From: a phage
Strand: one strand, 5' to 3'
Sequence record: PZ445429.1
Length of the DNA: 64,000 nt
Positions within the stretch are counted from its first letter, which is position 1, and each line of letters starts with the position of its first letter. Shown here one piece after another: positions 1-64,000 of this stretch. The notes under the pieces were generated by a model that saw only the letters and a program-made list of their open reading frames with translations, searched no databases and was not told where the DNA came from. The translations under genes and the position numbers were made by a program.

Positions 1-1317
1 ATGAAAGTCTCTAGAGACTATATTAACACCACAGATGTTATTGACTTTGGTATTGACAAACGATTTTTCCGTCTGCCAGTCTCTAGCATTCTAGCTCAAG
101 AGGGAATTACACCTAATGCTCCTCAGATTGCAATCATTAATGCGCTGGAAGACCCAAGACACCGTTTCGTAACTGCGTGTGTATCACGTCGTGTAGGTAA
201 GTCATTCATCGCATATACACTTGGGTTCTTAAAACTTCTGGAACCCAATGTGAAGGTGCTGGTAGTTGCACCTAACTACTCACTGGCTAACATCGGTTGG
301 TCACAGATTCGTGGTCTTATTAAGAAATATGGATTACAGACTGAACGTGAGAACGCCAAAGATAAAGAGATTGAACTAGCGAATGGTTCTCTCTTTAAGC
401 TGGCTTCCGCGGCGCAGGCTGACTCCGCGGTTGGTCGTTCATATGACTTCATCATTTTTGACGAAGCAGCGATTTCCGACGTTGGTGGTGCAGCTTTCGA
501 TATTCAGTTGCGTCCTACTCTAGATAAGCCAAACTCTAAAGCTCTGTTTATTTCCACACCTCGTGGTGGTAACTGGTTTAAAGAGTTCTACGAGAAAGGA
601 TTTAATGAAACGCTACCTAACTGGGTATCTATTCATGGTACATACCGTGATAACCCACGTGCTGACCTGAACGATATCGAGGAAGCGCGTCGTACTGTTA
701 GTAAAAACTATTTTCGTCAAGAATATGAGGCTGATTTCTCCGTATTCGAAGGTCAGATCTTTGATACCTTCAATGCTATCGAGCACGTTAAAGACCTCAA
801 AGGTATGCGTCACTTCTTTAAAGATGATGAGGCTTTCGAAACATTACTTGGTATCGACGTTGGTTATCGTGACCCTACAGCAGTTCTTACTATCAAGTAT
901 CACTATGATACTGATGTTTATTACGTATTAGAAGAGTATCAGCAGGCTGAAAAGACTACAGCTCAACACGCTGCTTACATACAGCACTGTATAGATCGTT
1001 ATAACGTTGATCGTATATTTGTAGACTCCGCTGCTGCTCAGTTCCGTCAGGACTTAGCATATGAACATGAAATCGCTTCTGCTCCTGCTAAGAAATCTGT
1101 CCTAGATGGTCTGGCATGCCTACAAGCACTGTTCCAGCAAGGTAAGATCATCGTAGATGCTTCATGTACCTCACTGATCCACGCCCTAGCGAACTACAAG
1201 TGGGACTTCCAGGAGGGCGAAGAGAAATTATCACGTGAAAAACCACGTCATGATGCGAACTCTCACCTTTGTGACGCACTACGTTATGGAATTTACTCAA
1301 TTTCCCGTGGGAAATAA
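1..1317 (+). CDS. terL: Terminase large subunit (T5 TerL-like, 438 aa)
   Basis: Full-length ORF from window base 1; Walker B-like DFIIFDEAA; C-terminal nuclease-like region; position immediately upstream of portal gene. Confidence 0.85.
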   Translation: MKVSRDYINTTDVIDFGIDKRFFRLPVSSILAQEGITPNAPQIAIINALEDPRHRFVTACVSRRVGKSFIAYTLGFLKLLEPNVKVLVVAPNYSLANIGWSQIRGLIKKYGLQTERENAKDKEIELANGSLFKLASAAQADSAVGRSYDFIIFDEAAISDVGGAAFDIQLRPTLDKPNSKALFISTPRGGNWFKEFYEKGFNETLPNWVSIHGTYRDNPRADLNDIEEARRTVSKNYFRQEYEADFSVFEGQIFDTFNAIEHVKDLKGMRHFFKDDEAFETLLGIDVGYRDPTAVLTIKYHYDTDVYYVLEEYQQAEKTTAQHAAYIQHCIDRYNVDRIFVDSAAAQFRQDLAYEHEIASAPAKKSVLDGLACLQALFQQGKIIVDASCTSLIHALANYKWDFQEGEEKLSREKPRHDANSHLCDALRYGIYSISRGK

Positions 1318-1431
1318 ATAAGTATAGGATGGGATACTACTCAGTTGGTATCCCATTCCTGCATTTTAAAATCCCCTTTACAAATTCGACATGATTATGT
1401 ATACTATATTCATACAGTTGAGGAGAATACT

Positions 1432-1869
1432 GTGGCAGGAAATGTAAAATATAAACGTGATGCTATATCACTCATGCGAGACGGTATAAAAAGTCAATAT
1501 AAAAAAGCCGATCGCTGCGAAATCTGTGGTTGTGGTGAAGAATTAGAGCTTCATCATTACCATACAGTGTCTCTACTAGTTAAAAAATTTGCTAAAGAAC
1601 TCCAATTGGATTTCACTGACGAAGAAACAGTCCTCTCAAATAGGACGGCATTCTATGAAAGATATAGGCATGAGCTAGTAGATGACACTGTTACCCTTTG
1701 TGTCCACCATCACCAACTATTACATAAGGTGTACACTAAAGAACCTCCCCTTTTCTCTGCTAATAAGCAGAAGGCATGGGTTCTTAAACAAAAGGAAAAG
1801 CTACAGAATCCTCAAGAAAAGACACAAGTCAAGACTGAAACTAAATCAGGATTCGCAAGGTTCTTATAA
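1432..1869 (+). CDS. HNH endonuclease (free-standing, between terminase and portal)
   Basis: CEICGCG...HHYH...CVHHHQLLH zinc/HNH motifs; GAGGAG RBS at 1420-1425 followed by in-frame GTG at 1432 (ORF track begins at 1345 with upstream ATG; true start uncertain). Confidence 0.7.
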   Translation: MAGNVKYKRDAISLMRDGIKSQYKKADRCEICGCGEELELHHYHTVSLLVKKFAKELQLDFTDEETVLSNRTAFYERYRHELVDDTVTLCVHHHQLLHKVYTKEPPLFSANKQKAWVLKQKEKLQNPQEKTQVKTETKSGFARFL

Positions 1870-3086
1870 TGGGTTTAAAAAGCTGGATTACTGAAAAGCT
1901 AAATCCGGGTCAACGTATTATAAGAGACATGGAACCAGTTAGTCATCGCACTAACCGTAAGCCATTTACCACTGGACAAGCCTACAGTAAGATTGAGATT
2001 CTCAACCGAACTGCTAACATGGTTATCGATAGTGCGGCGGAGTGTTCTTATACTGTCGGAGATAAATATAATATTGTCACGTACGCTAATGGCGTCAAGG
2101 CAAAGACTCTAGACACTCTCTTAAATGTACGACCTAATCCATTCATGGATATAAGCACATTCCGTAGACTTGTAGTCACTGACCTACTTTTTGAGGGTTG
2201 TGCATACATCTATTGGGATGGCACAGCACTTTACCATGTCCCTGCTGCACTAATGCAAGTAGAGGCAGATGCCAATAAGTTTATCAAAAAATTCATATTT
2301 AATAACCAGATAGACTATCGCGTAGATGAGATTATCTTTATAAAGGATAACAGTTACGTGTGTGGCACAAACTCCCAAATTTCTGGACAATCTCGTGTTG
2401 CTACAGTTATTGACTCTCTTGAGAAGCGTTCTAAAATGCTTAACTTTAAAGAGAAGTTCCTCGATAACGGCACTGTGATTGGTCTTATTCTTGAGACGGA
2501 TGAAATCCTGAACAAGAAATTGCGTGAGCGTAAACAAGAAGAATTACAACTCGATTATAATCCTAGTACGGGTCAGTCTACTGTCCTGATTCTAGATGGT
2601 GGTATGAAAGCAAAACCGTACTCCCAAATATCCTCTTTTAAAGATCTAGACTTCAAGGAAGATATCGAAGGATTTAATAAATCCATCTGTCTTGCCTTTG
2701 GTGTTCCGCAAGTGTTACTTGATGGTGGTAATAATGCTAACATTCGACCAAACATCGAATTGTTCTATTACATGACTATCATTCCTATGCTGAACAAGCT
2801 GACTAGTTCTCTTACTTTCTTCTTTGGCTACAAGGTTACTCCTAATACTAAGGAAGTAGCTGCACTGACGCCAGATAAAGAAGCTGAGGCTAAACATTTA
2901 ACCTCTTTGGTTAATAACGGTATCATGACTGGTAACGAGGCTCGTGAAGAGCTTAACCTTGAACCTTTAGATGATGAGCAGATGAATAAGATTCGTATTC
3001 CTGCTAACGTTGCTGGTTCTGCAACAGGTGTATCTGGTCAAGAAGGTGGTAGACCGCAAGGCACTGCCGATGGGGATAAAGAATGA
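1869..3086 (+). CDS. Portal protein (T5 pb7-like, 405 aa)
   Basis: Size and position after terminase; start overlaps stop of upstream ORF; conserved order portal-decoration-protease-capsid. Confidence 0.8.
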   Translation: MGLKSWITEKLNPGQRIIRDMEPVSHRTNRKPFTTGQAYSKIEILNRTANMVIDSAAECSYTVGDKYNIVTYANGVKAKTLDTLLNVRPNPFMDISTFRRLVVTDLLFEGCAYIYWDGTALYHVPAALMQVEADANKFIKKFIFNNQIDYRVDEIIFIKDNSYVCGTNSQISGQSRVATVIDSLEKRSKMLNFKEKFLDNGTVIGLILETDEILNKKLRERKQEELQLDYNPSTGQSTVLILDGGMKAKPYSQISSFKDLDFKEDIEGFNKSICLAFGVPQVLLDGGNNANIRPNIELFYYMTIIPMLNKLTSSLTFFFGYKVTPNTKEVAALTPDKEAEAKHLTSLVNNGIMTGNEAREELNLEPLDDEQMNKIRIPANVAGSATGVSGQEGGRPQGTADGDKE

Positions 3087-3673
3087 TTGATTATGATGGT
3101 CTAAAGGCCATTTTTGGTGAAAAGCTGCCAGAATCTCATATCTTCTTTGCTACGGTTGCAGCACACAAGTTCGTTCCAAACTATGCTACTCTACGTAAAG
3201 AGTTTGGAATGACCACTGCACATACCAACCGCAAGGTTTGGAATAAGTTCAAAGAAGCATACGAAGTTACTGCTCCGGTTGTTCCAAACTATGCTACTCT
3301 ACGTAAAGAGTTTGGAATGACCACTGCACATACCAACCGCAAGGTTTGGAATAAGTTCAAAGAAGCATACGAAGTTACTGCTCCGGTTGTTCCGGCTATA
3401 GCTTTCACGAAGAATCTGGCTAAAACTCTAGCTGTTGATACTGGTGCAGCAATTAATCTGGGCGTAACAGTTACTGGTGGTACTGCACCATATACTTATG
3501 CTTGGACTAAAGACGGTTCTCCACTTAGTGGTGTTACTGGCCCTAATTTCAACAAAGCTACAGCTGCTGCAGAAGATGCTGGTACTTACAAAGTTGTTGT
3601 AACGGATAGCAAATCTACTTCCATTACTTCTAATGAGTGTGTAACAACTATCAACCCTGCGCTGGGGGCTTAA
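3083..3673 (+). CDS. Capsid decoration protein with C-terminal Ig-like domain (T5 pb10-like), carrying an internal 36-aa tandem duplication
   Basis: C-terminal Ig-like signature (TVTGGTAPYTYAWTKDGSPLSGVTGPNF...AGTYKVVVTD); position between portal and protease; 196 aa, which is 160 aa without the duplicated unit. Confidence 0.7.
   Translation: MIDYDGLKAIFGEKLPESHIFFATVAAHKFVPNYATLRKEFGMTTAHTNRKVWNKFKEAYEVTAPVVPNYATLRKEFGMTTAHTNRKVWNKFKEAYEVTAPVVPAIAFTKNLAKTLAVDTGAAINLGVTVTGGTAPYTYAWTKDGSPLSGVTGPNFNKATAAAEDAGTYKVVVTDSKSTSITSNECVTTINPALGA
3173..3388. repeat. Perfect 2 x 108-bp tandem direct repeat inside the decoration-protein CDS
   Basis: Unit gttccaaactatgctactctacgtaaagag...gctccggtt at 3173-3280 is repeated identically at 3281-3388; in frame (36 codons: VPNYATLRKEFGMTTAHTNRKVWNKFKEAYEVTAPV x2). 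Confidence 0.95.
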
Positions 3674-3676
3674 TAA

Positions 3677-4309
3677 ATGACAAATGCTGCTATTGACTAT
3701 AACAAGTTAAAATCAGCACCGGTTCATTTAGACGCTTACATTAAGTCTATTGATAGCGAATCCAAAGAGGGTGTTGTAAAAATCCGTGGATTCGCTAATA
3801 CAATTAGTAAAGATCGCGCTGGTGACGTAATTCCTGCTTCGGCATGGAAAACGTCTAATGCACTTGCTAACTACATGAAAAACCCGATTATTCTTTTCGG
3901 CCACGACCATCGTCGTCCAATCGGCAAGTGTATTGATCTTAACCCTACTGAAATGGGTCTCGAAATTGAATGCGAGATTTATGAAAGTTCTGATCCAGCT
4001 ATCTTCTCACTAATTAAAAACGGTGTACTGAAAACCTTCAGTATCGGATTCCGCTGCCTAGACGCAGAATGGGATGAAGCTACTGACATATTTATTATTA
4101 AAGATTTAGAACTATACGAAGTTTCGGTAGTTTCTGTACCTTGTAATCAGGACTCAACGTTCAACCTCGCTAAGAGTATGAATGGCCACGATTACACTGA
4201 ATGGCGCAAATCTTTTACTGCAACAAGTTCTAAGGCTGTCCCAGCTCAAGAACGTAATCTTTCTGAACTAGAAAAACTTGCGATAGCTTTAGGCTACGTT
4301 AAAGAATAA
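3677..4309 (+). CDS. Prohead maturation protease (T5 pb11-like, 210 aa)
   Basis: Size identical to T5 pb11; sits directly upstream of major capsid gene. Confidence 0.75.
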   Translation: MTNAAIDYNKLKSAPVHLDAYIKSIDSESKEGVVKIRGFANTISKDRAGDVIPASAWKTSNALANYMKNPIILFGHDHRRPIGKCIDLNPTEMGLEIECEIYESSDPAIFSLIKNGVLKTFSIGFRCLDAEWDEATDIFIIKDLELYEVSVVSVPCNQDSTFNLAKSMNGHDYTEWRKSFTATSSKAVPAQERNLSELEKLAIALGYVKE

Positions 4310-4326
4310 CGGAGAATTATTTAAAA

Positions 4327-5703
4327 ATGACTATTGATATTAATAAGCTGAAGGAAGAACTTGGTCTGGGTGATCTGGCTAAATCTCTGGAAGGTCTGAC
4401 TGCTGCTCAGAAAGCTGCGGAAGCTAAGCGTCTGCGTGAAGAGCAGGAAGAAAAAGAATTGGCTCGTATGAACGACCTAGTATCTAAAGCTGTTGGTGAA
4501 GACCGTAAGCGTCTGGAAGAAGCTCTGGATCTGGTTAAGAACCTGGATGAGAAGTCTAAGAAGAGCGCAGAACTGTTTGCACAGACTGTAGAAAAGCAAC
4601 AGGAAACCATCGTTGGTCTTCAGGACGAAATCAAGTCTCTGTTGGCAGCTCGTGAAGGTCGTTCCTTCGTTGGTGATAGCGTAGCTAAAGCTCTTTATGG
4701 CACTCAGGATGTTTTCGAAGATGAAGTTGAGAAACTGGTTCTTCTGTCTTATATGATGGAGAAAGACGTATTCGAAACTGAACATGGTAAGGCTCACGTT
4801 AAAGCTGTTAACGGTTCTTCTTCCGTTTCCATGTCTAGCGAAGCATACGAAACTATCTTCTCTACCCGTATTATCCGTGACCTGCAGAAGGAACTGGTAG
4901 TTGGCGCACTGTTCGATGAACTGCCAATGTCCAGCAAAATCCTTACTATGCTCGTTGAACCAGAAGCTGGTCGTGCTACTTGGGTAGATGCTTCCAAATT
5001 CGGTACTGACGAAACTGTTGGTGACGAAGTTAAAGGTCAACTGACTGAAATCAGCTTCAAAACTTACAAGCTGGCTGCTAAATCCTTCATCACTGATGAA
5101 ACTGAAGAAGATGCAATCTTCTCCCTGCTGCCTCTGCTGCGTAAGCGTCTGATCGAAGCACACGCTGTTTCTATCGAAGAAGCTTTCATGTCTGGTAATG
5201 GTACTGGTCAGCCTAAGGGTCTGCTGAAACTGGCTGCTGATGATGGTGCTAAGGTTGTTACCGAAGCTAAAGCTGACGGTTCTGTTCTGGTAACTGCTAA
5301 GACTATCTCCAAGCTGCGTCGTAAACTGGGCCGTCACGGTCTGAAACTGAGCAAACTGGTACTGATCGTATCTATGGATGCTTACTACGATCTGCTGGAA
5401 GATGAAGAATGGCAGGATGTTGCCCAGGTTGGTAACGATGCTGTTAAACTGCAGGGTCAGGTTGGTCGTATTTACGGTCTGCCGGTTGTAGTTTCTGAGT
5501 ACTTCCCAGCTAAAGCTGCTTCCGCTGAATTCGCAGTTATTGTTTATAAAGATAACTTCGTAATGCCGCGTCAGCGTGCCGTTACTGTTGAACGTGAGCG
5601 CCAAGCTGGCAAACAGCGTGACGCATACTACGTTACCCAGCGTGTTAACCTGCAACGTTACTTCGAAAACGGCGTTGTATCTGGTGCTTACGCTGCATCT
5701 TAA
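4327..5703 (+). CDS. Major capsid protein precursor (T5 pb8-like, 458 aa) with N-terminal coiled-coil scaffold (delta) domain
   Basis: 458 aa; N-terminal about 150 aa charged coiled-coil (scaffolding-like), HK97-fold-like remainder; strongly host-optimised codon usage (ctg/cgt/ggt) suggesting very high expression; followed by terminator. Confidence 0.85.
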   Translation: MTIDINKLKEELGLGDLAKSLEGLTAAQKAAEAKRLREEQEEKELARMNDLVSKAVGEDRKRLEEALDLVKNLDEKSKKSAELFAQTVEKQQETIVGLQDEIKSLLAAREGRSFVGDSVAKALYGTQDVFEDEVEKLVLLSYMMEKDVFETEHGKAHVKAVNGSSSVSMSSEAYETIFSTRIIRDLQKELVVGALFDELPMSSKILTMLVEPEAGRATWVDASKFGTDETVGDEVKGQLTEISFKTYKLAAKSFITDETEEDAIFSLLPLLRKRLIEAHAVSIEEAFMSGNGTGQPKGLLKLAADDGAKVVTEAKADGSVLVTAKTISKLRRKLGRHGLKLSKLVLIVSMDAYYDLLEDEEWQDVAQVGNDAVKLQGQVGRIYGLPVVVSEYFPAKAASAEFAVIVYKDNFVMPRQRAVTVERERQAGKQRDAYYVTQRVNLQRYFENGVVSGAYAAS

Positions 5704-5724
5704 TACAGGCTTTTCAGCCGATAA

Positions 5725-5750
5725 GGAGAGCTTCGGCTCTCCTTTTTTAT
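5725..5750 (+). terminator. Rho-independent terminator after major capsid gene
   Basis: GC hairpin ggagagc-ttcg-gctctcc followed by TTTTTT. Confidence 0.75.
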
Positions 5751-5762
5751 TGGGAAAAACAA

Positions 5763-6275
5763 ATGCAAATCATCACTGTTGAAGACTACAGACTATATGC
5801 TAATGCAAAGCGACCTGATATGGAAACTCAGGTTGAGATGATGATTAAAGCTGCCAATACGCTGATTACAAGCCTTCTAGGTATGGATGATGCAGATGCG
5901 GTAGATCAATTAATCACTACAAAACCTAGCCGTAGGAAATATTTCCTGAGTTCTCCCTCAGCCACATCTATTACAAAGATGACTATTAACGAGAATGAAA
6001 TAGACCCGGAACAGTTTAAACTGTATCCTGATGGTGTTATTCTCCTTAAGTTTAATCCTCCTGAAGGATATATGGATGTAGAGTATACTCAAGGTGGTTT
6101 CAATCCAATGCCTGAAGATCTTAAACTGGCAGCATGTCTGTTAGTAGATCACTGGCATAAGCAAGATTATCGTCAAGCCAAGACTATTGGTGGTGAGACA
6201 GTTACGTTTAACAATACTAAGTCTGGTATTCCAGAGCATATTCGTACAATCATCGAAGTCTACAGGAGAGTATAA
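5763..6275 (+). CDS. Head completion / head-tail connector protein (T5 p144-like, 170 aa)
   Basis: Position after capsid gene; size; start ATG embedded in conserved ttattgggaaaaacaaATG element. Confidence 0.55.
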   Translation: MQIITVEDYRLYANAKRPDMETQVEMMIKAANTLITSLLGMDDADAVDQLITTKPSRRKYFLSSPSATSITKMTINENEIDPEQFKLYPDGVILLKFNPPEGYMDVEYTQGGFNPMPEDLKLAACLLVDHWHKQDYRQAKTIGGETVTFNNTKSGIPEHIRTIIEVYRRV

Positions 6276-7042
6276 TGGCTCTTTCTAATCTAGCTAGACA
6301 AATTATTAAAGAGCAGCTAGATACTGCAGGACGATCTGAGAATAATAAGAATACTGTTGTGTATACAGTTGAGACAGGTTTGAAAGATCCTACAAGAGAT
6401 GGTACAGTTGCACAGGTATCTTTCAAATTCTCGAAACCAGTATCACAAGACTTATTAAATGTTAGGACAGCATCTATACTGAAGGCTGTTTCTTATAACT
6501 TAGATCTTTCTGGTGATTTAGGTGCTCTAGAGAATCTAATTCAAGCAACCGCAGGTAAACGTTCCGCCGTTGGTAAAAAACGTTCTACCGGTAGAGTTCA
6601 GGTAAACTTTGGAGATCCTAGAGATACTGAAGATGGCTATTCTGGTGCAGTAACAGGTGCTTCCGGTCGTTTCGTATCGAATAGTAACATGCGTGCTATT
6701 CTTGAGATAGTAGCTAAGGAATACTTAATCAAGGATATGAAAAAAGCAGGGGCACCCTTGAAGTTCAGAACTGGTCGCTTTGCTAACTCCTTAAAGATTA
6801 AAGACGTTATGCTACGTGACGCAGAAACTAGTAAAGGTGCTCCAGAGCTGAATGTGACGTATAACTATATGGTTCGTCCTTACTCTGTGTTCAACCCCGC
6901 AGTTTCTACATATCGAAGACTTTCTCTACGACCTTACCCTGGCGCTCGAAACCCTCAAAAACTTATTGGGGAAGCAATCGCAAAAGCTGCAAGAGACCTG
7001 ATTCACTCTAGATATAAAATCAAGGTTAATCAAGGAACCTAA
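6275..7042 (+). CDS. Tail completion protein (T5 p143-like, 255 aa)
   Basis: Position between head completion and tail terminator genes; translationally coupled to upstream gene (overlapping stop and start). Confidence 0.5.
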   Translation: MALSNLARQIIKEQLDTAGRSENNKNTVVYTVETGLKDPTRDGTVAQVSFKFSKPVSQDLLNVRTASILKAVSYNLDLSGDLGALENLIQATAGKRSAVGKKRSTGRVQVNFGDPRDTEDGYSGAVTGASGRFVSNSNMRAILEIVAKEYLIKDMKKAGAPLKFRTGRFANSLKIKDVMLRDAETSKGAPELNVTYNYMVRPYSVFNPAVSTYRRLSLRPYPGARNPQKLIGEAIAKAARDLIHSRYKIKVNQGT

Positions 7043-7045
7043 TAA

Positions 7046-7531
7046 ATGGATCACAGAACAAGTATTGCACAAGCAGTGGTTGACCGAATCACCACACAAA
7101 TGGATGGTTCACAACCTGACGAGTATTTCAATAACCTTTATGGAAACGTTTCTCGTCAAACTTATAAATTCGAGGAAATCCGAGAATTTCCTTATGTGGC
7201 AGTCCATATCGGAACTGAAACTGGGCAGTATCTTCCCTCAGGCCAACAGTGGATGTTTTTAGAACTTCCAATCCTCGTGTATGACAAAGAGAAAACAGAT
7301 ATTCAAGAGCAACTTGAAAAACTCGTAGCTGACATAAAAACCGTCATTGACACAGGTGGAAATTTAGAATATACTGTTAGTAAACCTAATGGATCGACCT
7401 TCCCATGTAAGGCAACTTATATGAGCATTACCTCAGTAGCTACAGATGAGGGTCTACTGGCCCCATATGGTTTAGCGGAAATAAATGTAACAGTGAGGTA
7501 TCAGCCACCTCGTAGGGCACTTCGCAGATAA
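7046..7531 (+). CDS. Tail terminator protein (T5 p142-like, 161 aa)
   Basis: Size and position immediately upstream of tail tube gene. Confidence 0.55.
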   Translation: MDHRTSIAQAVVDRITTQMDGSQPDEYFNNLYGNVSRQTYKFEEIREFPYVAVHIGTETGQYLPSGQQWMFLELPILVYDKEKTDIQEQLEKLVADIKTVIDTGGNLEYTVSKPNGSTFPCKATYMSITSVATDEGLLAPYGLAEINVTVRYQPPRRALRR

Positions 7532-7557
7532 GTTACAGATTAGGAGAATATAAATAA

Positions 7558-8967
7558 ATGTCTTTACAACTATTACGTAATACTCGAATCTTCGTGTCTA
7601 CGGTTAAGACTGGTCACGATAAGACCAACACGCAAGAGATTCTAGTTCAAGATGATATTTCTTGGGGTCAGGACAGTAACTCAACCGATATTACTGTTAA
7701 CGAAGCTGGTCCGCGTCCAACTCGTGGTTCAAAACGTTTCAACGACTCCCTGAACGCAGCTGAGTGGAGTTTCTCTACTTACATCCTGCCTTACTTAGAT
7801 AAGACTACTAGTAAGCAGATCGTTCCGGACTACATGCTGTGGCATGCTCTTTCTAGTGGTAAGCCTATCAACCTAGATGGCGATACAGGTGCTCACACTA
7901 ACGAAACTAACTTCATGGTTAACTTTAAGGATAACGCATACCACGAGCTGGCAATGCTACATATTTACATCCTTACTGATAAAGCATGGAGCTACATCGA
8001 TTCCTGTCAGATCAACCAGGCTGAAGTAAACGTTGATATCGAAGATATCGGTCGTGTAACTTGGTCAGGTAATGGTAACCAGCTGATCCCTCTGGACGCT
8101 GCTCCATTTGATCCTGATACTGTGGGTATTGATGATGAAACTTACATGACTATCCAGGGTTCTTACATCAAGAACAAACTAACTATCCTCAAAATTAAGG
8201 ATATGGATACTGGTAAGGCATATGACATTCCGATCACTGGTGGTAGCTTTACAATTAACAACAACATCACCTATCTGACTCCAAATATTATGTCCCGTGT
8301 AAACATTCCAATCGGTTCCTTTACTGGTGCATTCGAATTAACTGGTTCTCTGACTGCTTATCTGAACGATAAAGCTCTAGGCTCTATGGATCTGTACAAA
8401 GATCTGATTAAGACCCTGAAAGTAGTTAACCGTTTCGAAATCGCTCTAGTACTTGGCGGTGAATATGATGATGAGCGCCCAGCCGCTGTTCTAGTTGCTA
8501 AGCAAGCCCACGTTAACATCCCAACTATTGAGACTGACGATGTACTTGGTACTTCTGTAGAGTTCAAAGCAATTCCTACTGATCTGGATACTGGTGATGA
8601 AGGTTATCTTGGTTTCTCTAATAAGTACACCAAAACTACTATTGCAAATCTGATTGCAACTGGTGACGGTGGTAAAGCAGCTCCGGTTAAGGTAACAGGT
8701 ATTACTGTTAAATCTGCGGGTGATGCAACTTCCGTCGAGAATAGTGCAACTCTTCAGATGACTGTAGATGTTTTACCTGCCGAAGCTACTAATAAGGAAG
8801 TAACTTGGTCTATTTCCTCTGGTACTGCTGCCACTATTGATGCAACTTCTGGGTTACTAACCGCTGATGCTTCTAAGACTGGTGCAGTTACTGTGAAAGC
8901 TGTAGCTAAAGATGGTTCTGGTGTAGAAGGTACTAAGAGCATTACAGTTACTGCTTCTGGTGGCTAA
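7558..8967 (+). CDS. Major tail tube protein (T5 pb6-like, 469 aa) with C-terminal Ig-like (Big_2) domain
   Basis: Size; C-terminal bacterial Ig-like signature (VTGITVKSAGD...TVDVLPAEATNKEVTWSISSG...VTVKAVAKDGSG); host-optimised codons. Confidence 0.8.
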   Translation: MSLQLLRNTRIFVSTVKTGHDKTNTQEILVQDDISWGQDSNSTDITVNEAGPRPTRGSKRFNDSLNAAEWSFSTYILPYLDKTTSKQIVPDYMLWHALSSGKPINLDGDTGAHTNETNFMVNFKDNAYHELAMLHIYILTDKAWSYIDSCQINQAEVNVDIEDIGRVTWSGNGNQLIPLDAAPFDPDTVGIDDETYMTIQGSYIKNKLTILKIKDMDTGKAYDIPITGGSFTINNNITYLTPNIMSRVNIPIGSFTGAFELTGSLTAYLNDKALGSMDLYKDLIKTLKVVNRFEIALVLGGEYDDERPAAVLVAKQAHVNIPTIETDDVLGTSVEFKAIPTDLDTGDEGYLGFSNKYTKTTIANLIATGDGGKAAPVKVTGITVKSAGDATSVENSATLQMTVDVLPAEATNKEVTWSISSGTAATIDATSGLLTADASKTGAVTVKAVAKDGSGVEGTKSITVTASGG

Positions 8968-8971
8968 TTAA

Positions 8972-9871
8972 ATGTACTACTCTCTAATGAGGGAGTCAAA
9001 AGTTATAGTTGAGTATGATGGCAGGGCTTATCATTTTGATGCCCTGTCAAATTACGATATCAATACGTCCTATGAGGAATTTAAAACTCTTCGTAGGACT
9101 ATCCATCGTAGAACCAACTATGCTGACTCTATTATTAATGCACAAACTCCATCTTCAATATCGCTGGCTATAAATTTTAGTAATACCCTTACTGAAGCTA
9201 ACTTCTTTGAATGGATGGGCTTTGACCGAGAGGGTAACACATTCTTACTACCACTTTATAGTACAAATATTGAGCCAACAATGTTTAATATATACATAGT
9301 TAATAAAGATAATAACTGTGTGTACTTTGAGAATTGCTATGTATCTACTGTAGACTTTTCTCTAGACAAAAGCGTTCCTATCCTAAACGTAGGAATTGAA
9401 TCTGGTAAGTTCTCTGAGGTGTCTACTTTTACTCCTGCTGGTTCTATTGTTCAGGGTGAAGTTATGTCATATAGTCCTCCTAGAGTATCTACCAACAGTA
9501 ATGTTTTACCAGCTCTTTTATCCGCTTCTATGTCATTCCAGCAACAATGTTCTTGGAGAGAAGATAAAAGCGTATTTGACATAAACAAAATATATAATAA
9601 TAAGAGAGCTTATGTTAATGAAATGAATGCTTCGGCAACAATTGCATTTTACTATACTAAGCGATTTGCTGGTGATATGTTTTATAATATTGAACCCGAA
9701 ACTGACATACCATTAACCATCCGAAATGAACATATTTCGATTGACTTTCCTTCAGCACGTATAACAAAACGCCTACAATTCTCGGATATATACAGAGTTG
9801 AATGGGATGTAATCCCTACTGCAGACTCTGATCCGGTAAGAATCGACTTCTTTGGAGAAATAAAGAAATGA
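8972..9871 (+). CDS. Tail protein (T5 p140-like collar/tail-tip protein, 299 aa)
   Basis: Size and position between tail tube and chaperone/tape-measure genes; AT-rich, N/Y-rich. Confidence 0.5.
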   Translation: MYYSLMRESKVIVEYDGRAYHFDALSNYDINTSYEEFKTLRRTIHRRTNYADSIINAQTPSSISLAINFSNTLTEANFFEWMGFDREGNTFLLPLYSTNIEPTMFNIYIVNKDNNCVYFENCYVSTVDFSLDKSVPILNVGIESGKFSEVSTFTPAGSIVQGEVMSYSPPRVSTNSNVLPALLSASMSFQQQCSWREDKSVFDINKIYNNKRAYVNEMNASATIAFYYTKRFAGDMFYNIEPETDIPLTIRNEHISIDFPSARITKRLQFSDIYRVEWDVIPTADSDPVRIDFFGEIKK

Positions 9872-10272
9872 TCAATTTAAAAGATATTACCCTTGAAACT
9901 CGTACTATTGAGCTGGCTTACCCAGGTATGCCTAACTTCAAGCTGCAACTGAACTACATGTCTCGTGCTGCATCTAAGCGTGTTATCTCTTCCGCTAAGC
10001 GTGACGAGTGGGTTAACGGTACTATGATTCAAGTTCAGGACGATGATAAGTTTATTGAAGCTTTCGTTGATACTGCAATTGCTGGCTGGACTGGCTTGAC
10101 GATTGGAGATGTTGAGAAGCTGATGCTTATCGAAACTGAAGCTGATCCTACTACTGAAGTTCCATTTAGTCGCGATAATGCTATCATGCTTATGCAGAAC
10201 TCTGCTGCGTTTGATTCTTGGATCAACCAGACAGTGTTCCACTTAGACACTTTTCGTAGCTCAAAAGCGTAA
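9868..10272 (+). CDS. Putative tail assembly chaperone (134 aa)
   Basis: Acidic small protein upstream of tape-measure gene; the downstream ORF frame is open from 10247, overlapping this stop. Confidence 0.45.
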   Translation: MINLKDITLETRTIELAYPGMPNFKLQLNYMSRAASKRVISSAKRDEWVNGTMIQVQDDDKFIEAFVDTAIAGWTGLTIGDVEKLMLIETEADPTTEVPFSRDNAIMLMQNSAAFDSWINQTVFHLDTFRSSKA

Positions 10273-10333
10273 GCAGTTACTAGATGCTGTTGCCGATTTT
10301 GCTGATAAATGCATTAAATCATCAGCATCTAAA

Positions 10334-10702
10334 ATGACAAAACAACAATATTTAATGCTTTGTGAGTCGCTAGGTATTGAACCTGATCCTAAGGCAATGC
10401 CTGTTGAACTCGAAGATTTTCCACCTATTGTATCTACTAGTATGAATATTTATAACAGTCTTATTGACTGTTTCATACCAGGTGACTTTCCTATTTTTAT
10501 AGGAAAAGACAAAAGTGCACTAGGTGTTTTATTTGATATCTATGGGATTACTGATCCTATAGAGAAAGAGTTTGTTCTACACATCATCAATATATTTGAT
10601 TCGAAAGCTGTAGATGCAGCTCGTAAGAGAGCCGAGAAGCATGGTAAACAAAATGGTCGCACTCCGAACATTAAACCGCATGCTAGATCTCGAGCTCAGT
10701 AA
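10334..10702 (+). CDS. Putative tail assembly chaperone, second part, or hypothetical protein (122 aa)
   Basis: Position immediately upstream of tape-measure gene; reading frame open upstream to 10247. Confidence 0.4.
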   Translation: MTKQQYLMLCESLGIEPDPKAMPVELEDFPPIVSTSMNIYNSLIDCFIPGDFPIFIGKDKSALGVLFDIYGITDPIEKEFVLHIINIFDSKAVDAARKRAEKHGKQNGRTPNIKPHARSRAQ

Positions 10703-10737
10703 AAGTTTCCTCCAATGGGCGTTCCACGATGAGGCTT

Positions 10738-10770
10738 GGCTCTGGGTGATTTGCCCAGAGCCTTTTTTAT
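10738..10770 (+). terminator. Rho-independent terminator before tape-measure gene
   Basis: Hairpin ggctctggg-tgatttg-cccagagcc followed by TTTTTT. Confidence 0.7.
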
Positions 10771-10782
10771 TGGGAAAAATAA

Positions 10783-13700
10783 ATGACTGATAAGCTAATA
10801 CGAGAACTACTTATAGATGTAAAGCAGAAAGGGGCAACCCGTACTGCAAAATCTATTGAGAACGTTTCCGATGCGTTAGAAAATGCTGCTGCCGCTTCCG
10901 AACTGACTAATGAGCAGTTAGGAAAAATGCCCAAAACTCTTTACTCCATTGAGAGGGCGGCGGATAGAGCAGCTAAAAGTCTAACTAAAATGCAGGCTAG
11001 TAGAGGCATGACTGGTATCACCAAATCTATGGATAGTATTGGTGCTAAGTTAGATGACCTTGCTATTGCTATGATCGAGGTATCCGATAAGCTAGAGTCT
11101 GGATTTACACACGTTGGGAAATCTGTTAAGGCGATGGGTAACGATGTAGCTGCTGCAACTGAAAAAGTTCAAGATAGATTATATGATACTAACCGAGCAC
11201 TAGGTAATACTGCTAGAGGCTTTAATGATACAACTACCGCTGCAGGACGTGCTAGTCGTGCAATTGGTAATACTTCTGGTTCAGCACGTGGTGCAACTCG
11301 TGACTTTGCAGCTATGGCTAAAGTGGGTGGTGGTTTACCTCTTATGTACGCTGCTATCGCATCTAACGTGTTCGTTCTACAATCTGCATTCGAACAACTT
11401 AAGATGGGTGACCAGTTAAACCGTCTTGAGAAGTTTGGTACTATTGTTGGTACTCAAACAGGTACTCCGGTACAAACTCTAGCTAGATCTCTACAAGAGG
11501 CTGCTGGTTATGCAATCTCCTTCGAAGAAGCAATGAGACAAGCATCCTCTGCTTCCGCATATGGATTTGATGCTGAACAACTTAATAAATTTGGTCTAGT
11601 AGCTCGTCGTGCTGCTGCTGTTCTTGGTGTTGATATGACTGATGCACTTAACCGTGTAATCAAGGGTGTATCCAAACAAGAAATCGAACTTCTGGACGAA
11701 CTTGGTGTTACTATTCGTCTTAATGATGCTTACGCTGACTACGTTAAACAGTTAAATGCTGCTAACACAGGTATTACGTATAACGTCAATAGTCTTTCCA
11801 CTTTCCAAAAGCAACAAGCATATGCTAACGCAGTAATCGCTGAATCTACTAAACGTTTCGGCTACTTGGATGACGTACTTCGTGCAACTCCATGGGAACA
11901 GTTTGCTGCTAATGCTGATGCTGCCCTGAGAAAGGTTCAACAGGCTGCTGCTAAGTATTTAGGGCCGGTAATTGATTCTATTAACGCAGTATTCTATACT
12001 TCTCAAGCATCTATCTCAGCTTCTGCTGCTAGAGCACAGGAAGAAACTAACCGTCAGATTGACCCAACTAACGTTGGTGCTGTAGCTTTAAGTCTTTCCG
12101 CTTCTGAGGAAGGATATAATAAAGCTCTTGATATGTATAAAGAATCTCTAGAAAAGCGTAATAAGTTAAAAGCTGATCTAGACAAGCGTATGGAACAGGC
12201 TGACTTCTTTACCGCAGGTGCAATTCGTTCTGTGGCTCAAGGTGTTCCGGTAAGTGCTGCGGCTCTTGGTGCTTCGGAGGAAAACAAGAAGTTCGTAGCT
12301 GAAACTGCGGCTATGGCACTCCAAGTAGAACGTTTGGATAAGGAAGTTACTGATTCAACCGATAACTTAGGTGCATGGAAATCTGCATATCAAGCTGCTG
12401 GTGCTGCGGCTGCTAAGGCTAATCCAGAATTTCAGAAGCAGATTAATCTGCAGAAGGATATGAATGACCCTGATGCGGTTTATGACTTTAACTCCGCAAC
12501 TCTGAAAGGACTGACAGAACAGCAGAAAGCATATGATCAGGCTAAGAAAACTGCTAGTGATTTAGCTAACGATATCCAGAACATTGCTCAGAATACTAAT
12601 ACTGCGGCTAAAACTAGTGCATCCCTATCAGATACGATTAAGACTATTGAGTCTCTTTCTGCTGGTACTGGTAAAAATGCTGATGAGTATGTTAAGAGCC
12701 TGAACTTAGGATATAATACCCTTAGTGAGATGAAGACTGCTTCACAAGCTCTTGCTGGTTATGTAAAACTAACCGGTAATGAAACTAAGAATCAGTTAGA
12801 AGTTCAGCAGAAGATTGCCGAAGTGTATAACCAGACTAAGGACAAAGAGAAAGCACAGGAAGCTGGTAGACGTCTGGAAATCCAACAGTTAGAAGAACAG
12901 GAAGCAGCTCTTAAGCGTGTCCTAGAAACTAACAAGGGTAACAAAGCAATCGAAGGTGAGATAGCTAAGATTCAGTTAGAACGTATCAAGATCACTAACC
13001 AGGGTATGGAAGCTCAGAAGAAGGTTAAGGATTATACCGATAAGATTCTTGGTGTTAATCGTGAAATTGCTCTCCTGAATAACCGTACTATGACAGATAC
13101 TCAATATCGTTTAGCTCAGTTGAACCTTGAACTGACTGTCGAGAAAGAAAAGTATGAATGGTACTCCAAACAGGTTGATAAGCATAAGGAAGCTGAACAA
13201 TCAAGACGTGCTCAGGCACAAATTGAACGTGAAATATGGAAGTTCCGTCAGGATCAGCAGATGGAAATGGCTTCTGGACGTGAAAGAGCTCTTAATATTT
13301 CACAGATTAGCAGAAACGTTACGGGGGAATCTCAGAGACTAACCGAACAGCAAGCTCTGTACCAAAGTTTACTGGAAATTACAAAAGGAAATGCACAAGC
13401 TCAGGAAGAGTATAAGCGTAAAATCCAAGAAACTTCGGCAGCTCTAGCACAGCTTAAGATGCAACGTGATGCTCAGATGCAGCAGCAAGTCACTTCTTCT
13501 GTTGGTGGTGTTTACACTCCAACAACTGGACTGGAAGGAGATGATAAAGCAAATATGGATATGCAGAATAGAATGGCATCCTATGACCAGGCTATTTCTA
13601 AGCTGTCTGAACTGAACTCCGAAGCAACTGCTGTAGCACAAAGCATGGGTAACTTAACTAATGCTATGATCCAGTTCTCCCAAGGATCTCTGGATACTAC

Positions 13701-14463
13701 CTCTCTAGTAGCGGCTGGTATGCAAACTGTATCTTCAATGATTCAGTATAGTGTTGGTCAGCAGGTAAGTGCTATTGATGCGGCTATTGCAGCAGAACAG
13801 AAGCGGGATGGTAAATCTGAGCAATCTAAAGCTAAGATCAAGAAGTTAGAGGCTGAAAAGCTCAAGATCCAGCAAGATGCGGCTAAGAAGCAAATCATTA
13901 TCCAGACGGCAGTAGCAGTGATGCAGGCAGCAACAGCTGTTCCGTATCCATTCTCTATTCCTCTGATGGTTGCGGCTGGTTTAGCAGGTGCTATGGCTCT
14001 TGCTCAAGCATCCTCTGCATCTGGTATGTCTTCTATTGGGGACTCTGGTGCTGAGACAGCTGGTTACTTAACTCTTGGAGAGCGCCAGAAGAACGTAGAC
14101 GTTTCTATGTCGGCTAACGCAGGAGAACTTTCTTATATTCGAGGTGATCAAGGGATTGGTAATGCTAACTCTTTCGTACCTCGTGCAGAAGGTGGTAATA
14201 TGTATCCTGGAGTTAGTTACCAGATGGGTGAGCATGGTACCGAAGTAATCACTCCTATGGTTCCGATGAAGGCTACTCCTACTGATGAACTCAAAGGATC
14301 TTCAAAAGGTACATCGGGTAGACCTATTGTGCTGAACATCAGTACAATGGATGCGGCTAGCTTCCGAGACTTTGCTTCGAGCAACAGTGCTGCTTTCAGG
14401 GATGCCGTGGAACAGGCTCTTAATGAGAATGGAACCACCCTGAAATCACTTGGTAATTCTTAA
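10783..14463 (+). CDS. Tape measure protein (T5 pb2-like, 1226 aa)
   Basis: Very long Ala/Gln-rich coiled-coil protein; hydrophobic segment near C-terminus (IPLMVAAGLAGAMALAQA); position upstream of distal tail protein. Confidence 0.85.
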   Translation: MTDKLIRELLIDVKQKGATRTAKSIENVSDALENAAAASELTNEQLGKMPKTLYSIERAADRAAKSLTKMQASRGMTGITKSMDSIGAKLDDLAIAMIEVSDKLESGFTHVGKSVKAMGNDVAAATEKVQDRLYDTNRALGNTARGFNDTTTAAGRASRAIGNTSGSARGATRDFAAMAKVGGGLPLMYAAIASNVFVLQSAFEQLKMGDQLNRLEKFGTIVGTQTGTPVQTLARSLQEAAGYAISFEEAMRQASSASAYGFDAEQLNKFGLVARRAAAVLGVDMTDALNRVIKGVSKQEIELLDELGVTIRLNDAYADYVKQLNAANTGITYNVNSLSTFQKQQAYANAVIAESTKRFGYLDDVLRATPWEQFAANADAALRKVQQAAAKYLGPVIDSINAVFYTSQASISASAARAQEETNRQIDPTNVGAVALSLSASEEGYNKALDMYKESLEKRNKLKADLDKRMEQADFFTAGAIRSVAQGVPVSAAALGASEENKKFVAETAAMALQVERLDKEVTDSTDNLGAWKSAYQAAGAAAAKANPEFQKQINLQKDMNDPDAVYDFNSATLKGLTEQQKAYDQAKKTASDLANDIQNIAQNTNTAAKTSASLSDTIKTIESLSAGTGKNADEYVKSLNLGYNTLSEMKTASQALAGYVKLTGNETKNQLEVQQKIAEVYNQTKDKEKAQEAGRRLEIQQLEEQEAALKRVLETNKGNKAIEGEIAKIQLERIKITNQGMEAQKKVKDYTDKILGVNREIALLNNRTMTDTQYRLAQLNLELTVEKEKYEWYSKQVDKHKEAEQSRRAQAQIEREIWKFRQDQQMEMASGRERALNISQISRNVTGESQRLTEQQALYQSLLEITKGNAQAQEEYKRKIQETSAALAQLKMQRDAQMQQQVTSSVGGVYTPTTGLEGDDKANMDMQNRMASYDQAISKLSELNSEATAVAQSMGNLTNAMIQFSQGSLDTTSLVAAGMQTVSSMIQYSVGQQVSAIDAAIAAEQKRDGKSEQSKAKIKKLEAEKLKIQQDAAKKQIIIQTAVAVMQAATAVPYPFSIPLMVAAGLAGAMALAQASSASGMSSIGDSGAETAGYLTLGERQKNVDVSMSANAGELSYIRGDQGIGNANSFVPRAEGGNMYPGVSYQMGEHGTEVITPMVPMKATPTDELKGSSKGTSGRPIVLNISTMDAASFRDFASSNSAAFRDAVEQALNENGTTLKSLGNS

Positions 14464-14467
14464 TACT

Positions 14468-14497
14468 GGAGGAGGACTTTATGTCCTCCTTTTCTTT
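14468..14497 (+). terminator. Rho-independent terminator after tape-measure gene
   Basis: Hairpin ggaggac-tttat-gtcctcc followed by T-rich run. Confidence 0.65.
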
Positions 14498-14571
14498 ATG
14501 GAAAAATAAAAATTTCTTGATAAAATTTTCCAATCCTATTATAATATTGTTATTAAGAGGAGAAATTAACT

Positions 14572-15186
14572 ATGAGACTACCAGACCCATACACGAACCC
14601 AGAGCTATCAGGGTTAGGTTTTGAAAGCGTTAACTTAGTAGACAATGACCCTATGATTCGTGATGAATTACCTAATGGTAAAGTTAGGGAGGTTAAGGTG
14701 TCTGCTCAATATTGGGGTATTAATATCTCTTATCCAGAATTATTCCCAGATGAATTTGCTAAATTAGACTCATTCATTCTAGATTATAAAAGAACAGGTA
14801 GCTATATTGATGTGTTATTACCACAATATGAAGCTTTTCGAGTTCGTGGTGATACTAGTGCTGTAAATATTCCTGCTGGACAAAAAGGTTCAACAGTTAT
14901 TATGGACACTAAAGGTACACTTCGTGGACTGCCTAAACCAGGCGATTTATTTAAATTGTCCAACCATCCAAAAGTGTACAAAATCACTTCTATCAACATA
15001 GCAGGAAATACTTGGAATATAAGTGTTTATCCTGATCTATTCATTACTACTACGGGTAGTGAGAAACCGGTATTTAATGGTATTCTGTTTAGAACTAAAT
15101 TAATGAACGGAGACAGTTTTGGCTCTACGTTAAATAGTAATGGTACATATACTGGTATTTCACTTTCCTTGAGGGAAAGTCTATGA
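14572..15186 (+). CDS. Distal tail protein Dit (T5 pb9-like, 204 aa)
   Basis: Size identical to T5 pb9; position between tape measure and baseplate hub. Confidence 0.75.
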   Translation: MRLPDPYTNPELSGLGFESVNLVDNDPMIRDELPNGKVREVKVSAQYWGINISYPELFPDEFAKLDSFILDYKRTGSYIDVLLPQYEAFRVRGDTSAVNIPAGQKGSTVIMDTKGTLRGLPKPGDLFKLSNHPKVYKITSINIAGNTWNISVYPDLFITTTGSEKPVFNGILFRTKLMNGDSFGSTLNSNGTYTGISLSLRESL

Positions 15187-18032
15187 AGAAAATTCTTGAC
15201 AGTGCAAGAGAGTATTTAAGAACCAATAATAAAATAAAAACTGCATGCCTTATTACTCTTGAATTGCCAAGCTCTACCGGATCAAGTTCTGCGTACATTT
15301 ATCTTACAGACTATTTTAGGGATGTAATTTATAATGGTATTCTTTACACATCTGGTAAAGTTAAGTCTATAACAACACATAAACAAAATAGAAAACTTTC
15401 CATTGGTAGCCTTTCTTTTACTATCACAGGTACTGCTGAAGATGAAGTATTAAAACTAGTCCAAAATGGTGTATCCTTCCTAGATAGATCCATCTCAATC
15501 CATCAAGCGGTTATTGATGAAGAAGGTAACATTCTTCCTGTAGATCCAGACACTAATGGTCCTTTACTCTACTTCCGTGGTAAAATCACTGGTGGTGGTA
15601 TTAAGGATAACATTGGTACTTCTGGAGTTAGTACATCTGTTATTACATGGAACTGTTCAAACCAATTCTATGACTTTGATAGAGTAAACGGACGTTTCAC
15701 AGATGATGCTGACCATAGGGGACTTGAGATTGTTGCTGGCCAATTAGTTCCATCTAATGGTGCTAAACGACCTGAATATCAAGAGGACTACGGATTCTTC
15801 CACGCTAACAAGAGTATTTCTATTCTTGCTAAGTATCAGGTTCAGGAAGAACGTTATAAGTTACAATCTAAGAAAAAGTTATTTGGTCTTTCTAGAAGCT
15901 ATAGCCTAAAGAAATACTATGAGACTGTAACTAAGGAAGTCGATCTTGATTTTAACTTAGCAGCTAAATTCCTTCCAGTAGTATACGGAGTTCAGAAAAT
16001 TCCTGGAATCCCAGTATTTGCAGATACTGAACTGCATAACCCTAATATCGTATATGTAGTATACGCTTTCTGCGAGGGTGAGATTGATGGATTTCTAGAT
16101 TTCTACTTTGGTGATGTACCAATGATCTGTATTGATCCTAATGATAGTAAGTCTCGTACTTGTTTTGGTACTAAGAAAGTAGCTGGTGATACCATGCAAC
16201 GTATTGCTTCTGGTCAACCAAGCTCTGAACCTTCTGTTCATGGACAGGAATATAAGTATAATGATGGTAATGGCGATATCCGTATCTGGACTTATCATGG
16301 TAAGGCTGATCAATCTGCTGCTGATGTTCTAGTTAACATTGCAAAAGAGAAAGGTTTCTATCTACAGAACATGAATGAGAATGGACCGGAATACTGGGAC
16401 TCTCGTTATAAACTGTTAGATACTGCTTATGCTATCGTTCGCTTTACTATTAATGAAAACAGAACAGAAATTCCAGAAGTTAGTGCTGAAGTTCAAGGTA
16501 AGAAGATTAAGATCTATCATTCAGATGGTAGAGTAACTGCTGATAAGACCAGCTTAAATGGTATATGGCAAACTCTGGACTACCTAACCTCTGATCGCTA
16601 CGGTGCTAATATCACTATCGATCAGTTCCCACTCCAGCAACTTATTCAAGAAGCAGCTATTTTGGATATCATTGATGAATCCTATCAGGTTTCTTGGCAA
16701 CCCTATTGGAGATACGTTGGATGGACTGATGCTGTAGGAGAGAATAGACAAATAGTTCAAATGAACACTATTCTCGATACCTCTGAGTCAGTATTTAAAA
16801 ACGTGCAGGGATTAATAGAGTCTTATGGTGGTGCTATCAACAACTTATCTGGTCAATATAGAATAACTGTTGAGAAGTTCTCAAACACCCCATTAGAGAT
16901 TGACTTCTTAGATACCTATGGTGATCTGGAATTGTCAGATACTACTGGTAGAAATAAATTCAACTCAGTACAAGCCTCTATACTAGATCCTGCATTAAGC
17001 TGGAAAACTAACTCCATTACATTCTTTAACTCTATATTTAAGGAACAAGATAAAGGGTTAGATAAAAAACTTCAACTTTCTTTTGCAAATATCACTAACT
17101 ACTATACTGCGCGTAGCTTTGCAGATAGAGAACTGAAAAAGTCTCGTTACTCACGAACTCTTACTTTCTCGTTACCATATCATTTCATAGGTATTGAGCC
17201 TAACGATCCGATTGCTTTTACATATGGTCGTTATGGTTGGGATAAGAAATACTTCCTAGTTGATGAAGTTGAAAACTCTAGAGAAGGTAAGATTAATATT
17301 ACACTGCAAGAGTATGGTGAGGATGTATTCATTAACTCCGAGCAGGTTGATAATAGTGGTAACGATATCCCTGATGTTAGTAATAACGTACTGCCTCCTA
17401 GAGACTTTATGTATACACCAACACCGGGTGGACAAGTAGGATCTATTGGTAAGAATGGTGAGTTATCTTGGCTTCCTAGCTTAACTAATAACGTTGTTTA
17501 CTACTCCATTGTTCATTCTGGACATGCTGATCCTTACATCGTACAGCAATTAGAAACTAATCCAAATCTACGAATGATCCAAGAAATTATTGGAGAACCT
17601 GCTGGTTTAGCAGTCTTTGAGATTAGAGCTGTAGATATTAATGGTAGACGAAGTTCTCCTGTAACACTATCGGTAGAACTTAACTCTGCTAAAAACTTAA
17701 GCGTCGTTAGTAATTTCAGGGTTACTAATACAGCTTCAGGAGATGCATCGGAGTTTGTAGGACCAGACGTTAAGTTGGCCTGGGATAGAATTCCAGAAGA
17801 AGATATCATTGATGGAATCTTCTACACTCTCGAAATCTACGATAACCTAGATCGTTTATTAAGAAGTGTACGAATTGAAGATCAGTATGTCTACGATTAT
17901 CTACTGATATACAATAAGGCAGACTATGCTCTTCATAACGAGGATGCTCTAGGTATTAATAGGAAGTTACGCTTCCGTATAAGAGCAGAAGGTGATAATG
18001 GCGAGCAATCTGTGGATTGGGCATCTATTTAA
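15183..18032 (+). CDS. Baseplate hub / tail-associated lysin-like protein (T5 pb3-like, 949 aa)
   Basis: Size identical to T5 pb3; start overlaps the Dit stop; conserved order. Confidence 0.75.
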   Translation: MKKILDSAREYLRTNNKIKTACLITLELPSSTGSSSAYIYLTDYFRDVIYNGILYTSGKVKSITTHKQNRKLSIGSLSFTITGTAEDEVLKLVQNGVSFLDRSISIHQAVIDEEGNILPVDPDTNGPLLYFRGKITGGGIKDNIGTSGVSTSVITWNCSNQFYDFDRVNGRFTDDADHRGLEIVAGQLVPSNGAKRPEYQEDYGFFHANKSISILAKYQVQEERYKLQSKKKLFGLSRSYSLKKYYETVTKEVDLDFNLAAKFLPVVYGVQKIPGIPVFADTELHNPNIVYVVYAFCEGEIDGFLDFYFGDVPMICIDPNDSKSRTCFGTKKVAGDTMQRIASGQPSSEPSVHGQEYKYNDGNGDIRIWTYHGKADQSAADVLVNIAKEKGFYLQNMNENGPEYWDSRYKLLDTAYAIVRFTINENRTEIPEVSAEVQGKKIKIYHSDGRVTADKTSLNGIWQTLDYLTSDRYGANITIDQFPLQQLIQEAAILDIIDESYQVSWQPYWRYVGWTDAVGENRQIVQMNTILDTSESVFKNVQGLIESYGGAINNLSGQYRITVEKFSNTPLEIDFLDTYGDLELSDTTGRNKFNSVQASILDPALSWKTNSITFFNSIFKEQDKGLDKKLQLSFANITNYYTARSFADRELKKSRYSRTLTFSLPYHFIGIEPNDPIAFTYGRYGWDKKYFLVDEVENSREGKINITLQEYGEDVFINSEQVDNSGNDIPDVSNNVLPPRDFMYTPTPGGQVGSIGKNGELSWLPSLTNNVVYYSIVHSGHADPYIVQQLETNPNLRMIQEIIGEPAGLAVFEIRAVDINGRRSSPVTLSVELNSAKNLSVVSNFRVTNTASGDASEFVGPDVKLAWDRIPEEDIIDGIFYTLEIYDNLDRLLRSVRIEDQYVYDYLLIYNKADYALHNEDALGINRKLRFRIRAEGDNGEQSVDWASI

Positions 18033-20090
18033 ATGATTTCGAATAATGCACCAGCCAAGATGGTCTTAAATAGTATTATGACTGGATATACTATGGCGTA
18101 TATCCAGCATTCTATCTATACCGACTACGATGTTATCGGTAGATCATTCTGGCTTAAACTTGGCGAAGAAGTGGATAGAAGAGATTTCACTGGAATCGAC
18201 ACTTTCTTTGTTATGATCAATAACTTAACTCCCTCAACTACCTATCAGGTTCAGGGAGCTTTTTATGACTCAATTATTGACTCAGAACTTTTAAATGCAA
18301 AAATTGGTATTAACCTCTCTAATGAAACTAACTTTAAAACAAAAGAGAAGCCAATAATTGTTGCAGCAAGATCTGAGTCAGAACCTGTGGATGTTGGGGT
18401 GGGCGCACCAATAGTTGTTGTGGAAACAACTGGTGAAGCAAGCTACTGTACTATTGAGTTAAAAAGTACAGCCACTGAAGACAGTCCATGGACTAAATAT
18501 TATATTGGGGCTTTAGGTTCTACTATTAAATTTGGTGGAGTTCCTATCGGAGATTATAAGATCAGAATATCTGGTCAAGTAACTATGCCTGATGGTGTTA
18601 CAGTTGATTCTTCTGGGTACTATGAGTTCCCTAATATTCTAACTGTAGCTTATAATTTTGTTCCTCCTACTGCACCTATCGATATTGTTTTTAAAGCTGC
18701 ACGAATTGCTGATGGTAAAGAACGATATGATGTTAGAATTGAGTGGGACTGGGAACGTGGTGCTGGTGCTAACGTTCGTGAATTCTTGGTTACTTACATA
18801 AACTCCGAGGAATATGCTAAAACCGGATGGGCTAAAGCTCAAAAGATAAACGTGGGTGCTGCCAGAGCTGCAACAATTATATCATTCCCATGGAAAGTTG
18901 AACATACTTTTAAGGTATCATCAATTGCCTGGGGACCAAGTAAACAAGATATAACAGAGTCAGCTCCTGTAACGTTTATTCTGAATGAAGATACTCCTCT
19001 AGATAATAGTTTTGTCAATGAGACGGGTATTGATGTTAACTATGCCTTTATTAAAGGCAGCATGAAAGATGGGGAAATCTGGAGACAAACATTCCTAATT
19101 GATGCAGCTACTGGTGCTATTAACATTGGTCTGCTAGATGAAGAAGGTAAAGCACCTATTTCTTTTGACCCTATAAACCGTGTTGTTAACGTTGATGGTA
19201 AAGTAATTACTAGAGATATTAATGCTGCGAACTTTATCATGACTAACTTGTCTGGTAAAGATAACCCAGCAATTTACACTCAAGGTAAATCCTGGGGGGA
19301 TAATAACTCTGGTATTTGGATGGGTATGGATAATACCTCTGCCAAAGCTAAGTTAGACATTGGTAATGCTACACAATGGATACGTTATGATGGTACTACT
19401 CTGCGTATTTCTAGTGGTGTAGTGATTGGAACACCAAATGGTGACGTAGATATTGGAACTGGTTTACAAGGTAAGCAAACAGTATTTGTTTATAAGTTAG
19501 CAACATCTTTACCGGCCAAACCGCTAGAACAAGATTATCCACCTCCTGGTTGGTCAAAAACTCCACCTAACCGTACAGATATGACACAAAATATCTATGC
19601 GACTACAGGTACACTTGACCCAGTTACTAACAAACTTCTTGAAGGTACTAGCTGGTCTGATGTAGTTCAATGGAGTGGTACTGAAGGTACTATAGGACAT
19701 GATGGACAGCGTGGTCCTGGGATGTACTCCATGGGTATTCCTGGATTAGGCGGTTGGGATGATGGACAAGCTAACGCATTCTTTCAAAATAACTTTGGAA
19801 AACCTCCGGTTAAATACGATGTTCTAACACAATTTAACAGTAATGCTCCACAAACAGCATTTACCCGTCAGTGGAACGGAGCTGGATGGATTAACCCTGC
19901 AATGGTTCTTCATGGCAATATGATTGTTAATGGAACTGTTACTGCGGATAAGATTGTGGCAGGAAATGCCTTCTTATCACAAATCGGTGTTAATATAATC
20001 TACGATAGAAATGCTGCGTTATCAGGGAACCCTGAAGCATACTACAAGATGAAGATAGACCTAAATAGTGGGTATATCCATATAAGGTAA
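18033..20090 (+). CDS. Central straight fibre protein (T5 pb4-like, 685 aa)
   Basis: Size and position after baseplate hub; Gly/Thr-rich beta-like repeats. Confidence 0.7.
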
Positions 20091-20095
20091 TTATA

Positions 20096-20518
20096 ATGAG
20101 TACAGAAAACCGAGTTATTGATATTGTTGTTGATGAGAAAGTACCTTATGGTCTTATCATGCAGTTTATGGATGTTGATGACAGTGTATATCCACCAACA
20201 GAAGTTCCTGTTAACTTAACCGGATATTCACTCCGAGGAACTATTAAATCTAGTTTAGATGAGAACGCCGAGGTTCTAGCTAACTTTAAAACTCGTGTTA
20301 TTGATGCTGCTCAAGGTGCTGCTGCAATTAGTCTTTCCGTTGCAGACGTTACTAATATTGGTGAAAAAGCATCTAAAGAACGTGATAAGTATAACCCAAG
20401 ACAACGTTTTGCTGGTTATTATGATATCCTAATGACTCGTGATGTAATTGGCTCTGAAGTCAGTTCTTTCCGTATTATGGAAGGTAAAGTATACATCAGC
20501 GATGGAGTAACTCAATAA
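20096..20518 (+). CDS. Tail collar protein (T5 p132-like, 140 aa)
   Basis: Size identical to T5 p132; immediately upstream of lateral fibre gene. Confidence 0.65.
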
Positions 20519-22557
20519 TGGCACTTAAAACTAAAATTATTGTACAGCAGATTCTGAACATAGATGACACTACAACTACTGCTAGTAAGTATCCTAAATA
20601 TACAGTAGTTTTAGGTAACTCTATCAGTTCTATTACTGCGGGTGAACTGACTGCGGCTGTGGAATCATCCGCAGCTTCAGCTGCTGCTGCAAAAGATTCT
20701 GAAATTGCAGCAAAATTATCTGAAACTAACGCTAGAGACTCAGAAAATAGAGCTGCTATTTACGCTGATTCTTCTGAAGCTTCTGCTACTCAAGCAGCTA
20801 CTTCTGCTACGGAATCTGAGAGACAAGCTGGATTATCTAAGGCTAGCGCTGAAGAATCCGCTGCATCTGCTACAGAAGCCGGCACACACAAAGATGCGGC
20901 TCAGTTAGCTGCTCAAAATGCTGAAAGAAGTAGAGAACTAGCCGAACAAGCTAAAACTGCTGCTCAACAAGCTCAAGTAGCCGCTGAAACTGCACAAACT
21001 GGTGCAGAAACTGCTAAAGAAGGAGCCGATGCTGCTGCAACAACTGCTGGTGAGCATGCTGCTGCTGCTAAGCAATCAGAACTAAACGCTAAGATTTCTG
21101 AAACTAATGCTGCTGGTTCTGCTACTGAAGCTGGCGATAAAGCTATCGATGCTACTACTGAGGCAGATCGTGCTAAAGCTGAGGCAGATCGTGCTACTCA
21201 GGTTGTTGATGGTAAACTTGATAAAGTAGATATTTCTGGTTTTATCAAAGTTTATAAGACGAAAGCAGAAGCTGATGCTGATGTTGCAAACCGTGTTCTA
21301 GACGAAAAGGTTCTAGTCTGGAATCAAACTGATTCAAAGTACGGTTGGTATAAAGTTGCTGGTACTGCTGAAGCTCCTGTCCTAGAGTTAGTAGAAACCG
21401 AGCAAAAACTCGTATCAATCAACAACGTTCATGCAGATGATGCAGGTAACGTACAGATTACACTTCCGGGTGGTAACCCTTCTCTATGGTTGGGTGAAGT
21501 TACTTGGTTCCCTTATAACAAGGATTCAGGTGTTGGTTACCCTGGTGTTCTACCTGCTGATGGCCGTGAAGTTCTTCGTGTAGACTATCCAGATACTTGG
21601 GAAGCTATTGAAGCTGGTCTGATTCCTTCTGTTTCAGAAGCTGAATGGCAAGCCGGTGCAACTCTCTACTTCTCCACTGGTGACGGTTCTACCACATTCC
21701 GCCTACCAGATATGATGCAAGGACAGGCATTCCGTGCACCAACTAAAGGCGAAGAAGATGCTGGTGCTATCAAGGAACAGATCCCCTATATCACTACTGT
21801 TAACGGAATCAGTCCTGCTGATGATACTGGTGCTATTAAGCTTCCTTACGTGGCAATGGTTAATGGTACTATTGTACCAGATGAGAATGGAAACCTTGCA
21901 TTAGGTAACGTTGTTACCAAAAATATATGGGATGGGGTTAATGGGGAAGTTCTGCTACGTGGTGCCTTTGGTTTGGGTGGTGCAGGTATTGCGCTAAATG
22001 AACCTAATTTAGTATCCTTCTTCAAGGCTATGCGTGCCTTTGGTTCTGGTTATTATCGTAATGATACAGGTACTGAGGGCCTACCATCATACTCCGCTGG
22101 ATTCTACTCTAAGACTGGTGATACGCACTCCTTTATCTGTCCACAGTACTCAAGTGGTATTGTTTTTGTTGGTACTATTAATGATAATGTACTTGATGGT
22201 GAATCACCTGTGGTACATACTAATATTCTTTATGGTACTGCAAATAAGCCTGATTTAAATAATGATACTCAAGGAATTCTTGGTATTAGTAAAGGTGGTA
22301 CAGGGGCGACGAATGCAGCAGGTGCAAGGGCTAACATAGAATTAGGAGAAACTAATACACCTAGCTTTGCCGAAGTTGCTGCTAGCTTATATAATGGATT
22401 CAATTCTGGTCTGTTATATATGAGGAATCACGATGCTTCTAGAAACTTAATTTCTTATTCCTCTATTTACAACGAACTTCAATCTGGTGTAGCGAAAACA
22501 ACAATAAGGACTACAAACTCAACCACCGATAAAACAGCCTTCTACCAGTTTGACTAA
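20518..22557 (+). CDS. Lateral (L-shaped) tail fibre protein, N-terminal part (LtfA-like), ending at an in-frame TAA
   Basis: Ala-rich heptad coiled-coil N-terminus typical of T5 pb1-type fibres; ends at TAA 22555-22557; the same frame continues open into the next ORF. Confidence 0.7.
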   Translation: MALKTKIIVQQILNIDDTTTTASKYPKYTVVLGNSISSITAGELTAAVESSAASAAAAKDSEIAAKLSETNARDSENRAAIYADSSEASATQAATSATESERQAGLSKASAEESAASATEAGTHKDAAQLAAQNAERSRELAEQAKTAAQQAQVAAETAQTGAETAKEGADAAATTAGEHAAAAKQSELNAKISETNAAGSATEAGDKAIDATTEADRAKAEADRATQVVDGKLDKVDISGFIKVYKTKAEADADVANRVLDEKVLVWNQTDSKYGWYKVAGTAEAPVLELVETEQKLVSINNVHADDAGNVQITLPGGNPSLWLGEVTWFPYNKDSGVGYPGVLPADGREVLRVDYPDTWEAIEAGLIPSVSEAEWQAGATLYFSTGDGSTTFRLPDMMQGQAFRAPTKGEEDAGAIKEQIPYITTVNGISPADDTGAIKLPYVAMVNGTIVPDENGNLALGNVVTKNIWDGVNGEVLLRGAFGLGGAGIALNEPNLVSFFKAMRAFGSGYYRNDTGTEGLPSYSAGFYSKTGDTHSFICPQYSSGIVFVGTINDNVLDGESPVVHTNILYGTANKPDLNNDTQGILGISKGGTGATNAAGARANIELGETNTPSFAEVAASLYNGFNSGLLYMRNHDASRNLISYSSIYNELQSGVAKTTIRTTNSTTDKTAFYQFD

Positions 22558-22611
22558 AATGGTCAATTTAGTGCTCAGAAAATAAAAATTGGTGCTAACT
22601 ACGCTTTTACA

Positions 22612-23580
22612 ATGGAAGGAGGTGAGCGAAACAATCTTGAGCTTTATGCCGGGGCTAGTGTTCCTTTGGATGATTGGGCTAACTTTACTAGGTATAACTG
22701 GTATAATGATATGTCAATATCCGGTGCTGTTAGATCTGGTTCAGACAAGATTAAATGTCATCGTTTAAGAGTTTATAGTCCTAGTATTGATGGGGCGGAC
22801 TTTGATTTCTATCCAACAGGCTACCATAAAGCGCGTGCATTTAATGCTGGCACTGTGGGTAACATTCATGGTTGGGGTATTGAGCAGTACGATAGTGGTA
22901 ATGGAATTCCATTCAATTCAGTGAGTACAACTAACAATAACGCATCATTCAGTCCGGTAGTCGCGGGAGGCACTTCAACTCCAAACGGTTATAACATACG
23001 TTTCGCAATTGGTATGTTGTCCCCGGGCGCCGCTGGATGGTCCAGGACAATACTCAAGCTGCTAGGTGATAACGATAAACATAGAGGATTTGAATTTAAC
23101 GTAGATGGTAGTTTAGGAACATGGGCAAACGCGCCCGGGGATATGTGGGGAGTTGGTTATGATTTTGCAAAAAACCCAACTTCAGACCGTGACTTAAAGA
23201 AAGAAATTATTTACACAGATGGAAAGGAAAGTTATGACCGTGTTATGCAGTGGTTGCCTACTATGTTTAAATATAAGTGGGGCGATACTCAACGTTATGG
23301 TCTTATAGCCCAGGATCTTGCAAAAATAGATCTTCAATATGTAAAAATCGTACCTGGCTCTCCAGTTTTTGAAGACGTAATTGGAGTTGACACGGATGGT
23401 AACGAATATGTGGATCGTCAAATTGAAACCGATAGAGCTGATGACACACTTGCTCTTGATAGTAACGTTATTCTAACGGATATGGCTTGTGCTATGGTGT
23501 ACATGGGTAATAAAATGAATACTTTAGAACAAGAGTTAGAACAACTCAAACAAGTTGTAGCTGCCTTAACTCCAGTATAA
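22612..23580 (+). CDS. Lateral tail fibre C-terminal part with intramolecular chaperone (peptidase S74-like) domain; same frame as upstream fibre ORF
   Basis: C-terminal chaperone signature (DRDLKKEIIY...YGLIAQDL...coiled coil QELEQLKQVVAALT); frame open from 22558; the annotated ATG at 22612 may not be the true start. Confidence 0.6.
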   Translation: MEGGERNNLELYAGASVPLDDWANFTRYNWYNDMSISGAVRSGSDKIKCHRLRVYSPSIDGADFDFYPTGYHKARAFNAGTVGNIHGWGIEQYDSGNGIPFNSVSTTNNNASFSPVVAGGTSTPNGYNIRFAIGMLSPGAAGWSRTILKLLGDNDKHRGFEFNVDGSLGTWANAPGDMWGVGYDFAKNPTSDRDLKKEIIYTDGKESYDRVMQWLPTMFKYKWGDTQRYGLIAQDLAKIDLQYVKIVPGSPVFEDVIGVDTDGNEYVDRQIETDRADDTLALDSNVILTDMACAMVYMGNKMNTLEQELEQLKQVVAALTPV

Positions 23581-23627
23581 AAAAAGTATAATAGGGGGCT
23601 TATGAAAGCCCCTATAAAGGTAATAAA

Positions 23628-25394
23628 ATGTCTAGACAATTAATGCCAAAAAGTGGGGCTATGGCCCCCTATGTTGTTGTTAACAGAGATGCGGCGGTTG
23701 CTGGTGTTTTCTCTGTTGATGGGGAGGCTGGTGCTGTTGTACTAACCTCTAAATATCTACAGCTTACAAAATATACTACTGATAAGACTGCTACTGACGC
23801 ATCTATTAATAGTATTAACGAATCAATAGGTAATATCAATACTGCTATTGGCGGTATTAACACTAACCTAGGTACGAAGGCGGCAAAAGGTGCTAATAAC
23901 GATATTACAGAATTAAACGCACTGACTAAGGCTATTACTATTGCTCAGGGTGGTACAGGTGCTAGCACCTTATTAGAGGCAAAAACAGCTTTACAAATAG
24001 ATCGTTTAAGACAGCAGGATAATGGTACCTTTATTACGTCTCCTGATGGAAAATATTCTTTATTCGTTTATAATAGCGGAGACTTTGGATTAATCAATAG
24101 TTCTACCGCTGCCGTCCAGGCCATGAAAGTGCAGTTCGGTGGAACAGGGGCTTCTGATGCTAAAACAGCAAGAAAAAATCTAGATGTTCCTGTAGGGGCT
24201 ACTGCTGTACCTATTCCTCCTAACAGTAATGTTCTTGGTTTTATTGGTGCTACCGGGCAAAGTGGTTACTACTCTTCAGGTAACCTAATTACCTTTGGTC
24301 CTCCAGTAGACGAGGATTGGTGGACTTTTAATTTTCACTGTCATAGTACAGATATTGATGGCTTCGCCCAATACGGTATATTGAAGGCGGTAGGAAAATC
24401 TGGAAGCTCATGGCTTACTATACTAAACGGTACTGGTAACTGGTTGCCGTGGCAAAAACAATTTAACGGTCAGTCTACCGTTCCTATTACAAATGGAGGG
24501 ACAGGAGCTACTACAGTGGCTAAGGCAAGAGAGAATCTCTTAGTAGACCAGGTAGATAGAGCGGGGGAACAATCAATGCTTTGGGCTCCGGATAAAGATA
24601 CCTATTTCTTTGTATATGCTGCAGGAGATTGGGGTGTCTACGATAAGTCTGCTGCTATTAGAAAACCTCTACCTATTGCTTCGGGAGGTACAGGAGGTAC
24701 AGATGTTAATACTGCCCGTAATAACTTATCTCTTGGCACACGTCAGCAAGTAATTTTCGACTCAGTATACCTGCCTGACTATAAAGGAGGGGATTGGTCG
24801 TATGGTTATGGTTGTAAAATTAATGGGGGTGCTCTATCTAGTTGGTCTTCTAGGCCTGTAGCTGTTAGCGTAGATGGTAACACTACTGATGTAGCTGTAG
24901 GTATTGCCAAAGTAACTATTCCTGGAAAGGGATACGCTTGTAACGTTGATGGTATCCTATGGGGGGATGGCACTTCTGAACTGGATATAATGACAGGTGC
25001 TTCCAGATTCTATTTCCATAGTGATGGGGGAGCTAGAGCATCTAACTGGATTAACGTTTCTGATATTAGAACTAAGTCTAATCTTACTAAGATCGAAGAT
25101 TCTCTAAGTAAGGTTAAGCTGTTATGCGGCTATACTTACCAGAAACGAACTAATATTGATGACCCTGAAAGCAAAGATTATTCTATGGAAGCAGGTATTA
25201 TTGCTCAGGATCTCCAGAAAGTATTACCTGAAGCTGTATACCAAGTAAGCCAAGACGGTTATCTTGGTGTTAGTTATGGTGGTGTTTCTGCTCTTCTAGT
25301 TAGCGCTGTTAACGAACTTAATGGGATTGTTGAGCAACAGAGGCAAGAAATTGATGAACTCAAGGAATTAGTAAAACAACTACTCACTAAGTAA
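23628..25394 (+). CDS. Second lateral tail fibre protein (LtfB-like, 588 aa) with C-terminal intramolecular chaperone domain
   Basis: Repeated GGTGA(T/S) fibre motifs; C-terminal chaperone signature (IRTKSNLTKIED...YSMEAGIIAQDL...EIDELKELVKQLL). Confidence 0.7.
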   Translation: MSRQLMPKSGAMAPYVVVNRDAAVAGVFSVDGEAGAVVLTSKYLQLTKYTTDKTATDASINSINESIGNINTAIGGINTNLGTKAAKGANNDITELNALTKAITIAQGGTGASTLLEAKTALQIDRLRQQDNGTFITSPDGKYSLFVYNSGDFGLINSSTAAVQAMKVQFGGTGASDAKTARKNLDVPVGATAVPIPPNSNVLGFIGATGQSGYYSSGNLITFGPPVDEDWWTFNFHCHSTDIDGFAQYGILKAVGKSGSSWLTILNGTGNWLPWQKQFNGQSTVPITNGGTGATTVAKARENLLVDQVDRAGEQSMLWAPDKDTYFFVYAAGDWGVYDKSAAIRKPLPIASGGTGGTDVNTARNNLSLGTRQQVIFDSVYLPDYKGGDWSYGYGCKINGGALSSWSSRPVAVSVDGNTTDVAVGIAKVTIPGKGYACNVDGILWGDGTSELDIMTGASRFYFHSDGGARASNWINVSDIRTKSNLTKIEDSLSKVKLLCGYTYQKRTNIDDPESKDYSMEAGIIAQDLQKVLPEAVYQVSQDGYLGVSYGGVSALLVSAVNELNGIVEQQRQEIDELKELVKQLLTK

Positions 25395-25395
25395 A

Positions 25396-25432
25396 AGAAA
25401 ACCCCAGTGGATTGTCCACTGGGGTTTATTAT
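25396..25432. terminator. Bidirectional terminator at the convergent junction of late (+) and early (-) blocks
   Basis: Perfect 10-bp stem ccccagtgga/tccactgggg with 2-nt loop, A-run on the left and T-run on the right. Confidence 0.8.
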
Positions 25433-25695
25433 TATCTACTTCCGGCAATAACACCTAAATTAAATACTGCTAACATAGCTCTGAGTGTAGGATCTTCAGA
25501 CTTACTACACAATTCGACAAAAGCGTCTTCATCCCAATGGATTACATTACCTTCACGGTCTACTTTAAGAACCACGTTATTCAGATTAGGTTCAGCAACT
25601 GCTACATGATAAGTATTTGACTGCTCAAAATTACCTACCATATTAAGATCTGAATAATTATTTACTTCCTGAGCTTCCAAAGCCGCCTTCTCCAC
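25432..25695 (-). CDS. Hypothetical protein (87 aa; possibly 70 aa from internal Met)
   Basis: ORF downstream of dut; overlaps the dut stop by 38 nt if the longest start is used. Confidence 0.4.
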   Translation of the reverse strand: MEKAALEAQEVNNYSDLNMVGNFEQSNTYHVAVAEPNLNNVVLKVDREGNVIHWDEDAFVELCSKSEDPTLRAMLAVFNLGVIAGSR

Positions 25696-26104
25696 GATCA
25701 GTCTCCTCTAGTTCGTCAACGATTTCAAAATGATGAGTTGAGTAGTGTGGTAGTACTACTAGCTGACAAAGTCTCTCGAAATTCTCCAGAGTTTGCATTT
25801 CAGAACCGTAGTTAAACAGGTTCATCTTAATAGTACCACGGTAGTCTGAGTCGATCACTCCTGCGGTATTTGCGATCATTAGTTTACGCTTACCTAAAGA
25901 GCTGCGAGGAACTACCAGACCAAACCAACCTCGCGGAATTTCCACCGCGACACCGGTGTCGATCATAAGGGATTTGCCTGGTGCAATAGCACGTAAATCT
26001 GCTGCAAGGTTAGTACCAAAGAATGCACGCAGATCCATACCTGCGGCATCATCAGAACCAATCTTCGGCATGCAATCTGGATGAGTTAGTTTAATTTTAA
26101 TCAT
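25658..26104 (-). CDS. dut: dUTP diphosphatase
   Basis: dUTPase motifs (AAGMDLRA, RSSLG, ANTAGVIDSDYRG, C-terminal GGFGSSG). Confidence 0.85.
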   Translation of the reverse strand: MIKIKLTHPDCMPKIGSDDAAGMDLRAFFGTNLAADLRAIAPGKSLMIDTGVAVEIPRGWFGLVVPRSSLGKRKLMIANTAGVIDSDYRGTIKMNLFNYGSEMQTLENFERLCQLVVLPHYSTHHFEIVDELEETDRGEGGFGSSGSK

Positions 26105-26976
26105 TGTCCTGCGATCTCCAAAATATCTTTCGTAAACTTATCTAATACGTCTTGACCCACAGCAGCAATAGCATCTACACAATAGGTCGGCAAATCAACC
26201 AGAATCAAGTTTCGGAAAAGCAACTCCTCCGATGCGTTCAGATTCTGTATATACTTCTGTTTTCCAGGCAGAGGGAGTTGATCAATAATATCCAGAACAT
26301 TACCAAATTCACGGATAATGTTATAACCACGTTTTGCACCAATGCCCTCAACACCACGGATGTTATCACCGAGATCTCCCATAATTGCTTTCAGAGAGAT
26401 AAATTGGTCAACATCATCAACGTTATGGTGTTCATACATATCACGAAGATGGTACTCACGACGTGTGGTGAAGGAGAAGCGAGAAACTCGATCAGTTAAT
26501 AGAGTATCCCAGTCACCATCAGTAGAGATCAGCCAAACGTGATCATATAAATGACCAATGAGCTTAACAATATAAGCTGCCATATCGTCTGCTTCTACAC
26601 CACGAATAGTGAAAGTTGGGAATGTGGTTTCACACAACTCGAAAGCATCACGAAGATACTCGAAGAACTGTTCATCTAGTGCTTTCTCTTCTTCTGTACG
26701 TTGAGCATACTTTTCATCACGGTTCCCTTTGTAATCAGGAAGATGCTCTAAACGGAATACAGACTTTCCTTTATCACCGAGAACGATTGTGGTTCTAGCT
26801 GAATAGGATTTTGCGAGAGATTGAATTGTAGAAACATAACTTGATGCGAATGGTTTCTTACTATTATTATGTTTGAAGCGGAAGCCCAAGTTAGTTCCAT
26901 CAACAATCATTAGGTTGCGACGAGAAGCCAGCTCAGCTTCTTCCTCTTCAATAAATTTTCCCCAGGATTTACTCAT
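26101..26976 (-). CDS. Flap endonuclease / 5'-3' exonuclease (T5 D15-like, 291 aa)
   Basis: N-terminal LMIVDGTNLGFR and acidic metal-binding clusters typical of FEN/5'-nuclease; 291 aa as in the T5 exonuclease. Confidence 0.85.
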   Translation of the reverse strand: MSKSWGKFIEEEEAELASRRNLMIVDGTNLGFRFKHNNSKKPFASSYVSTIQSLAKSYSARTTIVLGDKGKSVFRLEHLPDYKGNRDEKYAQRTEEEKALDEQFFEYLRDAFELCETTFPTFTIRGVEADDMAAYIVKLIGHLYDHVWLISTDGDWDTLLTDRVSRFSFTTRREYHLRDMYEHHNVDDVDQFISLKAIMGDLGDNIRGVEGIGAKRGYNIIREFGNVLDIIDQLPLPGKQKYIQNLNASEELLFRNLILVDLPTYCVDAIAAVGQDVLDKFTKDILEIAGQ

Positions 26977-27458
26977 TATTTAATTAAGTCCTCAACAGAT
27001 GCGTGATGTAACCACGGTTCGAATAACCCGATTACGATTTCCATGTCTTTCTTATTTAACACCATATGGGTGCGACTCATTAAGTTGTCAACCATCGGGT
27101 CTGAGCTATCCAAAGCAATTAACCACTGTCCTCTGTCTTTCTTGAATATTAAGGCTGGTTTGGAGTTCATCTGTTCACCTTCACGGGAACACTGCTGCCA
27201 CCACTTCTCTAGAGTGGATTCACCAACGTTAAATAAATTACTTGATATGTTATCATCTTTATACCACTTAACTTCGAAGCAGTATTTACTAATGTGTCCG
27301 CTTTGTGGTGGAAGGTAGATGTCACCCTTCAGTCCATGGCTCTGGCCAAAAGCACCAGAGCCTGGAACACGTTCCCACTCAAGACCTGTACGTTCACGCA
27401 GTATATCTCTTACCTGATATTCACCACGTTTACCTTTCTCTCTACTATCTACGGCCAT
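26976..27458 (-). CDS. PD-(D/E)xK nuclease-like protein (Holliday-junction-resolvase-like)
   Basis: Ordered E...D...EVK motif (GEYQV, GDIYL, FEVKW) reminiscent of Hjc-type resolvases; sits beside SbcCD-like genes. Confidence 0.45.
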   Translation of the reverse strand: MAVDSREKGKRGEYQVRDILRERTGLEWERVPGSGAFGQSHGLKGDIYLPPQSGHISKYCFEVKWYKDDNISSNLFNVGESTLEKWWQQCSREGEQMNSKPALIFKKDRGQWLIALDSSDPMVDNLMSRTHMVLNKKDMEIVIGLFEPWLHHASVEDLIK

Positions 27459-27461
27459 GTT

Positions 27462-29300
27462 TTATTCTAAGTAGGAAAATCCTTCTGCATCTTTTTTGAC
27501 AGTAATCTTATGGGCTAATGGATGCGTATGCCCATGAGAAACAATGATAGAGTTCAGACTATCTTCCTCATTTAATAGTTCAACAAGAGTATCAAGTCCT
27601 TTCGTATCAATAAAGCTAATAACTTCGTCAAGGAATAGAAGATTAATATTAACTTTGCTGATAGATGTTAACAGCATTCGAATTGCCAACAGAGTTGCTA
27701 GGTTAATTCTACTCTGCTGACCAGTAGAGCAGTTCTCCATACTGGTACGGTTTCCATCATTGAAGATTACTACTTGTAATTTAGTTTCATCAAGCTCAAA
27801 TCCAAGTGCGAACTTACCACCAGTCATAATAGAAAGATATTTATTAATCAATTCCTCAAATACTTTCACACTATGCTCTAGTTTATATCCTACCAGATTT
27901 TTCAATGCAGCTATCAGAATATCAAGATCAGCGACAGCTTCTGATACTCCATCCAGTTTGGACGTTATCTCAGACATTTCTGCCTCAGCTTTCTCAATCT
28001 GTTCTAGTTTCGCTTTATACTTTGCATTGGCTAACTCGACATTTGCATTATGCTCTTTGGCAATTGCAACTTTAGAACGTCCATCTGCGATTTCCTGTTC
28101 TAATTGTCGGATTTGCACCTGTAGGATTTGCACATTGAGTTCTTCAAAAGAAGCATCACTCATTGAATTTTTGAACTCGCCCCTAGCTGCTATTGCCTTA
28201 TCCAAAGCATCCTTAGCTCTAGTATACGCAGTGTACTCGACTTGTTCTTTCTTCAACTGCTCCAATGTAGCTTCAAGAGATTGTTTCTCTTTAAACAGAG
28301 GATCATATTCTGTTCTAGCCATATCCATTGCTTTTTGAGCAGCAGTTGTATCAAGATGCGTACCACAAGTAGGACATTCAGTATTTGAAGCCTCTTGCTT
28401 AAACTTCTGATAACGTTTCTTGACTTCTCCCGCACGTGAGGTAACAATCGTTAAGTCACGCGTAACACTTGAGATCTCTTCAGATTGGTCAGTGGGCGCA
28501 GGGAAATTTTTGAAAGGCTCGAAAGATTGTTCGGCAACTTGTACAGCTTTGTCCAAATTACGGAGTTTAGTAATATTAGCCTCTTGTGACTTGGCTAATG
28601 CCGCCTTAATTTTCGATTCAGTAAGTTCTTGTGCTAACGGTTCTTCATCAAATTCTGGAACTTCAACTGGCTCCTGTAAACTTCCGAGATTACCTTTTCC
28701 ATTGAGGATCTTCGTAATTACGGCCATCTGGCCTTGCAAGTTACTTAACGTACTTGCCACTTCTTTACGATCAGCCTTAATAGTTTCTGACATCTCTTTA
28801 TACTGTTCCTGATTGAACAGATTAACAAGAAAAGCTTTACGTGTTGCATCAGTTGCTTTGAGGAAGTCTAGATTGGAACCAACAGATTGATAGATTAGTT
28901 TAGTGAATGTTTGGAAGTCACCACCCATAATCTCTTCAATCATCTTGTACGTTTGAGTTGCTGTGTGTCCACTGATATCTTCTCCATTCTTAATCAGTGT
29001 AACCTTAGCAGTTGATTTAACTACTTTATGCAATTCATACTCATCTTCATCTTTCGAGAAGTAAGCATGCATATCATACTCTTTCTTCGGAGAACCCCAA
29101 GAGAATAGGGCGTCCTTCTTGATACCACGTGAGTTCTTGTTATAAAACAATTCCTCAATAACAGTAGCAATAGTAGACTTCCCTAGACCGTTTCCTCCGA
29201 TTAACTGAGTAACTGGATTCTTATCGAAATGAATTACGATATCCTTACCGTAAGACATAACGTTGCTGAATTTTAGTGTCTTAATTATAATCTTTGACAT
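27462..29300 (-). CDS. SbcC/Rad50-like recombination ATPase (T5 D13-like)
   Basis: Walker A GGNGLGKST; long coiled coil with CPTCGT zinc hook; C-terminal LLFLDEVISFIDT Walker B/D-loop. Start placed at ATG 29300 (MSKIIIK) rather than ORF-track 29375 to avoid a 95-nt overlap. Confidence 0.8.
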   Translation of the reverse strand: MSKIIIKTLKFSNVMSYGKDIVIHFDKNPVTQLIGGNGLGKSTIATVIEELFYNKNSRGIKKDALFSWGSPKKEYDMHAYFSKDEDEYELHKVVKSTAKVTLIKNGEDISGHTATQTYKMIEEIMGGDFQTFTKLIYQSVGSNLDFLKATDATRKAFLVNLFNQEQYKEMSETIKADRKEVASTLSNLQGQMAVITKILNGKGNLGSLQEPVEVPEFDEEPLAQELTESKIKAALAKSQEANITKLRNLDKAVQVAEQSFEPFKNFPAPTDQSEEISSVTRDLTIVTSRAGEVKKRYQKFKQEASNTECPTCGTHLDTTAAQKAMDMARTEYDPLFKEKQSLEATLEQLKKEQVEYTAYTRAKDALDKAIAARGEFKNSMSDASFEELNVQILQVQIRQLEQEIADGRSKVAIAKEHNANVELANAKYKAKLEQIEKAEAEMSEITSKLDGVSEAVADLDILIAALKNLVGYKLEHSVKVFEELINKYLSIMTGGKFALGFELDETKLQVVIFNDGNRTSMENCSTGQQSRINLATLLAIRMLLTSISKVNINLLFLDEVISFIDTKGLDTLVELLNEEDSLNSIIVSHGHTHPLAHKITVKKDAEGFSYLE

Positions 29301-30258
29301 ATTTAGCAGCTCTAGCCAAGATTCTATCAATGTCGTCTTGAGACAGCTTTTCAACTTCACGGAAGTAAAGCTCAAGCTCGCCTAACATATCAAGATCAAC
29401 AAGATTTAACTTAGCATCTTTAGTAACTCGATGGTTAATCTTTTTATCTAAGAGATCAGAATCTTTAATAGACTTTAACTGAACGACGTCACCAGTGACT
29501 TCATAAATTACACGGTCATAGTCACTAGGCTCCATTTCCTCACCAACTCCGATTGTTTTACGAATCAGTTGTGGTAAGTCACCAAGTTCAATCCATTCTA
29601 CTTTTAATGTGTCGGTATCAATGATAAAACAACCATTTGTACCTTTTGTTCGTTCTCTATGGAACGATGTAGTTAATGGAGATCCTGGATAAAGAAGTCT
29701 AGTAGAACCAACAGTTTGACTATTAGTATAAGAATGTAAATCGCCAGCAATTACAGTGTCATAACAGTTATACCTCGTTAGATCAATCTCTGGTTTTACA
29801 TGTGGAGGGATTTCACCACGAACATGCGTGAAACATAGTTTTGACTCAGATGGTTTCCACTTTGGTTTGTGGATTTCATCATAAGGGATAATATCAAATT
29901 CAGGAGAACGATATGGTTTAGTAATGACTTCCCAATTTCCGTTTGTTACTTTATTAATAACTCCTGCATAATGATACAGACATGAAATAGTTTTAGTTAA
30001 CATTTCATGGTTCCCAGTGAAGATCTTGCCTGAATGGTCAAGTCTTGACATGAACTGTTCAAGAAGTTCTATTTCTTCCGACGATGGGTCGGCAACATCA
30101 AGAATATCACCACCAGCAATATGCAGATCACAGTTATGATTATGGAATATGTCATTTAACCGTTCTCCTAGCATCAGGAAGCGACGTTTCTGCCATTCCT
30201 TTGGAACTTTATCTTGTCCTAATTTGATATGATGATCAGCACTAAATAGTATTCTCAT
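29281..30258 (-). CDS. SbcD/Mre11-like nuclease (T5 D12-like)
   Basis: Calcineurin-like phosphoesterase motifs (FSADHH, GDILD, GNHE); partner of SbcC-like gene. Confidence 0.8.
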   Translation of the reverse strand: MRILFSADHHIKLGQDKVPKEWQKRRFLMLGERLNDIFHNHNCDLHIAGGDILDVADPSSEEIELLEQFMSRLDHSGKIFTGNHEMLTKTISCLYHYAGVINKVTNGNWEVITKPYRSPEFDIIPYDEIHKPKWKPSESKLCFTHVRGEIPPHVKPEIDLTRYNCYDTVIAGDLHSYTNSQTVGSTRLLYPGSPLTTSFHRERTKGTNGCFIIDTDTLKVEWIELGDLPQLIRKTIGVGEEMEPSDYDRVIYEVTGDVVQLKSIKDSDLLDKKINHRVTKDAKLNLVDLDMLGELELYFREVEKLSQDDIDRILARAAKYVKDYN

Positions 30259-30297
30259 AAGTTAAAAAGAAAGGGAGCCGTAGCTCCCCTTGGTTTA

Positions 30298-31071
30298 TTA
30301 GTCGTCCAGATCGCTAGCAGCTTCAGCGTCGATGCCTTTCTGAGAACCAGCATCTCCACCAGACTTAGCGTCACCGCCGTCTTGCTTCTCACGACCTTCC
30401 ATGAAGGCGAGAATAGCTTCTTTCTGCTCTTCATAGGACGGAACCGGGTAGGTTTCTTCCAGAGAAGGAACTTTTTCGAACTTGATGAACTCACCAGTAT
30501 CATCACACATAGCTTCACCAAGGATATCAACATCAGCGGCGTGCAGTTTAGACTCAGCACTGGTAGGATCTTTCAGTTTCATCTGGAACTGCATTGCTGC
30601 GATCTGCTGTACATCGTACTCAGTATCGAAGCCTTTACCTTTCTTCTCGATAGAAATATCGATATCGAATGGATCTGCCAGTTCAAGCTGCTTCATGATA
30701 GACTGGATGCCTTTCAGGATAGTAGCTTTAACTTCCATAACTTTCAGTTTGTTATCGGAACGGTCGATAACGAAAGCAATGTAGTTTTTCTTCGGTTTCA
30801 GCGGAACACGATTACCATCTTTGTCCAGCTCTTTCTCGAAGAAGCCCATTTCGTGAATCGGGTCAGCTTTACCGCGAACGAAGCTCTCTTTAGTACGGTT
30901 GAAACGCAGGCACTCAAACGGAGCTGCATTACCATCTTTGTTAGTCAGCCAGTAGACATAACGTGGAAGAACACCAGAAACGATACGAACACGAGTTACA
31001 CCGTTGTTGAATTTCAGGAAGTCGATTTTATCGTTAGAACCGCCAGTAGTTTCGCCCCAAGACTTAGCCAT
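30298..31071 (-). CDS. Hypothetical protein with acidic C-terminal tail (possible ssDNA-binding protein)
   Basis: 257 aa; C-terminus DAGSQKGIDAEAASDLDD resembles acidic tails of SSBs; host-optimised codons; an overlapping 101-aa ORF (30255-30560) is disregarded. Confidence 0.45.
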   Translation of the reverse strand: MAKSWGETTGGSNDKIDFLKFNNGVTRVRIVSGVLPRYVYWLTNKDGNAAPFECLRFNRTKESFVRGKADPIHEMGFFEKELDKDGNRVPLKPKKNYIAFVIDRSDNKLKVMEVKATILKGIQSIMKQLELADPFDIDISIEKKGKGFDTEYDVQQIAAMQFQMKLKDPTSAESKLHAADVDILGEAMCDDTGEFIKFEKVPSLEETYPVPSYEEQKEAILAFMEGREKQDGGDAKSGGDAGSQKGIDAEAASDLDD

Positions 31072-31426
31072 ATTTTATTTCCTCTTTAAAGATTATCTTC
31101 GATTTATTGATTGCAATAAGTGGGTTAGTGTCGATTACAGAACGTGGTATCCATATGGGGACATATTGCATGTCCAAACTCGGATCGTTTGTAAACTTAT
31201 ATTCGGCATAATTTCGTAGACTTAGAATTCCTAGATATTCTGCCAGTTGTCTATTAGACAATTTGTAAGGGTTATCAACAATAGTTGATTCATTCAAGAT
31301 GAATGAAGAACCGACCAGTAACTGGTGAGCATCAGGCTCTGCAAGCATTCTATTAAATAGCTTGACAATCAGGTCGGAGTTTCCTCTAGCTAAGAGGTAA
31401 ATTCTCTCGTAATCAAAGAATTTCAT
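31064..31426 (-). CDS. Hypothetical protein (120 aa)
   Basis: ORF preceded by two tandem promoter-like elements and a gagaga RBS-containing leader. Confidence 0.5.
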   Translation of the reverse strand: MKFFDYERIYLLARGNSDLIVKLFNRMLAEPDAHQLLVGSSFILNESTIVDNPYKLSNRQLAEYLGILSLRNYAEYKFTNDPSLDMQYVPIWIPRSVIDTNPLIAINKSKIIFKEEIKYG

Positions 31427-31446
31427 TTTTGTCTCTCATCAATTTA

Positions 31447-31495
31447 TGTATATATTATACATTAAATCGGGAGGATTTGACAAGTACAATTTTTA
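31447..31495 (-). promoter_or_regulatory. sigma70-type promoter (TTGTCA, 18 nt, TATAAT) for gene 31064-31426
   Basis: On - strand: -35 at 31478-31483, -10 at 31454-31459; A-tract upstream. Confidence 0.55.
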
Positions 31496-31547
31496 TTTTT
31501 CTGCTTCGGACTTTCTTATCAATCCGAAACTTTCTCTCTCAAATTTA

Positions 31548-31595
31548 TGTGTATATTATACAATAATTATGAGCAGTTGCCAAATGCAATTTTAC
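31548..31595 (-). promoter_or_regulatory. Second tandem sigma70-type promoter (TTGGCA, 17 nt, TATAAT) immediately downstream of the HNH gene
   Basis: On - strand: -35 at 31578-31583, -10 at 31555-31560; downstream leader near-duplicate of the one at 31427-31460. Confidence 0.5.
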
Positions 31596-32122
31596 TTATC
31601 TAAGTCCTCACGTCGGCAAATATATCCTTTGAATAGTTCTTGCCTGGAATCCATACCTAGATGCTGTGCTCTAAGTTCGTTAGCTTTATTTATAGCTAAC
31701 TCTAATTCTTCATAAGGGAATAACCCACCATATATTTTAACACCTATACAGTTAGTTATTTCTACTTTCCATTTAGAAGAGTTAGTATCCCAGTGTATAC
31801 CTAAGTATCCCGAAGTACTTCTAGTGTTTCTGTTTCTGCAGTTTTGCTGATGTGTGATCTCTCGCAAGTTATTCCATCTATTATCCCATCTTATACGATT
31901 AATATGGTCTATCTCTTCAGGAAACCTGCCTTCCATGTATAGGAAGGCTAGCCTATGCGCAGGATAAGATATTTTATCTATTTTTATATAGACATAACCA
32001 TTAGAATTACGAGACCCCGCAATACTTCCTTTCGCAGCTCTACCTTTAGCTACTCTACGAGTAAAATCACCTGTATCTGGATTATACTCGAAAAGTTCTT
32101 TGAGCTTATCTTGTGTTATCAT
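31592..32122 (-). CDS. HNH homing endonuclease with AP2-like DNA-binding domain
   Basis: HNH region (YPAHRLAFLY...IDHINRIRWDNRWNNLREITHQQN) plus AP2-like segment (GYLGIHWDTNSSKWKVEI...YGGLFPYEELELAINKANE). Confidence 0.75.
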   Translation of the reverse strand: MITQDKLKELFEYNPDTGDFTRRVAKGRAAKGSIAGSRNSNGYVYIKIDKISYPAHRLAFLYMEGRFPEEIDHINRIRWDNRWNNLREITHQQNCRNRNTRSTSGYLGIHWDTNSSKWKVEITNCIGVKIYGGLFPYEELELAINKANELRAQHLGMDSRQELFKGYICRREDLDK

Positions 32123-32123
32123 T

Positions 32124-33470
32124 TTATGCCTTAAATACTTCCTGGGCTAATCTAACTGCTTTCTCCGGAGTCATAGTAATAGTTTTCCACGCATTATTGC
32201 GATACACGGCCATACGTCCAGAAGCCTGTCTTAAACCAGTACCTCCTTTCATAATTAAATCTACAACAATCGGATCTAGTTTTCCGTCAACAATACGTTG
32301 AACGCGACCTGCTAGCTGTTCTATGAGAGATTCATTATTAATGAGACTTCCCATTATTAAACAAGACAGCTCGTTAAGAGAGATACCTTCTGAGAAGATA
32401 CTCTGAGCTGCTGCAAGTACACATGGTCCGCCCTCCGCTACATCTTTCTGGATCCTTAATCGATCATCTAAAGGAGTTGCACCTATAATCTCATGGGTTG
32501 TAACACCACGTTGTGCGAGAGCTTCTAGTATTGTTTGAATTAATTCTGTTCTATCACTTACAAAGAGAACCTTATGCCCCATAGACACATATAAATGAGC
32601 TAGATTTATAATAGTTTCCCGATATTCAGGATGATTATATACATCGTTAGCCCGTAGTGCCCACGGTACGTTCTGGTTTCCTGATAACTCAACAGGCACG
32701 GAGTACCTATGGATTGTGGGTGGAACAGTGTTATTAACAGGTGGGCTAAAGATCTTATATCCAAAGAAATCTTTGAACATAACTTGTAAGCCATCTTTAC
32801 GTTTTAACGTGCCTGATAGACCGATCTTGTAGCGAGCACACGAGATCTCTAGGAAATTAGTGAAAGTTGTAGCCACACAGTGGTGAACTTCATCAACTAT
32901 AACAGTACCGAACACCTTAGAAAGATTATTCGCATGTTTGTTCACTGTTTGTATATTACTGACCACGATTGGTGGATCAATATTATACTTCCCAGAACCT
33001 ATAATACCAGGCTCGAACCCAAACCATTTACGAACTTCTGCAGCCCACATTTCACGAATGGATGTGTTAGTGCAGATTACCAGAGTTTTCTGACCAAACT
33101 TATACGCAAGAGCTAGAGCTAAGATAGTTTTACCAAATCCAGGCTTACCATTGATAATACAAGTATCATCACACTCTTCATATATAGGAAGCTGATCTTC
33201 TTCACGTAGCTTGAACTGAGGTTCTGGTATTTCTACCGGAGCTAACGTGCGTTTATCAACTAATTCGTATTTTACTCCCTTAGCCTCTAGTAAATCCAGA
33301 CGCGTAACGGGAATCCACTTAATCTCTTTAGCAACAACACCACTATTCTTATACATAATAGGGTATTTACTAGTCATTGTCTCGATGTGATAAGTGGTTT
33401 GTTTACTACAGTAATCCCAGAGTTCATCATCGGGCTTGAAATAGGCTTTATTAGATATAACAACCTTCAT
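32124..33470 (-). CDS. SF2 ATP-dependent DNA helicase (T5 D10-like, 448 aa)
   Basis: Walker A GKPGFGKT, DEVH box (VIVDEVHH), helicase C-terminal motifs. Confidence 0.8.
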   Translation of the reverse strand: MKVVISNKAYFKPDDELWDYCSKQTTYHIETMTSKYPIMYKNSGVVAKEIKWIPVTRLDLLEAKGVKYELVDKRTLAPVEIPEPQFKLREEDQLPIYEECDDTCIINGKPGFGKTILALALAYKFGQKTLVICTNTSIREMWAAEVRKWFGFEPGIIGSGKYNIDPPIVVSNIQTVNKHANNLSKVFGTVIVDEVHHCVATTFTNFLEISCARYKIGLSGTLKRKDGLQVMFKDFFGYKIFSPPVNNTVPPTIHRYSVPVELSGNQNVPWALRANDVYNHPEYRETIINLAHLYVSMGHKVLFVSDRTELIQTILEALAQRGVTTHEIIGATPLDDRLRIQKDVAEGGPCVLAAAQSIFSEGISLNELSCLIMGSLINNESLIEQLAGRVQRIVDGKLDPIVVDLIMKGGTGLRQASGRMAVYRNNAWKTITMTPEKAVRLAQEVFKA

Positions 33471-33964
33471 AATTTTATTCTAAGTCTAGGAATTTCAGGC
33501 TCCTCTTGATGGACTTGGTAAATAACAGGGCTATTATTTACCAGAATATAGCTTATATAAGCTGGAACATAGGATAGTACGAATGGATATGGAACTTTGG
33601 CCACATAACATTGATACTTTCCATTATAAATTCTTGCAGAATGCAGAACTTTAGACGTGATAACATCATAGAACGTAGTTTTCTTCCAATTAATAAGATT
33701 TCCATCAGAATCTATGAACTGGCTACGCTTTGACCCAACTAATTGGGACAACATTGATATTCTACCACGAATAGGATAGAGCTTATAAGGTAATTCTTTC
33801 CGCTTCTCGAATAGGTCTAACCTACGTTGAGAGAATGTGCCAGGCAACTTCCTGTTATCTAGCACATATTTATTATATCTTGTTGTAATTACGGAATAAT
33901 CACCTTCCTGCTCAATTGATACAAACGCCCGTAAAGCATATACGGGCAATTTGAAATCAAGCAC
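33467..33964 (-). CDS. Hypothetical protein (165 aa)
   Basis: ORF between DNA polymerase and helicase genes, overlapping stop/start. Confidence 0.5.
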   Translation of the reverse strand: MLDFKLPVYALRAFVSIEQEGDYSVITTRYNKYVLDNRKLPGTFSQRRLDLFEKRKELPYKLYPIRGRISMLSQLVGSKRSQFIDSDGNLINWKKTTFYDVITSKVLHSARIYNGKYQCYVAKVPYPFVLSYVPAYISYILVNNSPVIYQVHQEEPEIPRLRIKL

Positions 33965-36524
33965 CTAAAATCCTTTTCACATTATCCAGATCTTTACATA
34001 CAGCAATAAACTTATCATCCTTGTACTTGCTGTGGTCTGGGTGCTCTTTATCCATTGCAACTAACTTCTTATACTCGAAATCTGCATCGAGTAATACACC
34101 CTTAACATAACGAGTATATTCATCATCATCAATACAAGCGATTGATGGGTGCTGTTTCTTCATCTTACCACAAGAGTAGTCGCGAGAACCACCTTTCTCA
34201 GAATCAGAATCAATACCGATTGGGCAGCCAGGGATACTAATACCACGATCCTTCTGGATGTTACGAATCAGAATCTCGTTATACTGATCGATCAGATCTT
34301 CACGTACAATGGCAACCACGGAGTCGTGAACCAACATGACGATCTTCATCTCTTTTCCTAGACCCAGTGACAGGATTTCTTCATCAGCATCAATAGCACC
34401 TAACAACAGGCTATCAGAAGATGCAGACTGAATGATTGCGTTAAATCCAGAACGGATTTCTTCACCCTGAACACCACGATCTTCGGAATGGATGTTGTGC
34501 AGACGACGCTTACGACCAAAGTGACTATAGATGAATCCAAAGTTCTTGATCTGATCGTGGCACTTATCAATCCAACGCTTAAGCTGAGGGAACTGACCGA
34601 AGTAAGTTTCGATATAGTCCTTAGCATCTGCAACGGTACATTCAACAAACGGTTCGCCTGTCTTAGCAGCCTGTTCCAGAAGAGCTTCGTTAACAGAATG
34701 AGCTACTTTCGCTGGGCCAGAACCATACAGAATACCGAAGGTAATTGCCTTAGCAGCCTGACGCAGAGCTGGGAACAGCTTTTTAACATCACGTGGTTCA
34801 CAGGTCAGTTTAAATACCATGTGTGCGATGTTTGAGTGGAAGTCAGGGTATTTATCCGGCTCATTCTTCATGTTGATAAATACTTGTTGCATGTTTCTGT
34901 CACCAGACAGTACAGCAGCGTAATAAACTTCCGCAGTTGTTAAGTCCCATGCGATTACACGATATCCAGGGGGAGCTACTACACAACCCTTGATAATAGA
35001 TTCATCACGTGGTAACTGTTGCAGGTTTAGCTTACCAGAAGAACTCAGACGACCAGAAGTAGTCATGTGTTCGTGGAAACCGGTACGAATGCAACCATCT
35101 GCATCGATGCTCAGAAGAATCTTCTCAACATAAGTAGAGATCAGCTTAGTCAGCTTACGAATCTCTAGCAGAGTTTTAGCAATCGGGTGCTGAGTAGCCA
35201 GTTCATTCAGAGCTTCTGCATTTGTAGAATCTGCACCTGTATCCGTCAGTTTACCAGTTGGAGTCAAACCAACATAATCAAACAGAAGAACACGGAGTTG
35301 CTTAACAGAGTTCGGGTTAAACGCTTCGTTCTGATTCTTCTCCAGCTGAACGACTTCTGGATAAGTATACAGCTTCTCACGAGCCATATTTAATCGATGT
35401 GTCAACTGATACTGAGCTTCTTTCAAGCGATCAACGGAAATCGGTACACCACGATCTTCAACACGTTGCAGGAATACACAACCAGGCATCAGAACTTCGT
35501 AGTATAGACTGCAAAGCTTTTCGTTCTTCTCAATTTTTGGTAAGAAGAAGTTATGCAGACGCAGAGTAGCATCGGTATCTTTTGCAGCATATGGCCACAT
35601 AATATCAAAAGGAATCAGATCATAGCTGAAATCCTCTTTTTTGATCTTATGTGCCTTGCAATAATCATCCTTGAACTTATCCAGTTCAAAGTCATAATCG
35701 CCCATGTCAGTATACTTCATAGCCAGAGATTTCAAGCCGTGAGTACCACGACGTTCATCAAGAACATAGTGTTGCAACATGGTATCATGAAGTCTACGCT
35801 CTTTATGTGCTTTCTCGAAGGAAAGTCCTAGATGATAGGAGTAAAAGTGCATATCGAACTTCAAGTTATGAAAAACGATCTGATGATTCTTGCTATCCAG
35901 AATTTTCTGGAGATAATGTACAGCTACTTCGGTAATGCTGTCAGAGTCAATATAGACACCCTGATACTCTTGGTGAGACATAGAAACACCAAGAAGATAA
36001 CCATCACGAGCATACAGAGCTGAGGTTTCGGAGTCGAATGCGATAGGTCCGATAACCATATTATACACCATCTTGATGTATTCTTCAGCTTCATCTGGAT
36101 CAGTAATAGGACGATAATCACCAGCTTTTGCAATCTTCTCACGACCATTAATAATGTCATGAATACTTTCAACAGTTGCATCGAAAACTGGTTTCATTTC
36201 AGGTTTAAAGTGTAGCTGAGCTGGACTAATACTTGCAATCCAGTTGGCATAGCCTCCATGCTCTACACGTTTACCAGTATAATCACCGATACCTTTCTTA
36301 CCTGCGAAATACAGGAAAGGTTCAGCACCAACTAGTACAACAAAATCGTAATCGTTCGGATCGAACGGGTTATCTGGAGTTCCGATTGTAATATGCTTTT
36401 TCAGCAAACGGCCAGATAACTTCTCGTTACACATATGGAATACATCAACTTCCTCACCATAAAGCTGGAAGTGTTTATCATAACGAGTGTTATTTAGAGC
36501 TTTATCAACTACTGCAATTTTCAA
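33957..36524 (-). CDS. DNA polymerase, family A (T5 DNA polymerase-like, 855 aa)
   Basis: 855 aa; 3'-5' exonuclease motifs (FDSETSAL) and family A polymerase motifs (YGSGP, finger/palm region); same size as T5 polymerase. Confidence 0.9.
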   Translation of the reverse strand: MKIAVVDKALNNTRYDKHFQLYGEEVDVFHMCNEKLSGRLLKKHITIGTPDNPFDPNDYDFVVLVGAEPFLYFAGKKGIGDYTGKRVEHGGYANWIASISPAQLHFKPEMKPVFDATVESIHDIINGREKIAKAGDYRPITDPDEAEEYIKMVYNMVIGPIAFDSETSALYARDGYLLGVSMSHQEYQGVYIDSDSITEVAVHYLQKILDSKNHQIVFHNLKFDMHFYSYHLGLSFEKAHKERRLHDTMLQHYVLDERRGTHGLKSLAMKYTDMGDYDFELDKFKDDYCKAHKIKKEDFSYDLIPFDIMWPYAAKDTDATLRLHNFFLPKIEKNEKLCSLYYEVLMPGCVFLQRVEDRGVPISVDRLKEAQYQLTHRLNMAREKLYTYPEVVQLEKNQNEAFNPNSVKQLRVLLFDYVGLTPTGKLTDTGADSTNAEALNELATQHPIAKTLLEIRKLTKLISTYVEKILLSIDADGCIRTGFHEHMTTSGRLSSSGKLNLQQLPRDESIIKGCVVAPPGYRVIAWDLTTAEVYYAAVLSGDRNMQQVFINMKNEPDKYPDFHSNIAHMVFKLTCEPRDVKKLFPALRQAAKAITFGILYGSGPAKVAHSVNEALLEQAAKTGEPFVECTVADAKDYIETYFGQFPQLKRWIDKCHDQIKNFGFIYSHFGRKRRLHNIHSEDRGVQGEEIRSGFNAIIQSASSDSLLLGAIDADEEILSLGLGKEMKIVMLVHDSVVAIVREDLIDQYNEILIRNIQKDRGISIPGCPIGIDSDSEKGGSRDYSCGKMKKQHPSIACIDDDEYTRYVKGVLLDADFEYKKLVAMDKEHPDHSKYKDDKFIAVCKDLDNVKRILGA

Positions 36525-36586
36525 ATTTAGTCTCCTTTTGGTAAGTAAGTATAACTTCAGTGTTTCTTCTCTAACTTACCAATATA

Positions 36587-37477
36587 TTATACCAAATCTT
36601 TGAGCGATTCGGCAACTAAAATTTCAATACGTTGAGCCAACATATCGATCTCTTCTTTATTTAAGTCACCTGGGTCTTTGCCTTCTGGAAGAAGGAAGTT
36701 ACCAACTACAGGTGTTAAACGTGTTTTTGTACGAATTAGCTTCGCTAGTGCTTGGGCAGCTTTATTACCAGAGGCATCATTATCTAGCAAGATAACAACT
36801 ACTCTTACTCCAGCAATAATGTAAGGACTAAACTTATCCGCAATGTTATCAGATGTAAACTGATGTGTACCAAAGCAGCAAGAAGCATAATCTACACCAT
36901 TGTCTTCTAGATTTAACATATCAAAGATACCTTCAACTAGAACAAGAACTGGTGTATTATATCGTACAGGGAAAATCGGTGGTGAAACTTGTTTTGGTTT
37001 TACTAAGTATTTAGGAGGGGCAGAACTGTTTATAGAACGTCCCAGGAATAGGATATTGCGTCCAACAGCATCTGTTATTGGGAATACAATTCTGCCTTCC
37101 CAGTCTGCTTGATGTTGGAAAGCAAAATATTTCTTCAAGGTCTTAGAACTGATACCTCGGAAATCACCTTCGAAAAGGTAAGCAGATTCAGGAATTGCAA
37201 GATTCGTAGATCCATTCCTAATCTCTGAAATCTTTTTACGTACTTGTGACAATCTTGGGGACTGTCTGTACTGAGTCTCATTAAAATAATGGTAAATGCT
37301 CGGTATTCCTCTACCGAAGCCACAGCTCAAGCAATGCATAATACCTGATTCAGGATCAATACGCAAGCTTGGGTGTTTATCATCATGATCTGGATTGAGA
37401 CAACAGATGAGGATGTCCCCACCTGTGTCTTTGTATTCAATGCCTTTCAGATCAAGTAGTTCTGTTATTCTACTCAT
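36587..37477 (-). CDS. DNA primase (DnaG-like; zinc-binding plus Toprim)
   Basis: CxxC..HxxC zinc motif (CCLNPDHDDKHPS...CLSCGF); Toprim-like acidic motifs (LVLVEGIFD, LLDNDASG). Confidence 0.7.
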   Translation of the reverse strand: MSRITELLDLKGIEYKDTGGDILICCLNPDHDDKHPSLRIDPESGIMHCLSCGFGRGIPSIYHYFNETQYRQSPRLSQVRKKISEIRNGSTNLAIPESAYLFEGDFRGISSKTLKKYFAFQHQADWEGRIVFPITDAVGRNILFLGRSINSSAPPKYLVKPKQVSPPIFPVRYNTPVLVLVEGIFDMLNLEDNGVDYASCCFGTHQFTSDNIADKFSPYIIAGVRVVVILLDNDASGNKAAQALAKLIRTKTRLTPVVGNFLLPEGKDPGDLNKEEIDMLAQRIEILVAESLKDLV

Positions 37478-38997
37478 ATATCGCTGGCCTGTTCACCTGT
37501 TGAATTTTCAGCTTTGTCTTTCTTAGCACGTTTAGGTTGAGCTGGTTTATCCTTTTCAATAGGAATAACGAACTCAGCTTCCATTTGCGCAATATCTTCC
37601 ATTGCTAGGTTGGTAGTGTTATCCATTCGCAGAGTTTCCCAGTTCATCTTAGGCATAAACTTCACACTATCAGAGGAACGAGTCTTAACGAAGTCAAACA
37701 TAATAGCACCTTGACCATTATCAGCTTTTGCAGCATTAAGATTAGCAGCCATATCTGCGGAATCAAGAATCCCTTTAGACATACGCGTTCTACCATCTTG
37801 GTCAATCTGGTAAGGAGCAACACCAGCCACGTTATGTTTCTGGCAGATAGATTTGAAAGACGAACTAACGACCATCTGTTCTTTCCAGTCATACATGTCA
37901 ATGGTCTTTGAATCTGGAAGTCTTGTTTGGTTAATATAGTCTAGAAGAGCTACAGTAACCTTATCACCATATTTAGCAACTAGTTTATTTAATTCTACGT
38001 CAACCGTCGTAATAGACAGTTCAGGATCGTAAACGATGATCATAGGAGTGTGAAGCTCATAGCCTTCAAGGAGTTTACTTTCCATATCATAGAAGTCACT
38101 CATTTTAGCCATAGTGTATTGCTTAACGAAGTTATCGAAAAGCTCTTCACCCCCATTAAACATCCTAGCCCTAGTTCTGGCTAATCTCAACAGAGCAGCA
38201 CCTTCAAGAGTGTTATTACGCATTGCTAATGCAGATACTCCAGCTAACATAGCCAGATTACGTCTAAACACTTCGTGCTCTTTCATCTCAATTGAGAAGT
38301 ATGGAGCAATGTCTCCATTCAAATATTGCTGAACCTGTATGTTTGAACAGATAATGGATTTACCAGTACCACGCCAACCACCAAGCAGTAACGTTTCTGT
38401 GCGAGCTAAACCAATTTGAGCGTCGAACTCATTACAAATACCAAGAGCGATCAAGTTCAGTTTGGTATCTTCTTCTCTCTGGAAAATACGCATTGTGTCT
38501 GCGTTGAATACCTTTCCAGTATTCGTTACTTTCTCTTCTAATTTTAAGTGAAGGGAGGCAACTCGGTTGAGAATTTCTCCCTGATCCAGCATTGTTAAAT
38601 CTTGAAGCACGTCTGTTTCTAGAAGTTTCAGGAATAGATCCTGTGTATATTCGGCTTCTAGGACTTCAAGCGCCTGTTCCATGCTCACTTCTGGAATTTG
38701 AGTGTTAGCTAAGACGACAAGAGCTTGAGAAAGGCGGGCGTTCCTATTGGCCTCAAGCATCAGTGCGTCAATGGACGGCATTGCGTTATATTTCTTATAA
38801 TAATTCTGGACGGCTTGGTAAATTGAGGAGAAAGCGTCATTAAAATGATCTTTATGCAGTTTTGAGAATGTTTCCAATGCTATTTGCTTCTGTTCAGAAG
38901 CGAGAAGCATCTTCAACACTACAGCTTGCACGTTAAACAAGGTCATTCTCCTTTGCACGCTTTCGTGCCTTCTAAATGCAAAAAGGGGAAGGAGCAT
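37474..38997 (-). CDS. Replicative DNA helicase (DnaB-like)
   Basis: RecA-like core with Walker A LLGGWRGTGKS; 507 aa; coupled to primase gene. Confidence 0.65.
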   Translation of the reverse strand: MLLPLFAFRRHESVQRRMTLFNVQAVVLKMLLASEQKQIALETFSKLHKDHFNDAFSSIYQAVQNYYKKYNAMPSIDALMLEANRNARLSQALVVLANTQIPEVSMEQALEVLEAEYTQDLFLKLLETDVLQDLTMLDQGEILNRVASLHLKLEEKVTNTGKVFNADTMRIFQREEDTKLNLIALGICNEFDAQIGLARTETLLLGGWRGTGKSIICSNIQVQQYLNGDIAPYFSIEMKEHEVFRRNLAMLAGVSALAMRNNTLEGAALLRLARTRARMFNGGEELFDNFVKQYTMAKMSDFYDMESKLLEGYELHTPMIIVYDPELSITTVDVELNKLVAKYGDKVTVALLDYINQTRLPDSKTIDMYDWKEQMVVSSSFKSICQKHNVAGVAPYQIDQDGRTRMSKGILDSADMAANLNAAKADNGQGAIMFDFVKTRSSDSVKFMPKMNWETLRMDNTTNLAMEDIAQMEAEFVIPIEKDKPAQPKRAKKDKAENSTGEQASDI

Positions 38998-39012
38998 AGC
39001 CCCCTCCCCTTA
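38978..39012 (-). terminator. Rho-independent terminator downstream of D5-like gene
   Basis: GC-rich hairpin aagggga...tcccctt with A-run on + strand (U-run on - strand transcript). Confidence 0.55.
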
Positions 39013-39028
39013 GGTTTAATTTACCAGA

Positions 39029-39796
39029 TTATTCAGCAGCCGCAGCTTTTGCATCCAGTTTAGCACGCTTAGCAGCACCATCATAGTCCTTAGCAACCAG
39101 ACCACGACGAGACAGCATAGATTTAACACCGCGCTCAGACTTACCAGTTTTCTCAGCAACTTCTGCAACAGTCATAGAAGCCAGATCCAGACCTTCTAAC
39201 AGATCTTCACGAGTCTTAGCACTTGATGTTTCCTGTACCGGCATAGCAGCGATACGACCTTCACGAAGCAGGCTCAGAGCTTTACCACGGATCTGCTTAA
39301 TATTACGACCGAAGTGAGCAGCGATAGCTTCAATAGTAGCACCAGCAACAACCTGATTAACGAAATCAGTTTCTTCGTCAGGAGTGAAGGAACGAACAGC
39401 AGCAGCTTTTTCAGTTGGCTTAACAGAAGCGGTCATTTCCAGACTCAGGATCTTACCCTGTACCTGCTTAGCACCGAACTGACCACCAGCTACAGCAGCA
39501 GCGATTTCAGCGTAAGTATACTGACCAGCATGAGCGTTCAGGAAATCAACTAGTTCAGCTTCCTGCTCAGGAGTCCACGGGGATTTCTGTACTTCGTTAG
39601 CTTTCTGTACTTCGAAACCTTCTTTACGCAGCTTAGAGCCAACAGAGCGAGCGGTAACGTCTTTGCCAGTCTCGGTAGCCAGTTCAGCAGCGATAGCAGC
39701 TACTTGTTCTTGAGAGATTACAGCAACACCCAGAGCAGTGGCTTTTGCTTTCAGAGACTCGGTTACACCTTCTACGTTCCAGTTCAGTTTAGACAT
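39029..39796 (-). CDS. DNA-binding protein with four tandem HTH-like repeats (T5 D5-like)
   Basis: 255 aa, Ala-rich, four repeats of roughly 35-aa modules; host-optimised codons. Confidence 0.5.
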   Translation of the reverse strand: MSKLNWNVEGVTESLKAKATALGVAVISQEQVAAIAAELATETGKDVTARSVGSKLRKEGFEVQKANEVQKSPWTPEQEAELVDFLNAHAGQYTYAEIAAAVAGGQFGAKQVQGKILSLEMTASVKPTEKAAAVRSFTPDEETDFVNQVVAGATIEAIAAHFGRNIKQIRGKALSLLREGRIAAMPVQETSSAKTREDLLEGLDLASMTVAEVAEKTGKSERGVKSMLSRRGLVAKDYDGAAKRAKLDAKAAAAE

Positions 39797-40571
39797 TATT
39801 ATTTTTCTCCAATAGTTCTTTAATCGACAGGATTTCTATCCCATTCGTTTCGGCTTTCTTATAAGATGAGGAAGAACGTTTTGATTCATCCTCACAGATT
39901 AGGTATTTGACGTCTTTGGTAACGGACTTCTTGACCGTATATCCTAGACTTTCTAAATAGTTTGTTGCATCCGTTCGATTTGCAAAGTCTTGCAAAGATC
40001 CGGTAATACAGACCGTGATTCCATTTGGCTGGGCAACTAAATCATCTGTAATGATGATATCAGCTTTAGCACCTCGAATACCAGTTGAGAATTTCCACGG
40101 TAGTTCAATAACATCCTTGCCTTGTGGGGAATTTAGCCAGGTTTTGTAATTTTCTCCAGCCTTGCCGTCAGCCTTCACATCGTGGAAGCTAGTGCAATTT
40201 TGGGACAGTTTCTTTGCTGCAACCTCTCCAATAAGAGGAATTCCTAAAGAACCGAGAACTGAACCAAAGTCAATGTCTCCGCGAACCTTAGTATTTAACT
40301 CGCTAATCAACTTAGCGGCAACCTTGCTACCCACAGCTCCTACCAAATCTTCTTCGGTCAGGTAAAACAGTTCTGAGATCTTAGTCAGCTCCAGCTTCTC
40401 AATAGTTTTCGGGCCAAAGCCCTTTAACTTCATTTTTGTGCAGAAGTTCTCGATTAACTTACTTGATTGCGCTGGACAGTTGGACTTATTCCTACAGAAT
40501 AATTGCCCGTTGACAAGATCTAGCTTAGAACCACAAGAGGGACATTGTGTTGGAATTTCGATTTTCATCAA
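39789..40571 (-). CDS. ligB: NAD-dependent DNA ligase, subunit B (zinc finger / HhH / BRCT part)
   Basis: N-terminal C4 zinc finger (CPSCGS...CRNKSNC), HhH region (KLKGFGPKT), C-terminal BRCT-like segment (ITGSL...YLICED). Confidence 0.75.
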   Translation of the reverse strand: MMKIEIPTQCPSCGSKLDLVNGQLFCRNKSNCPAQSSKLIENFCTKMKLKGFGPKTIEKLELTKISELFYLTEEDLVGAVGSKVAAKLISELNTKVRGDIDFGSVLGSLGIPLIGEVAAKKLSQNCTSFHDVKADGKAGENYKTWLNSPQGKDVIELPWKFSTGIRGAKADIIITDDLVAQPNGITVCITGSLQDFANRTDATNYLESLGYTVKKSVTKDVKYLICEDESKRSSSSYKKAETNGIEILSIKELLEKNNNV

Positions 40572-40591
40572 ATTTCTTCCTTATCAATTTA

Positions 40592-40632
40592 TATAAATAT
40601 TATAGCAAGTATTTAAGCATTTAGCAACTACA
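40592..40632 (-). promoter_or_regulatory. sigma70-type promoter (TTGCTA, 17 nt, TATAAT) for ligB-side operon
   Basis: On - strand: -35 at 40622-40627, -10 at 40599-40604; A-tract upstream. Confidence 0.6.
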
Positions 40633-40770
40633 ATTTTAACTAACTTTGCTTACCCTCGCCATAACTTTCTATCCCTCAACTGAATGATAATAGTATATAC
40701 CTAAGCGGCGAAAATGTCAATAACCACTTTATAATTCCGACATGGTAAACGGGTAGCAAAGGGTTACGAA

Positions 40771-41745
40771 TTAGTCGTATACTCGCTCTACTATACAAGG
40801 GATTACACCACCAGCACGAATCACTCGAATCTGGCAACCGATCTCTAAATCGAGAGCGTTAATATAATCAACGTTATTAAGAGTTGCTTTAACGATTGTG
40901 GCATCATCAATAATCACCGGTTCGAAATAACCAACTGGAGTTACTTTACCAGAAGCCCCTACTTGCCATTCAACTTTAACAAGTGTGGTAATTTCGCCTT
41001 CTTCATCCTCTTTAATAGCAAATGCACCACGAGGAAATTTATTAGTCCAACCTTCACGGAAGAATTTGTTGTTATCATTAATACGAACAACTTTACCATC
41101 TGTCGGAATCCATTTAAAGAAGGAACGAACATTAATAACTGTCAAGAAGTTCTCATTCTCTAGCCAAAGCATATCTTTTAAATAGGCTTCTGTAATACCG
41201 ACTGTTTCCGCTGAACACTGGATACCATATGCAACGAAGATTAAACCACCTTCACCAATACGTTGCATGAAATCATCACTATCTTTTAGGTTAATAGCAC
41301 CAGAAGCATAGTTACGTTTGTTCTCTACTTCTTTAGTAATGAGAACTTCACCAGTGATTTGAGTTGGTACTTTTTGGGAAATAGTTTTGGGGATGTTCAG
41401 CATTTTAACATTATGCGTTACATCATTCCCTAGAATACCGTTACCACGAGTTAACGCTTGAACAAACTCACCATTAATATATAATAGAGAAATCGCACAA
41501 CCATCTAACTTATCAGTTTCAACCTGACCAAGTGGGTTGAATGGAGCTTTATCACCACGATCGTAATAGACTTTCTGCAAAGAATACATACGATACAAAT
41601 GAGGGATATCACCTTTCGGTCCGATTTCTTCCTCTAGTGGGAATCTTTTAATCAGACGATCATATTCTTCATCGGAAATAAGACTCATTCCCTGGTAGTA
41701 CGCTTCTTGACAACGTTTAATAAAGTCTTTTACATTATTCATCAT
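40771..41745 (-). CDS. ligA: NAD-dependent DNA ligase, subunit A (adenylation / OB part)
   Basis: Adenylation-domain KxDG motif (KLDGCAISL), NAD-ligase N-terminal helix (EYDRLIKRF). Confidence 0.75.
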   Translation of the reverse strand: MMNNVKDFIKRCQEAYYQGMSLISDEEYDRLIKRFPLEEEIGPKGDIPHLYRMYSLQKVYYDRGDKAPFNPLGQVETDKLDGCAISLLYINGEFVQALTRGNGILGNDVTHNVKMLNIPKTISQKVPTQITGEVLITKEVENKRNYASGAINLKDSDDFMQRIGEGGLIFVAYGIQCSAETVGITEAYLKDMLWLENENFLTVINVRSFFKWIPTDGKVVRINDNNKFFREGWTNKFPRGAFAIKEDEEGEITTLVKVEWQVGASGKVTPVGYFEPVIIDDATIVKATLNNVDYINALDLEIGCQIRVIRAGGVIPCIVERVYD

Positions 41746-41953
41746 CTGCGATTTCCATTTTGAGTTCTTTACTATACTGTGCAGCCATACCAGCTAAATC
41801 AGCAGCTTCTTTCAACCACGCATCTTTGTACGCTTTCTGGTTTGGAGTGCCGATACTATCCTGGTAATTGATTCTTGCTATGGAGAGCAAATTAAGTTTT
41901 GCTTGAATCTTTGGAAGTGTTATTGTCATTGCCATAATTGATCCTCTCATCAA
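41735..41953 (-). CDS. Hypothetical protein (72 aa)
   Basis: Small ORF with RBS-containing leader downstream of promoter. Confidence 0.45.
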   Translation of the reverse strand: MMRGSIMAMTITLPKIQAKLNLLSIARINYQDSIGTPNQKAYKDAWLKEAADLAGMAAQYSKELKMEIADDE

Positions 41954-41957
41954 TTTA

Positions 41958-41998
41958 TATAAATATTATATATGAAAACTGAGTCGAAAGCAAGTACA
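41958..41998 (-). promoter_or_regulatory. sigma70-type promoter (TTGCTT, 17 nt, TATAAT)
   Basis: On - strand: -35 at 41988-41993, -10 at 41965-41970; conserved leader with GAGAGGA-type RBS. Confidence 0.6.
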
Positions 41999-42020
41999 TT
42001 TATAAAGAAAAAGCCAAGAA

Positions 42021-42329
42021 CTAGACATTCTTGGCTTTGAGTTCTTCAGCTCGTTTCTGTACTTCATGCAAGACCTCTGATTCACTGAGGATTTGCGTAA
42101 AAGCGTAGAATAGCTGTGATGTAGTTTCTAGGGTATAAGGAAAAGAGAAGCCGGATTTCGTTGGAAACCACTCTCCAGTAATATCTTGGAGCCAGTAACG
42201 AATTCCCATGTATAGATTCCCACGAAATTCAGATACGGTTAGTCTTACTTGTTCCCCCTCCTTCTCCCAAAGCATGATGGACTGGTCGTCAACGTGTCCT
42301 TCATAGTTTTGATTTACCTGATCGCTCAT
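42021..42329 (-). CDS. Hypothetical protein (102 aa)
   Basis: ORF with flanking hairpin; no recognisable motifs. Confidence 0.45.
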   Translation of the reverse strand: MSDQVNQNYEGHVDDQSIMLWEKEGEQVRLTVSEFRGNLYMGIRYWLQDITGEWFPTKSGFSFPYTLETTSQLFYAFTQILSESEVLHEVQKRAEELKAKNV

Positions 42330-42344
42330 TTACATATCCCAAAT

Positions 42345-42370
42345 ACACAAAAAGCCCCATATAGGGGCTA
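42345..42370 (-). terminator. Rho-independent terminator
   Basis: Hairpin agcccc-atata-ggggct with A-run on + strand (U-run on - strand). Confidence 0.6.
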
Positions 42371-42379
42371 ATTGGTTTC

Positions 42380-42676
42380 TTATCGGCCTACTGGAGAAGC
42401 ACGATCTAACTCTGACTGGAGGCTCGTCACACGGCGAACTTTCGCAACAGGAATGAAACGGAAGCTATCATTAGTACGAGAGAAAACGAGGATTTCATCT
42501 TCTTTCGGCTTACGGATGCGCTCACGTTTAATACGCTCAGCCAGGTATTTATCCTGAGCTGGATCAAATTCCATCGTACCCTGAAGGTACGTGGTTCCTT
42601 TCTGACGAAGTTTTTCGTAATGAAGATAAAACTCACCAAATTTTTCGCATTGAGCAATAATTTCAGCTTTATTCAT
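42380..42676 (-). CDS. Hypothetical protein (98 aa)
   Basis: ORF between terminator and upstream gene. Confidence 0.45.
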   Translation of the reverse strand: MNKAEIIAQCEKFGEFYLHYEKLRQKGTTYLQGTMEFDPAQDKYLAERIKRERIRKPKEDEILVFSRTNDSFRFIPVAKVRRVTSLQSELDRASPVGR

Positions 42677-42712
42677 AACTGTATTCCTTGTGTTGGTGGA
42701 TTTATCTAAGAA

Positions 42713-43123
42713 TTACTTAGTGATAGCTCGGATAGCTTCTGCCAGATGAGCAGCTGCTTTACCGGTCAGCTTGTCGATGATTGCGTCGTCCAGGAAGTCC
42801 GGGGCTAAGCCAGCATCAGAGAATGCAGAGCGAAGATCGGAGTGAGCCTGAGCTTTGGAAGTACGAGAACCACCAGAAGCTTTTTCTCCAGTAGATGCGC
42901 TTGATTTAGAAGTAGAGCCAGCAGCTTTCTTGATATACAGACCTGCTTTGGTCAGCTTCATACGGAAACCGTTCGGAGTTACACCATTTTCCTGAGCAAT
43001 TTCGCTAACAATTTCCATGCTAACGCCCGGACGCTCATCTTCTGGGAATTGCTCCATACGAGCAACGTAGTCGGAAGACATTTTTTCGAACAGTTCATCA
43101 GTCCACTGAGTTGGAGTAGTCAT
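42713..43123 (-). CDS. Hypothetical protein with HTH-like module resembling D5-like repeats (136 aa)
   Basis: Segment VSMEIVSEIAQENGVTPNGFRMKLTKAGL resembles the repeats of the 39029-39796 protein; Ser/Ala-rich linker. Confidence 0.45.
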   Translation of the reverse strand: MTTPTQWTDELFEKMSSDYVARMEQFPEDERPGVSMEIVSEIAQENGVTPNGFRMKLTKAGLYIKKAAGSTSKSSASTGEKASGGSRTSKAQAHSDLRSAFSDAGLAPDFLDDAIIDKLTGKAAAHLAEAIRAITK

Positions 43124-43230
43124 ATTTTTCGATTTCCTTAATTAAGAATTAAACAGAATAGTTCTTTCAAACTATGAGAATATTATATCAAGAATTACAG
43201 GATTAAGCAACTGAAATTTTTCAGTAACTG

Positions 43231-43485
43231 CTACACATCTAGTTCAACGATCTCCCAATCGTCGGCCAGAGCTTCGTCTAGAGTTAGCTCAGTGGTTTTC
43301 CACGATGCATCGTCTAGCGTGAGTTTAGTACGCCCATCTTTAGACCACCACCAAGTAAATTCTATAATGTCGTTATTATCAACATCTACTTTGATGATAG
43401 TGGTAGAATAAGTATTATTTTCCCAGCTATCTCGCTGGAGATATTTTACGTCTCCAGCTTTTAACAGATCAGTTAGTTTACTCAC
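43231..43485 (-). CDS. Hypothetical protein (84 aa)
   Basis: Small acidic ORF. Confidence 0.4.
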   Translation of the reverse strand: MSKLTDLLKAGDVKYLQRDSWENNTYSTTIIKVDVDNNDIIEFTWWWSKDGRTKLTLDDASWKTTELTLDEALADDWEIVELDV

Positions 43486-44182
43486 GGCGTTTTCCTTTCT
43501 CTTTATCGAGTTTCAGTGCAGCTTTAACAGCTTCATTAACCAACGTGATAACTTCTTCACGGCTCCATTTAAAGCCAAGAGCTTTAACATCAACTCCCAG
43601 CTTTTCCAGATGTTTAACAGAAGCTAATTCGTAGTGCATATAGTGAACGTTCTGTTGTTTACCTTCTGATAACAACCAAACACGATAGCAACCAACTGGG
43701 TTAGTCATTGCTTTCTTGATTTCACCAATACACTGATAGCCAGGAACCCAAACAAGTTCACCAACTTCAAATTCCTCTGCCATTGCATCATCAGGAATCA
43801 ATGGAGGATTCAATGGATCAACAATATCATTTAAACGAAGCAGAGCACCGTAACGTTCTAGAACAGATTTAATCATCGCTACAGAACGATAATTACGATC
43901 AGCGATTTCTTCAAAAGAATCACCAGAAAGATACTGTTCAATTACGTTTGCAAGCTCAACACCTTCAATCAGTGTTCCGCGCTTCTTCTTTTTCATTTCC
44001 GCAACTTGAACCTGACGATCTCTCCATTCCTCGATCATTCGTTCCATAGTTGGGTTAGAAGAAACGCCGAGCATTTCACATGCTGCTTTCTTAGTACCAC
44101 CATTCTCTAGATGTTCAATAACCTTTTTAAAGGTTTCATCAGGGATTTCATGGATAAGTTTCTTTCTACGAGAACCAGCCAT
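43478..44182 (-). CDS. Hypothetical protein with HTH-like segments (234 aa)
   Basis: HTH-like GGTKKAACEMLGVS near N-terminus; basic C-terminus. Confidence 0.45.
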   Translation of the reverse strand: MAGSRRKKLIHEIPDETFKKVIEHLENGGTKKAACEMLGVSSNPTMERMIEEWRDRQVQVAEMKKKKRGTLIEGVELANVIEQYLSGDSFEEIADRNYRSVAMIKSVLERYGALLRLNDIVDPLNPPLIPDDAMAEEFEVGELVWVPGYQCIGEIKKAMTNPVGCYRVWLLSEGKQQNVHYMHYELASVKHLEKLGVDVKALGFKWSREEVITLVNEAVKAALKLDKEKGKRRE

Positions 44183-44206
44183 ATTTAAACTCCTCTCTCA
44201 AATTTA

Positions 44207-44247
44207 TGAATCTATTATACAGAAAAATTTTTCTGAAAGCAAATAAA
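44207..44247 (-). promoter_or_regulatory. sigma70-type promoter (TTGCTT, 17 nt, TATAAT)
   Basis: On - strand: -35 at 44237-44242, -10 at 44214-44219; leader with GAGAGAGGAG RBS before ATG 44182. Confidence 0.6.
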
Positions 44248-44250
44248 TTT

Positions 44251-44484
44251 TTACGATTCTTTGAGCAAAGAAGCAAGTTCAGCATAGACTTTATCTAACT
44301 CAAAGCCAATGCGAAGAGACACACGAGTCTTCCGTTGTTTAAGTAACCATATGGAGACGTTAGGGATGCCAGCGAGACGAGGTGGTACAACCCTACATAG
44401 TTTCTCCGCAGTATCGTAAACAGAAGTTTTACGTTCTTTTACGGGAAACTTCCTTGTTTCCCACTTTTTATTCTTCGCTGTCAT
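44251..44484 (-). CDS. Hypothetical basic protein (about 77 aa from internal Met)
   Basis: ORF overlapping the 3' end of the large helicase gene; start placed at MTAKNKK. Confidence 0.35.
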   Translation of the reverse strand: MTAKNKKWETRKFPVKERKTSVYDTAEKLCRVVPPRLAGIPNVSIWLLKQRKTRVSLRIGFELDKVYAELASLLKES

Positions 44485-47380
44485 TTCTAGCCCCCAATTC
44501 AGCAAGAGCTTCCTCATGCATCTGACGTTCTTCATCTGTCATAAACTTAACTGGAATCGGCATACATTCGATCTTACAGTAAGTTCTGTACCAGTCCACA
44601 ATCTTTTCCGTATCCAGATCTTTACCGATACCCATCATGCCAAGATACATACGAGCATATTTTGGGTTAGCGCTCTGACCTGTCTTAAGGAAGAAATCCT
44701 TCTTCTTATTCTTAAGAGCTTCGATAAACGGTTTGATTGTTACGTTTGAACACTTTTTAATATCTTCCCAGAACATGTCGTGCATCTTATGGAAGAATGC
44801 AGCTCTATCGTTTGGTTTATCCTTAATATACTGTTCAACGTGTTCCACTATTACATCTTTAATAGAATCCAGATGATAATAGCGAACCAGAAGTAACTTG
44901 GCTTCATAGGCATCTGCATGACGTGGTGCGCAATATTCAGGAGTTGAGTGCAAAATAGCTTTGATTCGCTCTTCTATATACTCTTTGCCTGCACCTTCGA
45001 TAGTTCCCCAGCTTTCGCTGAAAATATCGATAGTTGCACCCTGATCAAGCAGATAATAACGCAAAGTACTAGTATAGTTTCTAGATTCCAGCTCACGACG
45101 ACGTGCGTACAGTTGTTGGGCTAACTCAATCCAACCTTCGTCAATATTATATTGCTCGGAACCCGCAGAAAATCCACTCGTAGATTTATCAATAAAATAA
45201 TAAATGTTCTGAGCACCACGGTCGCGCCTGATTGCTTGGAAACGCATGTTTGGCGCTTGGTTTGAGGTTCTAGTGATTACGAATACGTTATCAAAATAGT
45301 TAAAGTCAACACCACTAGTTACAGATGGACTACATAACAAACAATCAATCTGTTGATCAATTAGCTCATTAGTTGTATAATCCAGAATACGTCGGATATC
45401 TATATCAGACGTAGAGTTTGAGTGAATTTCTTTAACCAACGCACCAGTATTACGACGTAACGCCATTCCCTTTTCATTCAGTTCATCTGGTCCACAGTCA
45501 GATACTAGGATTGACTTCTCACCCATCTCTAGAGATGTTTGAAGTGCAACCCAAATACTGGATTCGTCAGGGAATTCATAAGCGTGAGCTTTCGCCAGCA
45601 TTTTACGGTGATGATTATAGAATGCAACTGGTTTATCAAAATCAATCAAAGAACCATAGGCTTCAATCGTTTCTGCACTGATATCACCATCAGATAAGAT
45701 AACAGTTTTAGCAGTAATAAGGATATCACGAAGAACCTGAATACATTCACGACGGTTTTTAACAACCGGAGCGAATAACAGATCATTCATTACTGCGTCA
45801 CATTCATCAATAAAGATCGTATCAATCTGACCCACAAAGCTCTTGAACTTATGGATAGAGTGAATAGTTGAAGACATACGATCAATAGCACCACGTTTGA
45901 AGTTCAGCATATCAACTGACTTATCATACTGGCCAGCACCGAATTTCTTCGCGTTAGAAGATACAAGTGCCCTAGTATTTGTGATTGCAATAAAGTTTCC
46001 TGGAAGAACACCTGCATCTAGCCACTTAGTTACTGCTGTAGTTTTACCCGTACCAAGACTTGCCTTAACAAATGTTAAATGTCCTTTTGGGGGTACAATG
46101 TTAATTTTCAGGTACGGAACTTCTGGTGGAGAATCTGTGTCTAGACGTTTTAATGGTACACCTTTTAAGTTTGGTGGAATCTCACGTTTGGAGTTATTTA
46201 CAAAGGCTTTGAGAGCCTGCTTACGACCATTATTAAAGTAATCTTGAATATTACGACTATTATCTTTAGTCGCAATATACTCAGATAAAGCTGGTTTAAT
46301 CTCACGTTCTAACCACGTAAAGTCAACACCATCTTCTAACGCTCTGTGATAAAGTTTTGGGATAATACGCAGGTACACTCCATCCTCAGCTTCTTCTAGT
46401 TCGCTGATGGTTTCTTCCACTTTATCAGATGCAGCCTTCTTGCCTTTAATTTGATCAAGTAAGGAGTAGAACTCTTCTTTAAACTCACCTCTAGTTGTTT
46501 CAAAGTCAACTAGGTTATTAGGTAGATTCACCTTCGAACCCTTAACATATACAAGACGTGGTTTATTCTCCGCTTTAAACGGATCGACTATATCATCATC
46601 AAATAAGGGATCTGCGAAATAGTGAAGCTGAACAGAAGAATAATAAGCTAAGTCAGCAATATCAAAACCATACTTTTGCTTACTACTGTCATTGATAGAT
46701 GTAAATAAGAACTTTAACTGTCCCTGCGTTACCTTGACATTAGATTCTAGCATTAAGTGCATTCGGATACCTGGTTTTAATCCAGCCGAAGACGATGCAT
46801 GGGCAATAAACCCTGCATCAAGAGGAAACATATCCTCACTAATACTATTCAACATCTTAATAATATGACGTGCCATGCCAACAAGATTAAACTTGTCATA
46901 GCCACCAGTATCTACAATACCATCCACGTCCATAGCAATAATATGACTAGGATTGGATACATTAAAGTTTCCTCTGGTACGACGCACATTATCTTTTGGA
47001 GCTAAACATTTACCACGAATAGCTACAATATGCGGGTCTTTGGTAAGACGACGCATGATAGGTAACATTTCAGCAAGGTTTTGCGGGTCAAGTTCTTCAA
47101 GTACATCAAATTTGAAGGGCATGGAAGCTGGTTTACCTTCTGGATGCTCTTTAGAGAATCGCTTTGCAAAGGTGTAATCTTCCACTTTGATCTCTTTCCA
47201 GATGCCAGTGGCTTTATCTCTGGAAAATCCTGCGTGACCTTGTAGGATTGAGAACACAACAATACTCCTATGTTGGTTATTCGGATATCTTTCTTTAGGA
47301 CTATTCAAAAGAATAGAACAACTATTACTACCATTTACACAAACATTAATCATCATCAAGCAGTATGAATAAGTTATCAT
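44468..47380 (-). CDS. Large SF2 helicase-like protein, origin-binding-protein-like (970 aa; true start uncertain)
   Basis: Walker A SLGTGKTT and DExD-like FIDECD in the central region; N-terminal about 50 aa Cys-rich and atypical, so the real start may lie downstream. Confidence 0.6.
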   Translation of the reverse strand: MITYSYCLMMINVCVNGSNSCSILLNSPKERYPNNQHRSIVVFSILQGHAGFSRDKATGIWKEIKVEDYTFAKRFSKEHPEGKPASMPFKFDVLEELDPQNLAEMLPIMRRLTKDPHIVAIRGKCLAPKDNVRRTRGNFNVSNPSHIIAMDVDGIVDTGGYDKFNLVGMARHIIKMLNSISEDMFPLDAGFIAHASSSAGLKPGIRMHLMLESNVKVTQGQLKFLFTSINDSSKQKYGFDIADLAYYSSVQLHYFADPLFDDDIVDPFKAENKPRLVYVKGSKVNLPNNLVDFETTRGEFKEEFYSLLDQIKGKKAASDKVEETISELEEAEDGVYLRIIPKLYHRALEDGVDFTWLEREIKPALSEYIATKDNSRNIQDYFNNGRKQALKAFVNNSKREIPPNLKGVPLKRLDTDSPPEVPYLKINIVPPKGHLTFVKASLGTGKTTAVTKWLDAGVLPGNFIAITNTRALVSSNAKKFGAGQYDKSVDMLNFKRGAIDRMSSTIHSIHKFKSFVGQIDTIFIDECDAVMNDLLFAPVVKNRRECIQVLRDILITAKTVILSDGDISAETIEAYGSLIDFDKPVAFYNHHRKMLAKAHAYEFPDESSIWVALQTSLEMGEKSILVSDCGPDELNEKGMALRRNTGALVKEIHSNSTSDIDIRRILDYTTNELIDQQIDCLLCSPSVTSGVDFNYFDNVFVITRTSNQAPNMRFQAIRRDRGAQNIYYFIDKSTSGFSAGSEQYNIDEGWIELAQQLYARRRELESRNYTSTLRYYLLDQGATIDIFSESWGTIEGAGKEYIEERIKAILHSTPEYCAPRHADAYEAKLLLVRYYHLDSIKDVIVEHVEQYIKDKPNDRAAFFHKMHDMFWEDIKKCSNVTIKPFIEALKNKKKDFFLKTGQSANPKYARMYLGMMGIGKDLDTEKIVDWYRTYCKIECMPIPVKFMTDEERQMHEEALAELGARNDSEE

Positions 47381-47746
47381 ACCTCAGTGCTGCGCTCTCT
47401 TAACTCTTATCCAGATCAGAACCTAGGTCATTGGCCGCTAAGCCGATTCTGATTGCCCTCACTATCCTATTGGTAGGTGGCTACTGGACGTGTCACCATT
47501 CGCTGCTCTTTTCGTTCGCACCCCCATATAAAACTCTGCCTATATAACGAGCTAAATATGCACGGTTTGGATTTACCTTTCCGAATTCAGGGTACGCAGA
47601 TCACTTAATTGATAATTAACTAATGCAGTATAAACACTAGTAATAGTTAAAACAACCCTTAATGGGGCAGCCTAACTGTTCCGTATTGCGGATTGTAAAC
47701 AAGAAAAATTAGCAAAATCAATTTTTACTAATGTCTCTCAATTCAA

Positions 47747-47787
47747 TATAAATATTATATCAAGATTTTGAGCATCCTGCAAGTAAA
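47747..47787 (-). promoter_or_regulatory. sigma70-type promoter (TTGCAG, 17 nt, TATAAT) about 370 nt upstream of the helicase-like gene
   Basis: On - strand: -35 at 47777-47782, -10 at 47754-47759; A-tract upstream. Confidence 0.5.
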
Positions 47788-47873
47788 ATTTTTCCGAAGG
47801 TGCTATCAGTGTCTTTGAGCACAGAGAAAACCGAGCCAAAATGACTCGGTAATCAGGATTGGACTAATGAAAA

Positions 47874-48269
47874 TCAATCATCATTTAGGCCTGGAACATA
47901 GATCCCAATGCGATTTAATTTACCTTTAGCTTCTTCGAGAATATCTTCGGTGTACTCCCAAATATCATCTTCTACTTGCAAAAGATAAGGGGATTCACCA
48001 GTTTCGGGGTCACGTGTAATGGCTAAGCCACGTGGATGGAATATAGAGAAGTTGAGGGCAACAATCAAGCCCATACTGGACAATTCATTCCAGTCAGCTT
48101 CCCAACCATCATCTTCATCTTCGTCCACAAAGACACCTACACTAGGGTCTGTTACAGAAGTAAACGGAAATGTTACACTAACCTTGTCAACCCCCAACCA
48201 ACGTGCAAGGAGCCCTTCAGCACGCTCTACCAAACTAGGATCTATCTGACGCCAAAATACTTGTTCCAT
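47874..48269 (-). CDS. Hypothetical acidic protein, paralog B of tandem pair (131 aa)
   Basis: Shares motifs with adjacent ORF (WNELSSMGLIVALN, ETGESPYLLQV, IGIYVPGL). Confidence 0.55.
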   Translation of the reverse strand: MEQVFWRQIDPSLVERAEGLLARWLGVDKVSVTFPFTSVTDPSVGVFVDEDEDDGWEADWNELSSMGLIVALNFSIFHPRGLAITRDPETGESPYLLQVEDDIWEYTEDILEEAKGKLNRIGIYVPGLNDD

Positions 48270-48278
48270 TCTGCCTCC

Positions 48279-48707
48279 TTAAGCAGTTAAACCTGGGATC
48301 ATATACCCTAAACGACGAAGTTTCTGAATCCCCTCATTTACTTCTTCGGGCGAATATGACCAGCCCTCACGTTCATTTACCTGGAAAGCAGGAGCTTCAC
48401 CAGTGCGATAGTTTACAATAAGACGGTGATTTGCAGGCATAAACAGCTTATGGTTCAAGGCAAAAACCAGACCCATTTCATCGAGTTCTTTCCAGTCTAC
48501 AATTTCTTCTACTCCCTCACCTAAATCCACGCTAACTCCAATACATGGAGCTTCCTCTAGTGGGCCTTTAAAGGATAGGAAGATATCGTTATTCTCACAC
48601 CAAATCTTAAGCAGATTGATGGTTTCATTATACATACCATTAGGGAGAGAACGCCAGAAGTTGAGGAGCATAGGGTTTACCTCTTTCATGAAAAGATTAT
48701 CGAACAT
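48279..48707 (-). CDS. Hypothetical acidic protein, paralog A of tandem pair (142 aa)
   Basis: Shares motifs with adjacent ORF (WKELDEMGLVFALN, RTGEAPAFQV, LGYMIPGL). Confidence 0.55.
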   Translation of the reverse strand: MFDNLFMKEVNPMLLNFWRSLPNGMYNETINLLKIWCENNDIFLSFKGPLEEAPCIGVSVDLGEGVEEIVDWKELDEMGLVFALNHKLFMPANHRLIVNYRTGEAPAFQVNEREGWSYSPEEVNEGIQKLRRLGYMIPGLTA

Positions 48708-48709
48708 AT

Positions 48710-49249
48710 TTACACCTTAAGTTTCTGAAGAGCCTTACACATTTCAAGATCTGGACTAAACTCCAGCATATAGCTGATAGCATTTAAATCTTGAAGGTTT
48801 ATTCCAGTCCTGCCATTTACAATAACAGTAGGGAATTGGTACATCATAGCACCAGCATCATCTAGGACACACCAATGCTTGAGCTTATATTTTTCGACGA
48901 AACGTAAAACAGAATTACCCCGAGATAAACCACCTCCAGTAAAATCTGTTGTACCAAGGAAACGATCGATCAAACCGAGTCCGGTCATAATCTGAACGTT
49001 CTCCATTTCATTTCGTACAGAAAACCATGAAGAGACCCCAACAATCATTATTGGGGAGGGTTTAAGAAAGTTCTGAAAAGCCTGGAGTAATGGCTTATAA
49101 ACCCAATCACTGCCAAAGAACAGCTTTTCACTGTCTGGAGCATGATGGTGAGAGATGCTCGAATTGAGCACCCCATCAATATCCAGGAAAATCACAGGAG
49201 TATTACTTATTTCCACTAGTAGCATCCCACGTCCAGACTTTAACTTCAT
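48710..49249 (-). CDS. HAD-superfamily phosphatase-like protein (possible nucleotidase)
   Basis: HAD motif I FLDIDGVL near N-terminus; alternative start at Met 49225. Confidence 0.55.
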   Translation of the reverse strand: MKLKSGRGMLLVEISNTPVIFLDIDGVLNSSISHHHAPDSEKLFFGSDWVYKPLLQAFQNFLKPSPIMIVGVSSWFSVRNEMENVQIMTGLGLIDRFLGTTDFTGGGLSRGNSVLRFVEKYKLKHWCVLDDAGAMMYQFPTVIVNGRTGINLQDLNAISYMLEFSPDLEMCKALQKLKV

Positions 49250-49388
49250 CAGTAAAAGGAACCGGAACCTTCAATTCACCTTTACCCCACATAACAGATA
49301 GGAACAGAGAATAAATGGTAATCATACCGATTAGGTTGACAAACCATACTAGACCTTTCCAGATACCCTTAAAAATCTTCTTCACCAT
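49203..49388 (-). CDS. Small membrane protein (about 61 aa from internal Met)
   Basis: Single predicted transmembrane helix (GLVWFVNLIGMITIYSLFLSVMW). Confidence 0.4.
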   Translation of the reverse strand: MVKKIFKGIWKGLVWFVNLIGMITIYSLFLSVMWGKGELKVPVPFTDEVKVWTWDATSGNK

Positions 49389-49551
49389 ATTCTCCCTCCT
49401 TAATAAGGAACTCTTTCCATTCTGCTGTATCCTCATAGATAACGCAGAAATCATCACTCTTCCATGAGAAGTCATCGGTAGCAAATTCGAAACGGTAGCA
49501 CCAACTACCGTCCGGCCATACTAAAAGATCACACATGCTCTTGCGGTGCAT
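49369..49551 (-). CDS. Hypothetical small acidic protein (60 aa)
   Basis: ORF overlapping the end of the SIR2-like gene and the start of the membrane-protein ORF. Confidence 0.35.
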   Translation of the reverse strand: MHRKSMCDLLVWPDGSWCYRFEFATDDFSWKSDDFCVIYEDTAEWKEFLIKEGEYGEEDF

Positions 49552-50380
49552 AAATAGTTCCTTCCATAAAGGCTTCTACTTGACCAATGAAATGCTTGTT
49601 ACCAAAAACTTCGGCAGCTCCAGCACGCCATACAGTAACACCACGTTTCTCATACTCAAGCTGTTCATCATAACGAACTTGAGGATTAACAACCATCATC
49701 TTAGTTCCACGACATACAGCAGGAAATAATTCCCAGTTGAAGTTGATAACTTGGTTGCTACAACCCACCACAATAACCATGTCATTGCTAGTAAGAGTAT
49801 CAAACAGGTTGATTTGACCCATGTACCACGGAGCCGTCTCACCAAAGAATGTTACGTTTGGTTTTACCCATTCGTAATCCTCAGGGGCAATCGCAGTATA
49901 CCCAACATCTTCGATGATTTGGTTGCGACCCTGACGATAGATCACCTCTTTCAAGTACCCGTGAGCGTGAATGATTTCATCACGAGGGATACCAGCACGT
50001 TCCAGAAGGTCATCAACGTTAGTAGTGAAGTTCTTCACGCTATCCGCACCATAACGCTGGAACCATTCTGCAATTCGCAGATGGGCAATGTTAGGCTCAA
50101 CAGTCTGTAATTCCTGACGACGCATGTTGTAGAACTCATGAGTCTTGAGATATAGATCGTTACCATCTTCATCAATGCCAGGGAAACGAGCACTGAAGTA
50201 GTTAGGATCATCTTCACCACAGAAGCGACGGAAGCCAGCTTCAAAGTTAGGCAAGCTACATACTTCCTCTAGATCGTACTCATCCCACAAGGATTTCCCA
50301 CTAGCAGTATCAGTACGGAATGCACGGATACCACTATCAACACTTAAACCAGCACCACTAACAACGATTAGTCTACGCAT
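49529..50380 (-). CDS. SIR2 (sirtuin)-family protein lacking the zinc-ribbon cysteines (283 aa)
   Basis: Sirtuin Rossmann motifs GAGLSVDSGIRAFR and NVDDL...HAHG plus VVVGCS...VVNPQ; no CxxC...CxxC zinc module detected. Confidence 0.65.
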   Translation of the reverse strand: MRRLIVVSGAGLSVDSGIRAFRTDTASGKSLWDEYDLEEVCSLPNFEAGFRRFCGEDDPNYFSARFPGIDEDGNDLYLKTHEFYNMRRQELQTVEPNIAHLRIAEWFQRYGADSVKNFTTNVDDLLERAGIPRDEIIHAHGYLKEVIYRQGRNQIIEDVGYTAIAPEDYEWVKPNVTFFGETAPWYMGQINLFDTLTSNDMVIVVGCSNQVINFNWELFPAVCRGTKMMVVNPQVRYDEQLEYEKRGVTVWRAGAAEVFGNKHFIGQVEAFMEGTIYAPQEHV

Positions 50381-50574
50381 TATACGATTCCTTGCTTGAA
50401 TCCTTCGATGATATTTTGGAGCAGAATTGCTTCTTCTGGGCGAACCTTCTCTTGCTTAATAAGCATATCCAAACCAGCAATACAGGTAGCTACTCCAGCA
50501 TTATACCCAGCATTCCACTGCTCCATGAGCATATTTTCTAAATTACTTTTTAGATTCTGATTCAAGAAGTCCAT
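50380..50574 (-). CDS. Hypothetical small protein (about 64 aa)
   Basis: ORF upstream of SIR2-like gene; start placed at MDFLNQN. Confidence 0.35.
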   Translation of the reverse strand: MDFLNQNLKSNLENMLMEQWNAGYNAGVATCIAGLDMLIKQEKVRPEEAILLQNIIEGFKQGIV

Positions 50575-50746
50575 AAAGTTTTTCCTCCAATTCCATAATA
50601 CGATTTTCGTAAGAAGCACGCAGCTTCTCGATGGACAAAGCACGAACTGTAACTTCATCTGAATTGATCGCTAGCTGAGCTAGATCTTCTGTTTCCATAC
50701 GTCCGTTGTAAATTAAGCGATATTTGAGATGTTTTACGTTTTTCAT
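50543..50746 (-). CDS. Hypothetical small protein (67 aa)
   Basis: Charged coiled-coil-like ORF. Confidence 0.35.
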   Translation of the reverse strand: MKNVKHLKYRLIYNGRMETEDLAQLAINSDEVTVRALSIEKLRASYENRIMELEEKLYGLLESESKK

Positions 50747-50755
50747 TCTTGTTCC

Positions 50756-51037
50756 TTAGTTCTGTACTGTAAACTCATTCTTATCACAGTGAGCATAATA
50801 ATACCCATACATACGATAAATTTTCACAGCCTTAGTAGACCCCTTCGATTCTTCATAATCGATCCAGAGCCACTTGTCTTTACCTACATAATGTACCCGA
50901 AACTTCTTAACTTTCTTATCATTCCATGTTGCAACAACACGACGATAATCAAATCCGCCCAACCAATCTAGAGCCTTACGTTCTTCACTAGGCTCTCCAA
51001 GATGGGAAACATCTACTTTAGGAAGCAATTCGCTCAT
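50756..51037 (-). CDS. Hypothetical protein (93 aa)
   Basis: First ORF after promoter at 51060-51096; leader with GAGAGGAG RBS. Confidence 0.5.
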   Translation of the reverse strand: MSELLPKVDVSHLGEPSEERKALDWLGGFDYRRVVATWNDKKVKKFRVHYVGKDKWLWIDYEESKGSTKAVKIYRMYGYYYAHCDKNEFTVQN

Positions 51038-51059
51038 AGCTTTCTCCTCTCAAATTTAT

Positions 51060-51096
51060 AAATCAATTATACATAAGTTTTAGCTAGAAAGCAAAT
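51060..51096 (-). promoter_or_regulatory. sigma70-type promoter (TTGCTT, 17 nt, TATAAT)
   Basis: On - strand: -35 at 51089-51094, -10 at 51066-51071. Confidence 0.6.
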
Positions 51097-51097
51097 A

Positions 51098-51130
51098 AAA
51101 TAAAAGCCAGGTCGACTAGCAACCTGGCTG
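51098..51130 (-). terminator. Rho-independent terminator downstream of nrdD
   Basis: Hairpin agccaggt...acctggct with A-rich run on + strand (U-run on - strand). Confidence 0.6.
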
Positions 51131-51135
51131 ATTCA

Positions 51136-53010
51136 TTATTTAGCGCGAATGTCCTGATGTTTCACTCGACCCATAACCTCATGTTGTTTACCTGGGTTAA
51201 ACGGACGAGCACCTGGATTTCCAAGATAGCCACAAACTCGACGAGTTACCTCAAGAGTCTCAGGATCATGGTTGCCACAAATAGGGCATTTGAAACCATC
51301 CTCAGAAGCTATAGTTTCACCCAAGAACCCACATTCCCCACAAGAGTCTACTGGAGTATTAATACCGAAGTAATGAACTTTACTTGCAGCATAGTTAATA
51401 ACCCATTCCAGTGCATCAGGGAATCGTTTCATATCCGGTAATTCCACATAGGAAATGCACCCACCAGAAGCAATAGGAGTAAAGTTAGACTCATAATCAA
51501 ACTTCACATTTGGAGCAACCTTACGTTCTACATCAAGGTGATGGGAATTAGTGTAATATCCTTTAGCCAGAATATCTTCATGCTCTGGGAAATACTCACG
51601 GTCTAGGCGACAGAAGCGATCACATAGAGATTCAGATGGTGTAGCATACAGACTATACCCTAATTGAGTCTCTTCCTTCTTCTGATCAGCACGATCACGC
51701 ATGTATTGTAGCACACGTTGAACGAACTTGATACAAGACTCAGACATTGTATCTACATCTTTACCAAACATGAGTTGCAACATTTCGTGGCAGCCAATAT
51801 ATCCTAGGGATACAGAAGCACGCTTGTAGAAATGATCAAATACATATTCATCTGGCCCCAGACGTAATCCAAAGGCTCCTGACATATAGAGGATGGGCGC
51901 AGCTTTAGCTTGAATGTATTTTAAGCGATCAACTCTCCACTCCAATGCTTTTAACGCGGTATCCACACGCAGCTCAAGCAGATCGAAGAATAGATCAATA
52001 TTTCCTTCCGCTTCGATAGCGATTCGAGGAAGGTTTACGGAAACAACGCCTAAGTTGTTACGACCAGAAGTTTCACCATCTTCCGCAGCAGCCAGGAATG
52101 AACGACAGCCCATAGAGACTTTGTAGCCCCCCGTAACTTCTACAACCTTATCATAACTGATGTAGTCAGGATACATACGTTCAGCAGTACATTTCATAGC
52201 TAACTTCTTGATATCATAGTTAACATCACCAGGTTTCATGTTTACGCCCTCACGCAAAACAAATACCAGTTTAGGGAAGATAGCTGTACGTTTATTGATA
52301 CCCAAACCATCCATACGTACTTCTAGTATTGCTTTCTGTACAAGACGTGCTTCCCAAGAAGTTCCTAGACCAAAACCAAAGGTAATAAACGGACTTTGAC
52401 CATTAGAGTTGAACATCGTATTGATTTCATACTCCAGGCCCTGACAGGCATCGTAAACTTCTTTCTCAGTCATTTCCGTAGCCATTACAGATGCTTTAGC
52501 TTCATCCTTAGTCCAGCGCTTTGCAAACGCATGATTCTTATCATAAGACTTACGAACATAAGGAGCCAATACTTCATCTAATCGGTCCACAGAAGTACCC
52601 CCATATTGATGTGAACTAACCTGAGTGATAATCTGAGCTGTGATAGCAGCCGCAGTAGTAATAGAGTTTGGTGTACTGATTTCAGCATTACCAACCTTCA
52701 TACCATTCTTCAACATATCTTCCAAAGCAACCAGGCAACAGTTAGTCATACCTAACGCAGCGTAATCAGCATCATGGAAGTGAATATCACCAATCATGTG
52801 AGCATTTCGAATCTGGATTGGCATTTCTTCCAGAATCAGATATTTACTCAATTCCCCTGCAAGCATATCCCTTTGTGTAGGGAAACGTTCTGAGGGCTTA
52901 TTGGCATTATTAAACAGCAGCTCTTCATCTGCTGAACCTTCGATAATTTCTTTGCAGTTTCGAATCAAGGACTGCATTCCTTTATACTTTAGTTCTTCAT
53001 TGCGATTCAT
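51136..53010 (-). CDS. nrdD: Anaerobic ribonucleoside-triphosphate reductase
   Basis: C-terminal zinc ribbon (CGECGF...CPICGN) and glycyl-radical motif (RVCGYLG); 624 aa. Confidence 0.85.
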   Translation of the reverse strand: MNRNEELKYKGMQSLIRNCKEIIEGSADEELLFNNANKPSERFPTQRDMLAGELSKYLILEEMPIQIRNAHMIGDIHFHDADYAALGMTNCCLVALEDMLKNGMKVGNAEISTPNSITTAAAITAQIITQVSSHQYGGTSVDRLDEVLAPYVRKSYDKNHAFAKRWTKDEAKASVMATEMTEKEVYDACQGLEYEINTMFNSNGQSPFITFGFGLGTSWEARLVQKAILEVRMDGLGINKRTAIFPKLVFVLREGVNMKPGDVNYDIKKLAMKCTAERMYPDYISYDKVVEVTGGYKVSMGCRSFLAAAEDGETSGRNNLGVVSVNLPRIAIEAEGNIDLFFDLLELRVDTALKALEWRVDRLKYIQAKAAPILYMSGAFGLRLGPDEYVFDHFYKRASVSLGYIGCHEMLQLMFGKDVDTMSESCIKFVQRVLQYMRDRADQKKEETQLGYSLYATPSESLCDRFCRLDREYFPEHEDILAKGYYTNSHHLDVERKVAPNVKFDYESNFTPIASGGCISYVELPDMKRFPDALEWVINYAASKVHYFGINTPVDSCGECGFLGETIASEDGFKCPICGNHDPETLEVTRRVCGYLGNPGARPFNPGKQHEVMGRVKHQDIRAK

Positions 53011-53032
53011 TATACCCTCCTTCTCTAACTAA

Positions 53033-53072
53033 GACTACTATTATAACTCATTCGAAGGCGGATGTCAACAAT
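53033..53072 (-). promoter_or_regulatory. Consensus sigma70 promoter (TTGACA, 17 nt, TATAAT) for nrdD
   Basis: On - strand: -35 at 53063-53068, -10 at 53040-53045. Confidence 0.65.
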
Positions 53073-53112
53073 ATTTTACTATAAAGTTCTGTAACATGAT
53101 CTGAGTCAAAAA

Positions 53113-53150
53113 ATTTTATTTGCCAACCTCTACTAAAAATAGTATAATCA
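53113..53150 (+). promoter_or_regulatory. sigma70-type promoter (TTGCCA, 17 nt, TATAAT)
   Basis: -35 at 53120-53125, -10 at 53143-53148; A/T-rich upstream. Confidence 0.55.
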
Positions 53151-53253
53151 CGCATCCGTGTACGCGATATAAAATGATTATCTAGTACCATACATCTCCC
53201 AATAAAAGCAAGCAAATTTTTTATTTAAATGCAATATCATAGGCTTATTTAAA

Positions 53254-53291
53254 ATTGTAGTTGCTTTCTCCCGTATATATTGGTATAATAT
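53254..53291 (+). promoter_or_regulatory. sigma70-type promoter (TTGCTT, 17 nt, TATAAT) for phoH block
   Basis: -35 at 53261-53266, -10 at 53284-53289; aaaatt upstream element. Confidence 0.6.
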
Positions 53292-53362
53292 ATTTGTAAG
53301 TTGATAAACAAGATCTTTTTGTTGATCCTCTGTTAGCGAAGTACACTATAGGAGTGTTATTT

Positions 53363-54115
53363 ATGGGAAAAGCACGTCAAAAAAGAGAGAACCGCAATGG
53401 TTCAAGAAAGCGTGGCAACAAGTATGAGAGTAACGTAATTCAAGCAGATTTCTCTGGTGATTACGCCAATCCAGTTGCTAAATCCCTAGTTGGTAAAAAC
53501 CGTGAGCAAAAATCATATATCAATATGATCAAGAACAACACAGTGACTGTGGGTATTGGTGAACCAGGTACTGGTAAAACCTTTATTCCGTCCGTTCTTG
53601 CAGCTCAGGAACTCGTAGACATTCACTCAGATATTGAGCAAGTGATCCTCGTGCGTCCGAACGAACCTCTAGGTAAATCTCTTGGTATGCTCCCAGGTGA
53701 TCTGGCAGAAAAGCTAGAGCCTTGGTTGGAACCAATAGCCGATGGCATGAAATGGGCAATCGGTGATCACGCCTACAAAGGATATGTCGAACGTCAGAAA
53801 ATTAAATTCCTGGCTATCGAACATGCCCGTGGCCGAACTTTCAACAACTCCTATGTAATTGTCGATGAAGCTCAGAATATCTCCGTTGAAGCAATGATCT
53901 GTCTTTTGACCCGTGTAGGACAAGATTGTCGTTTAATTATCTGTGGAGATATAGCTCAGAAAGACATCAAGGGTGATTCAGGTCTAGCACTTCTTATGGA
54001 AGTCTATGAGAAGTACGAAAACTCTCCTTTCTCTATGATCGAACTGATCGACAACGTTCGCTCACCAGAGTCTAAAGCATTCTACGATATCTTTAAGGAT
54101 ATGGGGAAGGTGTAA
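53363..54115 (+). CDS. phoH: PhoH-like ATPase
   Basis: Walker A GEPGTGKTF; Walker B VIVDEAQN; RBS taggag then ATG 53363 (ORF track starts at GTG 53354). Confidence 0.85.
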   Translation: MGKARQKRENRNGSRKRGNKYESNVIQADFSGDYANPVAKSLVGKNREQKSYINMIKNNTVTVGIGEPGTGKTFIPSVLAAQELVDIHSDIEQVILVRPNEPLGKSLGMLPGDLAEKLEPWLEPIADGMKWAIGDHAYKGYVERQKIKFLAIEHARGRTFNNSYVIVDEAQNISVEAMICLLTRVGQDCRLIICGDIAQKDIKGDSGLALLMEVYEKYENSPFSMIELIDNVRSPESKAFYDIFKDMGKV

Positions 54116-54116
54116 T

Positions 54117-54359
54117 ATGGGAAACGTCGTACATCTGCACCGCAAAACTAAGATCCACCGTACTTCATTGAGTGCTGCTAATATGATTACACGTAAGGAA
54201 GGGGAAGAAAGTCCTAAGACTACCCTAGCGTGGAAAATTGTAGCCTCTAATCCAAATCGGCCTTTCAACTATAATGAACTGAGTACTTCTATAGACATTC
54301 TTATGGCTAAGGAAATACGACAGAAACTAACTGATATGACCGATAAACTTAAATGGTAA
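54117..54359 (+). CDS. Hypothetical protein (80 aa)
   Basis: Small basic ORF followed by an imperfect hairpin and T-run. Confidence 0.45.
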   Translation: MGNVVHLHRKTKIHRTSLSAANMITRKEGEESPKTTLAWKIVASNPNRPFNYNELSTSIDILMAKEIRQKLTDMTDKLKW

Positions 54360-54482
54360 GACAGACGAGCCTGGGTATGAAAATATCCGGGCTCTTTTTA
54401 TCTGTAAAATTGTACTTGCTAAATGACTGAGAATAAAGTAAACTATTTCCTAAATCCTGATAACTACAAAAAGGAAAGCCAA

Positions 54483-56813
54483 ATGAGCCATCGCATCGAA
54501 AAAGTAATTAAACGTGACGGTACTGTTCAGGACTTTGCTCCTGAAAAACTCAATGATTGGGCTGCATGGGCATGTAAAGATACTGACGTAAGTTGGTCTG
54601 CCGTAGTTATGGCTGCCCTGAAAAATCTACCCAAAGGTGTTGTAGATTCCGATACACTCCAAGATGTGTTAATTAAAGCTGCTGAAGGTCTTATCAAAGA
54701 CAATCCAGCATATGATACTGTAGCAAAGGAATTACGTCTTGCGCAGATGCGTAAACGCCTCTATGATTCCTTCGAACCACCTTCTCTACGTTTCTTCCAC
54801 GATCATATGGTTCGTGTCGGCGCTTGGGAAGACATGAGTGCATGGATTAGCGATGATCAGTTTGACGCTCTGAACCAAGTTATTGATCATGATCGCGATC
54901 GTTTATTCACCAGTGGTGGACTGAAACAGTTCTTCGACAAGTATTCCCGTCGTAATATTGCAACTGGTGAAATTTATGAAACCCCGCAGTTTGCCTACAT
55001 GGGTATGGCAATGGCGATGCTATCTCAACCTAACTGGACAATTCTCGATGCAATCGACCTCTACAACGCAATGTCACTCCATAAAATCAACGTGCCGACT
55101 CCACCTCTCGTGGGTCTTAGGAGCAGCGACCGCGGTTTTGCTTCTTGTTGTCTTGTTGATAGTACTGATACCCTCGATTCAATCGACACAGCCGAGCACA
55201 TCGTCTTCAAAATGGTCGCAGCCAGAGCGGGAATCGGGTATCATCTTGAAAGCCGATCAATTGCTGATCCGGTGCGAAATGGGGCATTCCCGCATTCCGG
55301 AAAACTGCCATATTATCGACACATTGACCGATCAGTAAAAGCTAACACTCAGCAAACCCGTGGTGGTTCTGCTACTGTGTCTTACCCATACTTCGATCCT
55401 GAAATCATTCAGTTGATGCAGGTTAAGCAGCAACGTGCTACAGACGAGAATAAAATCGATAAGATGGATTACTCTCTGAGCTTTAACAACCTTCTGTTAA
55501 AACGTTACCTGAAAAATGAAGATATTACGCTAATGTCCTACTTCTACGCACCAGAAGTTCATGAAGCGTTTTATGGCGAAGATGAGGCTAAGTTTGAAGA
55601 AATCTACGTGGCAGCGGAGAAACGTGTGGCATCTCTTACAAAGATCGACCACGAAGGAAAAACAATTCCAGCAGCTCCTAGAATCTCTGCAAAAGAAATC
55701 CTAGATACTTGGTTACGTATCCGTATGGAAACAGGGCGTATGTATGCTCATCACATTGGTGAATCTAACCGTCATGGTAACTTCCTTGACCCGATTCGTA
55801 TGACCAACCTTTGTGTTGAAATTACTCAGCCAACCCGTCCATTCCATCACATTACGGAGCTGTATAAGACCCAAGATCAGTTAGACGATATGCGTCCAGA
55901 AGATATTGGTGAAGTATCTCTGTGTAACTTAGGTGGTGTTGTACTAGGTCGTATGGAATCTCTGGCTGAATGGGAGAAAACTTGCTACATTCTTCTGAAA
56001 TTCGTTGATACAATCATCGAGATTCAGGATTACCCATTCCCAACTATGGAGTACACGGCTAAGAAACGTCGTAACGTTGGTATTGGTCTGATGAACGCAG
56101 CAGGTGCAATGGCAGCAGAAGGTTTGGCTTACGAAGGTGTTGAAGCCCGTAACTGGATTCACCGTGAAGCTGAAAAGCTGTCCTACTTCCTACATAAAGC
56201 CTCTGTACGTCTGGCTAAAGAACAAGGTGCATGTGACTGGTTTAATCGTACTAAGCCTTCGCAAGGAACTCTGGTAATCGACACGTACAAGAAAACTGTT
56301 GATGAACTGGTAACTGTAGGTCTAGAAATGGATTGGGAATCTCTGCGTGCAGATATTCTGAAATATGGTATGCGCAACTCTGTTCTGACTGCTCAGATGC
56401 CAGGTGAAAGTTCCTCTGTACTGCTAGGTGTTACTAACTCTATCGAACCGCCCCGTAAGATCGTATCTATCAAGGGTAGTGCAGTGAATAAAGTAATTGC
56501 AATTGCTCCAGGTGCAACTGATTGGGATACATTAATGAGCTATAAACTGGCTTATGATGTAGATCGTATCGAGTGGATCAAATGGGTAGCAACCATGCAG
56601 AAATTCTTCAGCCAGTCTATCAGTACGAATATGTACTATGACTACACCAAGTTCGAGAATGAAATCATTCCCGGCCCAGTAGTAGTTCGTGACTTTATGA
56701 CTGCTGTTAAGTACGGTTGGAAAACTTGGTACTACGCTAACTTCAACACTGAAAATGGTGGTGGAGCTGGTGAAGAAGCAGCAGGTTGTGCATCAGGTGG
56801 TTGTAACCTATAA
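54483..56813 (+). CDS. nrdA: Ribonucleoside-diphosphate reductase, alpha subunit
   Basis: N-terminal ATP-cone (VIKRDGTVQDF...LNDWAAWA); class I RNR large-subunit active-site region; start chosen at MSHRIEK after AAAGGA RBS (ORF track starts 54423). Confidence 0.9.
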   Translation: MSHRIEKVIKRDGTVQDFAPEKLNDWAAWACKDTDVSWSAVVMAALKNLPKGVVDSDTLQDVLIKAAEGLIKDNPAYDTVAKELRLAQMRKRLYDSFEPPSLRFFHDHMVRVGAWEDMSAWISDDQFDALNQVIDHDRDRLFTSGGLKQFFDKYSRRNIATGEIYETPQFAYMGMAMAMLSQPNWTILDAIDLYNAMSLHKINVPTPPLVGLRSSDRGFASCCLVDSTDTLDSIDTAEHIVFKMVAARAGIGYHLESRSIADPVRNGAFPHSGKLPYYRHIDRSVKANTQQTRGGSATVSYPYFDPEIIQLMQVKQQRATDENKIDKMDYSLSFNNLLLKRYLKNEDITLMSYFYAPEVHEAFYGEDEAKFEEIYVAAEKRVASLTKIDHEGKTIPAAPRISAKEILDTWLRIRMETGRMYAHHIGESNRHGNFLDPIRMTNLCVEITQPTRPFHHITELYKTQDQLDDMRPEDIGEVSLCNLGGVVLGRMESLAEWEKTCYILLKFVDTIIEIQDYPFPTMEYTAKKRRNVGIGLMNAAGAMAAEGLAYEGVEARNWIHREAEKLSYFLHKASVRLAKEQGACDWFNRTKPSQGTLVIDTYKKTVDELVTVGLEMDWESLRADILKYGMRNSVLTAQMPGESSSVLLGVTNSIEPPRKIVSIKGSAVNKVIAIAPGATDWDTLMSYKLAYDVDRIEWIKWVATMQKFFSQSISTNMYYDYTKFENEIIPGPVVVRDFMTAVKYGWKTWYYANFNTENGGGAGEEAAGCASGGCNL

Positions 56814-56822
56814 TAAAAACAA

Positions 56823-56850
56823 GGAGATCTTCGGGTCTCCTTTTTTCTTT
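56823..56850 (+). terminator. Rho-independent terminator after nrdA
   Basis: Hairpin ggagatc-ttcg-ggtctcc followed by TTTTTTCTTT. Confidence 0.75.
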
Positions 56851-56854
56851 GAAA

Positions 56855-56891
56855 TTTTACTTGCTAATCGCTACCAGATTTGCTATAATAT
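56855..56891 (+). promoter_or_regulatory. sigma70-type promoter (TTGCTA, 17 nt, TATAAT) upstream of HNH and nrdB
   Basis: -35 at 56861-56866, -10 at 56884-56889; aaatttt upstream. Confidence 0.65.
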
Positions 56892-56913
56892 CTCTATATT
56901 AAGGAGATATACT

Positions 56914-57432
56914 GTGAAACCTCAACTAACAAAAGAATTTCTAGAGAAATATCTAGAACTCAGAGAAGATACTCTCTATTGGAAGCCAAGAGAGACTAAT
57001 AAAGGTGGATTTAATACTAGATTTGCTGGAAAACCTGTAGGAGCCGTCAATGGAAATGGCTACCTATGCTTCCGACTTAACGTGGAAGGTTATAGATGGG
57101 AATTAAGAAATCATGTAGTAATCTTCTGTCTCTATTATGGATATTACCCAACTAAGACAGTAGACCATAAAGATACAAATAAACTTAATAACCATCCTTT
57201 AAATCTACGAGAATCAACCGATGCTGGTAATGCCCAAAATAGGGGAGCCGGTAAAAACAATACCCATGGACATAAAAACCTAGAGCCTCTTAGTTCAGGA
57301 AACTGGAGGGTTAGGATAACACACAACGGTACTGTTTACAGATCTTCCGCAATGCCTCTAGAAAAAGCTCTAGAACATAGAGATATTAAACTTAAAGAAT
57401 TTCATGGCGAATACGCTAATAATGGAGAATAA
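56914..57432 (+). CDS. HNH homing endonuclease with AP2-like domain, inserted between nrdA and nrdB
   Basis: HNH region (VDHKDTNKLNNHPLNLRESTDAGNAQN) plus AP2-like (GNWRVRITHNGTVYRS...LEKALEHRD); AAGGAG RBS then GTG at 56914. The ORF-track ATG at 56755 lies inside nrdA and the terminator and is rejected. Confidence 0.7.
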   Translation: MKPQLTKEFLEKYLELREDTLYWKPRETNKGGFNTRFAGKPVGAVNGNGYLCFRLNVEGYRWELRNHVVIFCLYYGYYPTKTVDHKDTNKLNNHPLNLRESTDAGNAQNRGAGKNNTHGHKNLEPLSSGNWRVRITHNGTVYRSSAMPLEKALEHRDIKLKEFHGEYANNGE

Positions 57433-57435
57433 TTA

Positions 57436-58581
57436 ATGACAACCTTACTAAATCTGAACTGGAATCCTGATTCTGAAGAGCTATTTCTCGGAGATGCCCT
57501 GGGAGTAGCAGACTATGTTCGTGTTGCTCATCCAGAGCTAGAACGACTCGCACTATTACAGAGGAGCCAGTTTTGGACTGAAACTGAAATCAGTCTAGAA
57601 AGTGACAAAAAGCAATGGCCTAATCTTCCAAGAGAAATACAAGAAATCACTCTGCTGAACTTAGCTTGGCAGGTTCAAACAGATTCTTTCATTAGCCGTG
57701 CTCCTGAAGCAGCTATTATGCCGCTTGTAAGCCGTCCTGAATTGGAGGGTATGCTCAAGCAGTGGAGCTACTTCGAAGATCTGCACAGCCGTGCGTATAG
57801 TAATATTATTCGTAACGTTCTGACTGATCCAGCAGAATTTATTGATTCTGTAACTAAAAACCAAGAAGCATTTGCACGTATCGCAGATTCTGTTGAACTG
57901 TTTGATGAATTGTATCTGTTAGGTCAGTATTTCCTTGCAGTACGTGATCATCGTGGTGATAATACTTATCCAGAAACTGAGTTCCCTGAAGTTAAACGTG
58001 AAACTCAGGCTAAGCTGTTAGATGCTTACTTTGCAATCTACGGTCTGGAAGCAATGCAGTTCTACGCATCCTTTGCATGTACCTTTGCTCTAGCAGAGAA
58101 CGATATTCTGCAAGGTATTGCTAAGAACCTGCAATTAATCGCTAAAGATGAAGCTCTACATACTCAAATGTCTAAAGCTATCATCCAGATTATGTTTCAG
58201 CAATTTGATAAAGATCTGGTAGATGAAGCATTAGCTAAAGCACCAACACAACTCCTAAAAACTCTGAAAACTGAGATTGAATGGGGTCATTTTATCTTTA
58301 AAGGCCGTAGTCTGATTGGTTTGAACGCAGAACTGCTTGAAGAATACCTTTACTTTGTAGGACGTAACGCATTTATGCACATTGGTGTAGAATGGCCAAG
58401 CCACTTACCTGTAATTACTAAGAACCCTATTCCGTGGATCATGAACTGGTTGGATACTACATCTTTACAACCTGCTCCGCAAGAGATTCAGATTGGCGCA
58501 GCATATCGTGTAGGTCAAGTCACAGAAACATCTATGGATACTCTGAAAGATCTTGGCAACGAATTTGAGGGTATGTTCTAA
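57436..58581 (+). CDS. nrdB: Ribonucleoside-diphosphate reductase, beta subunit
   Basis: Ferritin-like di-iron / tyrosyl-radical protein; 381 aa; follows nrdA. Confidence 0.85.
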   Translation: MTTLLNLNWNPDSEELFLGDALGVADYVRVAHPELERLALLQRSQFWTETEISLESDKKQWPNLPREIQEITLLNLAWQVQTDSFISRAPEAAIMPLVSRPELEGMLKQWSYFEDLHSRAYSNIIRNVLTDPAEFIDSVTKNQEAFARIADSVELFDELYLLGQYFLAVRDHRGDNTYPETEFPEVKRETQAKLLDAYFAIYGLEAMQFYASFACTFALAENDILQGIAKNLQLIAKDEALHTQMSKAIIQIMFQQFDKDLVDEALAKAPTQLLKTLKTEIEWGHFIFKGRSLIGLNAELLEEYLYFVGRNAFMHIGVEWPSHLPVITKNPIPWIMNWLDTTSLQPAPQEIQIGAAYRVGQVTETSMDTLKDLGNEFEGMF

Positions 58582-59111
58582 TGATAGCAGCAATCTATGC
58601 AACTGGGCCGAATGGGGAGTTCGGCCTCAATGGTAAACTCCCTTGGGGTTCTTTCAAAGAAGAACTAGATATCTTCTATGCTACTTTGGATTCTCTAGCA
58701 CCTGACAATATTATTGTAGGAGCAGGAACTTGGTTAGCATTCCCTGAGACTCTGCAAAAAAGAATACTAGGAGATTCTGACCTATTTATTTATGCAAATA
58801 GACCACTACCTAACTCTGTAGGATCAGCCACACGCATAAGTAATATTGGATATAGTCTGCCTGATTTCCTCAAGGAAGAAGTAACTGTAGTATTAGGAGG
58901 AGCAACTCTGCTTCTTGAAATGTACGTCAATAATCATCTAGATATGGCGTATGTATCTACTATTACTTCAGCCACACCATTATCTGCTGATGTACATCTG
59001 CATCATCATATTACTTTAACTAATTCAATGGCAACTAGAATGGACTATGTGGCAGGACAGAATGCAGATAAAACGCTTTCATTCTTACAAGAATTGGTGA
59101 TATTTAAATGA
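58581..59111 (+). CDS. Dihydrofolate reductase
   Basis: N-terminal [21 protein letters not shown] and VVLGGATLL motifs; 176 aa; coupled to thymidylate synthase. Confidence 0.8.
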
Positions 59112-59962
59112 AGCAATATATTGAAACTGGAAAACGTATTCTTGAAGAGGGTGTATGGGTAACGAATCCTAGAACAGGGGTTCGTTGCCTAACCATTATT
59201 GATGCAGACTTTACCTTTAACGTAGGAGCAGGAGAACTGCCGCTAGTAACTACTCGTAAAGCATTTGCTAAACAAGCAATAATGGAAATGATCGGATATC
59301 TCCGTGGGTACGACTCAGCAGCACAATTCCGCGCTATTGGTGTTAATACATGGAATGCTAATGCAAATGAAAATATTGCCTGGCTAGGTAATCCATTCCG
59401 TAAAGGCGAGGATGATATGGGACGAGTCTATGGTGTTCAAGGACGTCATTGGACTAATTCTGATGGTATGGTATTTGATCAGTTAGCCAAAGTCTATCAT
59501 AATTTGAAAAGAGGGATTGACGATCGTGGAGAAATTTTAACTTTTTGGAACCCTGGGGAATTTCGTAAAGGATGCCTACGTCCGTGTATGCATACCCATC
59601 AATTCTCTATTTTAGGTGATACACTATACCTAAACTCTTTCCAGAGGTCTAATGATTTCTTGCTGGGCCAAGTATTTAATATGGTGCAATGCTATGCACT
59701 TCTAGCTATTATGGCACAGATTACAGGTCTTAAGCCAGGTATTGCTCGTCAAAAGATTATTAATCTTCATATCTATGAAGATCAGTATAATGTTCTGATG
59801 GAGCACAAGCAATTCGATCGTGAACCTTTTGCACCTCCTACTTTAGAAATCAATCCAAATATTAGAACTTTGGATGATGTATTAACGTGGGTAAGTAAGG
59901 ATGATTTTACTGTTCGTGGCTATGAACACCATCCTGCTATTGCATATCCATTTACGGTGTAA
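59108..59962 (+). CDS. thyA: Thymidylate synthase
   Basis: Active-site Cys region ([12 protein letters not shown]), folate-binding motifs; 284 aa. Confidence 0.85.
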
Positions 59963-59965
59963 CAT

Positions 59966-60319
59966 ATGTTAATTATACTATTATTTGTCATATTCTTTCT
60001 AAAACATTTTATGGCCGATTATCCACTCCAAACACCATATATGCTAAGAAAGACGCATAAAATAGGGTGGAAACTTCCATTATTAACCCATTCGCTAGTA
60101 CATGCTGGATTAACATTTGCAATTCTAATCCTATTCACATCACCAGGAATGTCTATAGCTTTAGCTATTATGGAATTAATTCTACACTTTATTATAGATT
60201 ATTGGAAAGCACAACGCTGTAAATACGCTATAAGCGATGCTAAGTTTTGGATAGCTTTAGGATTTGATCAGTTACTGCATTATCTGACATACGCCCTAAT
60301 AATCTTGATTATAATCTAA
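59966..60319 (+). CDS. Hypothetical integral membrane protein (117 aa)
   Basis: Three to four hydrophobic helices (LIILLFVIFFL, LTFAILILF, IALAIMELILHFII, ALIILIII). Confidence 0.5.
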   Translation: MLIILLFVIFFLKHFMADYPLQTPYMLRKTHKIGWKLPLLTHSLVHAGLTFAILILFTSPGMSIALAIMELILHFIIDYWKAQRCKYAISDAKFWIALGFDQLLHYLTYALIILIII

Positions 60320-60323
60320 TTCA

Positions 60324-60350
60324 AATAGCCCTTCGGGGCTATTATATTTA
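60324..60350 (+). terminator. Rho-independent terminator
   Basis: Hairpin atagccc-ttcg-gggctat followed by T-rich run. Confidence 0.6.
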
Positions 60351-60352
60351 AA

Positions 60353-60389
60353 TTTCATTTGCTTACTGAGTGAAATTCAAATATAATAT
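60353..60389 (+). promoter_or_regulatory. sigma70-type promoter (TTGCTT, 17 nt, TATAAT)
   Basis: -35 at 60359-60364, -10 at 60382-60387. Confidence 0.6.
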
Positions 60390-60417
60390 ACTTCTAATTT
60401 GACAGAAGGATTTAATA

Positions 60418-60996
60418 ATGACAGCCATAGTAGCATTTAAATATAAAGATAAAGTATACTTAGCTGGTGATCGTATGGGTTCTAATGGCTATACGAAACT
60501 GCTGGTTAAAAATCCGAAAGTATTCAAAATCTCTGATGATTTGTACTTCGGATACACTAGTTCCTTCTACATGGGACAATTACTAGAGCATAGCTTTACT
60601 GTACCACCACGTTTAGCAGATATTTCTGATGATAAATATTTATATACGGAAATAGTACCTAAATTACGTGATATGTTTAACCAGAAAGATTTTGGCGAAA
60701 AGAAAAATGAAAAATATGCTGAACCTAATCTGGGACAATTTATTATGCTCTACAAAGGAAGAATCTTTATTTTCCAATCTAATGCTTCTATTCTAGAAGT
60801 TGAATATGCCGGTGTAGGCTGTGGAGGAGAAGATGTACTTTCCAGTATTCGTACAGGTTTAGCTATTGCGGATTGTCGAGCCACAGATTTAGATGTAGAT
60901 GATATATTTGAAATCATTGATCTGGCTTTTACGCATTGTGCAGATTATATGTGTGGTGTATCTTCTCAACATGATGTTTTAGTAATTGGAGAATAA
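60418..60996 (+). CDS. HslV/proteasome-beta-like Ntn-hydrolase (192 aa)
   Basis: N-terminus MTAIVAFKYKDKVYLAGDRMGSNG parallels HslV [23 protein letters not shown] (Thr directly after initiator Met); later GVGCGGEDV aligns with the HslV GSGG segment. Confidence 0.55.
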   Translation: MTAIVAFKYKDKVYLAGDRMGSNGYTKLLVKNPKVFKISDDLYFGYTSSFYMGQLLEHSFTVPPRLADISDDKYLYTEIVPKLRDMFNQKDFGEKKNEKYAEPNLGQFIMLYKGRIFIFQSNASILEVEYAGVGCGGEDVLSSIRTGLAIADCRATDLDVDDIFEIIDLAFTHCADYMCGVSSQHDVLVIGE

Positions 60997-60998
60997 AT

Positions 60999-61268
60999 AT
61001 GTCTATTCTTTTATCTGCTTTAGAAGCAAAACAAAATACTATTGCTAGCATTAAAAAGGAAGTAATTGACCTAGAATCACTTATTGCCGTAGAGATTGAC
61101 AAAGCTATTAAAGATAAAGAATTTAATTGTCACATCCAGGGATTAACTGAATACTCAGAAAACGCTAGAAATAGCGTCATGCAAAAACTTAGCAAACTAG
61201 GTTATGTTGTAGAAGCTAAGTATGAACAGCGTGAAGGTTTTTGGCTTGAAATTGATTGGAGCAAATAA
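60999..61268 (+). CDS. Hypothetical protein (89 aa)
   Basis: Small coiled-coil-like ORF, overlaps start of RNase H gene. Confidence 0.45.
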   Translation: MSILLSALEAKQNTIASIKKEVIDLESLIAVEIDKAIKDKEFNCHIQGLTEYSENARNSVMQKLSKLGYVVEAKYEQREGFWLEIDWSK

Positions 61269-61744
61269 TGTCGGTTTTCCACATATATACAGATGGTGCA
61301 TGTAAAGGCAATCCTGGTTTAGGTGCGTGGGGATTCGTTGTCTATAATGATAATGATGATCGTATTGGCTCTAAATCTGGCTTCAGCCCTAAAACTACTA
61401 ATAACGAAATGGAACTTACTGCAATTGTAGAAGTTCTTCGTTGGTCTACTAAGAAAGATAATCGTCCAGTAATTATCTACACTGATTCTGCTTACTGCAA
61501 AAATGGTATGGAAAGCTGGATGTGGTCTTGGCAGAAGAAAGGCTGGAAGAAGGGAGATGGTGAAACTCCTCTTAATCTAGAACTCTGGCAAGAAGCATTT
61601 AAACTAACTCAACAGTATATTAACTTCCATGATACCAATCCAACCTTTGTTAAGGTTAAAGGTCACTCAGGTATTCGTGGTAATGAAGAAGTTGATGCTC
61701 TATGCAATACTGTAATTACTGAGCAAGAACTTGCTGAGATGTAA
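61256..61744 (+). CDS. rnhA: Ribonuclease H
   Basis: RNase HI motifs (IYTDGACKGNPG, EMELTAI, YTDSAY, HSGIRGNEEVDAL). Confidence 0.85.
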   Translation: MEQIMSVFHIYTDGACKGNPGLGAWGFVVYNDNDDRIGSKSGFSPKTTNNEMELTAIVEVLRWSTKKDNRPVIIYTDSAYCKNGMESWMWSWQKKGWKKGDGETPLNLELWQEAFKLTQQYINFHDTNPTFVKVKGHSGIRGNEEVDALCNTVITEQELAEM

Positions 61745-61758
61745 TAAATAATTTAAAA

Positions 61759-61795
61759 ATTCACTTGCTTAAAGCCCTCGAATTTAGTATAATAT
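61759..61795 (+). promoter_or_regulatory. sigma70-type promoter (TTGCTT, 17 nt, TATAAT)
   Basis: -35 at 61765-61770, -10 at 61788-61793; aaaaattcac upstream; GAGGAGG RBS downstream. Confidence 0.65.
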
Positions 61796-61820
61796 TCGTA
61801 TTGAAAGTGAGGAGGGCTTT

Positions 61821-62099
61821 ATGCGAATTTACAACTCAAATTCATTAGGATTTAAACCTTTGAGAAAACGCGCACAATCTCCGCGTCAGATCAGAAAGGC
61901 AAATATTGGTGAGCCAGAAACTAGGCTTCCACCACCTCCGGAGCAGCGTCTAGTTTATCTAGATGAAGAATTAGCCGAAAGGGAACGCAAAGCTCAAGAA
62001 GAAATTGAGCGCAAGAAACTGTGTACTGCTCCTGCATATAACAAGGGTGGTTATCAGTACGTTTCCAGTGAGGAACAAGCTAAGATGATCGGCAGATAA
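61821..62099 (+). CDS. Hypothetical protein (92 aa)
   Basis: Basic, Pro-rich central PPPPEQR; own promoter and RBS. Confidence 0.5.
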   Translation: MRIYNSNSLGFKPLRKRAQSPRQIRKANIGEPETRLPPPPEQRLVYLDEELAERERKAQEEIERKKLCTAPAYNKGGYQYVSSEEQAKMIGR

Positions 62100-62109
62100 T
62101 TTTTAAAAA

Positions 62110-62146
62110 ATTCATTTGCTAAACGCTTCAAAATTTCGTATAATAT
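62110..62146 (+). promoter_or_regulatory. sigma70-type promoter (TTGCTA, 17 nt, TATAAT)
   Basis: -35 at 62116-62121, -10 at 62139-62144; aaaaaattca upstream. Confidence 0.65.
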
Positions 62147-62182
62147 ATCTCATAAATTGATCAACAAAAAGGAAAACAAATA

Positions 62183-62698
62183 ATGGCTAAGCAGAAAAAC
62201 GCAAAAACTCAGGCAGCTCCGGCAGTTAAAACTTTCGCTCAGACCGAAGCCAATCGTAAGGCTCGTCTGGAACGTCATCTGCGTAAGCATCCTACTGATG
62301 CTCAGGCTCAGACTGCCCTGAAGTCTGCGGCTCCGGTTCGCCAGAAGCCGAAGGCCAAGAACTCTACTCGCGCAACTGCTAAGCAGGTTGTGTTCATCAA
62401 GGGTGAAGGTCATAAGTCTGTACCGGTAACTCTGAGCTTTAACGGCGGTGCTGAGATGTTCGCCCGCAACGGTATGGCTCTGAAAGACTACGAAAAAGCA
62501 GTCAATCAGAAGCGTAAGCCAATGGCTGACGTAATGCGTGAATCCCGTGGACAGTTTGGCTCCGTTAAACCGAATATTTTCGGTGTAGAGTATAGCCGTG
62601 ACAACGTTCGCGCTCTGTGCTACGGTATCGGTATTAAGTTTACTGGTGCTTCTGATCGTAAATCCGCTAAACCTACTCGTAAGCGTAAAGCGAAGTAA
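62183..62698 (+). CDS. Hypothetical highly basic protein with host-optimised codon usage (171 aa)
   Basis: Lys/Arg/Ala-rich; codon usage biased to ctg/cgt/ccg/gct, unlike AT-rich neighbours. Confidence 0.55.
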   Translation: MAKQKNAKTQAAPAVKTFAQTEANRKARLERHLRKHPTDAQAQTALKSAAPVRQKPKAKNSTRATAKQVVFIKGEGHKSVPVTLSFNGGAEMFARNGMALKDYEKAVNQKRKPMADVMRESRGQFGSVKPNIFGVEYSRDNVRALCYGIGIKFTGASDRKSAKPTRKRKAK

Positions 62699-62759
62699 TG
62701 ATTGATGGGGCGAAAGCCCCATATACTAACTCTTTCTCTGACTAATTAAGGATATTTTT

Positions 62760-62975
62760 ATGTTCTCTAAGAAACCACGTTCCGTTACTGAAATCGTTGC
62801 TTCCTTTACCACTATTACTGATGAACTTCAAGCTCGTATTGAAGCTGACCAGAAAACTGCTGCTGATATTCAGAAACAGCAGGAAGAACTCGCTCTGAAA
62901 CTGGCTGAAACCAATAAGAGTGAAAAATCTGCTCAAACTATTAAGGAAAATATCCTTAAACTGCTGGGCAAGTAA
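62760..62975 (+). CDS. Hypothetical protein (71 aa)
   Basis: Charged coiled-coil-like ORF between two GNRA-type hairpins. Confidence 0.45.
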   Translation: MFSKKPRSVTEIVASFTTITDELQARIEADQKTAADIQKQQEELALKLAETNKSEKSAQTIKENILKLLGK

Positions 62976-62984
62976 TTTAAATCA

Positions 62985-63008
62985 GGGGGCGAAAGCCCCT
63001 CTTATTTG
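62985..63008 (+). terminator. Putative terminator or structured hairpin
   Basis: Hairpin aggggc-gaaa-gcccct followed by cttatttgg; near-identical hairpin ggggc-gaaa-gcccc at 62706-62722. Confidence 0.45.
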
Positions 63009-63016
63009 GAGAAACT

Positions 63017-63229
63017 ATGCGTAACTTCGTTGCAAAGAATGATTTTAACCGTGCTAGCACTCACAAGTCTGCTAGAGACTACACTCGTCTTTCTAAACAT
63101 GAGCTTCTAGAAGAAATCATGGAAGAAAACTGGGATGTTAGTGAAAATGGAACAGACCTGTTTGAAGAAGAGGAACTTCCTCTGAAAGACCCCAAACAGT
63201 GGGAGTCTATTAAAGAGACAGCTCTTTAA
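63017..63229 (+). CDS. Hypothetical acidic protein (70 aa)
   Basis: ORF with RBS ggagaaact before ATG. Confidence 0.45.
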   Translation: MRNFVAKNDFNRASTHKSARDYTRLSKHELLEEIMEENWDVSENGTDLFEEEELPLKDPKQWESIKETAL

Positions 63230-63259
63230 TAGTTTTCTACAACAATAAAGGACATAATT

Positions 63260-63961
63260 ATGAAATTCAAGCCCTTTGGTATGCTGGACATTGAATCTCT
63301 AGGTACTCCAGGAAATTGCGGTACTACTCATATTGCAATGCCTTCTTTCGCTTTTGTAGCGATGCACGGAATTGATAAAGATCCTGATCTGGTATTCGTT
63401 ACTCTAGACGTTCAAGATCAGCTTAATGCGGGTGCTAAGGTAACTGCCTCTACTATTGCATTCTGGATGGATCAAGCTAAAAACAGTCCATCTGCGCTCC
63501 ATATTATGGAGGCTCTAAATGGTCGTAATCCTAAACTGATTGCCTTCCGTGATGGTAAGCATCACTGCACTAATGACGTAGGCTCTAATTATGCTGCCTT
63601 CTCTATGGCTCAGAACATTATGGAATTGTCTCTAGGAGATAATGCTCTGTATTACGGCAATGGCCCAGAGTTTGATATGACAATCTACTCTGCAAATACG
63701 TTCCATGCCGGAACCCATGAAGAAATAGTTCCGTGGAAATTCTGGAACTTAGGTAACGTTCGATCTTTCCGTAATCAGTGGATGCAAGCTGGTTATAGCT
63801 ATAAAGATCTAGAAGCCGAAGGTGCTAGCTGGGCAAAAGCTAAAATGGAAAAGATGGACACCATTCGTTATGGAATCTATCCTGTGAAGCATGATCCAGC
63901 ATTCGATGCTTTAGTTGAAAGTTATTGTGTAGCCGTCATGATCGAAAAAATCAAAATTTGA
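63260..63961 (+). CDS. Hypothetical protein, possible DEDD-type exonuclease-like (233 aa)
   Basis: N-terminal LDIESLGT resembles DEDD motif I and C-terminal HDPAFDA resembles motif III; motif II is not clear, so the assignment is weak. Confidence 0.35.
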   Translation: MKFKPFGMLDIESLGTPGNCGTTHIAMPSFAFVAMHGIDKDPDLVFVTLDVQDQLNAGAKVTASTIAFWMDQAKNSPSALHIMEALNGRNPKLIAFRDGKHHCTNDVGSNYAAFSMAQNIMELSLGDNALYYGNGPEFDMTIYSANTFHAGTHEEIVPWKFWNLGNVRSFRNQWMQAGYSYKDLEAEGASWAKAKMEKMDTIRYGIYPVKHDPAFDALVESYCVAVMIEKIKI

Positions 63962-63993
63962 TTTGCTTTCAGCTCCAAAATTCTGTATAATAT
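63957..63993 (+). promoter_or_regulatory. sigma70-type promoter (TTGCTT, 17 nt, TATAAT)
   Basis: -35 at 63963-63968, -10 at 63986-63991; at the window edge. Confidence 0.55.
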
Positions 63994-64000
63994 ATTCATA

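What the first reader, a model, noticed from the sequence alone, without database searches (positions are those of the whole stretch)
3173..3388. Perfect 108-bp in-frame tandem duplication inside the capsid decoration-protein gene
Two identical 108-bp units (3173-3280 and 3281-3388) duplicate 36 residues in the N-terminal part of the Ig-domain decoration protein, upstream of the Ig-like domain. 100 percent identity implies a very recent event, or an assembly artefact. The junctions carry gttcc microhomology, which suggests replication slippage or illegitimate recombination. The extra module could alter capsid binding or display.
Basis: seen in the sequence. Interest (0 to 1): 0.6.

Follow-up and report, generated by a model that had tools for sequence, protein, structure and literature searches.

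The report
Recent duplication inside phage decoration gene
One T5-like coliphage isolate (IrmaTschudi/Bas28) carries a perfect in-frame 108-bp tandem duplication that doubles two helices of the capsid-anchoring domain of its dispensable head-decoration protein; it is present in the deposited sequence, was found in no relative, and is most likely a very recent replication-slippage event of small consequence.

Summary
Units 3173-3280 and 3281-3388 are identical, and the identity runs on 5 nt (GTTCC) to 3393. The gene (3083-3673, 196 aa) encodes a T5 pb10-type head decoration protein and lies between the portal and prohead-protease genes. The window is Escherichia phage IrmaTschudi (Bas28, MZ501076).

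The closest relatives aligned or listed carry exactly one unit (160 aa). The novel junction is absent from 50,697 phage genomes, IMG/VR, GTDB genomes and JGI metagenomes. None of 177 family proteins, and no genuine pb10 representative among 1.84 billion, has a doubled N-domain. GTTCC occurs only twice in the ancestral gene, exactly at the two breakpoints (chance about 1%).

The duplicated residues 31-66 are not a separate module. They are helices alpha4-alpha5 plus the start of the linker of the five-helix capsid-binding domain.

Best reading: a private, very recent microhomology-mediated slippage duplication. Copy 1 probably completes the native fold, and copy 2 is an orphan spacer before the Ig domain. 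pb10 is dispensable under standard conditions, so the change is probably near-neutral.

An assembly artefact (about 12%) cannot be excluded without reads. This is a curiosity and a natural folding "choice" experiment, not a new system.

The parts
3083..3673 (+). Gene for the pb10-type head decoration protein, 196 aa (deposited as QXV80358.1, 'head decoration protein', phage IrmaTschudi)
   Evidence: ORF list. Pfam PF21393 plus Ig domains. PDB T5 pb10 8zvi/5lxl/5lxk. Exact-sequence look-up. It lies between the portal gene (1869-3086) and the prohead protease gene (3677-4309), followed by the major capsid protein gene (4327-5703).
3083..3172 (+). Unduplicated N-terminal part of the capsid-binding domain: residues 1-30, helices alpha1-alpha3, including the conserved F-G-x2-L-P...F-F surface around alpha2
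   Evidence: Ungapped alignment to T5 pb10 residues 1-68. Helix boundaries from Vernhes 2017 and the T5 cryo-EM paper.
3173..3280 (+). Repeat unit 1: residues 31-66, covering the alpha3-alpha4 loop, helix alpha4, helix alpha5 and the first linker residues
3281..3388 (+). Repeat unit 2: residues 67-102, identical to unit 1. The novel junction lies at 3280|3281 (CCGGTT|GTTCCAAAC).
   Evidence: The junction is absent from all collections searched.
3389..3393 (+). Third GTTCC, the right-hand breakpoint microhomology. The same pentamer starts each unit (3173-3177, 3281-3285).
   Evidence: 113-nt identity run. Single-copy relatives show AAGTTC-GTTCC-AAAC and CCGGTT-GTTCC-GGCT exactly 108 nt apart. 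GTTCC occurs only at these two places in the ancestral 483-nt gene.
3171..3212 (.). Inverted repeat (hairpin potential) overlapping the left breakpoint: arms 3171-3182 and 3201-3212, 12 nt, 92% complementary, 18-nt loop. It is repeated in unit 2 (3277-3290 / 3309-3322).
   Evidence: the repeat finder I5 and I3. The stem is present in the minimum-free-energy DNA fold of the single-copy ancestor-like sequence, where the 159-nt region has z = -1.9. Its role in the slippage is an inference.
3389..3670 (+). Pro/Val-rich linker remainder and C-terminal Ig-like display domain (residues 103-196)
   Evidence: Pfam Ig_3/Ig_2/I-set. 5lxk match to residues 105-194. AlphaFold pLDDT above 90 across this part. 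Foldseek hits to Ig domains of the phage N4 and Moo19 decoration proteins and T5 pb10 CTD.

Best explanation
This is a real, private and very recent tandem duplication in the genome of Escherichia phage IrmaTschudi (Bas28). During replication, a nascent strand that had just copied the downstream GTTCC re-annealed to the identical GTTCC 108 nt upstream and copied the interval a second time (slipped-strand or template-switch duplication at a 5-nt microhomology). A hairpin-forming inverted repeat at the left breakpoint may have helped. The result is in frame. It doubles residues 31-66 of the pb10-type decoration protein, which are helices alpha4-alpha5 and the start of the linker of the five-helix capsid-binding domain. 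One alpha1-alpha3 platform now has two identical alpha4-alpha5 hairpins available, so folding is a mutually exclusive choice. Connectivity favours the contiguous copy 1 completing the native domain, because using copy 2 would require closing a loop about 36 residues long, at an estimated cost of roughly 2.4 kcal/mol. That leaves copy 2 as an orphan, partly helical, net +3 charged 36-residue spacer that lengthens the tether to the Ig-like display domain. The protein probably still docks at hexamer centres. Because pb10 is dispensable under ordinary conditions, the allele is probably near-neutral and was fixed by the single-plaque bottleneck of isolation rather than by selection. What is shown: the repeat, its uniqueness, the breakpoints, and the domain mapping. 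What is inferred: the slippage mechanism, which copy folds, retained binding, and neutrality.
For: The repeat is perfect and unique in the window. Aligned relatives (CitS1, SuperGirl/Bas29, Ace) have exactly one unit and carry GTTCC at both future breakpoints. GTTCC occurs only at those two sites in the gene. Microhomology of 5 nt or more is expected for only 1.1% of arbitrarily placed 108-bp duplications. All 40 best phage records span 893-895 bp against the 1001-bp query. Over 25 kb the net length difference from the nearest genome, Ace, is exactly 108 bp. A 40-nt junction megablast found nothing in 50,697 phage records. The junction pattern is also absent from IMG/VR, GTDB genomes and JGI metagenomes. 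Family protein lengths are 156-164, 245-249 or 107 aa, and only this protein has an N-domain internal repeat among 177 sequences. In the 1.84-billion-representative search, every genuine pb10 hit has one N-domain stretch at its N-terminus. The CitS1 gene differs by a single nucleotide apart from the duplication, so the event postdates a very shallow split. Domain mapping: T5 pb10 helices are alpha4 34-41 and alpha5 49-60, and 7 of the 16 core residues lie in the duplicated segment. Residues 2-68 are ordered on the capsid. The N-domain alone, and N-domain fusions to mCherry or ovalbumin, keep picomolar affinity, so material C-terminal to the domain is tolerated. T5 lacking pb10 is viable and differs in stability only under harsh ionic conditions. 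AlphaFold predicts both copies as helical. Confidence for alpha1-alpha3 drops from 66-74 in a single-copy control with the same MSA set to 38-49 with the duplication, as expected for an ambiguous fold. AlphaFold models are known to handle duplicated-segment systems poorly. Sequencing coverage was 203x with an overlap-type assembler, which can only build the junction from reads that contain it.
Against: No raw reads, long reads or PCR data were available, so the copy number rests on one deposited assembly. The exact 196-aa protein is on record from that one contig only. The BASEL paper does not mention this locus. Which copy folds, whether the protein still binds the capsid, and whether the allele is neutral are all untested. 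The orphan copy exposes seven normally buried hydrophobic residues and could instead destabilise the protein or cause aggregation. The region containing the hairpin is only modestly more stable than shuffled sequence (z = -1.9).
Confidence: 0.55

Rival explanations
1. Assembly or finishing artefact. The phage has one unit, and the second copy was introduced when contig ends were joined or circularised without trimming an overlap, or by a mis-resolved local ambiguity.
For: The copies are 100% identical and the allele exists in a single deposited record. The genome was assembled from short Illumina reads into a circular contig and then re-linearised. Nobody has commented on the locus.
Against: An untrimmed overlap would not be expected to end in a 5-nt microhomology (p about 0.011). 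It would be a multiple of three only 1 time in 3. The repeat lies 3.1 kb from the re-linearisation point at the terminase gene. Coverage was 203x, and an overlap assembler needs reads that contain the novel junction. Assemblers usually collapse tandem repeats rather than create them (general knowledge). No other long perfect repeat is present in the 64-kb window.
Confidence: 0.12
2. The duplication is real but effectively a loss-of-function or hypomorphic allele. Two competing alpha4-alpha5 hairpins and seven exposed core residues frustrate folding of the capsid-binding domain, so decoration is weak or absent. The phage tolerates this because pb10 is non-essential.
For: The association rate of pb10 depends on an intact N-domain structure. 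Double mutants in alpha4 (Y34A-R38E, F36A-R38A/E) alter the CD spectrum and lower kon 10- to 500-fold. AlphaFold confidence for alpha1-alpha3 collapses to 38-49 with the duplication, against 66-74 in the control. T5 without pb10 is viable. Natural 107-aa family members lacking the Ig domain show that the gene tolerates drastic change.
Against: A complete, uninterrupted native N-domain sequence (residues 1-66) is still present, and C-terminal additions as large as ovalbumin leave affinity unchanged. Low AlphaFold confidence is an expected technical effect of duplicated segments and uneven MSA coverage. The reading frame and the Ig domain are preserved.
Confidence: 0.2
3. The duplication is real and adaptive. 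A longer or stiffer tether, or the extra positively charged hairpin contacting the acidic hexamer surface, improves display of the Ig domain or capsid stability, and was selected in sewage or during propagation.
For: The allele is the consensus in the sequenced stock despite the expected instability of perfect tandem repeats (inference). The unit has a net charge of +3, and pb10 association with the capsid is electrostatically driven. The family is otherwise plastic in its display part, with one or two Ig domains, FN3 or Big_2.
Against: No other member among the relatives examined has a comparable N-domain expansion, which argues against a recurrent benefit. Plaque purification gives a simple neutral route to fixation. 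pb10 phenotypes are subtle even for a full deletion.
Confidence: 0.08
4. Heteroplasmy. The duplication exists only in a subpopulation of the sequenced lysate, and the assembler reported the longer path.
For: Tandem duplications arise and collapse at appreciable rates in phage stocks (general knowledge). Only a consensus sequence is available.
Against: A minority junction would normally be out-voted in a 203x consensus.
Confidence: 0.05

Closest known systems
Bacteriophage T5 decoration protein pb10 (164 aa; PDB 5LXL N-domain, 5LXK Ig domain, 8ZVI on capsid)
   Same: Same family (PF21393 plus an Ig domain) and same gene position between portal and prohead protease. Residues 1-68 align without gaps at high identity, so the five helices map directly.
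   Different: T5 and all other members examined have one alpha4-alpha5 pair. Here the pair and the first linker residues are present twice, giving 196 aa. The linker is PVVPA rather than T5's PPAPPAPP.
Single-copy 160-aa Epseptimavirus decoration proteins (CitS1, vB_SenS_SB13, SuperGirl/Bas29, vB_EcoS_Ace)
   Same: Within the gene, 0-7 nucleotide differences outside the duplication (CitS1 has 1). The flanks are identical, including both GTTCC pentamers.
   Different: They lack the second 108-bp unit. They represent the ancestral state.
Two-Ig (245-249 aa), Ig-less (107 aa) and FN3/Big_2-bearing pb10 family variants
   Same: They show that the family naturally varies in length and module content.
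   Different: All of that variation is C-terminal, in the display part. It involves whole, diverged domains. The two Ig domains share runs of at most 8-12 identical residues and look like older duplication or mosaicism. None alters the capsid-binding domain.
Engineered 'alternate frame folding' proteins and tandem-segment duplications (for example calbindin D9k and GFP strand-10 constructs; T4 lysozyme helix duplication, the last from memory)
   Same: A segment belonging to one cooperative fold is present twice, so only one copy can complete the native structure while the other stays as an orphan (principle described in PMC12344692).
   Different: Those are designed, usually circularly permuted with the copies at opposite termini, and carry a distinguishing mutation. 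Here the copies are natural, adjacent and identical, and no switching has been demonstrated.
T4 Hoc
   Same: A monomeric, dispensable decoration protein at hexamer centres with Ig-like display domains. The Ig domain of this protein matches Hoc weakly (3shs, E = 2.8e-4).
   Different: Hoc anchors through its C-terminus and has several Ig domains. There is no homology in the capsid-binding part.

Membership tests
pb10-type (T5-like) head decoration protein | N-terminal capsid-binding domain matching Pfam PF21393 (Phage_pb10_N) | tested here: met
   E = 1.4e-53, 179.5 bits against a cut-off of 27. The best stretch covers residues 2-60 over the full profile, and a second stretch comes from the duplicated part. 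Ungapped match to T5 pb10 residues 1-68.
pb10-type (T5-like) head decoration protein | C-terminal Ig-like display domain joined by a Pro-rich linker | tested here: met
   Ig_3/Ig_2/I-set hits. 5lxk match to residues 105-194. AlphaFold beta-sandwich with pLDDT above 90. Foldseek Ig hits including 5lxk.
pb10-type (T5-like) head decoration protein | Gene located between the portal and prohead-protease genes of a T5-like head module | tested here: met
   Terminase 1-1317, portal 1869-3086, this gene 3083-3673, S78 protease 3677-4309, HK97-fold capsid protein 4327-5703. The order is the same in CitS1, SuperGirl and Ace.
pb10-type (T5-like) head decoration protein | Five-helix N-domain fold (alpha1-alpha5) | tested here: inconclusive
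   The single-copy control model reproduces the five helices at pLDDT 66-82. The duplicated protein gives seven helices with low confidence for alpha1-alpha3 (38-49). No coordinates were available to check packing.
pb10-type (T5-like) head decoration protein | Binds as a monomer at the centre of expanded-capsid hexamers with very high affinity | not testable with these tools
   Known for T5 pb10. Requires a binding assay or virion proteomics for Bas28.
Microhomology-mediated (slipped-strand) tandem duplication | Head-to-tail identical copies with no intervening or filler bases | tested here: met
   Period 108, 100% identity, no indels, copies abut at 3280|3281.
Microhomology-mediated (slipped-strand) tandem duplication | A short direct repeat sits at both breakpoints in the unduplicated ancestor, beyond chance | tested here: met
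   GTTCC lies at both sites in CitS1, SuperGirl and Ace, 108 nt apart. These are its only two occurrences in the gene. The simulated probability of 5 nt or more is 0.011.
Microhomology-mediated (slipped-strand) tandem duplication | Close relatives carry the single-copy state (derived, recent event) | tested here: met
Microhomology-mediated (slipped-strand) tandem duplication | Physical confirmation of two copies in the DNA (reads or PCR) | not testable with these tools
   No read data were accessible. The record itself is not in the annotated collections, and no independent assembly encodes the protein.
Alternate-frame-folding / mutually exclusive folding protein | The duplicated segment is an integral part of a single cooperative domain | tested here: met
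   Residues 31-66 correspond to alpha4, alpha5 and 7 of the 16 core residues of the T5 N-domain.
Alternate-frame-folding / mutually exclusive folding protein | Two alternative native-like states are populated and interconvert | not testable with these tools
   This needs NMR, HDX or proteolysis. AlphaFold output is uninformative for such systems. Not claimed as a member, only as the closest mechanistic analogy.

The most novel reading that the evidence does not exclude
The duplication is real and gives a naturally occurring 'alternate-frame' capsid anchor. The two identical alpha4-alpha5 hairpins exchange on the alpha1-alpha3 platform, or the orphan, net-positive hairpin makes extra contacts with the acidic hexamer surface. 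Either would change decoration kinetics, capsid stability or the reach of the Ig domain in a way that was selected. It would be a first glimpse of how a capsid-binding domain begins to expand.
Probability: 0.07. Interest if true: 0.55.

Novelty: new variant of a known kind. Interest (0 to 1): 0.25.

Why it matters
In itself it matters little. This is a private, probably neutral length polymorphism in a dispensable gene of a well-known family. It has three modest uses.

(1) Quality control for a widely distributed reference phage (BASEL Bas28). Labs that map reads to MZ501076/NC_105115 should know that a perfect 108-bp tandem repeat sits in the decoration gene and may collapse or vary between stocks.

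(2) It is a clean natural example of microhomology-mediated tandem duplication caught before any divergence. The ancestral state is preserved in many relatives.

(3) pb10 is being developed as a picomolar display anchor for T5 capsid-like particles. A natural variant with a doubled alpha4-alpha5 hairpin is a ready-made test of how much the anchor and its tether tolerate, and of which copy a duplicated segment uses when it folds.

Tried and rejected
(1) Ancient two-copy architecture was rejected. The aligned and listed relatives are single-copy and no diverged second copy exists.

(2) A 100-nt junction query in blastn mode was uninformative, because the tool joins the two half-matches of single-copy genomes into one 'place'. 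I replaced it with a 40-nt junction megablast, which a single-copy genome cannot satisfy.

(3) I looked for independent occurrences of the junction in IMG/VR, GTDB genomes and JGI metagenomes and found none. The exact-protein contig look-up also found none.

(4) I tried to open the deposited records MZ501076 and NC_105115 to read the depositor's annotation. They are not in the collections.

(5) AlphaFold could not say which copy completes the fold. The result was low confidence, the MSA covers only copy 2, and no coordinates are exposed. The Foldseek search of the model returned only Ig-domain matches.

(6) P0182 (657 aa) matched the N-domain in 12 stretches. On inspection it is a roughly 52-aa tandem-repeat ORF with a biased, cysteine- and histidine-containing sequence and is not a credible pb10 domain. 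P0189 and P0190 are unrelated repeat proteins near the E-value limit. I rejected these as evidence for natural N-domain arrays.

(7) I considered a regulatory or RNA role for the repeat, a contingency locus, or a new internal start. None is supported: there are only two long units, the Met codon with its SD-like AAAGAG inside the unit lies within the unit that the single-copy relatives also carry, and there are no tRNA genes in the window.

(8) Literature searches for IrmaTschudi or Bas28 found no mention of this gene.

Full report
OBSERVATION. Tandem Repeats Finder reports one outstanding array in the 64-kb window: 3173-3393, period 108, 2.0 copies, 100% matches, no indels, score 442. Every other array scores 78 or less. 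A direct comparison shows that 3173-3280 equals 3281-3388. The period-108 identity continues for five more bases (GTTCC, to 3393) and does not extend leftwards. The next-longest perfect direct repeat anywhere in the window is 22 nt, so chance is not an explanation. The repeat lies in ORF 3083-3673 (+, 196 aa), begins at codon 31 and is in frame. It duplicates VPNYATLRKEFGMTTAHTNRKVWNKFKEAYEVTAPV as residues 31-66 and 67-102.

IDENTITY OF THE GENE AND THE GENOME. The protein matches Pfam PF21393 (decoration protein pb10 N-terminal domain, E = 1.4e-53, two stretches) and Ig-domain families. It also matches the solved structures of T5 pb10: 8zvi full length (2e-57), 5lxl N-domain and 5lxk Ig domain. 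The neighbouring genes are large terminase (1-1317), portal (1869-3086), S78 prohead protease (3677-4309) and HK97-fold major capsid protein (4327-5703). This is the T5-type head module. An exact-sequence look-up identifies the protein as QXV80358.1, 'head decoration protein' of Escherichia phage IrmaTschudi, on a 115,446-bp contig. IrmaTschudi is Bas28 of the BASEL collection, accession MZ501076, isolated from Basel sewage-plant inflow. It was sequenced on an Illumina NextSeq 550 at 203x and assembled with the Geneious assembler. [quoted passage not shown] The window therefore starts at genome position 1, and the repeat is 3.1 kb from the linearisation point. Neither the BASEL paper nor any other paper I could search mentions this gene or the duplication.

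IS IT SHARED? No. In megablast of 2900-3900 against 50,697 phage genomes, all 40 best records (99.8-98.9% identity) match over 893-895 bp of record against 1001 bp of query, which is one unit fewer. Over 25 kb, the nearest genome (vB_EcoS_Ace, 98.3%) is shorter by a net 108 bp. An explicit alignment with CitS1, SuperGirl (Bas29, same laboratory) and Ace shows exactly one unit in each. CitS1 differs from IrmaTschudi by a single nucleotide in the rest of the gene. A 40-nt query centred on the novel junction cannot be matched by a single-copy genome in megablast mode. Such a genome offers at most 25 contiguous nt, and the mode needs an exact 28-mer. That query found nothing in the phage collection. 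A junction pattern found nothing in IMG/VR, in 185,579 GTDB genomes or in JGI metagenomes. In the 5.8-billion-cluster protein collection, homologues are 156-164 aa, 245-249 aa or 107 aa. Reading into ten clusters and scanning all 177 retrieved proteins for internal repeats, only IrmaTschudi's has a repeat in the N-terminal domain. A full HMMER scan of 1.84 billion representatives with the single-copy N-domain gave 18 hits. All genuine hits have one N-domain at the extreme N-terminus. The one 12-stretch hit (P0182) is a biased tandem-repeat ORF, not a pb10 domain. The allele is private to this isolate.

HOW IT AROSE. In the single-copy relatives the two future breakpoints read AAGTTC-GTTCC-AAAC and CCGGTT-GTTCC-GGCT, 108 nt apart. 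GTTCC occurs nowhere else in the 483-nt ancestral gene. I simulated 200,000 arbitrarily placed 108-bp duplications in the de-duplicated window. A boundary microhomology of 5 nt or more arises in 1.1% of them. This is the signature of slipped-strand or template-switch duplication between short direct repeats (an established mechanism; the assignment here is an inference). The left breakpoint also sits in the 5' arm of an inverted repeat (3171-3182 / 3201-3212, 12-nt arms, 92% complementary, 18-nt loop). That stem forms in the minimum-free-energy fold of the ancestral-type DNA (region z = -1.9). A hairpin there could stall synthesis or stabilise the looped-out intermediate, but this is only suggestive. 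The closest relative differs by 1 nt in 483, so zero divergence between the copies is expected for any event younger than that split. The phylogenetic distribution is what makes the event recent. It could have happened in sewage or during isolation.

REAL OR ARTEFACT? I could not see reads, so this remains open. The evidence leans clearly towards a real duplication.
- An untrimmed contig-end overlap would have to end in a 5-nt microhomology by chance (about 1%).
- It would also have to be a multiple of three (1 in 3).
- It would have to lie away from the re-linearisation point.
- At 203x, an overlap assembler can only write the CCGGTT|GTTCCAAAC junction if reads contain it.
- Assemblers tend to collapse perfect tandem repeats, not create them (general knowledge).
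- No other suspicious long repeat exists in the window.
I put artefact at about 12% and a subpopulation variant at about 5%. An independent laboratory has re-sequenced wild-type Bas28 against NC_105115, so the decisive data already exist.

WHAT IT DOES TO THE PROTEIN. T5 pb10 has a five-helix N-terminal capsid-binding domain: alpha1 4-11, alpha2 18-23, alpha3 25-30, alpha4 34-41, alpha5 49-60. It has a Pro-rich linker and an Ig-like domain that does not touch the capsid. The N-domain alone binds hexamer centres with KD of about 1e-12 M. Residues 2-68 are ordered on the virion. IrmaTschudi aligns to T5 without gaps over residues 1-68, so the duplicated residues 31-66 are the alpha3-alpha4 loop, alpha4, alpha5 and the first linker residues. 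They include 7 of the 16 hydrophobic-core positions (V31, L37, F41, V52, W53, F56, Y60). The duplication is not a spare module ahead of the domains. It is half of the anchoring domain, present twice. One alpha1-alpha3 platform, which carries the conserved surface around alpha2, can be completed by either hairpin but not by both. This is the situation exploited in engineered 'alternate frame folding' proteins, where one copy completes the fold and the other remains an orphan.

The two copies are identical, so only connectivity distinguishes them. Using copy 2 requires closing a loop about 36 residues longer between alpha3 and alpha4. A simple polymer estimate puts that cost at about 2.4 kcal/mol, or roughly 50:1 in favour of copy 1 (inference). 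The likely product is therefore a native N-domain (residues 1-66), then a 36-residue orphan segment with helical propensity and a net charge of +3, then the linker and Ig domain.

AlphaFold2 with a 32-sequence MSA models the Ig domain at pLDDT above 90 and predicts both hairpins as helical. Confidence for alpha1-alpha3 is only 38-49. A single-copy control (97% identical outside the duplication, same MSA set) gives the five native helices at 66-82. This fits fold ambiguity. It is also what such predictors do with duplicated segments and with an MSA that covers only one copy, so I treat it as inconclusive.

CONSEQUENCE. Fusions of mCherry or ovalbumin after the T5 N-domain keep picomolar affinity and full occupancy. 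T5 particles without pb10 are viable and differ only under harsh ionic conditions (Tex 47.5 vs 53.8 degrees C at pH 5, 300 mM NaCl, 0.1 mM Mg2+). I therefore expect the 196-aa protein still to decorate the capsid with a longer tether, and the allele to be near-neutral, fixed by plaque purification. Conditional on the duplication being real, I put this at about 60%.

The main biological rival (about 20% overall) is that the orphan hairpin and its exposed core residues impair folding or association. Structure-perturbing alpha4 double mutants lower kon 10- to 500-fold in T5. That would make the allele a tolerated hypomorph. An adaptive reading (about 8%) has no support from relatives. The family's natural plasticity is entirely in the C-terminal display part: one or two diverged Ig domains, none at all, or FN3 or Big_2 domains instead.

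VERDICT. This is a new, undescribed variant of a well-known protein family, produced by a well-known mutational mechanism. It is worth a line in the strain's documentation and a quick PCR, and it is a useful natural construct for work on pb10 display or protein folding. It is not a new biological system. Interest 0.25.

Noticed in passing
window 40583-40604 and 41949-41970: A 22-nt perfect direct repeat, ATCAATTTATATAAATATTATA, is the second-longest exact repeat in the window. Read on the minus strand it is TATAATATTTATATAAATTGAT, followed by an SD-like AAGGAAG/AGAGGA and an ATG. It looks like a shared -10 box plus leader for two minus-strand genes (a T5-type promoter?).
   Followed up: partly
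window 1345-1869 (+): An ORF between the large terminase and portal genes has no Pfam hit but a strong match to PHROG 3497 (unknown function, 3e-68) and a weak HNH-endonuclease match (phrog_8048, 2e-5). It carries a CxxC...HH...CVHHH motif, so it may be an HNH-like homing endonuclease. In SuperGirl the portal gene sits 482 bp further into the record (2351 against 1869), so the DNA upstream of it differs in length between close relatives.
   Followed up: partly
pb10 family proteins P0003-P0007, P0011, P0041, P0037-P0043, P0180 (not in window): The C-terminal display part of the family is highly modular. Forms of 248 aa with two diverged Ig domains sit in the same 90%-identity cluster as 163-aa forms. 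Forms of 107 aa (for example HildyBeyeler/Bas33) lack an intact Ig domain. Others carry FN3 or Big_2 domains, and one 414-aa form has several Big_2-like domains. The capsid-binding domain is invariant in architecture.
   Followed up: partly
P0182 (657 aa, metagenomic representative): A protein made of about 12 tandem copies of a roughly 52-aa unit (…SNHVFFAAMLHSQFVPHIVATV…) matches the pb10 N-domain query at E = 4e-15 in 12 stretches. It looks like a translated satellite-type repeat with chance similarity to the HIFFATVAAHKFVP motif rather than a real homologue.
   Followed up: partly
P0045 (313 aa, JGI metagenome; weak Ig/SprB-repeat hit): It contains a perfect 72-residue internal repeat at an offset of 152 residues. 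This is another apparently very recent large in-frame duplication in an Ig/SprB-repeat protein.
   Followed up: no
window 1-64000: ARAGORN finds no tRNA genes in this half of the genome. The BASEL supplementary table row for Bas28 appears to list 28 tRNAs, so the T5-type tRNA cluster must lie beyond position 64000.
   Followed up: no
window 21145-21198: A 21-nt tandem repeat, 2.5 copies at 81% identity (TRF score 78), is the second-best tandem array in the window. It lies in the tail-gene region and is probably a coding heptad-type repeat.
   Followed up: no

What the first reader, a model, noticed from the sequence alone, without database searches (positions are those of the whole stretch)
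5741..5765. Conserved post-terminator element (ccttttttattgggaaaaaYaaATG) recurring at late gene starts
The same 20 to 22-nt element, with the start codon embedded, follows the terminator hairpins at 5741-5765 and 10761-10785 (tape-measure gene). A variant (ccttttctttatggaaaaataaaaattt) follows the terminator at 14488-14515. Neither ATG has a canonical Shine-Dalgarno sequence. The element may be a late promoter or activator site, a translation-initiation enhancer, or a processing site.
Basis: seen in the sequence. Interest (0 to 1): 0.5.

Follow-up and report, generated by a model that had tools for sequence, protein, structure and literature searches.

The report
Terminator tail plus weak ribosome-binding site
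The repeated 25-base element in this T5-like phage is the T-rich tail of a transcription terminator followed directly by a weak ribosome-binding site and the start codon of the next gene, a compact junction also seen in T7 and many other phages, so it is ordinary and not a new late promoter.

Summary
The window is a T5-like phage (Epseptimavirus, about 99% identical to Salmonella phage Seabear). Two copies, identical at 24 of 25 bases, follow terminator hairpins at 5741-5765 and 10761-10785 and contain the ATGs of the head-completion and tape-measure genes. These are the only two copies in the genome.

The element splits into known signals: terminator U-tract (TTTTTTATT), a weak Shine-Dalgarno-like GGGA, an A-rich spacer, and ATG. 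Homologous junctions across Demerecviridae keep the same layout. In distant relatives the G block is a canonical SD (GGAG, GAGG, GGAGG, AAGGAG). G-block-to-ATG spacing varies from 5 to 12 nt. In T5, a homing-endonuclease insertion splits the element exactly between ATT and GGG.

There is no -35/-10 pair at either site. The T5 reference record annotates terminators at both. The third "variant" (14488-14515) is something else: a terminator tail plus the A/T-rich upstream region of the known σ70 late promoter P-G25.

T7's Tφ/gene 11 junction has the same architecture. The same 17-mer precedes tail, tape-measure and portal-like genes in unrelated phages.

Most likely function: partial termination plus weak translation initiation, keeping low-copy proteins scarce after abundant ones. 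Low novelty.

The parts
5723..5744 (+). Terminator 1 hairpin after the major capsid gene (AAGGAGAGC-TTCG-GCTCTCCTT; core 5725-5742)
   Evidence: T5 annotates a rho-independent terminator at the homologous place. A hairpin at this position is kept in all Demerecviridae examined, with a different stem sequence in Vibrio-phage relatives.
5743..5751 (+). U-tract of terminator 1 (TTTTTTATT); this is the 5' half of the reported element
   Evidence: TTTTT(T)ATT or a similar T-run follows the hairpin in most relatives.
5752..5755 (+). Weak Shine-Dalgarno-like GGGA for the head-completion/adaptor gene
   Evidence: Duplex with the 16S 3' end is -4.2 kcal/mol, 7 nt from the ATG. The position is occupied by GGAG, GAGG, GGAGG or AAGGAG in distant relatives. 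An RBS is annotated 9-13 nt upstream of the ATG in Seabear.
5756..5765 (+). A-rich spacer (AAAACAA) and ATG (5763-5765) of the head-completion/head-tail adaptor gene 5763..6275
   Evidence: Spacer length and sequence vary among relatives.
10738..10762 (+). Terminator 2 hairpin after the tail assembly chaperone gene
   Evidence: RNAalifold on 12 diverse relatives recovers only this helix, and 7 of its 9 pairs show compensatory double changes. It is annotated as a terminator in T5.
10763..10771 (+). U-tract of terminator 2 (TTTTTTATT)
   Evidence: In T5 an HNH endonuclease gene is inserted directly after ...TTTTTTATT, which separates it from the GGG block.
10772..10785 (+). Weak SD-like GGGA, A-rich spacer and ATG (10783-10785) of the tape-measure gene 10783..14463
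   Evidence: Canonical SDs sit at this position in My1, phi3, Ceto, L237, L219 and L222. The spacer is 3-4 nt longer in Tequintavirus genomes. In T5, pb2 keeps GGAAAAcattagATG after the endonuclease gene.
14468..14499 (+). Terminator 3 (hairpin 14471-14489 plus T-tract TTTTCTTTAT) after the tape-measure gene
   Evidence: Annotated as a terminator in T5.
14500..14545 (+). A/T-rich UP-element-like stretch (to 14516), then σ70 promoter TTGATA (14517-14522) - 17 nt - TATAAT (14540-14545). This is the homologue of T5 late promoter P-G25.
   Evidence: The promoter scan gives 11 of 12 consensus matches. The T5 record annotates 'promoter P-G 25' on the near-identical sequence. P-G25 was shown to be a late promoter by primer extension (PMC7472727). 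A -35/-10 pair is kept at this place in Klebsiella, Serratia, Pectobacterium and Vibrio relatives.
10703..10737 (+). Conserved non-coding block between the chaperone stop codon and terminator 2 (TTTCCTCCAATGGGCGTTCCACGATGAGGCTT). It is listed as context and is not shown to be part of the element's function.
   Evidence: It is conserved from E. coli to Vibrio phages. One-nucleotide indels among relatives show it is not coding.

Best explanation
Each copy is a compact terminator-to-RBS junction inside the late structural gene block of a T5-like phage. Its first 9-11 bases (CC TTTTTTATT) are the last stem bases and the U-tract of a Rho-independent terminator. Terminator 1 ends the major-capsid transcript and terminator 2 ends the tail-tube/chaperone transcript. 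The remaining bases (GGGA, an A-rich spacer, ATG) are the ribosome-binding site and start codon of the next gene.

No promoter lies between terminator and ATG. The head-completion and tape-measure genes can therefore only be translated from transcripts that read through the terminator. There they start from a weak SD in an unstructured A/U-rich context. The combined effect is to step expression down from very abundant proteins to low-copy ones.

The two copies look alike because the same host signals (RNAP termination, 30S binding) are packed into about 20 nt at both places. They are not a common binding site for a phage factor.

Shown here: hairpins, U-tracts, positional homology of the G block to canonical SDs, absence of promoter hexamers, and separability of the two halves.
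Inferred: partial read-through, weak translation, the stoichiometric purpose, and any enhancer role of the U-tract or A-rich spacer (for example through ribosomal protein S1).
From my own knowledge, not tested here: the copy numbers (capsid protein in the hundreds, adaptor about 12, tape-measure about 3).
For: (1) Anatomy. A G+C-rich hairpin plus TTTTTTATT lies immediately upstream at both sites.
(2) Terminator 2 is a real structure: 7 of 9 pairs carry compensatory changes in 12 diverse relatives.
(3) In junctions collected through homology of the flanking proteins, the layout hairpin / T-tract / G block / 5-12 nt / ATG persists. It holds down to 47% capsid identity with no change, and at 33-34% a hairpin and an SD still precede the ATG (L243-L245). 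The G block reads GGAG, GAGG, GGAGG, AAGGAG or GGGGG in Pectobacterium, Vibrio and metagenomic relatives.
(4) GGGA pairs with the 16S 3' end at -4.2 kcal/mol, 7 nt from the ATG. That is the weak end of the range for this phage's structural-block genes. Most of the other comparably weak sites belong to genes that abut or overlap the preceding gene (with the coordinates).
(5) G-block-to-ATG spacing is not fixed. It is 8 nt here, 11-12 nt in Tequintavirus at site 2 and 5-7 nt elsewhere. GGG to GG and GGG to ATTAGG variants also occur.
(6) In T5 an HNH endonuclease gene is inserted exactly between ...TTTTTTATT and GGG. The T-tract stays with the terminator, and pb2 keeps its own GGAAAA-N7-ATG.
(7) There is no σ70-like -35/-10 at either site. 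T5 late genes use σ70 promoters (PMC7472727). The T5 record annotates terminators at both sites and promoters elsewhere, namely P-J5 and P-G25. The window has the P-J5 counterpart at 7347-7375.
(8) Only two copies exist genome-wide.
(9) T7 has the same architecture: capsid gene 10, Tφ, GGGGTTTTTTGCTGAAAGGAGGAACTATATG, gene 11.
(10) TTTTTTATTGGGWAAAA occurs in 59 distinct contexts that lack the T5-type terminator stems in a truncated IMG/VR scan. 35 of these have a hairpin directly upstream. 16 of those 35 are followed within 10 nt by the ATG of an ORF of at least 70 aa. Examples include minor tail, P2 gpD-like tail, portal-like/head-tail, two tape-measure, tail assembly and tail fibre genes.
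(11) Two more junctions of the same design occur in the window: about 42368-42327 on the minus strand with TTTGGGA, and 62985-63019 with GGAG.
Against: No transcript or ribosome data exist for this phage, so termination efficiency, read-through and translation strength are all inferred.

The whole intergenic region, including bases with no assigned role, is nearly invariant within Markadamsvirinae. Conservation inside that subfamily therefore does not discriminate between hypotheses.

The G-block-to-ATG distance of 11-12 nt at site 2 in Tequintavirus is long for an SD. ATTGGGAAAAA is kept while the insertion lies 3' of it, which leaves room for an additional role of that block.

The 24/25 identity of two sites in one genome is more than the shared constraints strictly require.

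It shows usage, not enrichment over other RBS variants.
Confidence: 0.85

Rival explanations
1. The element is a late promoter or the binding site of a phage-encoded late activator. It would restart transcription directly after each terminator.
For: It sits in intergenic DNA ahead of late genes and is strongly conserved. The look-alike at 14488-14515 really does lie just upstream of a late promoter.
Against: There are no -35/-10 hexamers at sites 1 and 2, and the ATG follows only 20 nt after the hairpin. T5 late promoters are recognisable σ70 promoters (PMC7472727). T5 annotates terminators only at these sites. In distant relatives the block turns into a canonical SD rather than staying a fixed operator. 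A homing endonuclease insertion splits the element in T5 without loss of the tape-measure gene. The same 17-mer is used in unrelated phages.
Confidence: 0.03
2. The GGGAAAAAYAA block is a sequence-specific translational operator. It would be bound by a phage or host protein (RegA-like or CsrA-like) or by a small RNA, and would co-regulate the adaptor and tape-measure genes. That would explain why the two sites stay nearly identical.
For: 24 of 25 positions are identical at two sites in one genome. ATTGGGAAAAA is retained in Tequintavirus even when 3-4 nt are inserted before the ATG. A conserved CU-rich block (TTTCCTCCAAT...) upstream of terminator 2 is partly complementary to ATTGGGAAA. In the window its duplex energy is -10.2 and -9.7 kcal/mol against about -5.7 for shuffles.
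Against: Complementarity to that block is no better than shuffles in Klebsiella (site 1), L229, Ceto, phi3 and L237. RNAalifold finds no conserved pairing beyond the terminator. The predicted SD accessibility is not distinctive compared with the capsid and Dit genes. The block degenerates freely to GGGT, GGA or ATTAGGA and to canonical SDs in relatives. No candidate regulator was identified.
Confidence: 0.08
3. The element is half of an RNA processing site of the RNase III or RNase E type. The flanks of each terminator hairpin would pair into a longer helix, as at T7 intercistronic RNase III sites. Cleavage would then set the stability of the upstream mRNA or activate the downstream RBS.
For: Single-sequence folds extend both terminator stems with a lower helix. 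At site 1 CCGAUA pairs with UAUUGG and UUUUC with GAAAA. At site 2 UUCC.CGAUGAGG pairs with UUUUAUUG.GGAA. The z-scores are -2.3 and -2.6. An A/G-rich stretch (GCCGAUAA-like) precedes hairpin 1 in many enterobacterial relatives.
Against: The consensus fold of 12 relatives keeps only the terminator stem. The upstream purine run is adequately explained as the usual A-tract partner of a terminator U-tract. A small alternative hairpin, GGC(N5-6)GCC, competes for the same bases and is the conserved feature at site 1. Vibrio-phage relatives lack the upstream partner altogether yet keep the junction. There is no Rfam match.
Confidence: 0.05
4. The two copies are a short duplicated or gene-converted cassette with no function beyond that of each part. 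They would be alike by descent, not by constraint.
For: The identity is exact over 25 nt and stops abruptly on both sides.
Against: The hairpins directly adjacent are unrelated in sequence. Both junctions already exist, in diverged form, in every subfamily examined, so each is ancient at its own locus. 25 nt is very short for homologous exchange. This rival concerns origin only and is compatible with the best explanation.
Confidence: 0.1

Closest known systems
Phage T7 Tφ terminator / gene 11 ribosome-binding-site junction (after capsid gene 10)
   Same: The gene order and spacing match. The major capsid gene is followed by a stable hairpin, a T-run, and then an SD and the ATG of the next structural gene about 20 nt after the T-run starts: GGGGTTTTTTGCTGAAAGGAGGAACTATATG. 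From established knowledge of T7, the downstream genes depend on read-through.
   Different: T7 late transcription uses T7 RNA polymerase, and gene 11 has a strong canonical SD (AAGGAGG). Here the host σ70 RNAP transcribes and the SD is degenerate (GGGA). The design is also used twice with nearly identical sequence.
Rho-independent terminators annotated in phage T5 (NC_005859) after D20-21 (pb8) and after T5.142
   Same: They are direct homologues. T5 site 1 has the identical element with T at the Y position. T5 site 2 has the same hairpin and TTTTTTATT.
   Different: In T5 the second junction is interrupted by the HNH endonuclease gene T5.141. The tape-measure gene then overlaps that gene's stop codon (ATGA).
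T5 late promoter P-G25 with A/T-rich upstream (UP-element-like) region
   Same: The third 'variant' site is its homologue: TTGATA-17-TATAAT preceded by GGAAAAATAAAAATTT.
   Different: It shares only the T-tract plus A-rich character with sites 1 and 2. It has no embedded start codon, and its gene has a strong SD 50 nt further on.
A/U-rich translational enhancers and ribosomal protein S1 binding upstream of weak SDs in E. coli mRNAs (general knowledge, not tested here)
   Same: A U-run lies 5' of a weak SD and an A-rich spacer 3' of it. This is the context in which such enhancers are described.
   Different: Nothing here shows enhancement. The U-run is primarily the terminator tail.

Membership tests
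Rho-independent (intrinsic) terminator | G+C-rich stem-loop immediately followed by a U-rich tract | tested here: met
   Site 1 has 7-9 bp with a UUCG loop followed by TTTTTTATT. Site 2 has 10-11 bp followed by TTTTTTATT. Site 3 has 7-10 bp followed by TTTTCTTTAT.
Rho-independent (intrinsic) terminator | Structure rather than sequence conserved among relatives (compensatory changes) | tested here: met
   At site 2, 7 of 9 pairs show double compensatory changes in 12 relatives. At site 1 the stem is invariant in enterobacterial relatives but is replaced by different G+C-rich hairpins in Vibrio and metagenomic relatives.
Rho-independent (intrinsic) terminator | Transcript 3' ends form in the U-tract in vivo or in vitro | not testable with these tools
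   No RNA data are available. T5 annotates these as 'putative' terminators.
Shine-Dalgarno ribosome-binding site | Complementarity to the 3' end of 16S rRNA | tested here: inconclusive
   GGGA gives only -4.2 kcal/mol (4 pairs, one of them G-U), rank 23-24 of 27 genes. This is weak but not absent.
Shine-Dalgarno ribosome-binding site | Located about 5-13 nt upstream of the start codon | tested here: met
   The distance is 7 nt from GGGA to ATG in the window. It ranges from 5 to 12 nt (last G to ATG) across relatives.
Shine-Dalgarno ribosome-binding site | Positionally homologous to recognised SDs in related genomes | tested here: met
   GGAG, GAGG, GGAGG or AAGGAG occupy the same position at both junctions in My1, phi3, Ceto, L216, L219, L222, L231 and L237.
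σ70 promoter | -35 and -10 hexamers separated by 16-18 bp | tested here: not met
   Nothing is found at 5741-5800 or 10761-10820 (and inspection). The feature is met only at site 3, with TTGATA-17-TATAAT at 14517-14545.
UP element (site 3 only) | A/T-rich sequence at about -59 to -38 of a σ70 promoter | tested here: met
   14493-14514 (TTTATGGAAAAATAAAAATTT) falls at -59 to -38 relative to the -35 hexamer at 14517. Binding of the RNAP α subunit C-terminal domain is not testable here.
RNase III-type processing hairpin (T7-like) | Conserved extended double-stranded region of about 20 bp enclosing an internal loop | tested here: not met
   It is predicted only in single-sequence folds. It is absent from the consensus fold and inconsistent across lineages.
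Known RNA families (Rfam 15) | Match at the gathering threshold | tested here: not met
   There are 0 matches in the whole window.

The most novel reading that the evidence does not exclude
The near-identity of the two junctions might not be just shared host signals. The strongly conserved CU-rich, anti-SD-like block in the 3' UTR of the chaperone gene (10703-10737, TTTCCTCCAATGGGCGTTCCACGATGAGG) ends at terminator 2. It could act in cis, or as a 3'-UTR-derived small RNA in trans, on the AUUGGGAAA sequence of both junctions. That would co-regulate translation of the head-completion and tape-measure genes. My tests do not support this across lineages, but they cannot exclude it for the Markadamsvirinae. 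The block itself remains unexplained.
Probability: 0.05. Interest if true: 0.55.

Novelty: already known. Interest (0 to 1): 0.12.

Why it matters
It matters mainly for annotation. The element should be recorded as terminator plus RBS, not as a late-promoter motif. The two genes downstream should be regarded as read-through-dependent and weakly translated.

The comparative result shows that placing an intrinsic terminator about 10 nt ahead of the next gene's SD inside a structural-gene block is an old and widespread way for phages to set protein stoichiometry. It also gives a clean natural example for designers of synthetic operons, namely a terminator/RBS junction of about 45 nt. Nothing here changes current understanding of T5 late transcription.

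Tried and rejected
(1) Late promoter. The promoter scan and inspection found no hexamer pair at sites 1 and 2. The literature says T5 late promoters are σ70-type.

(2) Additional copies. Relaxed searches (up to 4 mismatches, and sub-motifs) over the window and the rest of a ~99% identical genome found none. The 13-mer core with 2 mismatches is no more frequent than in shuffles (13 found, 11.4 expected).

(3) Lower helix or SD sequestration. RNAfold suggested that the flanks of each terminator pair with AUUGGGAA. RNAalifold kept only the terminator. SD unpaired probabilities were no different from those of the capsid and Dit genes. Duplex energies between the conserved upstream block and the junctions beat shuffles in only some lineages.

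(4) The conserved block upstream of terminator 2 as a coding extension. This is rejected because 1-nt indels among relatives break every frame.

(5) Rfam. No family matched in the window.

(6) Literature search for T5 transcript maps or RNA-seq. Nothing usable was found.

(7) Aeromonas phage Akh-2 was fetched but not used, because its annotation is fragmented.

(8) Counting motif occurrences in IMG/VR.

Full report
**Identity of the window.** Bases 5000-11500 match 545 phage records. The best are Epseptimavirus members of the Demerecviridae (T5-like phages) at 98.9% identity, for example Salmonella phage Seabear and E. coli phage Ace. The window starts at the large-terminase ATG. It then runs through portal, decoration protein, protease, major capsid protein (4327..5703), head-completion/adaptor (5763..6275), neck and tail-tube genes, and two chaperone ORFs (9868..10272 and 10334..10702). 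After those come the tape-measure gene (10783..14463), the distal tail protein (14572..15186) and onward.

**Checking the observation.** The strings are exactly as reported. The two full copies differ at one position, C5760 versus T10780. A 25-mer search with up to 3 mismatches returns only these two sites, against 0 in shuffles. A 17-mer core search adds nothing credible. A 13-mer core with 2 mismatches is at chance level, 13 found against 11.4 expected. I also searched the rest of a ~99% identical genome: Seabear 1-45000 and 85199-112472, which together with the window cover the whole genome. No further copy turned up. So the element is real and non-random, but it occurs twice, not generally "at late gene starts".

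**Anatomy.** Both copies directly follow strong hairpins. One is AAGGAGAGC-UUCG-GCUCUCCUU (5723-5744). The other is GGCUCUGGGUG-AUU-UGCCCAGAGCC (10738-10762). The first 11 bases of the element are therefore the stem end plus a classic U-tract (TTTTTTATT). What remains is GGGA, seven A-rich bases and ATG.
- GGGA can form four pairs with the 16S 3' end (-4.2 kcal/mol), 7 nt from the ATG.
- Among 27 annotated genes of this region that is rank 23-24.
- Most of the other genes in that weak range abut or overlap the preceding gene (with the coordinates).
- Seabear's annotators already marked an RBS 9-13 nt upstream of both ATGs.

**Comparative evidence.** I collected homologous junctions without reference to the motif, using the flanking proteins.
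- *Within Markadamsvirinae.* The whole intergenic region is almost invariant. The junction nevertheless tolerates GGG to GG, GGG to ATTAGG, a 13-T run, and at site 2 a 3-4 nt insertion between the A-run and the ATG.
- *Across the family.* The layout hairpin / T-tract / G block / short spacer / ATG is kept at both loci. It holds unchanged down to 47% capsid identity. At 33-34% identity (L243-L245) a hairpin and an SD still precede the ATG.
- *The G block becomes a canonical SD in distant relatives.* Examples are TTTTTATTTGGAGTAAATATG and TTTTTTATTTGAGGTAATAAAATG (My1), TTTTTTATTGGAGGTAATAAAATG and TTTTTATTAGGAGAAAACTCATAATG (phi 3), TTTTTTGTAAGGAGTTTTTATG (L231), and TTTTTATTGGAGGTAGCCAATG (L237).
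- *Hairpin 2 is a genuine structure.* 7 of 9 pairs show compensatory double changes in 12 relatives, and RNAalifold finds no other conserved helix.
- *T5 itself.* An HNH endonuclease gene (T5.141) is inserted exactly after ...CCTTTTTTATT. The T-tract stays with the terminator, and pb2 starts from caGGAAAAcattagATG, overlapping the endonuclease stop codon. The two halves of the "element" are therefore separable units.

**Promoter question.** No -35/-10 pair is present at sites 1 or 2. According to PMC7472727, all T5 gene classes are transcribed by σ70 host RNAP, and strong σ70 promoters precede late genes. P-J5 and P-G25 were validated as late promoters by primer extension. The T5 reference record places putative rho-independent terminators at both junctions. 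It places P-J5 inside the tail-terminator gene and P-G25 right after the pb2 terminator. The window has the corresponding hexamers at 7347-7375 (TTGACA-17-TATACT) and 14517-14545 (TTGATA-17-TATAAT).

That stretch occupies roughly -59 to -38 of P-G25, the position of a UP element. The T5 sequence there is nearly identical, and a -35/-10 pair is kept at this place in other genera. The gene it serves starts 50 nt further on with AGAGGAG.

**Generality.** T7 shows the same design after its capsid gene: Tφ hairpin, then GGGGTTTTTTGCTGAAAGGAGGAACTATATG, then gene 11.
- After collapsing near-identical contexts, 59 lack the T5-type terminator stems.
- 35 of these have a hairpin directly upstream.
- 16 of those 35 are followed within 10 nt by the ATG of an ORF of at least 70 aa.
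- Examples include minor tail proteins, a P2 gpD-like tail protein, a portal-like/head-tail protein, two tape-measure proteins, a tail assembly protein and a tail fibre.

The scan was conditioned on the motif, so it shows usage rather than enrichment. It does argue that the string works through host machinery and not through a T5-specific factor. The window also holds two further junctions of this type. One is on the minus strand (about 42368-42327), with TTTTTGTGTATTTGGGATATGTAAATG. The other is at 62985-63019, with CCCCTCTTATTTGGAGAAACTATG.

**Mechanism proposed.** Transcripts of the very abundant capsid protein, and of the tail tube and chaperones, mostly end at terminators 1 and 2. Polymerases that read through carry the adaptor/neck genes or the tape-measure gene. 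There is no room for a promoter in the 20 nt between hairpin and ATG, so these genes depend on read-through. They then initiate from a weak SD in an unstructured A/U-rich context. That suits proteins needed in few copies (copy numbers are from general knowledge, not tested here). The hairpins, U-tracts, SD homology and absence of a promoter are shown. The termination efficiency, the weak translation and the stoichiometric rationale are inferred.

**Alternatives examined.** Single-sequence folds suggested that the flanks of each terminator pair with AUUGGGAA. That raised the possibility of SD sequestration, RNase III-type processing, or an anti-SD-like regulator. This did not hold up.
- The consensus fold keeps only the terminator.
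- Predicted SD accessibility is no different from that of the capsid and Dit genes.
- Duplex energies between the conserved upstream block and the junctions exceed shuffles in some lineages (window, L219, L222) but not in others (Klebsiella site 1, L229, Ceto, phi 3, L237).
- The purine run before hairpin 1 (GCCGAUAA-like) is adequately explained as the A-tract partner of the U-tract. A small hairpin GGC(N5-6)GCC competes for the same bases.
- Rfam has no match in the window.

**What remains unexplained.** A block of about 30 nt lies between the chaperone stop codon and terminator 2 (10703-10737). Its consensus is roughly UCCUCMA-N-GGGCRUUCCACGAG. It is conserved from E. coli to Vibrio phages and is non-coding, because indels break every frame. 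I could not assign it a structure or function.

**Verdict.** The thing observed is a composite of known signals that are already annotated in T5. The promoter reading is wrong, the translation-initiation reading is essentially right for the 3' half, and novelty is low.

Noticed in passing
window 10703-10737 (+): A strongly conserved non-coding block lies between the tail-chaperone stop codon and terminator 2: TTTCCTCCAATGGGCGTTCCACGATGAGGCTT. It contains an anti-SD-like CCTCC. It is kept from Escherichia and Salmonella phages to Vibrio phages, while one-nucleotide indels rule out coding. No conserved secondary structure and no Rfam match were found, and its function is unknown.
   Followed up: partly
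window 9868-10702 (+), overlap 10247-10272: The second chaperone ORF (10334..10702) has no SD at all (+1.2 kcal/mol). Its reading frame is open upstream to 10247 and overlaps the end of the first chaperone ORF in the +1 (or -2) frame. That is the arrangement expected for a programmed-frameshift tail assembly chaperone pair. No slippery site was identified.
   Followed up: partly
L002 (T5, NC_005859) 17778-18530, minus strand: In T5 an HNH homing endonuclease gene (T5.141) is inserted exactly between the terminator-2 T-tract and the tape-measure RBS. Its stop codon overlaps the pb2 start codon (ATGA). Vibrio phages carry a different ORF of about 250 aa at the same place.
   Followed up: partly
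window ~42368-42327 (-) and 62985-63019 (+): Two more terminator-to-RBS junctions of the same design were found. One is GCCCCTATATGGGGC TTTTTGTGTATTTGGGATATGTAAATG, again with GGGA. The other is GGGGGCGAAAGCCCC TCTTATTTGGAGAAACTATG, with a canonical GGAG.
   Followed up: no
window 42013-42035 (-), 51106-51128 (-), 54367-54394 (+), 56823-56840 (+), 60326-60341 (+): In the early-gene part of the window, terminator hairpins are followed within about 10-25 nt by an A/T-rich stretch and a recurring (T)ACTTGCT or TTTGCT motif that looks like a -35 box. These appear to be terminator-promoter modules resembling the known strong T5 early promoters. This rests on inspection only, plus my recollection of T5 early promoters.
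   Followed up: no
window 5708-5719 (+): A small hairpin, GGCU-UUUC-AGCC, sits just upstream of terminator 1. The GGC...GCC stem is kept with variable loops in Klebsiella, Serratia, Pectobacterium and other relatives. In some of them the capsid stop codon lies in its loop.
   Followed up: no
window 3083-3673 (+): The head decoration gene is 108 nt longer than in Seabear (591 versus 483 nt). This is the only length difference noticed across the first ~18 kb of the structural block compared.
   Followed up: no
window 14471-14489 (+): The left arm of terminator 3 is GGAGGA and its loop contains an ATG that opens an ORF of about 46 codons running across promoter P-G25. This is probably chance, since purine-rich terminator arms resemble SDs.
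   Followed up: no

What the first reader, a model, noticed from the sequence alone, without database searches (positions are those of the whole stretch)
20518..23580. A single in-frame TAA (22555-22557) splits the large lateral tail-fibre gene
The 679-aa fibre ORF ends ...AFYQFD at TAA 22555-22557, and the next ORF (annotated start 22612) is in the same frame. The 54 nt between them read through without a stop (NGQFSAQKIKIGANYAFTMEGGER...). The downstream part carries the C-terminal intramolecular-chaperone domain, which in fibre proteins normally acts in cis on the shaft encoded upstream; the upstream part has none. A fused product would be about 1019 aa. This looks like one fibre gene interrupted by an ochre codon: a nonsense mutation, programmed readthrough, a sequencing or assembly error, or a genuinely novel split fibre.
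Basis: partly seen in the sequence, partly recalled or inferred. Interest (0 to 1): 0.75.

Follow-up and report, generated by a model that had tools for sequence, protein, structure and literature searches.

The report
Nonsense mutation in phage tail-fibre gene
One G-to-T change has put a stop codon in the middle of the lateral tail-fibre gene ltfA of the T5-like coliphage IrmaTschudi (Bas28); this is the ordinary fibre-loss mutation seen when such phages are grown on laboratory E. coli without O-antigen, not a new kind of split fibre.

Summary
ORF 20518-22557 (679 aa) ends at TAA 22555-22557. The 54 nt after it have no stop, and ORF 22612-23580 (322 aa, carrying the Peptidase_S74 chaperone domain) is in the same frame.

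The window is Escherichia phage IrmaTschudi (BASEL Bas28, MZ501076), an Epseptimavirus with a DT57C-type branched fibre locus (ltfC, ltfA, ltfB).

Every relative checked has one uninterrupted ltfA of 1019-1020 codons with GAA (Glu) where the window has TAA. These are Ace, EH7, EscoHU1, LVR16A, EH4 and Klebsiella phage 150049. A 115-kb T5-like contig also has GAA there, though its own ltf gene carries a separate frameshift.

From 22297 to 25394 the window differs from phage Ace at only four bases, one of which is this G-to-T. Nothing has decayed downstream, so the lesion is very recent. ATG 22612 has no Shine-Dalgarno sequence. TAA is the phage's usual stop codon. No suppressor tRNA was found in the window or in Ace. 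Of 65 Ace genes with a full-length counterpart in the window, ltfA is the only broken one.

Bas28 was isolated and plaque-purified on O-antigen-free K-12. Fibres are dispensable on such hosts and are known to be lost often.

Verdict: a real but ordinary loss-of-function allele (E680ochre), annotated in GenBank as two proteins. Low interest, apart from a caveat for users of Bas28.

The parts
20096..20518 (+). ltfC, the 140-aa collar protein that anchors the lateral fibres (context; intact)
   Evidence: Pfam PF23926 LtfC, E 1.9e-15. 100% identical to the Ace orthologue.
20518..23580 (+). Whole ltfA gene (1020 codons) carrying the E680ochre nonsense allele
   Evidence: Aligns without gaps to single 3060-3063-nt CDSs in Ace, EH7, EscoHU1, LVR16A, EH4 and Kp 150049. 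Residues 1-458 match DT57C LtfA, PDB 8hqz_d, E 4e-244.
20518..22557 (+). 5' part of ltfA, annotated as the 679-aa 'lateral tail fiber protein' QXV80373.1. It holds the LtfC-binding N-terminus, the coiled coil, the LtfB-docking region and part of the distal shaft.
   Evidence: No Pfam domain found.
21184..21891 (+). Codons 223-458, the region corresponding to the proposed LtfB-docking region of DT57C LtfA (phiEco32 gp14-like). It lies upstream of the stop and is retained.
   Evidence: Alignment to 8hqz_d residues 1-456, and to 7z47_D 'Putative tail fiber' over query residues 230-442, E 1.7e-44. The docking region is defined as aa 223-471 in PMC4728585.
22555..22557 (+). Ochre codon TAA at codon 680. 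G-to-T at 22555 relative to GAA (Glu) in all relatives.
   Evidence: Alignment A1, codon table and L007. It is the only window-private change in the last 1.26 kb of the gene.
22558..22611 (+). Codons 681-698 of ltfA, which looks like a 54-nt spacer only because of the stop
   Evidence: Identical in Ace and EH7, where it is coding. No stop.
22612..23580 (+). 3' part of ltfA, annotated as the separate 322-aa 'tail fiber protein' QXV80374.1. It holds the distal receptor-binding tip and the chaperone, and is probably untranslated.
   Evidence: It sits in the same 90% cluster as the 1020-aa proteins of EH7 and EH1. No SD before ATG 22612: duplex energy +0.9 kcal/mol against -3.9 to -5.9 for four neighbouring genes.
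23182..23577 (+). Predicted intramolecular chaperone, residues 889-1020. The autocleavage motif is NPT|SDRDLK (Ser889, Lys894).
   Evidence: Peptidase_S74 hit. The motif position and S/D/R/D/K columns are invariant across 19 homologues. The fold match to T5 pb1 plus chaperone, 4uw8, is weak: E 5e-4, TM 0.25, on a model of mean pLDDT 60.6.
23628..25394 (+). ltfB, the 588-aa branch fibre that needs LtfA for attachment (intact)
   Evidence: Peptidase_S74, E 2.6e-12. 99.7% identical to the Ace orthologue. Over the first 127 aa queried it is 90% identical to DT57C ltfB (71% covered); residues 1-45 are 71% identical to a phiEco32 tail fibre.

Best explanation
ltfA of phage IrmaTschudi (Bas28) carries a recent spontaneous nonsense mutation, G-to-T at 22555 (GAA Glu680 to TAA).

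Translation should stop at codon 680 and release a 679-residue fragment. That fragment keeps the LtfC-binding N-terminus, the trimeric coiled coil and the LtfB-docking region. It lacks the last ~209 residues of the mature fibre (the receptor-binding tip) and the 132-residue C-terminal intramolecular chaperone, which normally folds the distal fibre in cis and then cleaves itself off at Ser889. The 322-aa 'gene' downstream is the untranslated 3' third of ltfA, not a gene of its own.

The phage therefore lacks a functional LtfA receptor-binding arm, and possibly the whole branched fibre, since LtfB rides on LtfA. This costs nothing on the O-antigen-free K-12 host used to isolate and plaque-purify it. 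Lateral fibres are dispensable on such hosts and their loss is frequent and possibly advantageous.

Shown: the lesion, its uniqueness among relatives, its recency, and the absence of restart or readthrough signals. Inferred: that the mutation is real rather than a consensus error, that it was fixed during or because of growth on K-12, and its effect on the virion.
For: - All relatives have one intact ORF with GAA at this codon: six phage records and a T5-like contig, L007. EH1 also encodes a 1020-aa protein.
- From 22297 to 25394 (3.1 kb) the window differs from Ace at only 4 bases. Downstream of the stop there is no window-private change; G759 is shared with EH7. dN/dS is 0.08-0.14 on both sides of the stop against more distant relatives. 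The 3' part was therefore under purifying selection until very recently.
- ATG 22612 has no SD (+0.9 kcal/mol).
- TAA ends 40 of 53 long ORFs in the window, 15 of them as TAA-A.
- There is no tRNA in the window and no anticodon-TTA tRNA among the 29 tRNAs of Ace.
- ltfA is the only one of 65 Ace genes with a full-length counterpart in the window that is interrupted.
- Reported coverage is 203x. The isolation host was E. coli K-12 MG1655 deltaRM, with at least 3 single-plaque passages. The authors state that lateral fibres are not essential on K-12 (PMC8594841).
- About 30% of DT571/2 clones grown on K-12 C600 spontaneously lost fibre-dependent infectivity, and LtfA is required for LtfB function (PMC4728585).
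- Bas28 lysed none of the five smooth strains tested and did not plate on K-12 wbbL(+).
Against: - No reads, virion proteomics or micrographs of Bas28 were available, so neither the base call nor the fibre-less phenotype is directly verified.
- The host-range data are not diagnostic. Bas27 and Bas30 show the same pattern.
- The mutation could already have existed in the sewage population rather than arising in the laboratory.
- The tRNA set of IrmaTschudi itself lies outside the window and was checked only by proxy in Ace.
Confidence: 0.85

Rival explanations
1. Sequencing or consensus error. The phage really has GAA, and the deposited T at 22555 is an artefact.
For: It is a single-base substitution and the rest of the gene is intact. 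G-to-T is a known oxidative-damage artefact of library preparation (general knowledge). No independent assembly of this allele exists in the protein collection: the cluster has 1 member on 1 contig.
Against: Reported coverage is 203x, and the site is not in a homopolymer. All 64 other comparable genes are intact, so the assembly is otherwise clean. A random error would have to land in ltfA (about 2.7% of the genome) and also create a stop. A real mutation in a gene dispensable on the isolation host is expected a priori.
Confidence: 0.08
2. A functional two-polypeptide fibre. The 322-aa C-terminal part is translated separately, by reinitiation at ATG 22612 or TTG 22666, and joins or chaperones the 679-aa part in trans.
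For: An in-frame ATG lies 54 nt after the stop. TTG 22666 has a moderate SD-like stretch (-5.0 kcal/mol). Small siphoviruses do encode separate 358-425-aa distal subunits carrying this receptor-binding plus chaperone module (L010, L011).
Against: ATG 22612 has no SD. The natural separate subunits carry an extra ~40-100-residue N-terminal adaptor that the 322-aa ORF lacks. The break lies 87 codons inside the module that begins at the GGTGAT motif (codon 593), not at its boundary. No relative has this arrangement. Some short 'homologues' are gene-calling or frameshift artefacts.
Confidence: 0.03
3. Programmed readthrough or suppression of the ochre codon, by a phage suppressor tRNA or a leaky context, gives full-length LtfA at a regulated level.
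For: T5-like phages carry many tRNA genes (28 reported for IrmaTschudi), and those of IrmaTschudi itself were not inspected. The reading frame is perfectly preserved downstream.
Against: The stop is not conserved: relatives have GAA. TAA is the least leaky stop codon in E. coli (general knowledge) and is the phage's own main terminator, at 40 of 53 long ORFs. There is no tRNA in the window. Ace, at 95-99% identity over the regions compared, has 29 tRNAs and none with anticodon TTA. Preservation of the frame is explained by how recent the mutation is.
Confidence: 0.02

Closest known systems
Branched lateral tail fibres LtfA/LtfB/LtfC of T5-like phages DT57C and DT571/2 (Golomidova et al. 2016, PMC4728585; Ayala et al. 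2023, PMC10713586, PDB 8hqz)
   Same: The gene order is the same: ltfC, ltfA, ltfB. LtfA residues 1-458 are almost identical to DT57C LtfA. The start of LtfB matches DT57C ltfB and a phiEco32 fibre. Both fibre proteins end in a Peptidase_S74 chaperone.
   Different: The distal third of LtfA is a different receptor-binding module, shared with Ace, EH7 and EscoHU1 but not with DT57C. In the window, ltfA is cut by a stop at codon 680.
Spontaneous fibre-less or fibre-defective mutants of T5-like phages grown on rough hosts: the classical T5 hd mutants (general knowledge) and DT57C/DT571/2 mutants on E. coli C600 (PMC4728585)
   Same: The lesion inactivates the lateral fibre gene in a phage propagated on O-antigen-free K-12. 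The phage plates normally on K-12 and on rough E. coli B, and not on the smooth strains tested.
   Different: The published examples are a 1-codon deletion (delta-A198), engineered ambers and ltfA-ltfB fusion deletions. Here it is a spontaneous ochre at codon 680 that leaves the LtfB-docking region in place. The fibre phenotype of Bas28 has not been examined.
Intact ltfA of Escherichia phage vB_EcoS_Ace (MT833283.1, QNR52187.1, 1020 aa)
   Same: It has the same length and order. The gene is 95.3% identical overall and 99.87% identical over the last 3.1 kb of the locus, including ltfB.
   Different: Ace has GAA at codon 680, so it makes one 1020-aa protein. Codons 34-57 and 402-593 are mosaic-divergent between the two phages.
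Separately encoded distal lateral-fibre subunits of small siphoviruses (e.g. loci L010 and L011; described for Drexlerviridae and others in PMC8594841)
   Same: They carry a homologous receptor-binding tip plus chaperone module, 47-51% identical over 98-99% of the 322-aa part.
   Different: Those are real genes of 358-425 aa with their own N-terminal extension, each sitting as a discrete called gene next to other tail genes. The window's 322-aa ORF is only the tail end of a longer gene.

Membership tests
DT57C-type branched lateral tail fibre locus (ltfC-ltfA-ltfB) | LtfC collar gene immediately upstream of ltfA | tested here: met
   PF23926 LtfC, E 1.9e-15, at 20096-20518.
DT57C-type branched lateral tail fibre locus (ltfC-ltfA-ltfB) | LtfA N-terminus, coiled coil and gp14-like LtfB-docking region homologous to DT57C LtfA | tested here: met
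   Residues 1-458 against 8hqz_d residues 1-456, E 4e-244. Residues 230-442 against 7z47_D, E 1.7e-44.
DT57C-type branched lateral tail fibre locus (ltfC-ltfA-ltfB) | Second fibre gene ltfB whose N-terminal ~45 aa match DT57C LtfB and phiEco32 gp15 | tested here: met
   tblastn with the first 127 aa: 90% identity to DT57C ltfB (71% covered); residues 1-45 are 71% identical to a phiEco32 tail fibre.
DT57C-type branched lateral tail fibre locus (ltfC-ltfA-ltfB) | Both fibre proteins end in an autocleavable Peptidase_S74 chaperone on the same polypeptide as the shaft | tested here: not met
   LtfB meets it. For LtfA the domain is present but is separated from the shaft by TAA 22555-22557. The locus is therefore a member carrying a defective ltfA allele.
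Loss-of-function (fibre-less type) mutants of T5-like phages on rough hosts | Inactivating lesion within the lateral fibre gene that is absent from wild relatives | tested here: met
   GAA to TAA, private to the window.
Loss-of-function (fibre-less type) mutants of T5-like phages on rough hosts | Propagation history on an O-antigen-free host, where fibres are dispensable | tested here: met
   Isolation and at least 3 plaque passages on K-12 MG1655 deltaRM. The paper states the fibres are not essential on K-12 (PMC8594841).
Loss-of-function (fibre-less type) mutants of T5-like phages on rough hosts | Virions lack functional lateral fibres, or fibre-dependent host range is lost | tested here: inconclusive
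   Bas28 lysed none of the five smooth strains tested and did not plate on K-12 wbbL(+). Bas27 and Bas30 behave the same way. No electron microscopy or proteomics was available.
Programmed stop-codon readthrough or suppressor-tRNA recoding | The in-frame stop is conserved among relatives | tested here: not met
   All seven relatives examined at the DNA level have GAA.
Programmed stop-codon readthrough or suppressor-tRNA recoding | A cognate suppressor tRNA or a leaky stop context | tested here: not met
   No tRNA in the window. None of the 29 tRNAs of Ace has anticodon TTA. The context is TAA-A, which also ends 15 ordinary long ORFs in the window. The tRNA genes of IrmaTschudi outside the window were not inspected.
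Naturally split lateral fibre with a separate distal receptor-binding subunit | The downstream gene has its own ribosome-binding site and an N-terminal adaptor, and the gene boundary is shared by relatives | tested here: not met
   SD energy is +0.9 kcal/mol. The ORF starts 106 codons inside the exchangeable module, with no extra N-terminal domain. Relatives have a single contiguous gene.

The most novel reading that the evidence does not exclude
The 679-residue LtfA stub may still trimerise through its N-terminal coiled coil, insert into the LtfC collar and carry LtfB on its retained docking region. Bas28 virions would then bear short fibres displaying only the LtfB receptor-binding tip. This would be a natural demonstration that the proximal two-thirds of an LtfA fibre can assemble without its C-terminal chaperone, and a one-step route from two receptor specificities to one.
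Probability: 0.2. Interest if true: 0.3.

Novelty: new member of a known kind. Interest (0 to 1): 0.15.

Why it matters
The biology is ordinary. Lateral fibre genes of T5-like phages are known to break when the phages are grown on rough laboratory hosts.

The value is practical. Bas28 belongs to the widely distributed BASEL reference collection, and GenBank lists the two halves of ltfA as separate fibre proteins with no pseudogene flag. Anyone using Bas28 for host-range, O-antigen, adsorption or receptor-binding-protein studies should know that it probably lacks a working LtfA tip. The same applies to anyone using its 679-aa and 322-aa entries as training data for fibre prediction, because the 322-aa entry is not a natural protein. 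Changing one base back (T22555G) should restore the wild-type fibre.

The case also shows that short 'stand-alone' receptor-binding plus chaperone proteins in databases can be remnants of broken or miscalled genes.

Tried and rejected
- **Suppressor tRNA.** ARAGORN on the window found no tRNA. The 29 annotated tRNAs of Ace include none with anticodon TTA.
- **Independent translation of the 322-aa ORF.** There is no SD at ATG 22612, and the other in-frame starts are weak or are TTG.
- **Stand-alone homologues as evidence for a natural split.**
  - P0005 is the 3' part of a frameshifted ltf gene.
  - P0007 is a miscalled part of an intact 836-aa ORF.
  - P0008 and P0013 are true distal subunits of unrelated small siphoviruses and carry extra N-terminal residues.
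- **The same allele elsewhere.** Junction-pattern scans of viral, metagenome and genome contigs found nothing. They add no further sense or stop examples.
- **The IrmaTschudi record itself.** MZ501076 is not in the phage collection, so the rest of the genome and its tRNAs could not be read.
- **Sequence search of the C-terminal 340 aa against PDB.** No hit.
- **Monomer AlphaFold model of the C-terminal 340 aa.** Confidence was low (pLDDT 60.6). Its top Foldseek hit, T5 pb1 plus chaperone (4uw8), is weak (TM 0.25) and is used only as a hint.
- **Literature.** No paper mentions the Bas28 fibre defect: 'IrmaTschudi' appears in 1 unrelated paper, and 'Bas28' with 'tail fiber' in none.
Full report
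**1.

Reading the window directly confirms the coordinates. An ORF runs from ATG 20518 to TAA 22555-22557 (679 aa, ending ...TAFYQFD). The next 54 nt translate in the same frame as NGQFSAQKIKIGANYAFT with no stop. ATG 22612 continues that frame for 322 codons to TAA 23578-23580. A product without the stop would be 1020 aa.

Pfam finds the Peptidase_S74 'chaperone of endosialidase' domain only in the downstream part (residues 191-239 of 322, E 6.6e-7) and nothing in the upstream part. Eighteen stop-free codons are not remarkable on their own (P about 0.18). A same-frame stop-free run of 340 codons is (P about 8e-15).

**2. What the sequence is.**

An exact-sequence look-up identifies both products as proteins of Escherichia phage IrmaTschudi: QXV80373.1, 'lateral tail fiber protein', 679 aa, and QXV80374.1, 'tail fiber protein', 322 aa. 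The 322-aa protein falls in the same 90% cluster as the 1020-aa proteins of Salmonella phages EH7 and EH1.

IrmaTschudi is Bas28 of the BASEL collection (MZ501076, 115,446 bp, 203x coverage, from sewage inflow in Basel; nearest relative phage Ace). It is an Epseptimavirus, that is, a T5-like phage.

The locus is a DT57C-type branched lateral fibre:
- ltfC lies at 20096-20518 (PF23926).
- ltfA lies at 20518-23580. Its first 458 residues are almost identical to DT57C LtfA (PDB 8hqz_d, E 4e-244). Residues 230-442 match a 786-aa 'Putative tail fiber' (7z47_D, E 1.7e-44).
- ltfB lies at 23628-25394. The first 127 aa are 90% identical to DT57C ltfB (71% covered), and residues 1-45 are 71% identical to a phiEco32 tail fibre. 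It has its own Peptidase_S74 domain.

**3. Relatives have one gene and a glutamate codon.**

Megablast of 20518-23580 finds 12 phage records covering at least 80% of the query. In the six distinct ones I fetched, the region is a single annotated CDS of 3060-3063 nt whose only stop is the terminal one. These are Ace (95.3% identity), EH7 (89%), EscoHU1, LVR16A and EH4 (84%), and Klebsiella phage 150049 (82%). EscoHU1 names the two genes 'L-shaped tail fiber protein A' and 'B'.

At the codon that is TAA in the window, all six have GAA. So does a T5-like 115-kb contig, L007. The lesion is therefore a single G-to-T transversion at 22555, Glu680 to ochre.

**4. The lesion is very recent.**

Between 22297 and 25394 (3.1 kb, covering the last third of ltfA, the spacer and all of ltfB) the window differs from Ace at only four positions: 22555, 22793, 23803 and 24850. 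At 22793 the window's Gly759 is shared with EH7, so that change is private to Ace. Downstream of the stop the window therefore has no private change at all.

Against more distant relatives, dN/dS is 0.08-0.14 both upstream and downstream of the stop. The 3' part thus evolved as coding sequence until essentially the present.

Elsewhere in the gene, the window and Ace differ in two mosaic patches (codons 34-57 and 402-593), mostly at synonymous sites. The 3' boundary of the second patch falls at the GGTGAT...AR.N..LG motif at codon 593. That boundary lies where many records stop matching the query. The stop lies 87 codons inside that distal module, not at a module boundary.

**5. No sign of a second gene or of recoding.**

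- **Ribosome binding.** The 17 nt before ATG 22612 pair with the anti-SD at +0.9 kcal/mol. The four neighbouring real starts score -3.9 to -5.9, and the background mean is -1.6. The GGAGG in this stretch lies after the ATG and serves no in-frame start.
- **Stop-codon usage.** TAA ends 40 of the 53 long ORFs in the window, 15 of them in the same TAA-A context. General ochre suppression would be harmful to the phage.
- **tRNAs.** ARAGORN finds no tRNA in the window. None of the 29 annotated tRNAs of Ace has anticodon TTA.

**6. Short 'stand-alone' homologues do not rescue the split-fibre idea.**

A search with the 322-aa part returned proteins of 358-429 aa covering 98-100% of it. Three kinds emerged on inspection:
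- P0005 (389 aa) is the 3' piece of an ltf gene broken by a +1 T in a T-run, in a T-like genome inside an assembly labelled Brucella melitensis.
- P0007 (424 aa) is a gene-calling artefact within an intact 836-aa ltf ORF.
- P0008 and P0013 are genuine distal fibre subunits of unrelated small siphoviruses. P0013 sits downstream of a 706-aa phage_tail_N protein, and both carry extra N-terminal residues that the window's 322-aa ORF lacks.

Scans of viral, metagenomic and genomic contigs for the junction sequence found nothing.

**7. What is lost.**

The conserved motif NPT-SDRDLK puts the predicted autocleavage serine at residue 889, with the lysine at 894. These columns are invariant across 19 homologues. 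The Ser/Lys spacing matches what I recall for T5 pb1; that comparison is from general knowledge and was not tested here.

The mature LtfA would be residues 1-888 and the chaperone residues 889-1020. Stopping at 680 removes about 209 residues of the distal tip and the whole chaperone.

A monomer AlphaFold model of residues 681-1020 had low confidence (pLDDT 60.6). Its best PDB match was the T5 fibre tip with its chaperone (4uw8: E 5e-4, probability 0.95, TM only 0.25), which I treat as a weak hint.

The stub retains the region corresponding to the DT57C LtfB-docking region, aa 223-471. From general knowledge of Peptidase_S74 fibres, such as endosialidases and T5 pb1, the distal beta-structure does not fold without the C-terminal chaperone. 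Whether the coiled-coil stub still assembles and carries LtfB is open.

**8. Why such a mutant is expected.**

BASEL phages were isolated by direct plating and purified through at least three single plaques on E. coli K-12 MG1655 deltaRM. The authors state that binding of T5-like lateral fibres to O-antigen is not essential on K-12, which has no O-antigen barrier (PMC8594841).

[quoted passage not shown] The authors concluded that fibre-less mutants arise at a high rate or have a selective advantage there, and that LtfA is required for LtfB function (PMC4728585).

Bas28 plates on K-12 and on E. coli B REL606. It lysed none of UTI89, CFT073, 55989 or two Salmonella Typhimurium strains, and did not plate on K-12 wbbL(+). 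This fits a fibre defect but is not diagnostic, because Bas27 and Bas30 show the same pattern.

**9. Real mutation or consensus error?**

Of 65 annotated Ace proteins that have a full-length counterpart in the window, 64 are intact. Only LtfA contains a stop or frame change. The assembly is therefore clean, and the single broken gene is one known to be dispensable and frequently lost on the isolation host.

With 203x coverage and a site outside any homopolymer, a true mutation is much more likely than an error. Only reads or Sanger sequencing can settle it. My estimates are:

| Reading | Probability |
|---|---|
| Real nonsense allele | 0.85 |
| Consensus error | 0.08 |
| Functional split | 0.03 |
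| Readthrough or suppression | 0.02 |

**10. Comparison with what is known, and verdict.**

The locus is a member of the DT57C-type branched fibre family in every feature tested, except that its ltfA reading frame is interrupted. The lesion is another instance of the well-known loss of lateral fibres in T5-like phages on rough hosts. I found no paper that mentions it for Bas28, and GenBank presents the halves as two proteins.

It is a real feature of the deposited sequence. It is ordinary in kind and of practical rather than conceptual interest. The most novel reading not excluded is that the stub still mounts LtfB, giving a single-specificity short fibre (probability about 0.2).

Noticed in passing
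L007:4197-7170 (GCA_921447385.1, contig CAKLGN010000012.1, 115,269 bp): A complete T5-like phage genome sits in an assembly labelled Brucella melitensis. Its single ltf gene is also broken, into 608-aa and 389-aa ORFs, by an extra T in a T-run near 5992-6002. This is a second, independent disrupted lateral fibre gene, or a homopolymer sequencing error.
   Followed up: partly
L008:334-2844 (GCA_008211965.1, Salmonella enterica assembly, 106,949-bp contig): An intact 836-aa Ltf ORF is recorded in the protein collection only as its 424-aa C-terminal part. Some short 'stand-alone' receptor-binding plus chaperone proteins in databases are therefore gene-calling artefacts.
   Followed up: yes
window 20617-20688 and 21721-22296 (ltfA codons 34-57 and 402-593): ltfA is mosaic relative to phage Ace. 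Two patches carry dense, mostly synonymous divergence and are flanked by near-identical sequence. The 3' boundary falls at the GGTGAT...AR.N..LG motif (codon 593), which looks like the recombination joint for exchanging distal fibre modules.
   Followed up: partly
window, region syntenic with Ace 59.0-60.3 kb (around the Sir2-like gene) and Ace 44.4-44.9 kb: Ace proteins Ace_0107 and Ace_0109 and a homing endonuclease (Ace_0087) have no counterpart above 60% identity in the window. This is small accessory-gene turnover between otherwise 98-99% identical genomes.
   Followed up: no
window 18033-20090: The mechanical ORF list gives 685 aa for the pb4 central fibre gene, as in LVR16A. Ace, EscoHU1 and EH4 annotate 665 aa from a later start, and EH7 annotates 670 aa. 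The true start is ambiguous.
   Followed up: no
phage records PQ773600.1, MG065642.1: T5-like sequences with this fibre locus are deposited as 'Corynebacterium phage CPphiVTCCBPA_418' and 'Campylobacter phage A148'. These host labels are implausible for Epseptimavirus-like genomes and probably reflect contamination or mislabelling.
   Followed up: no
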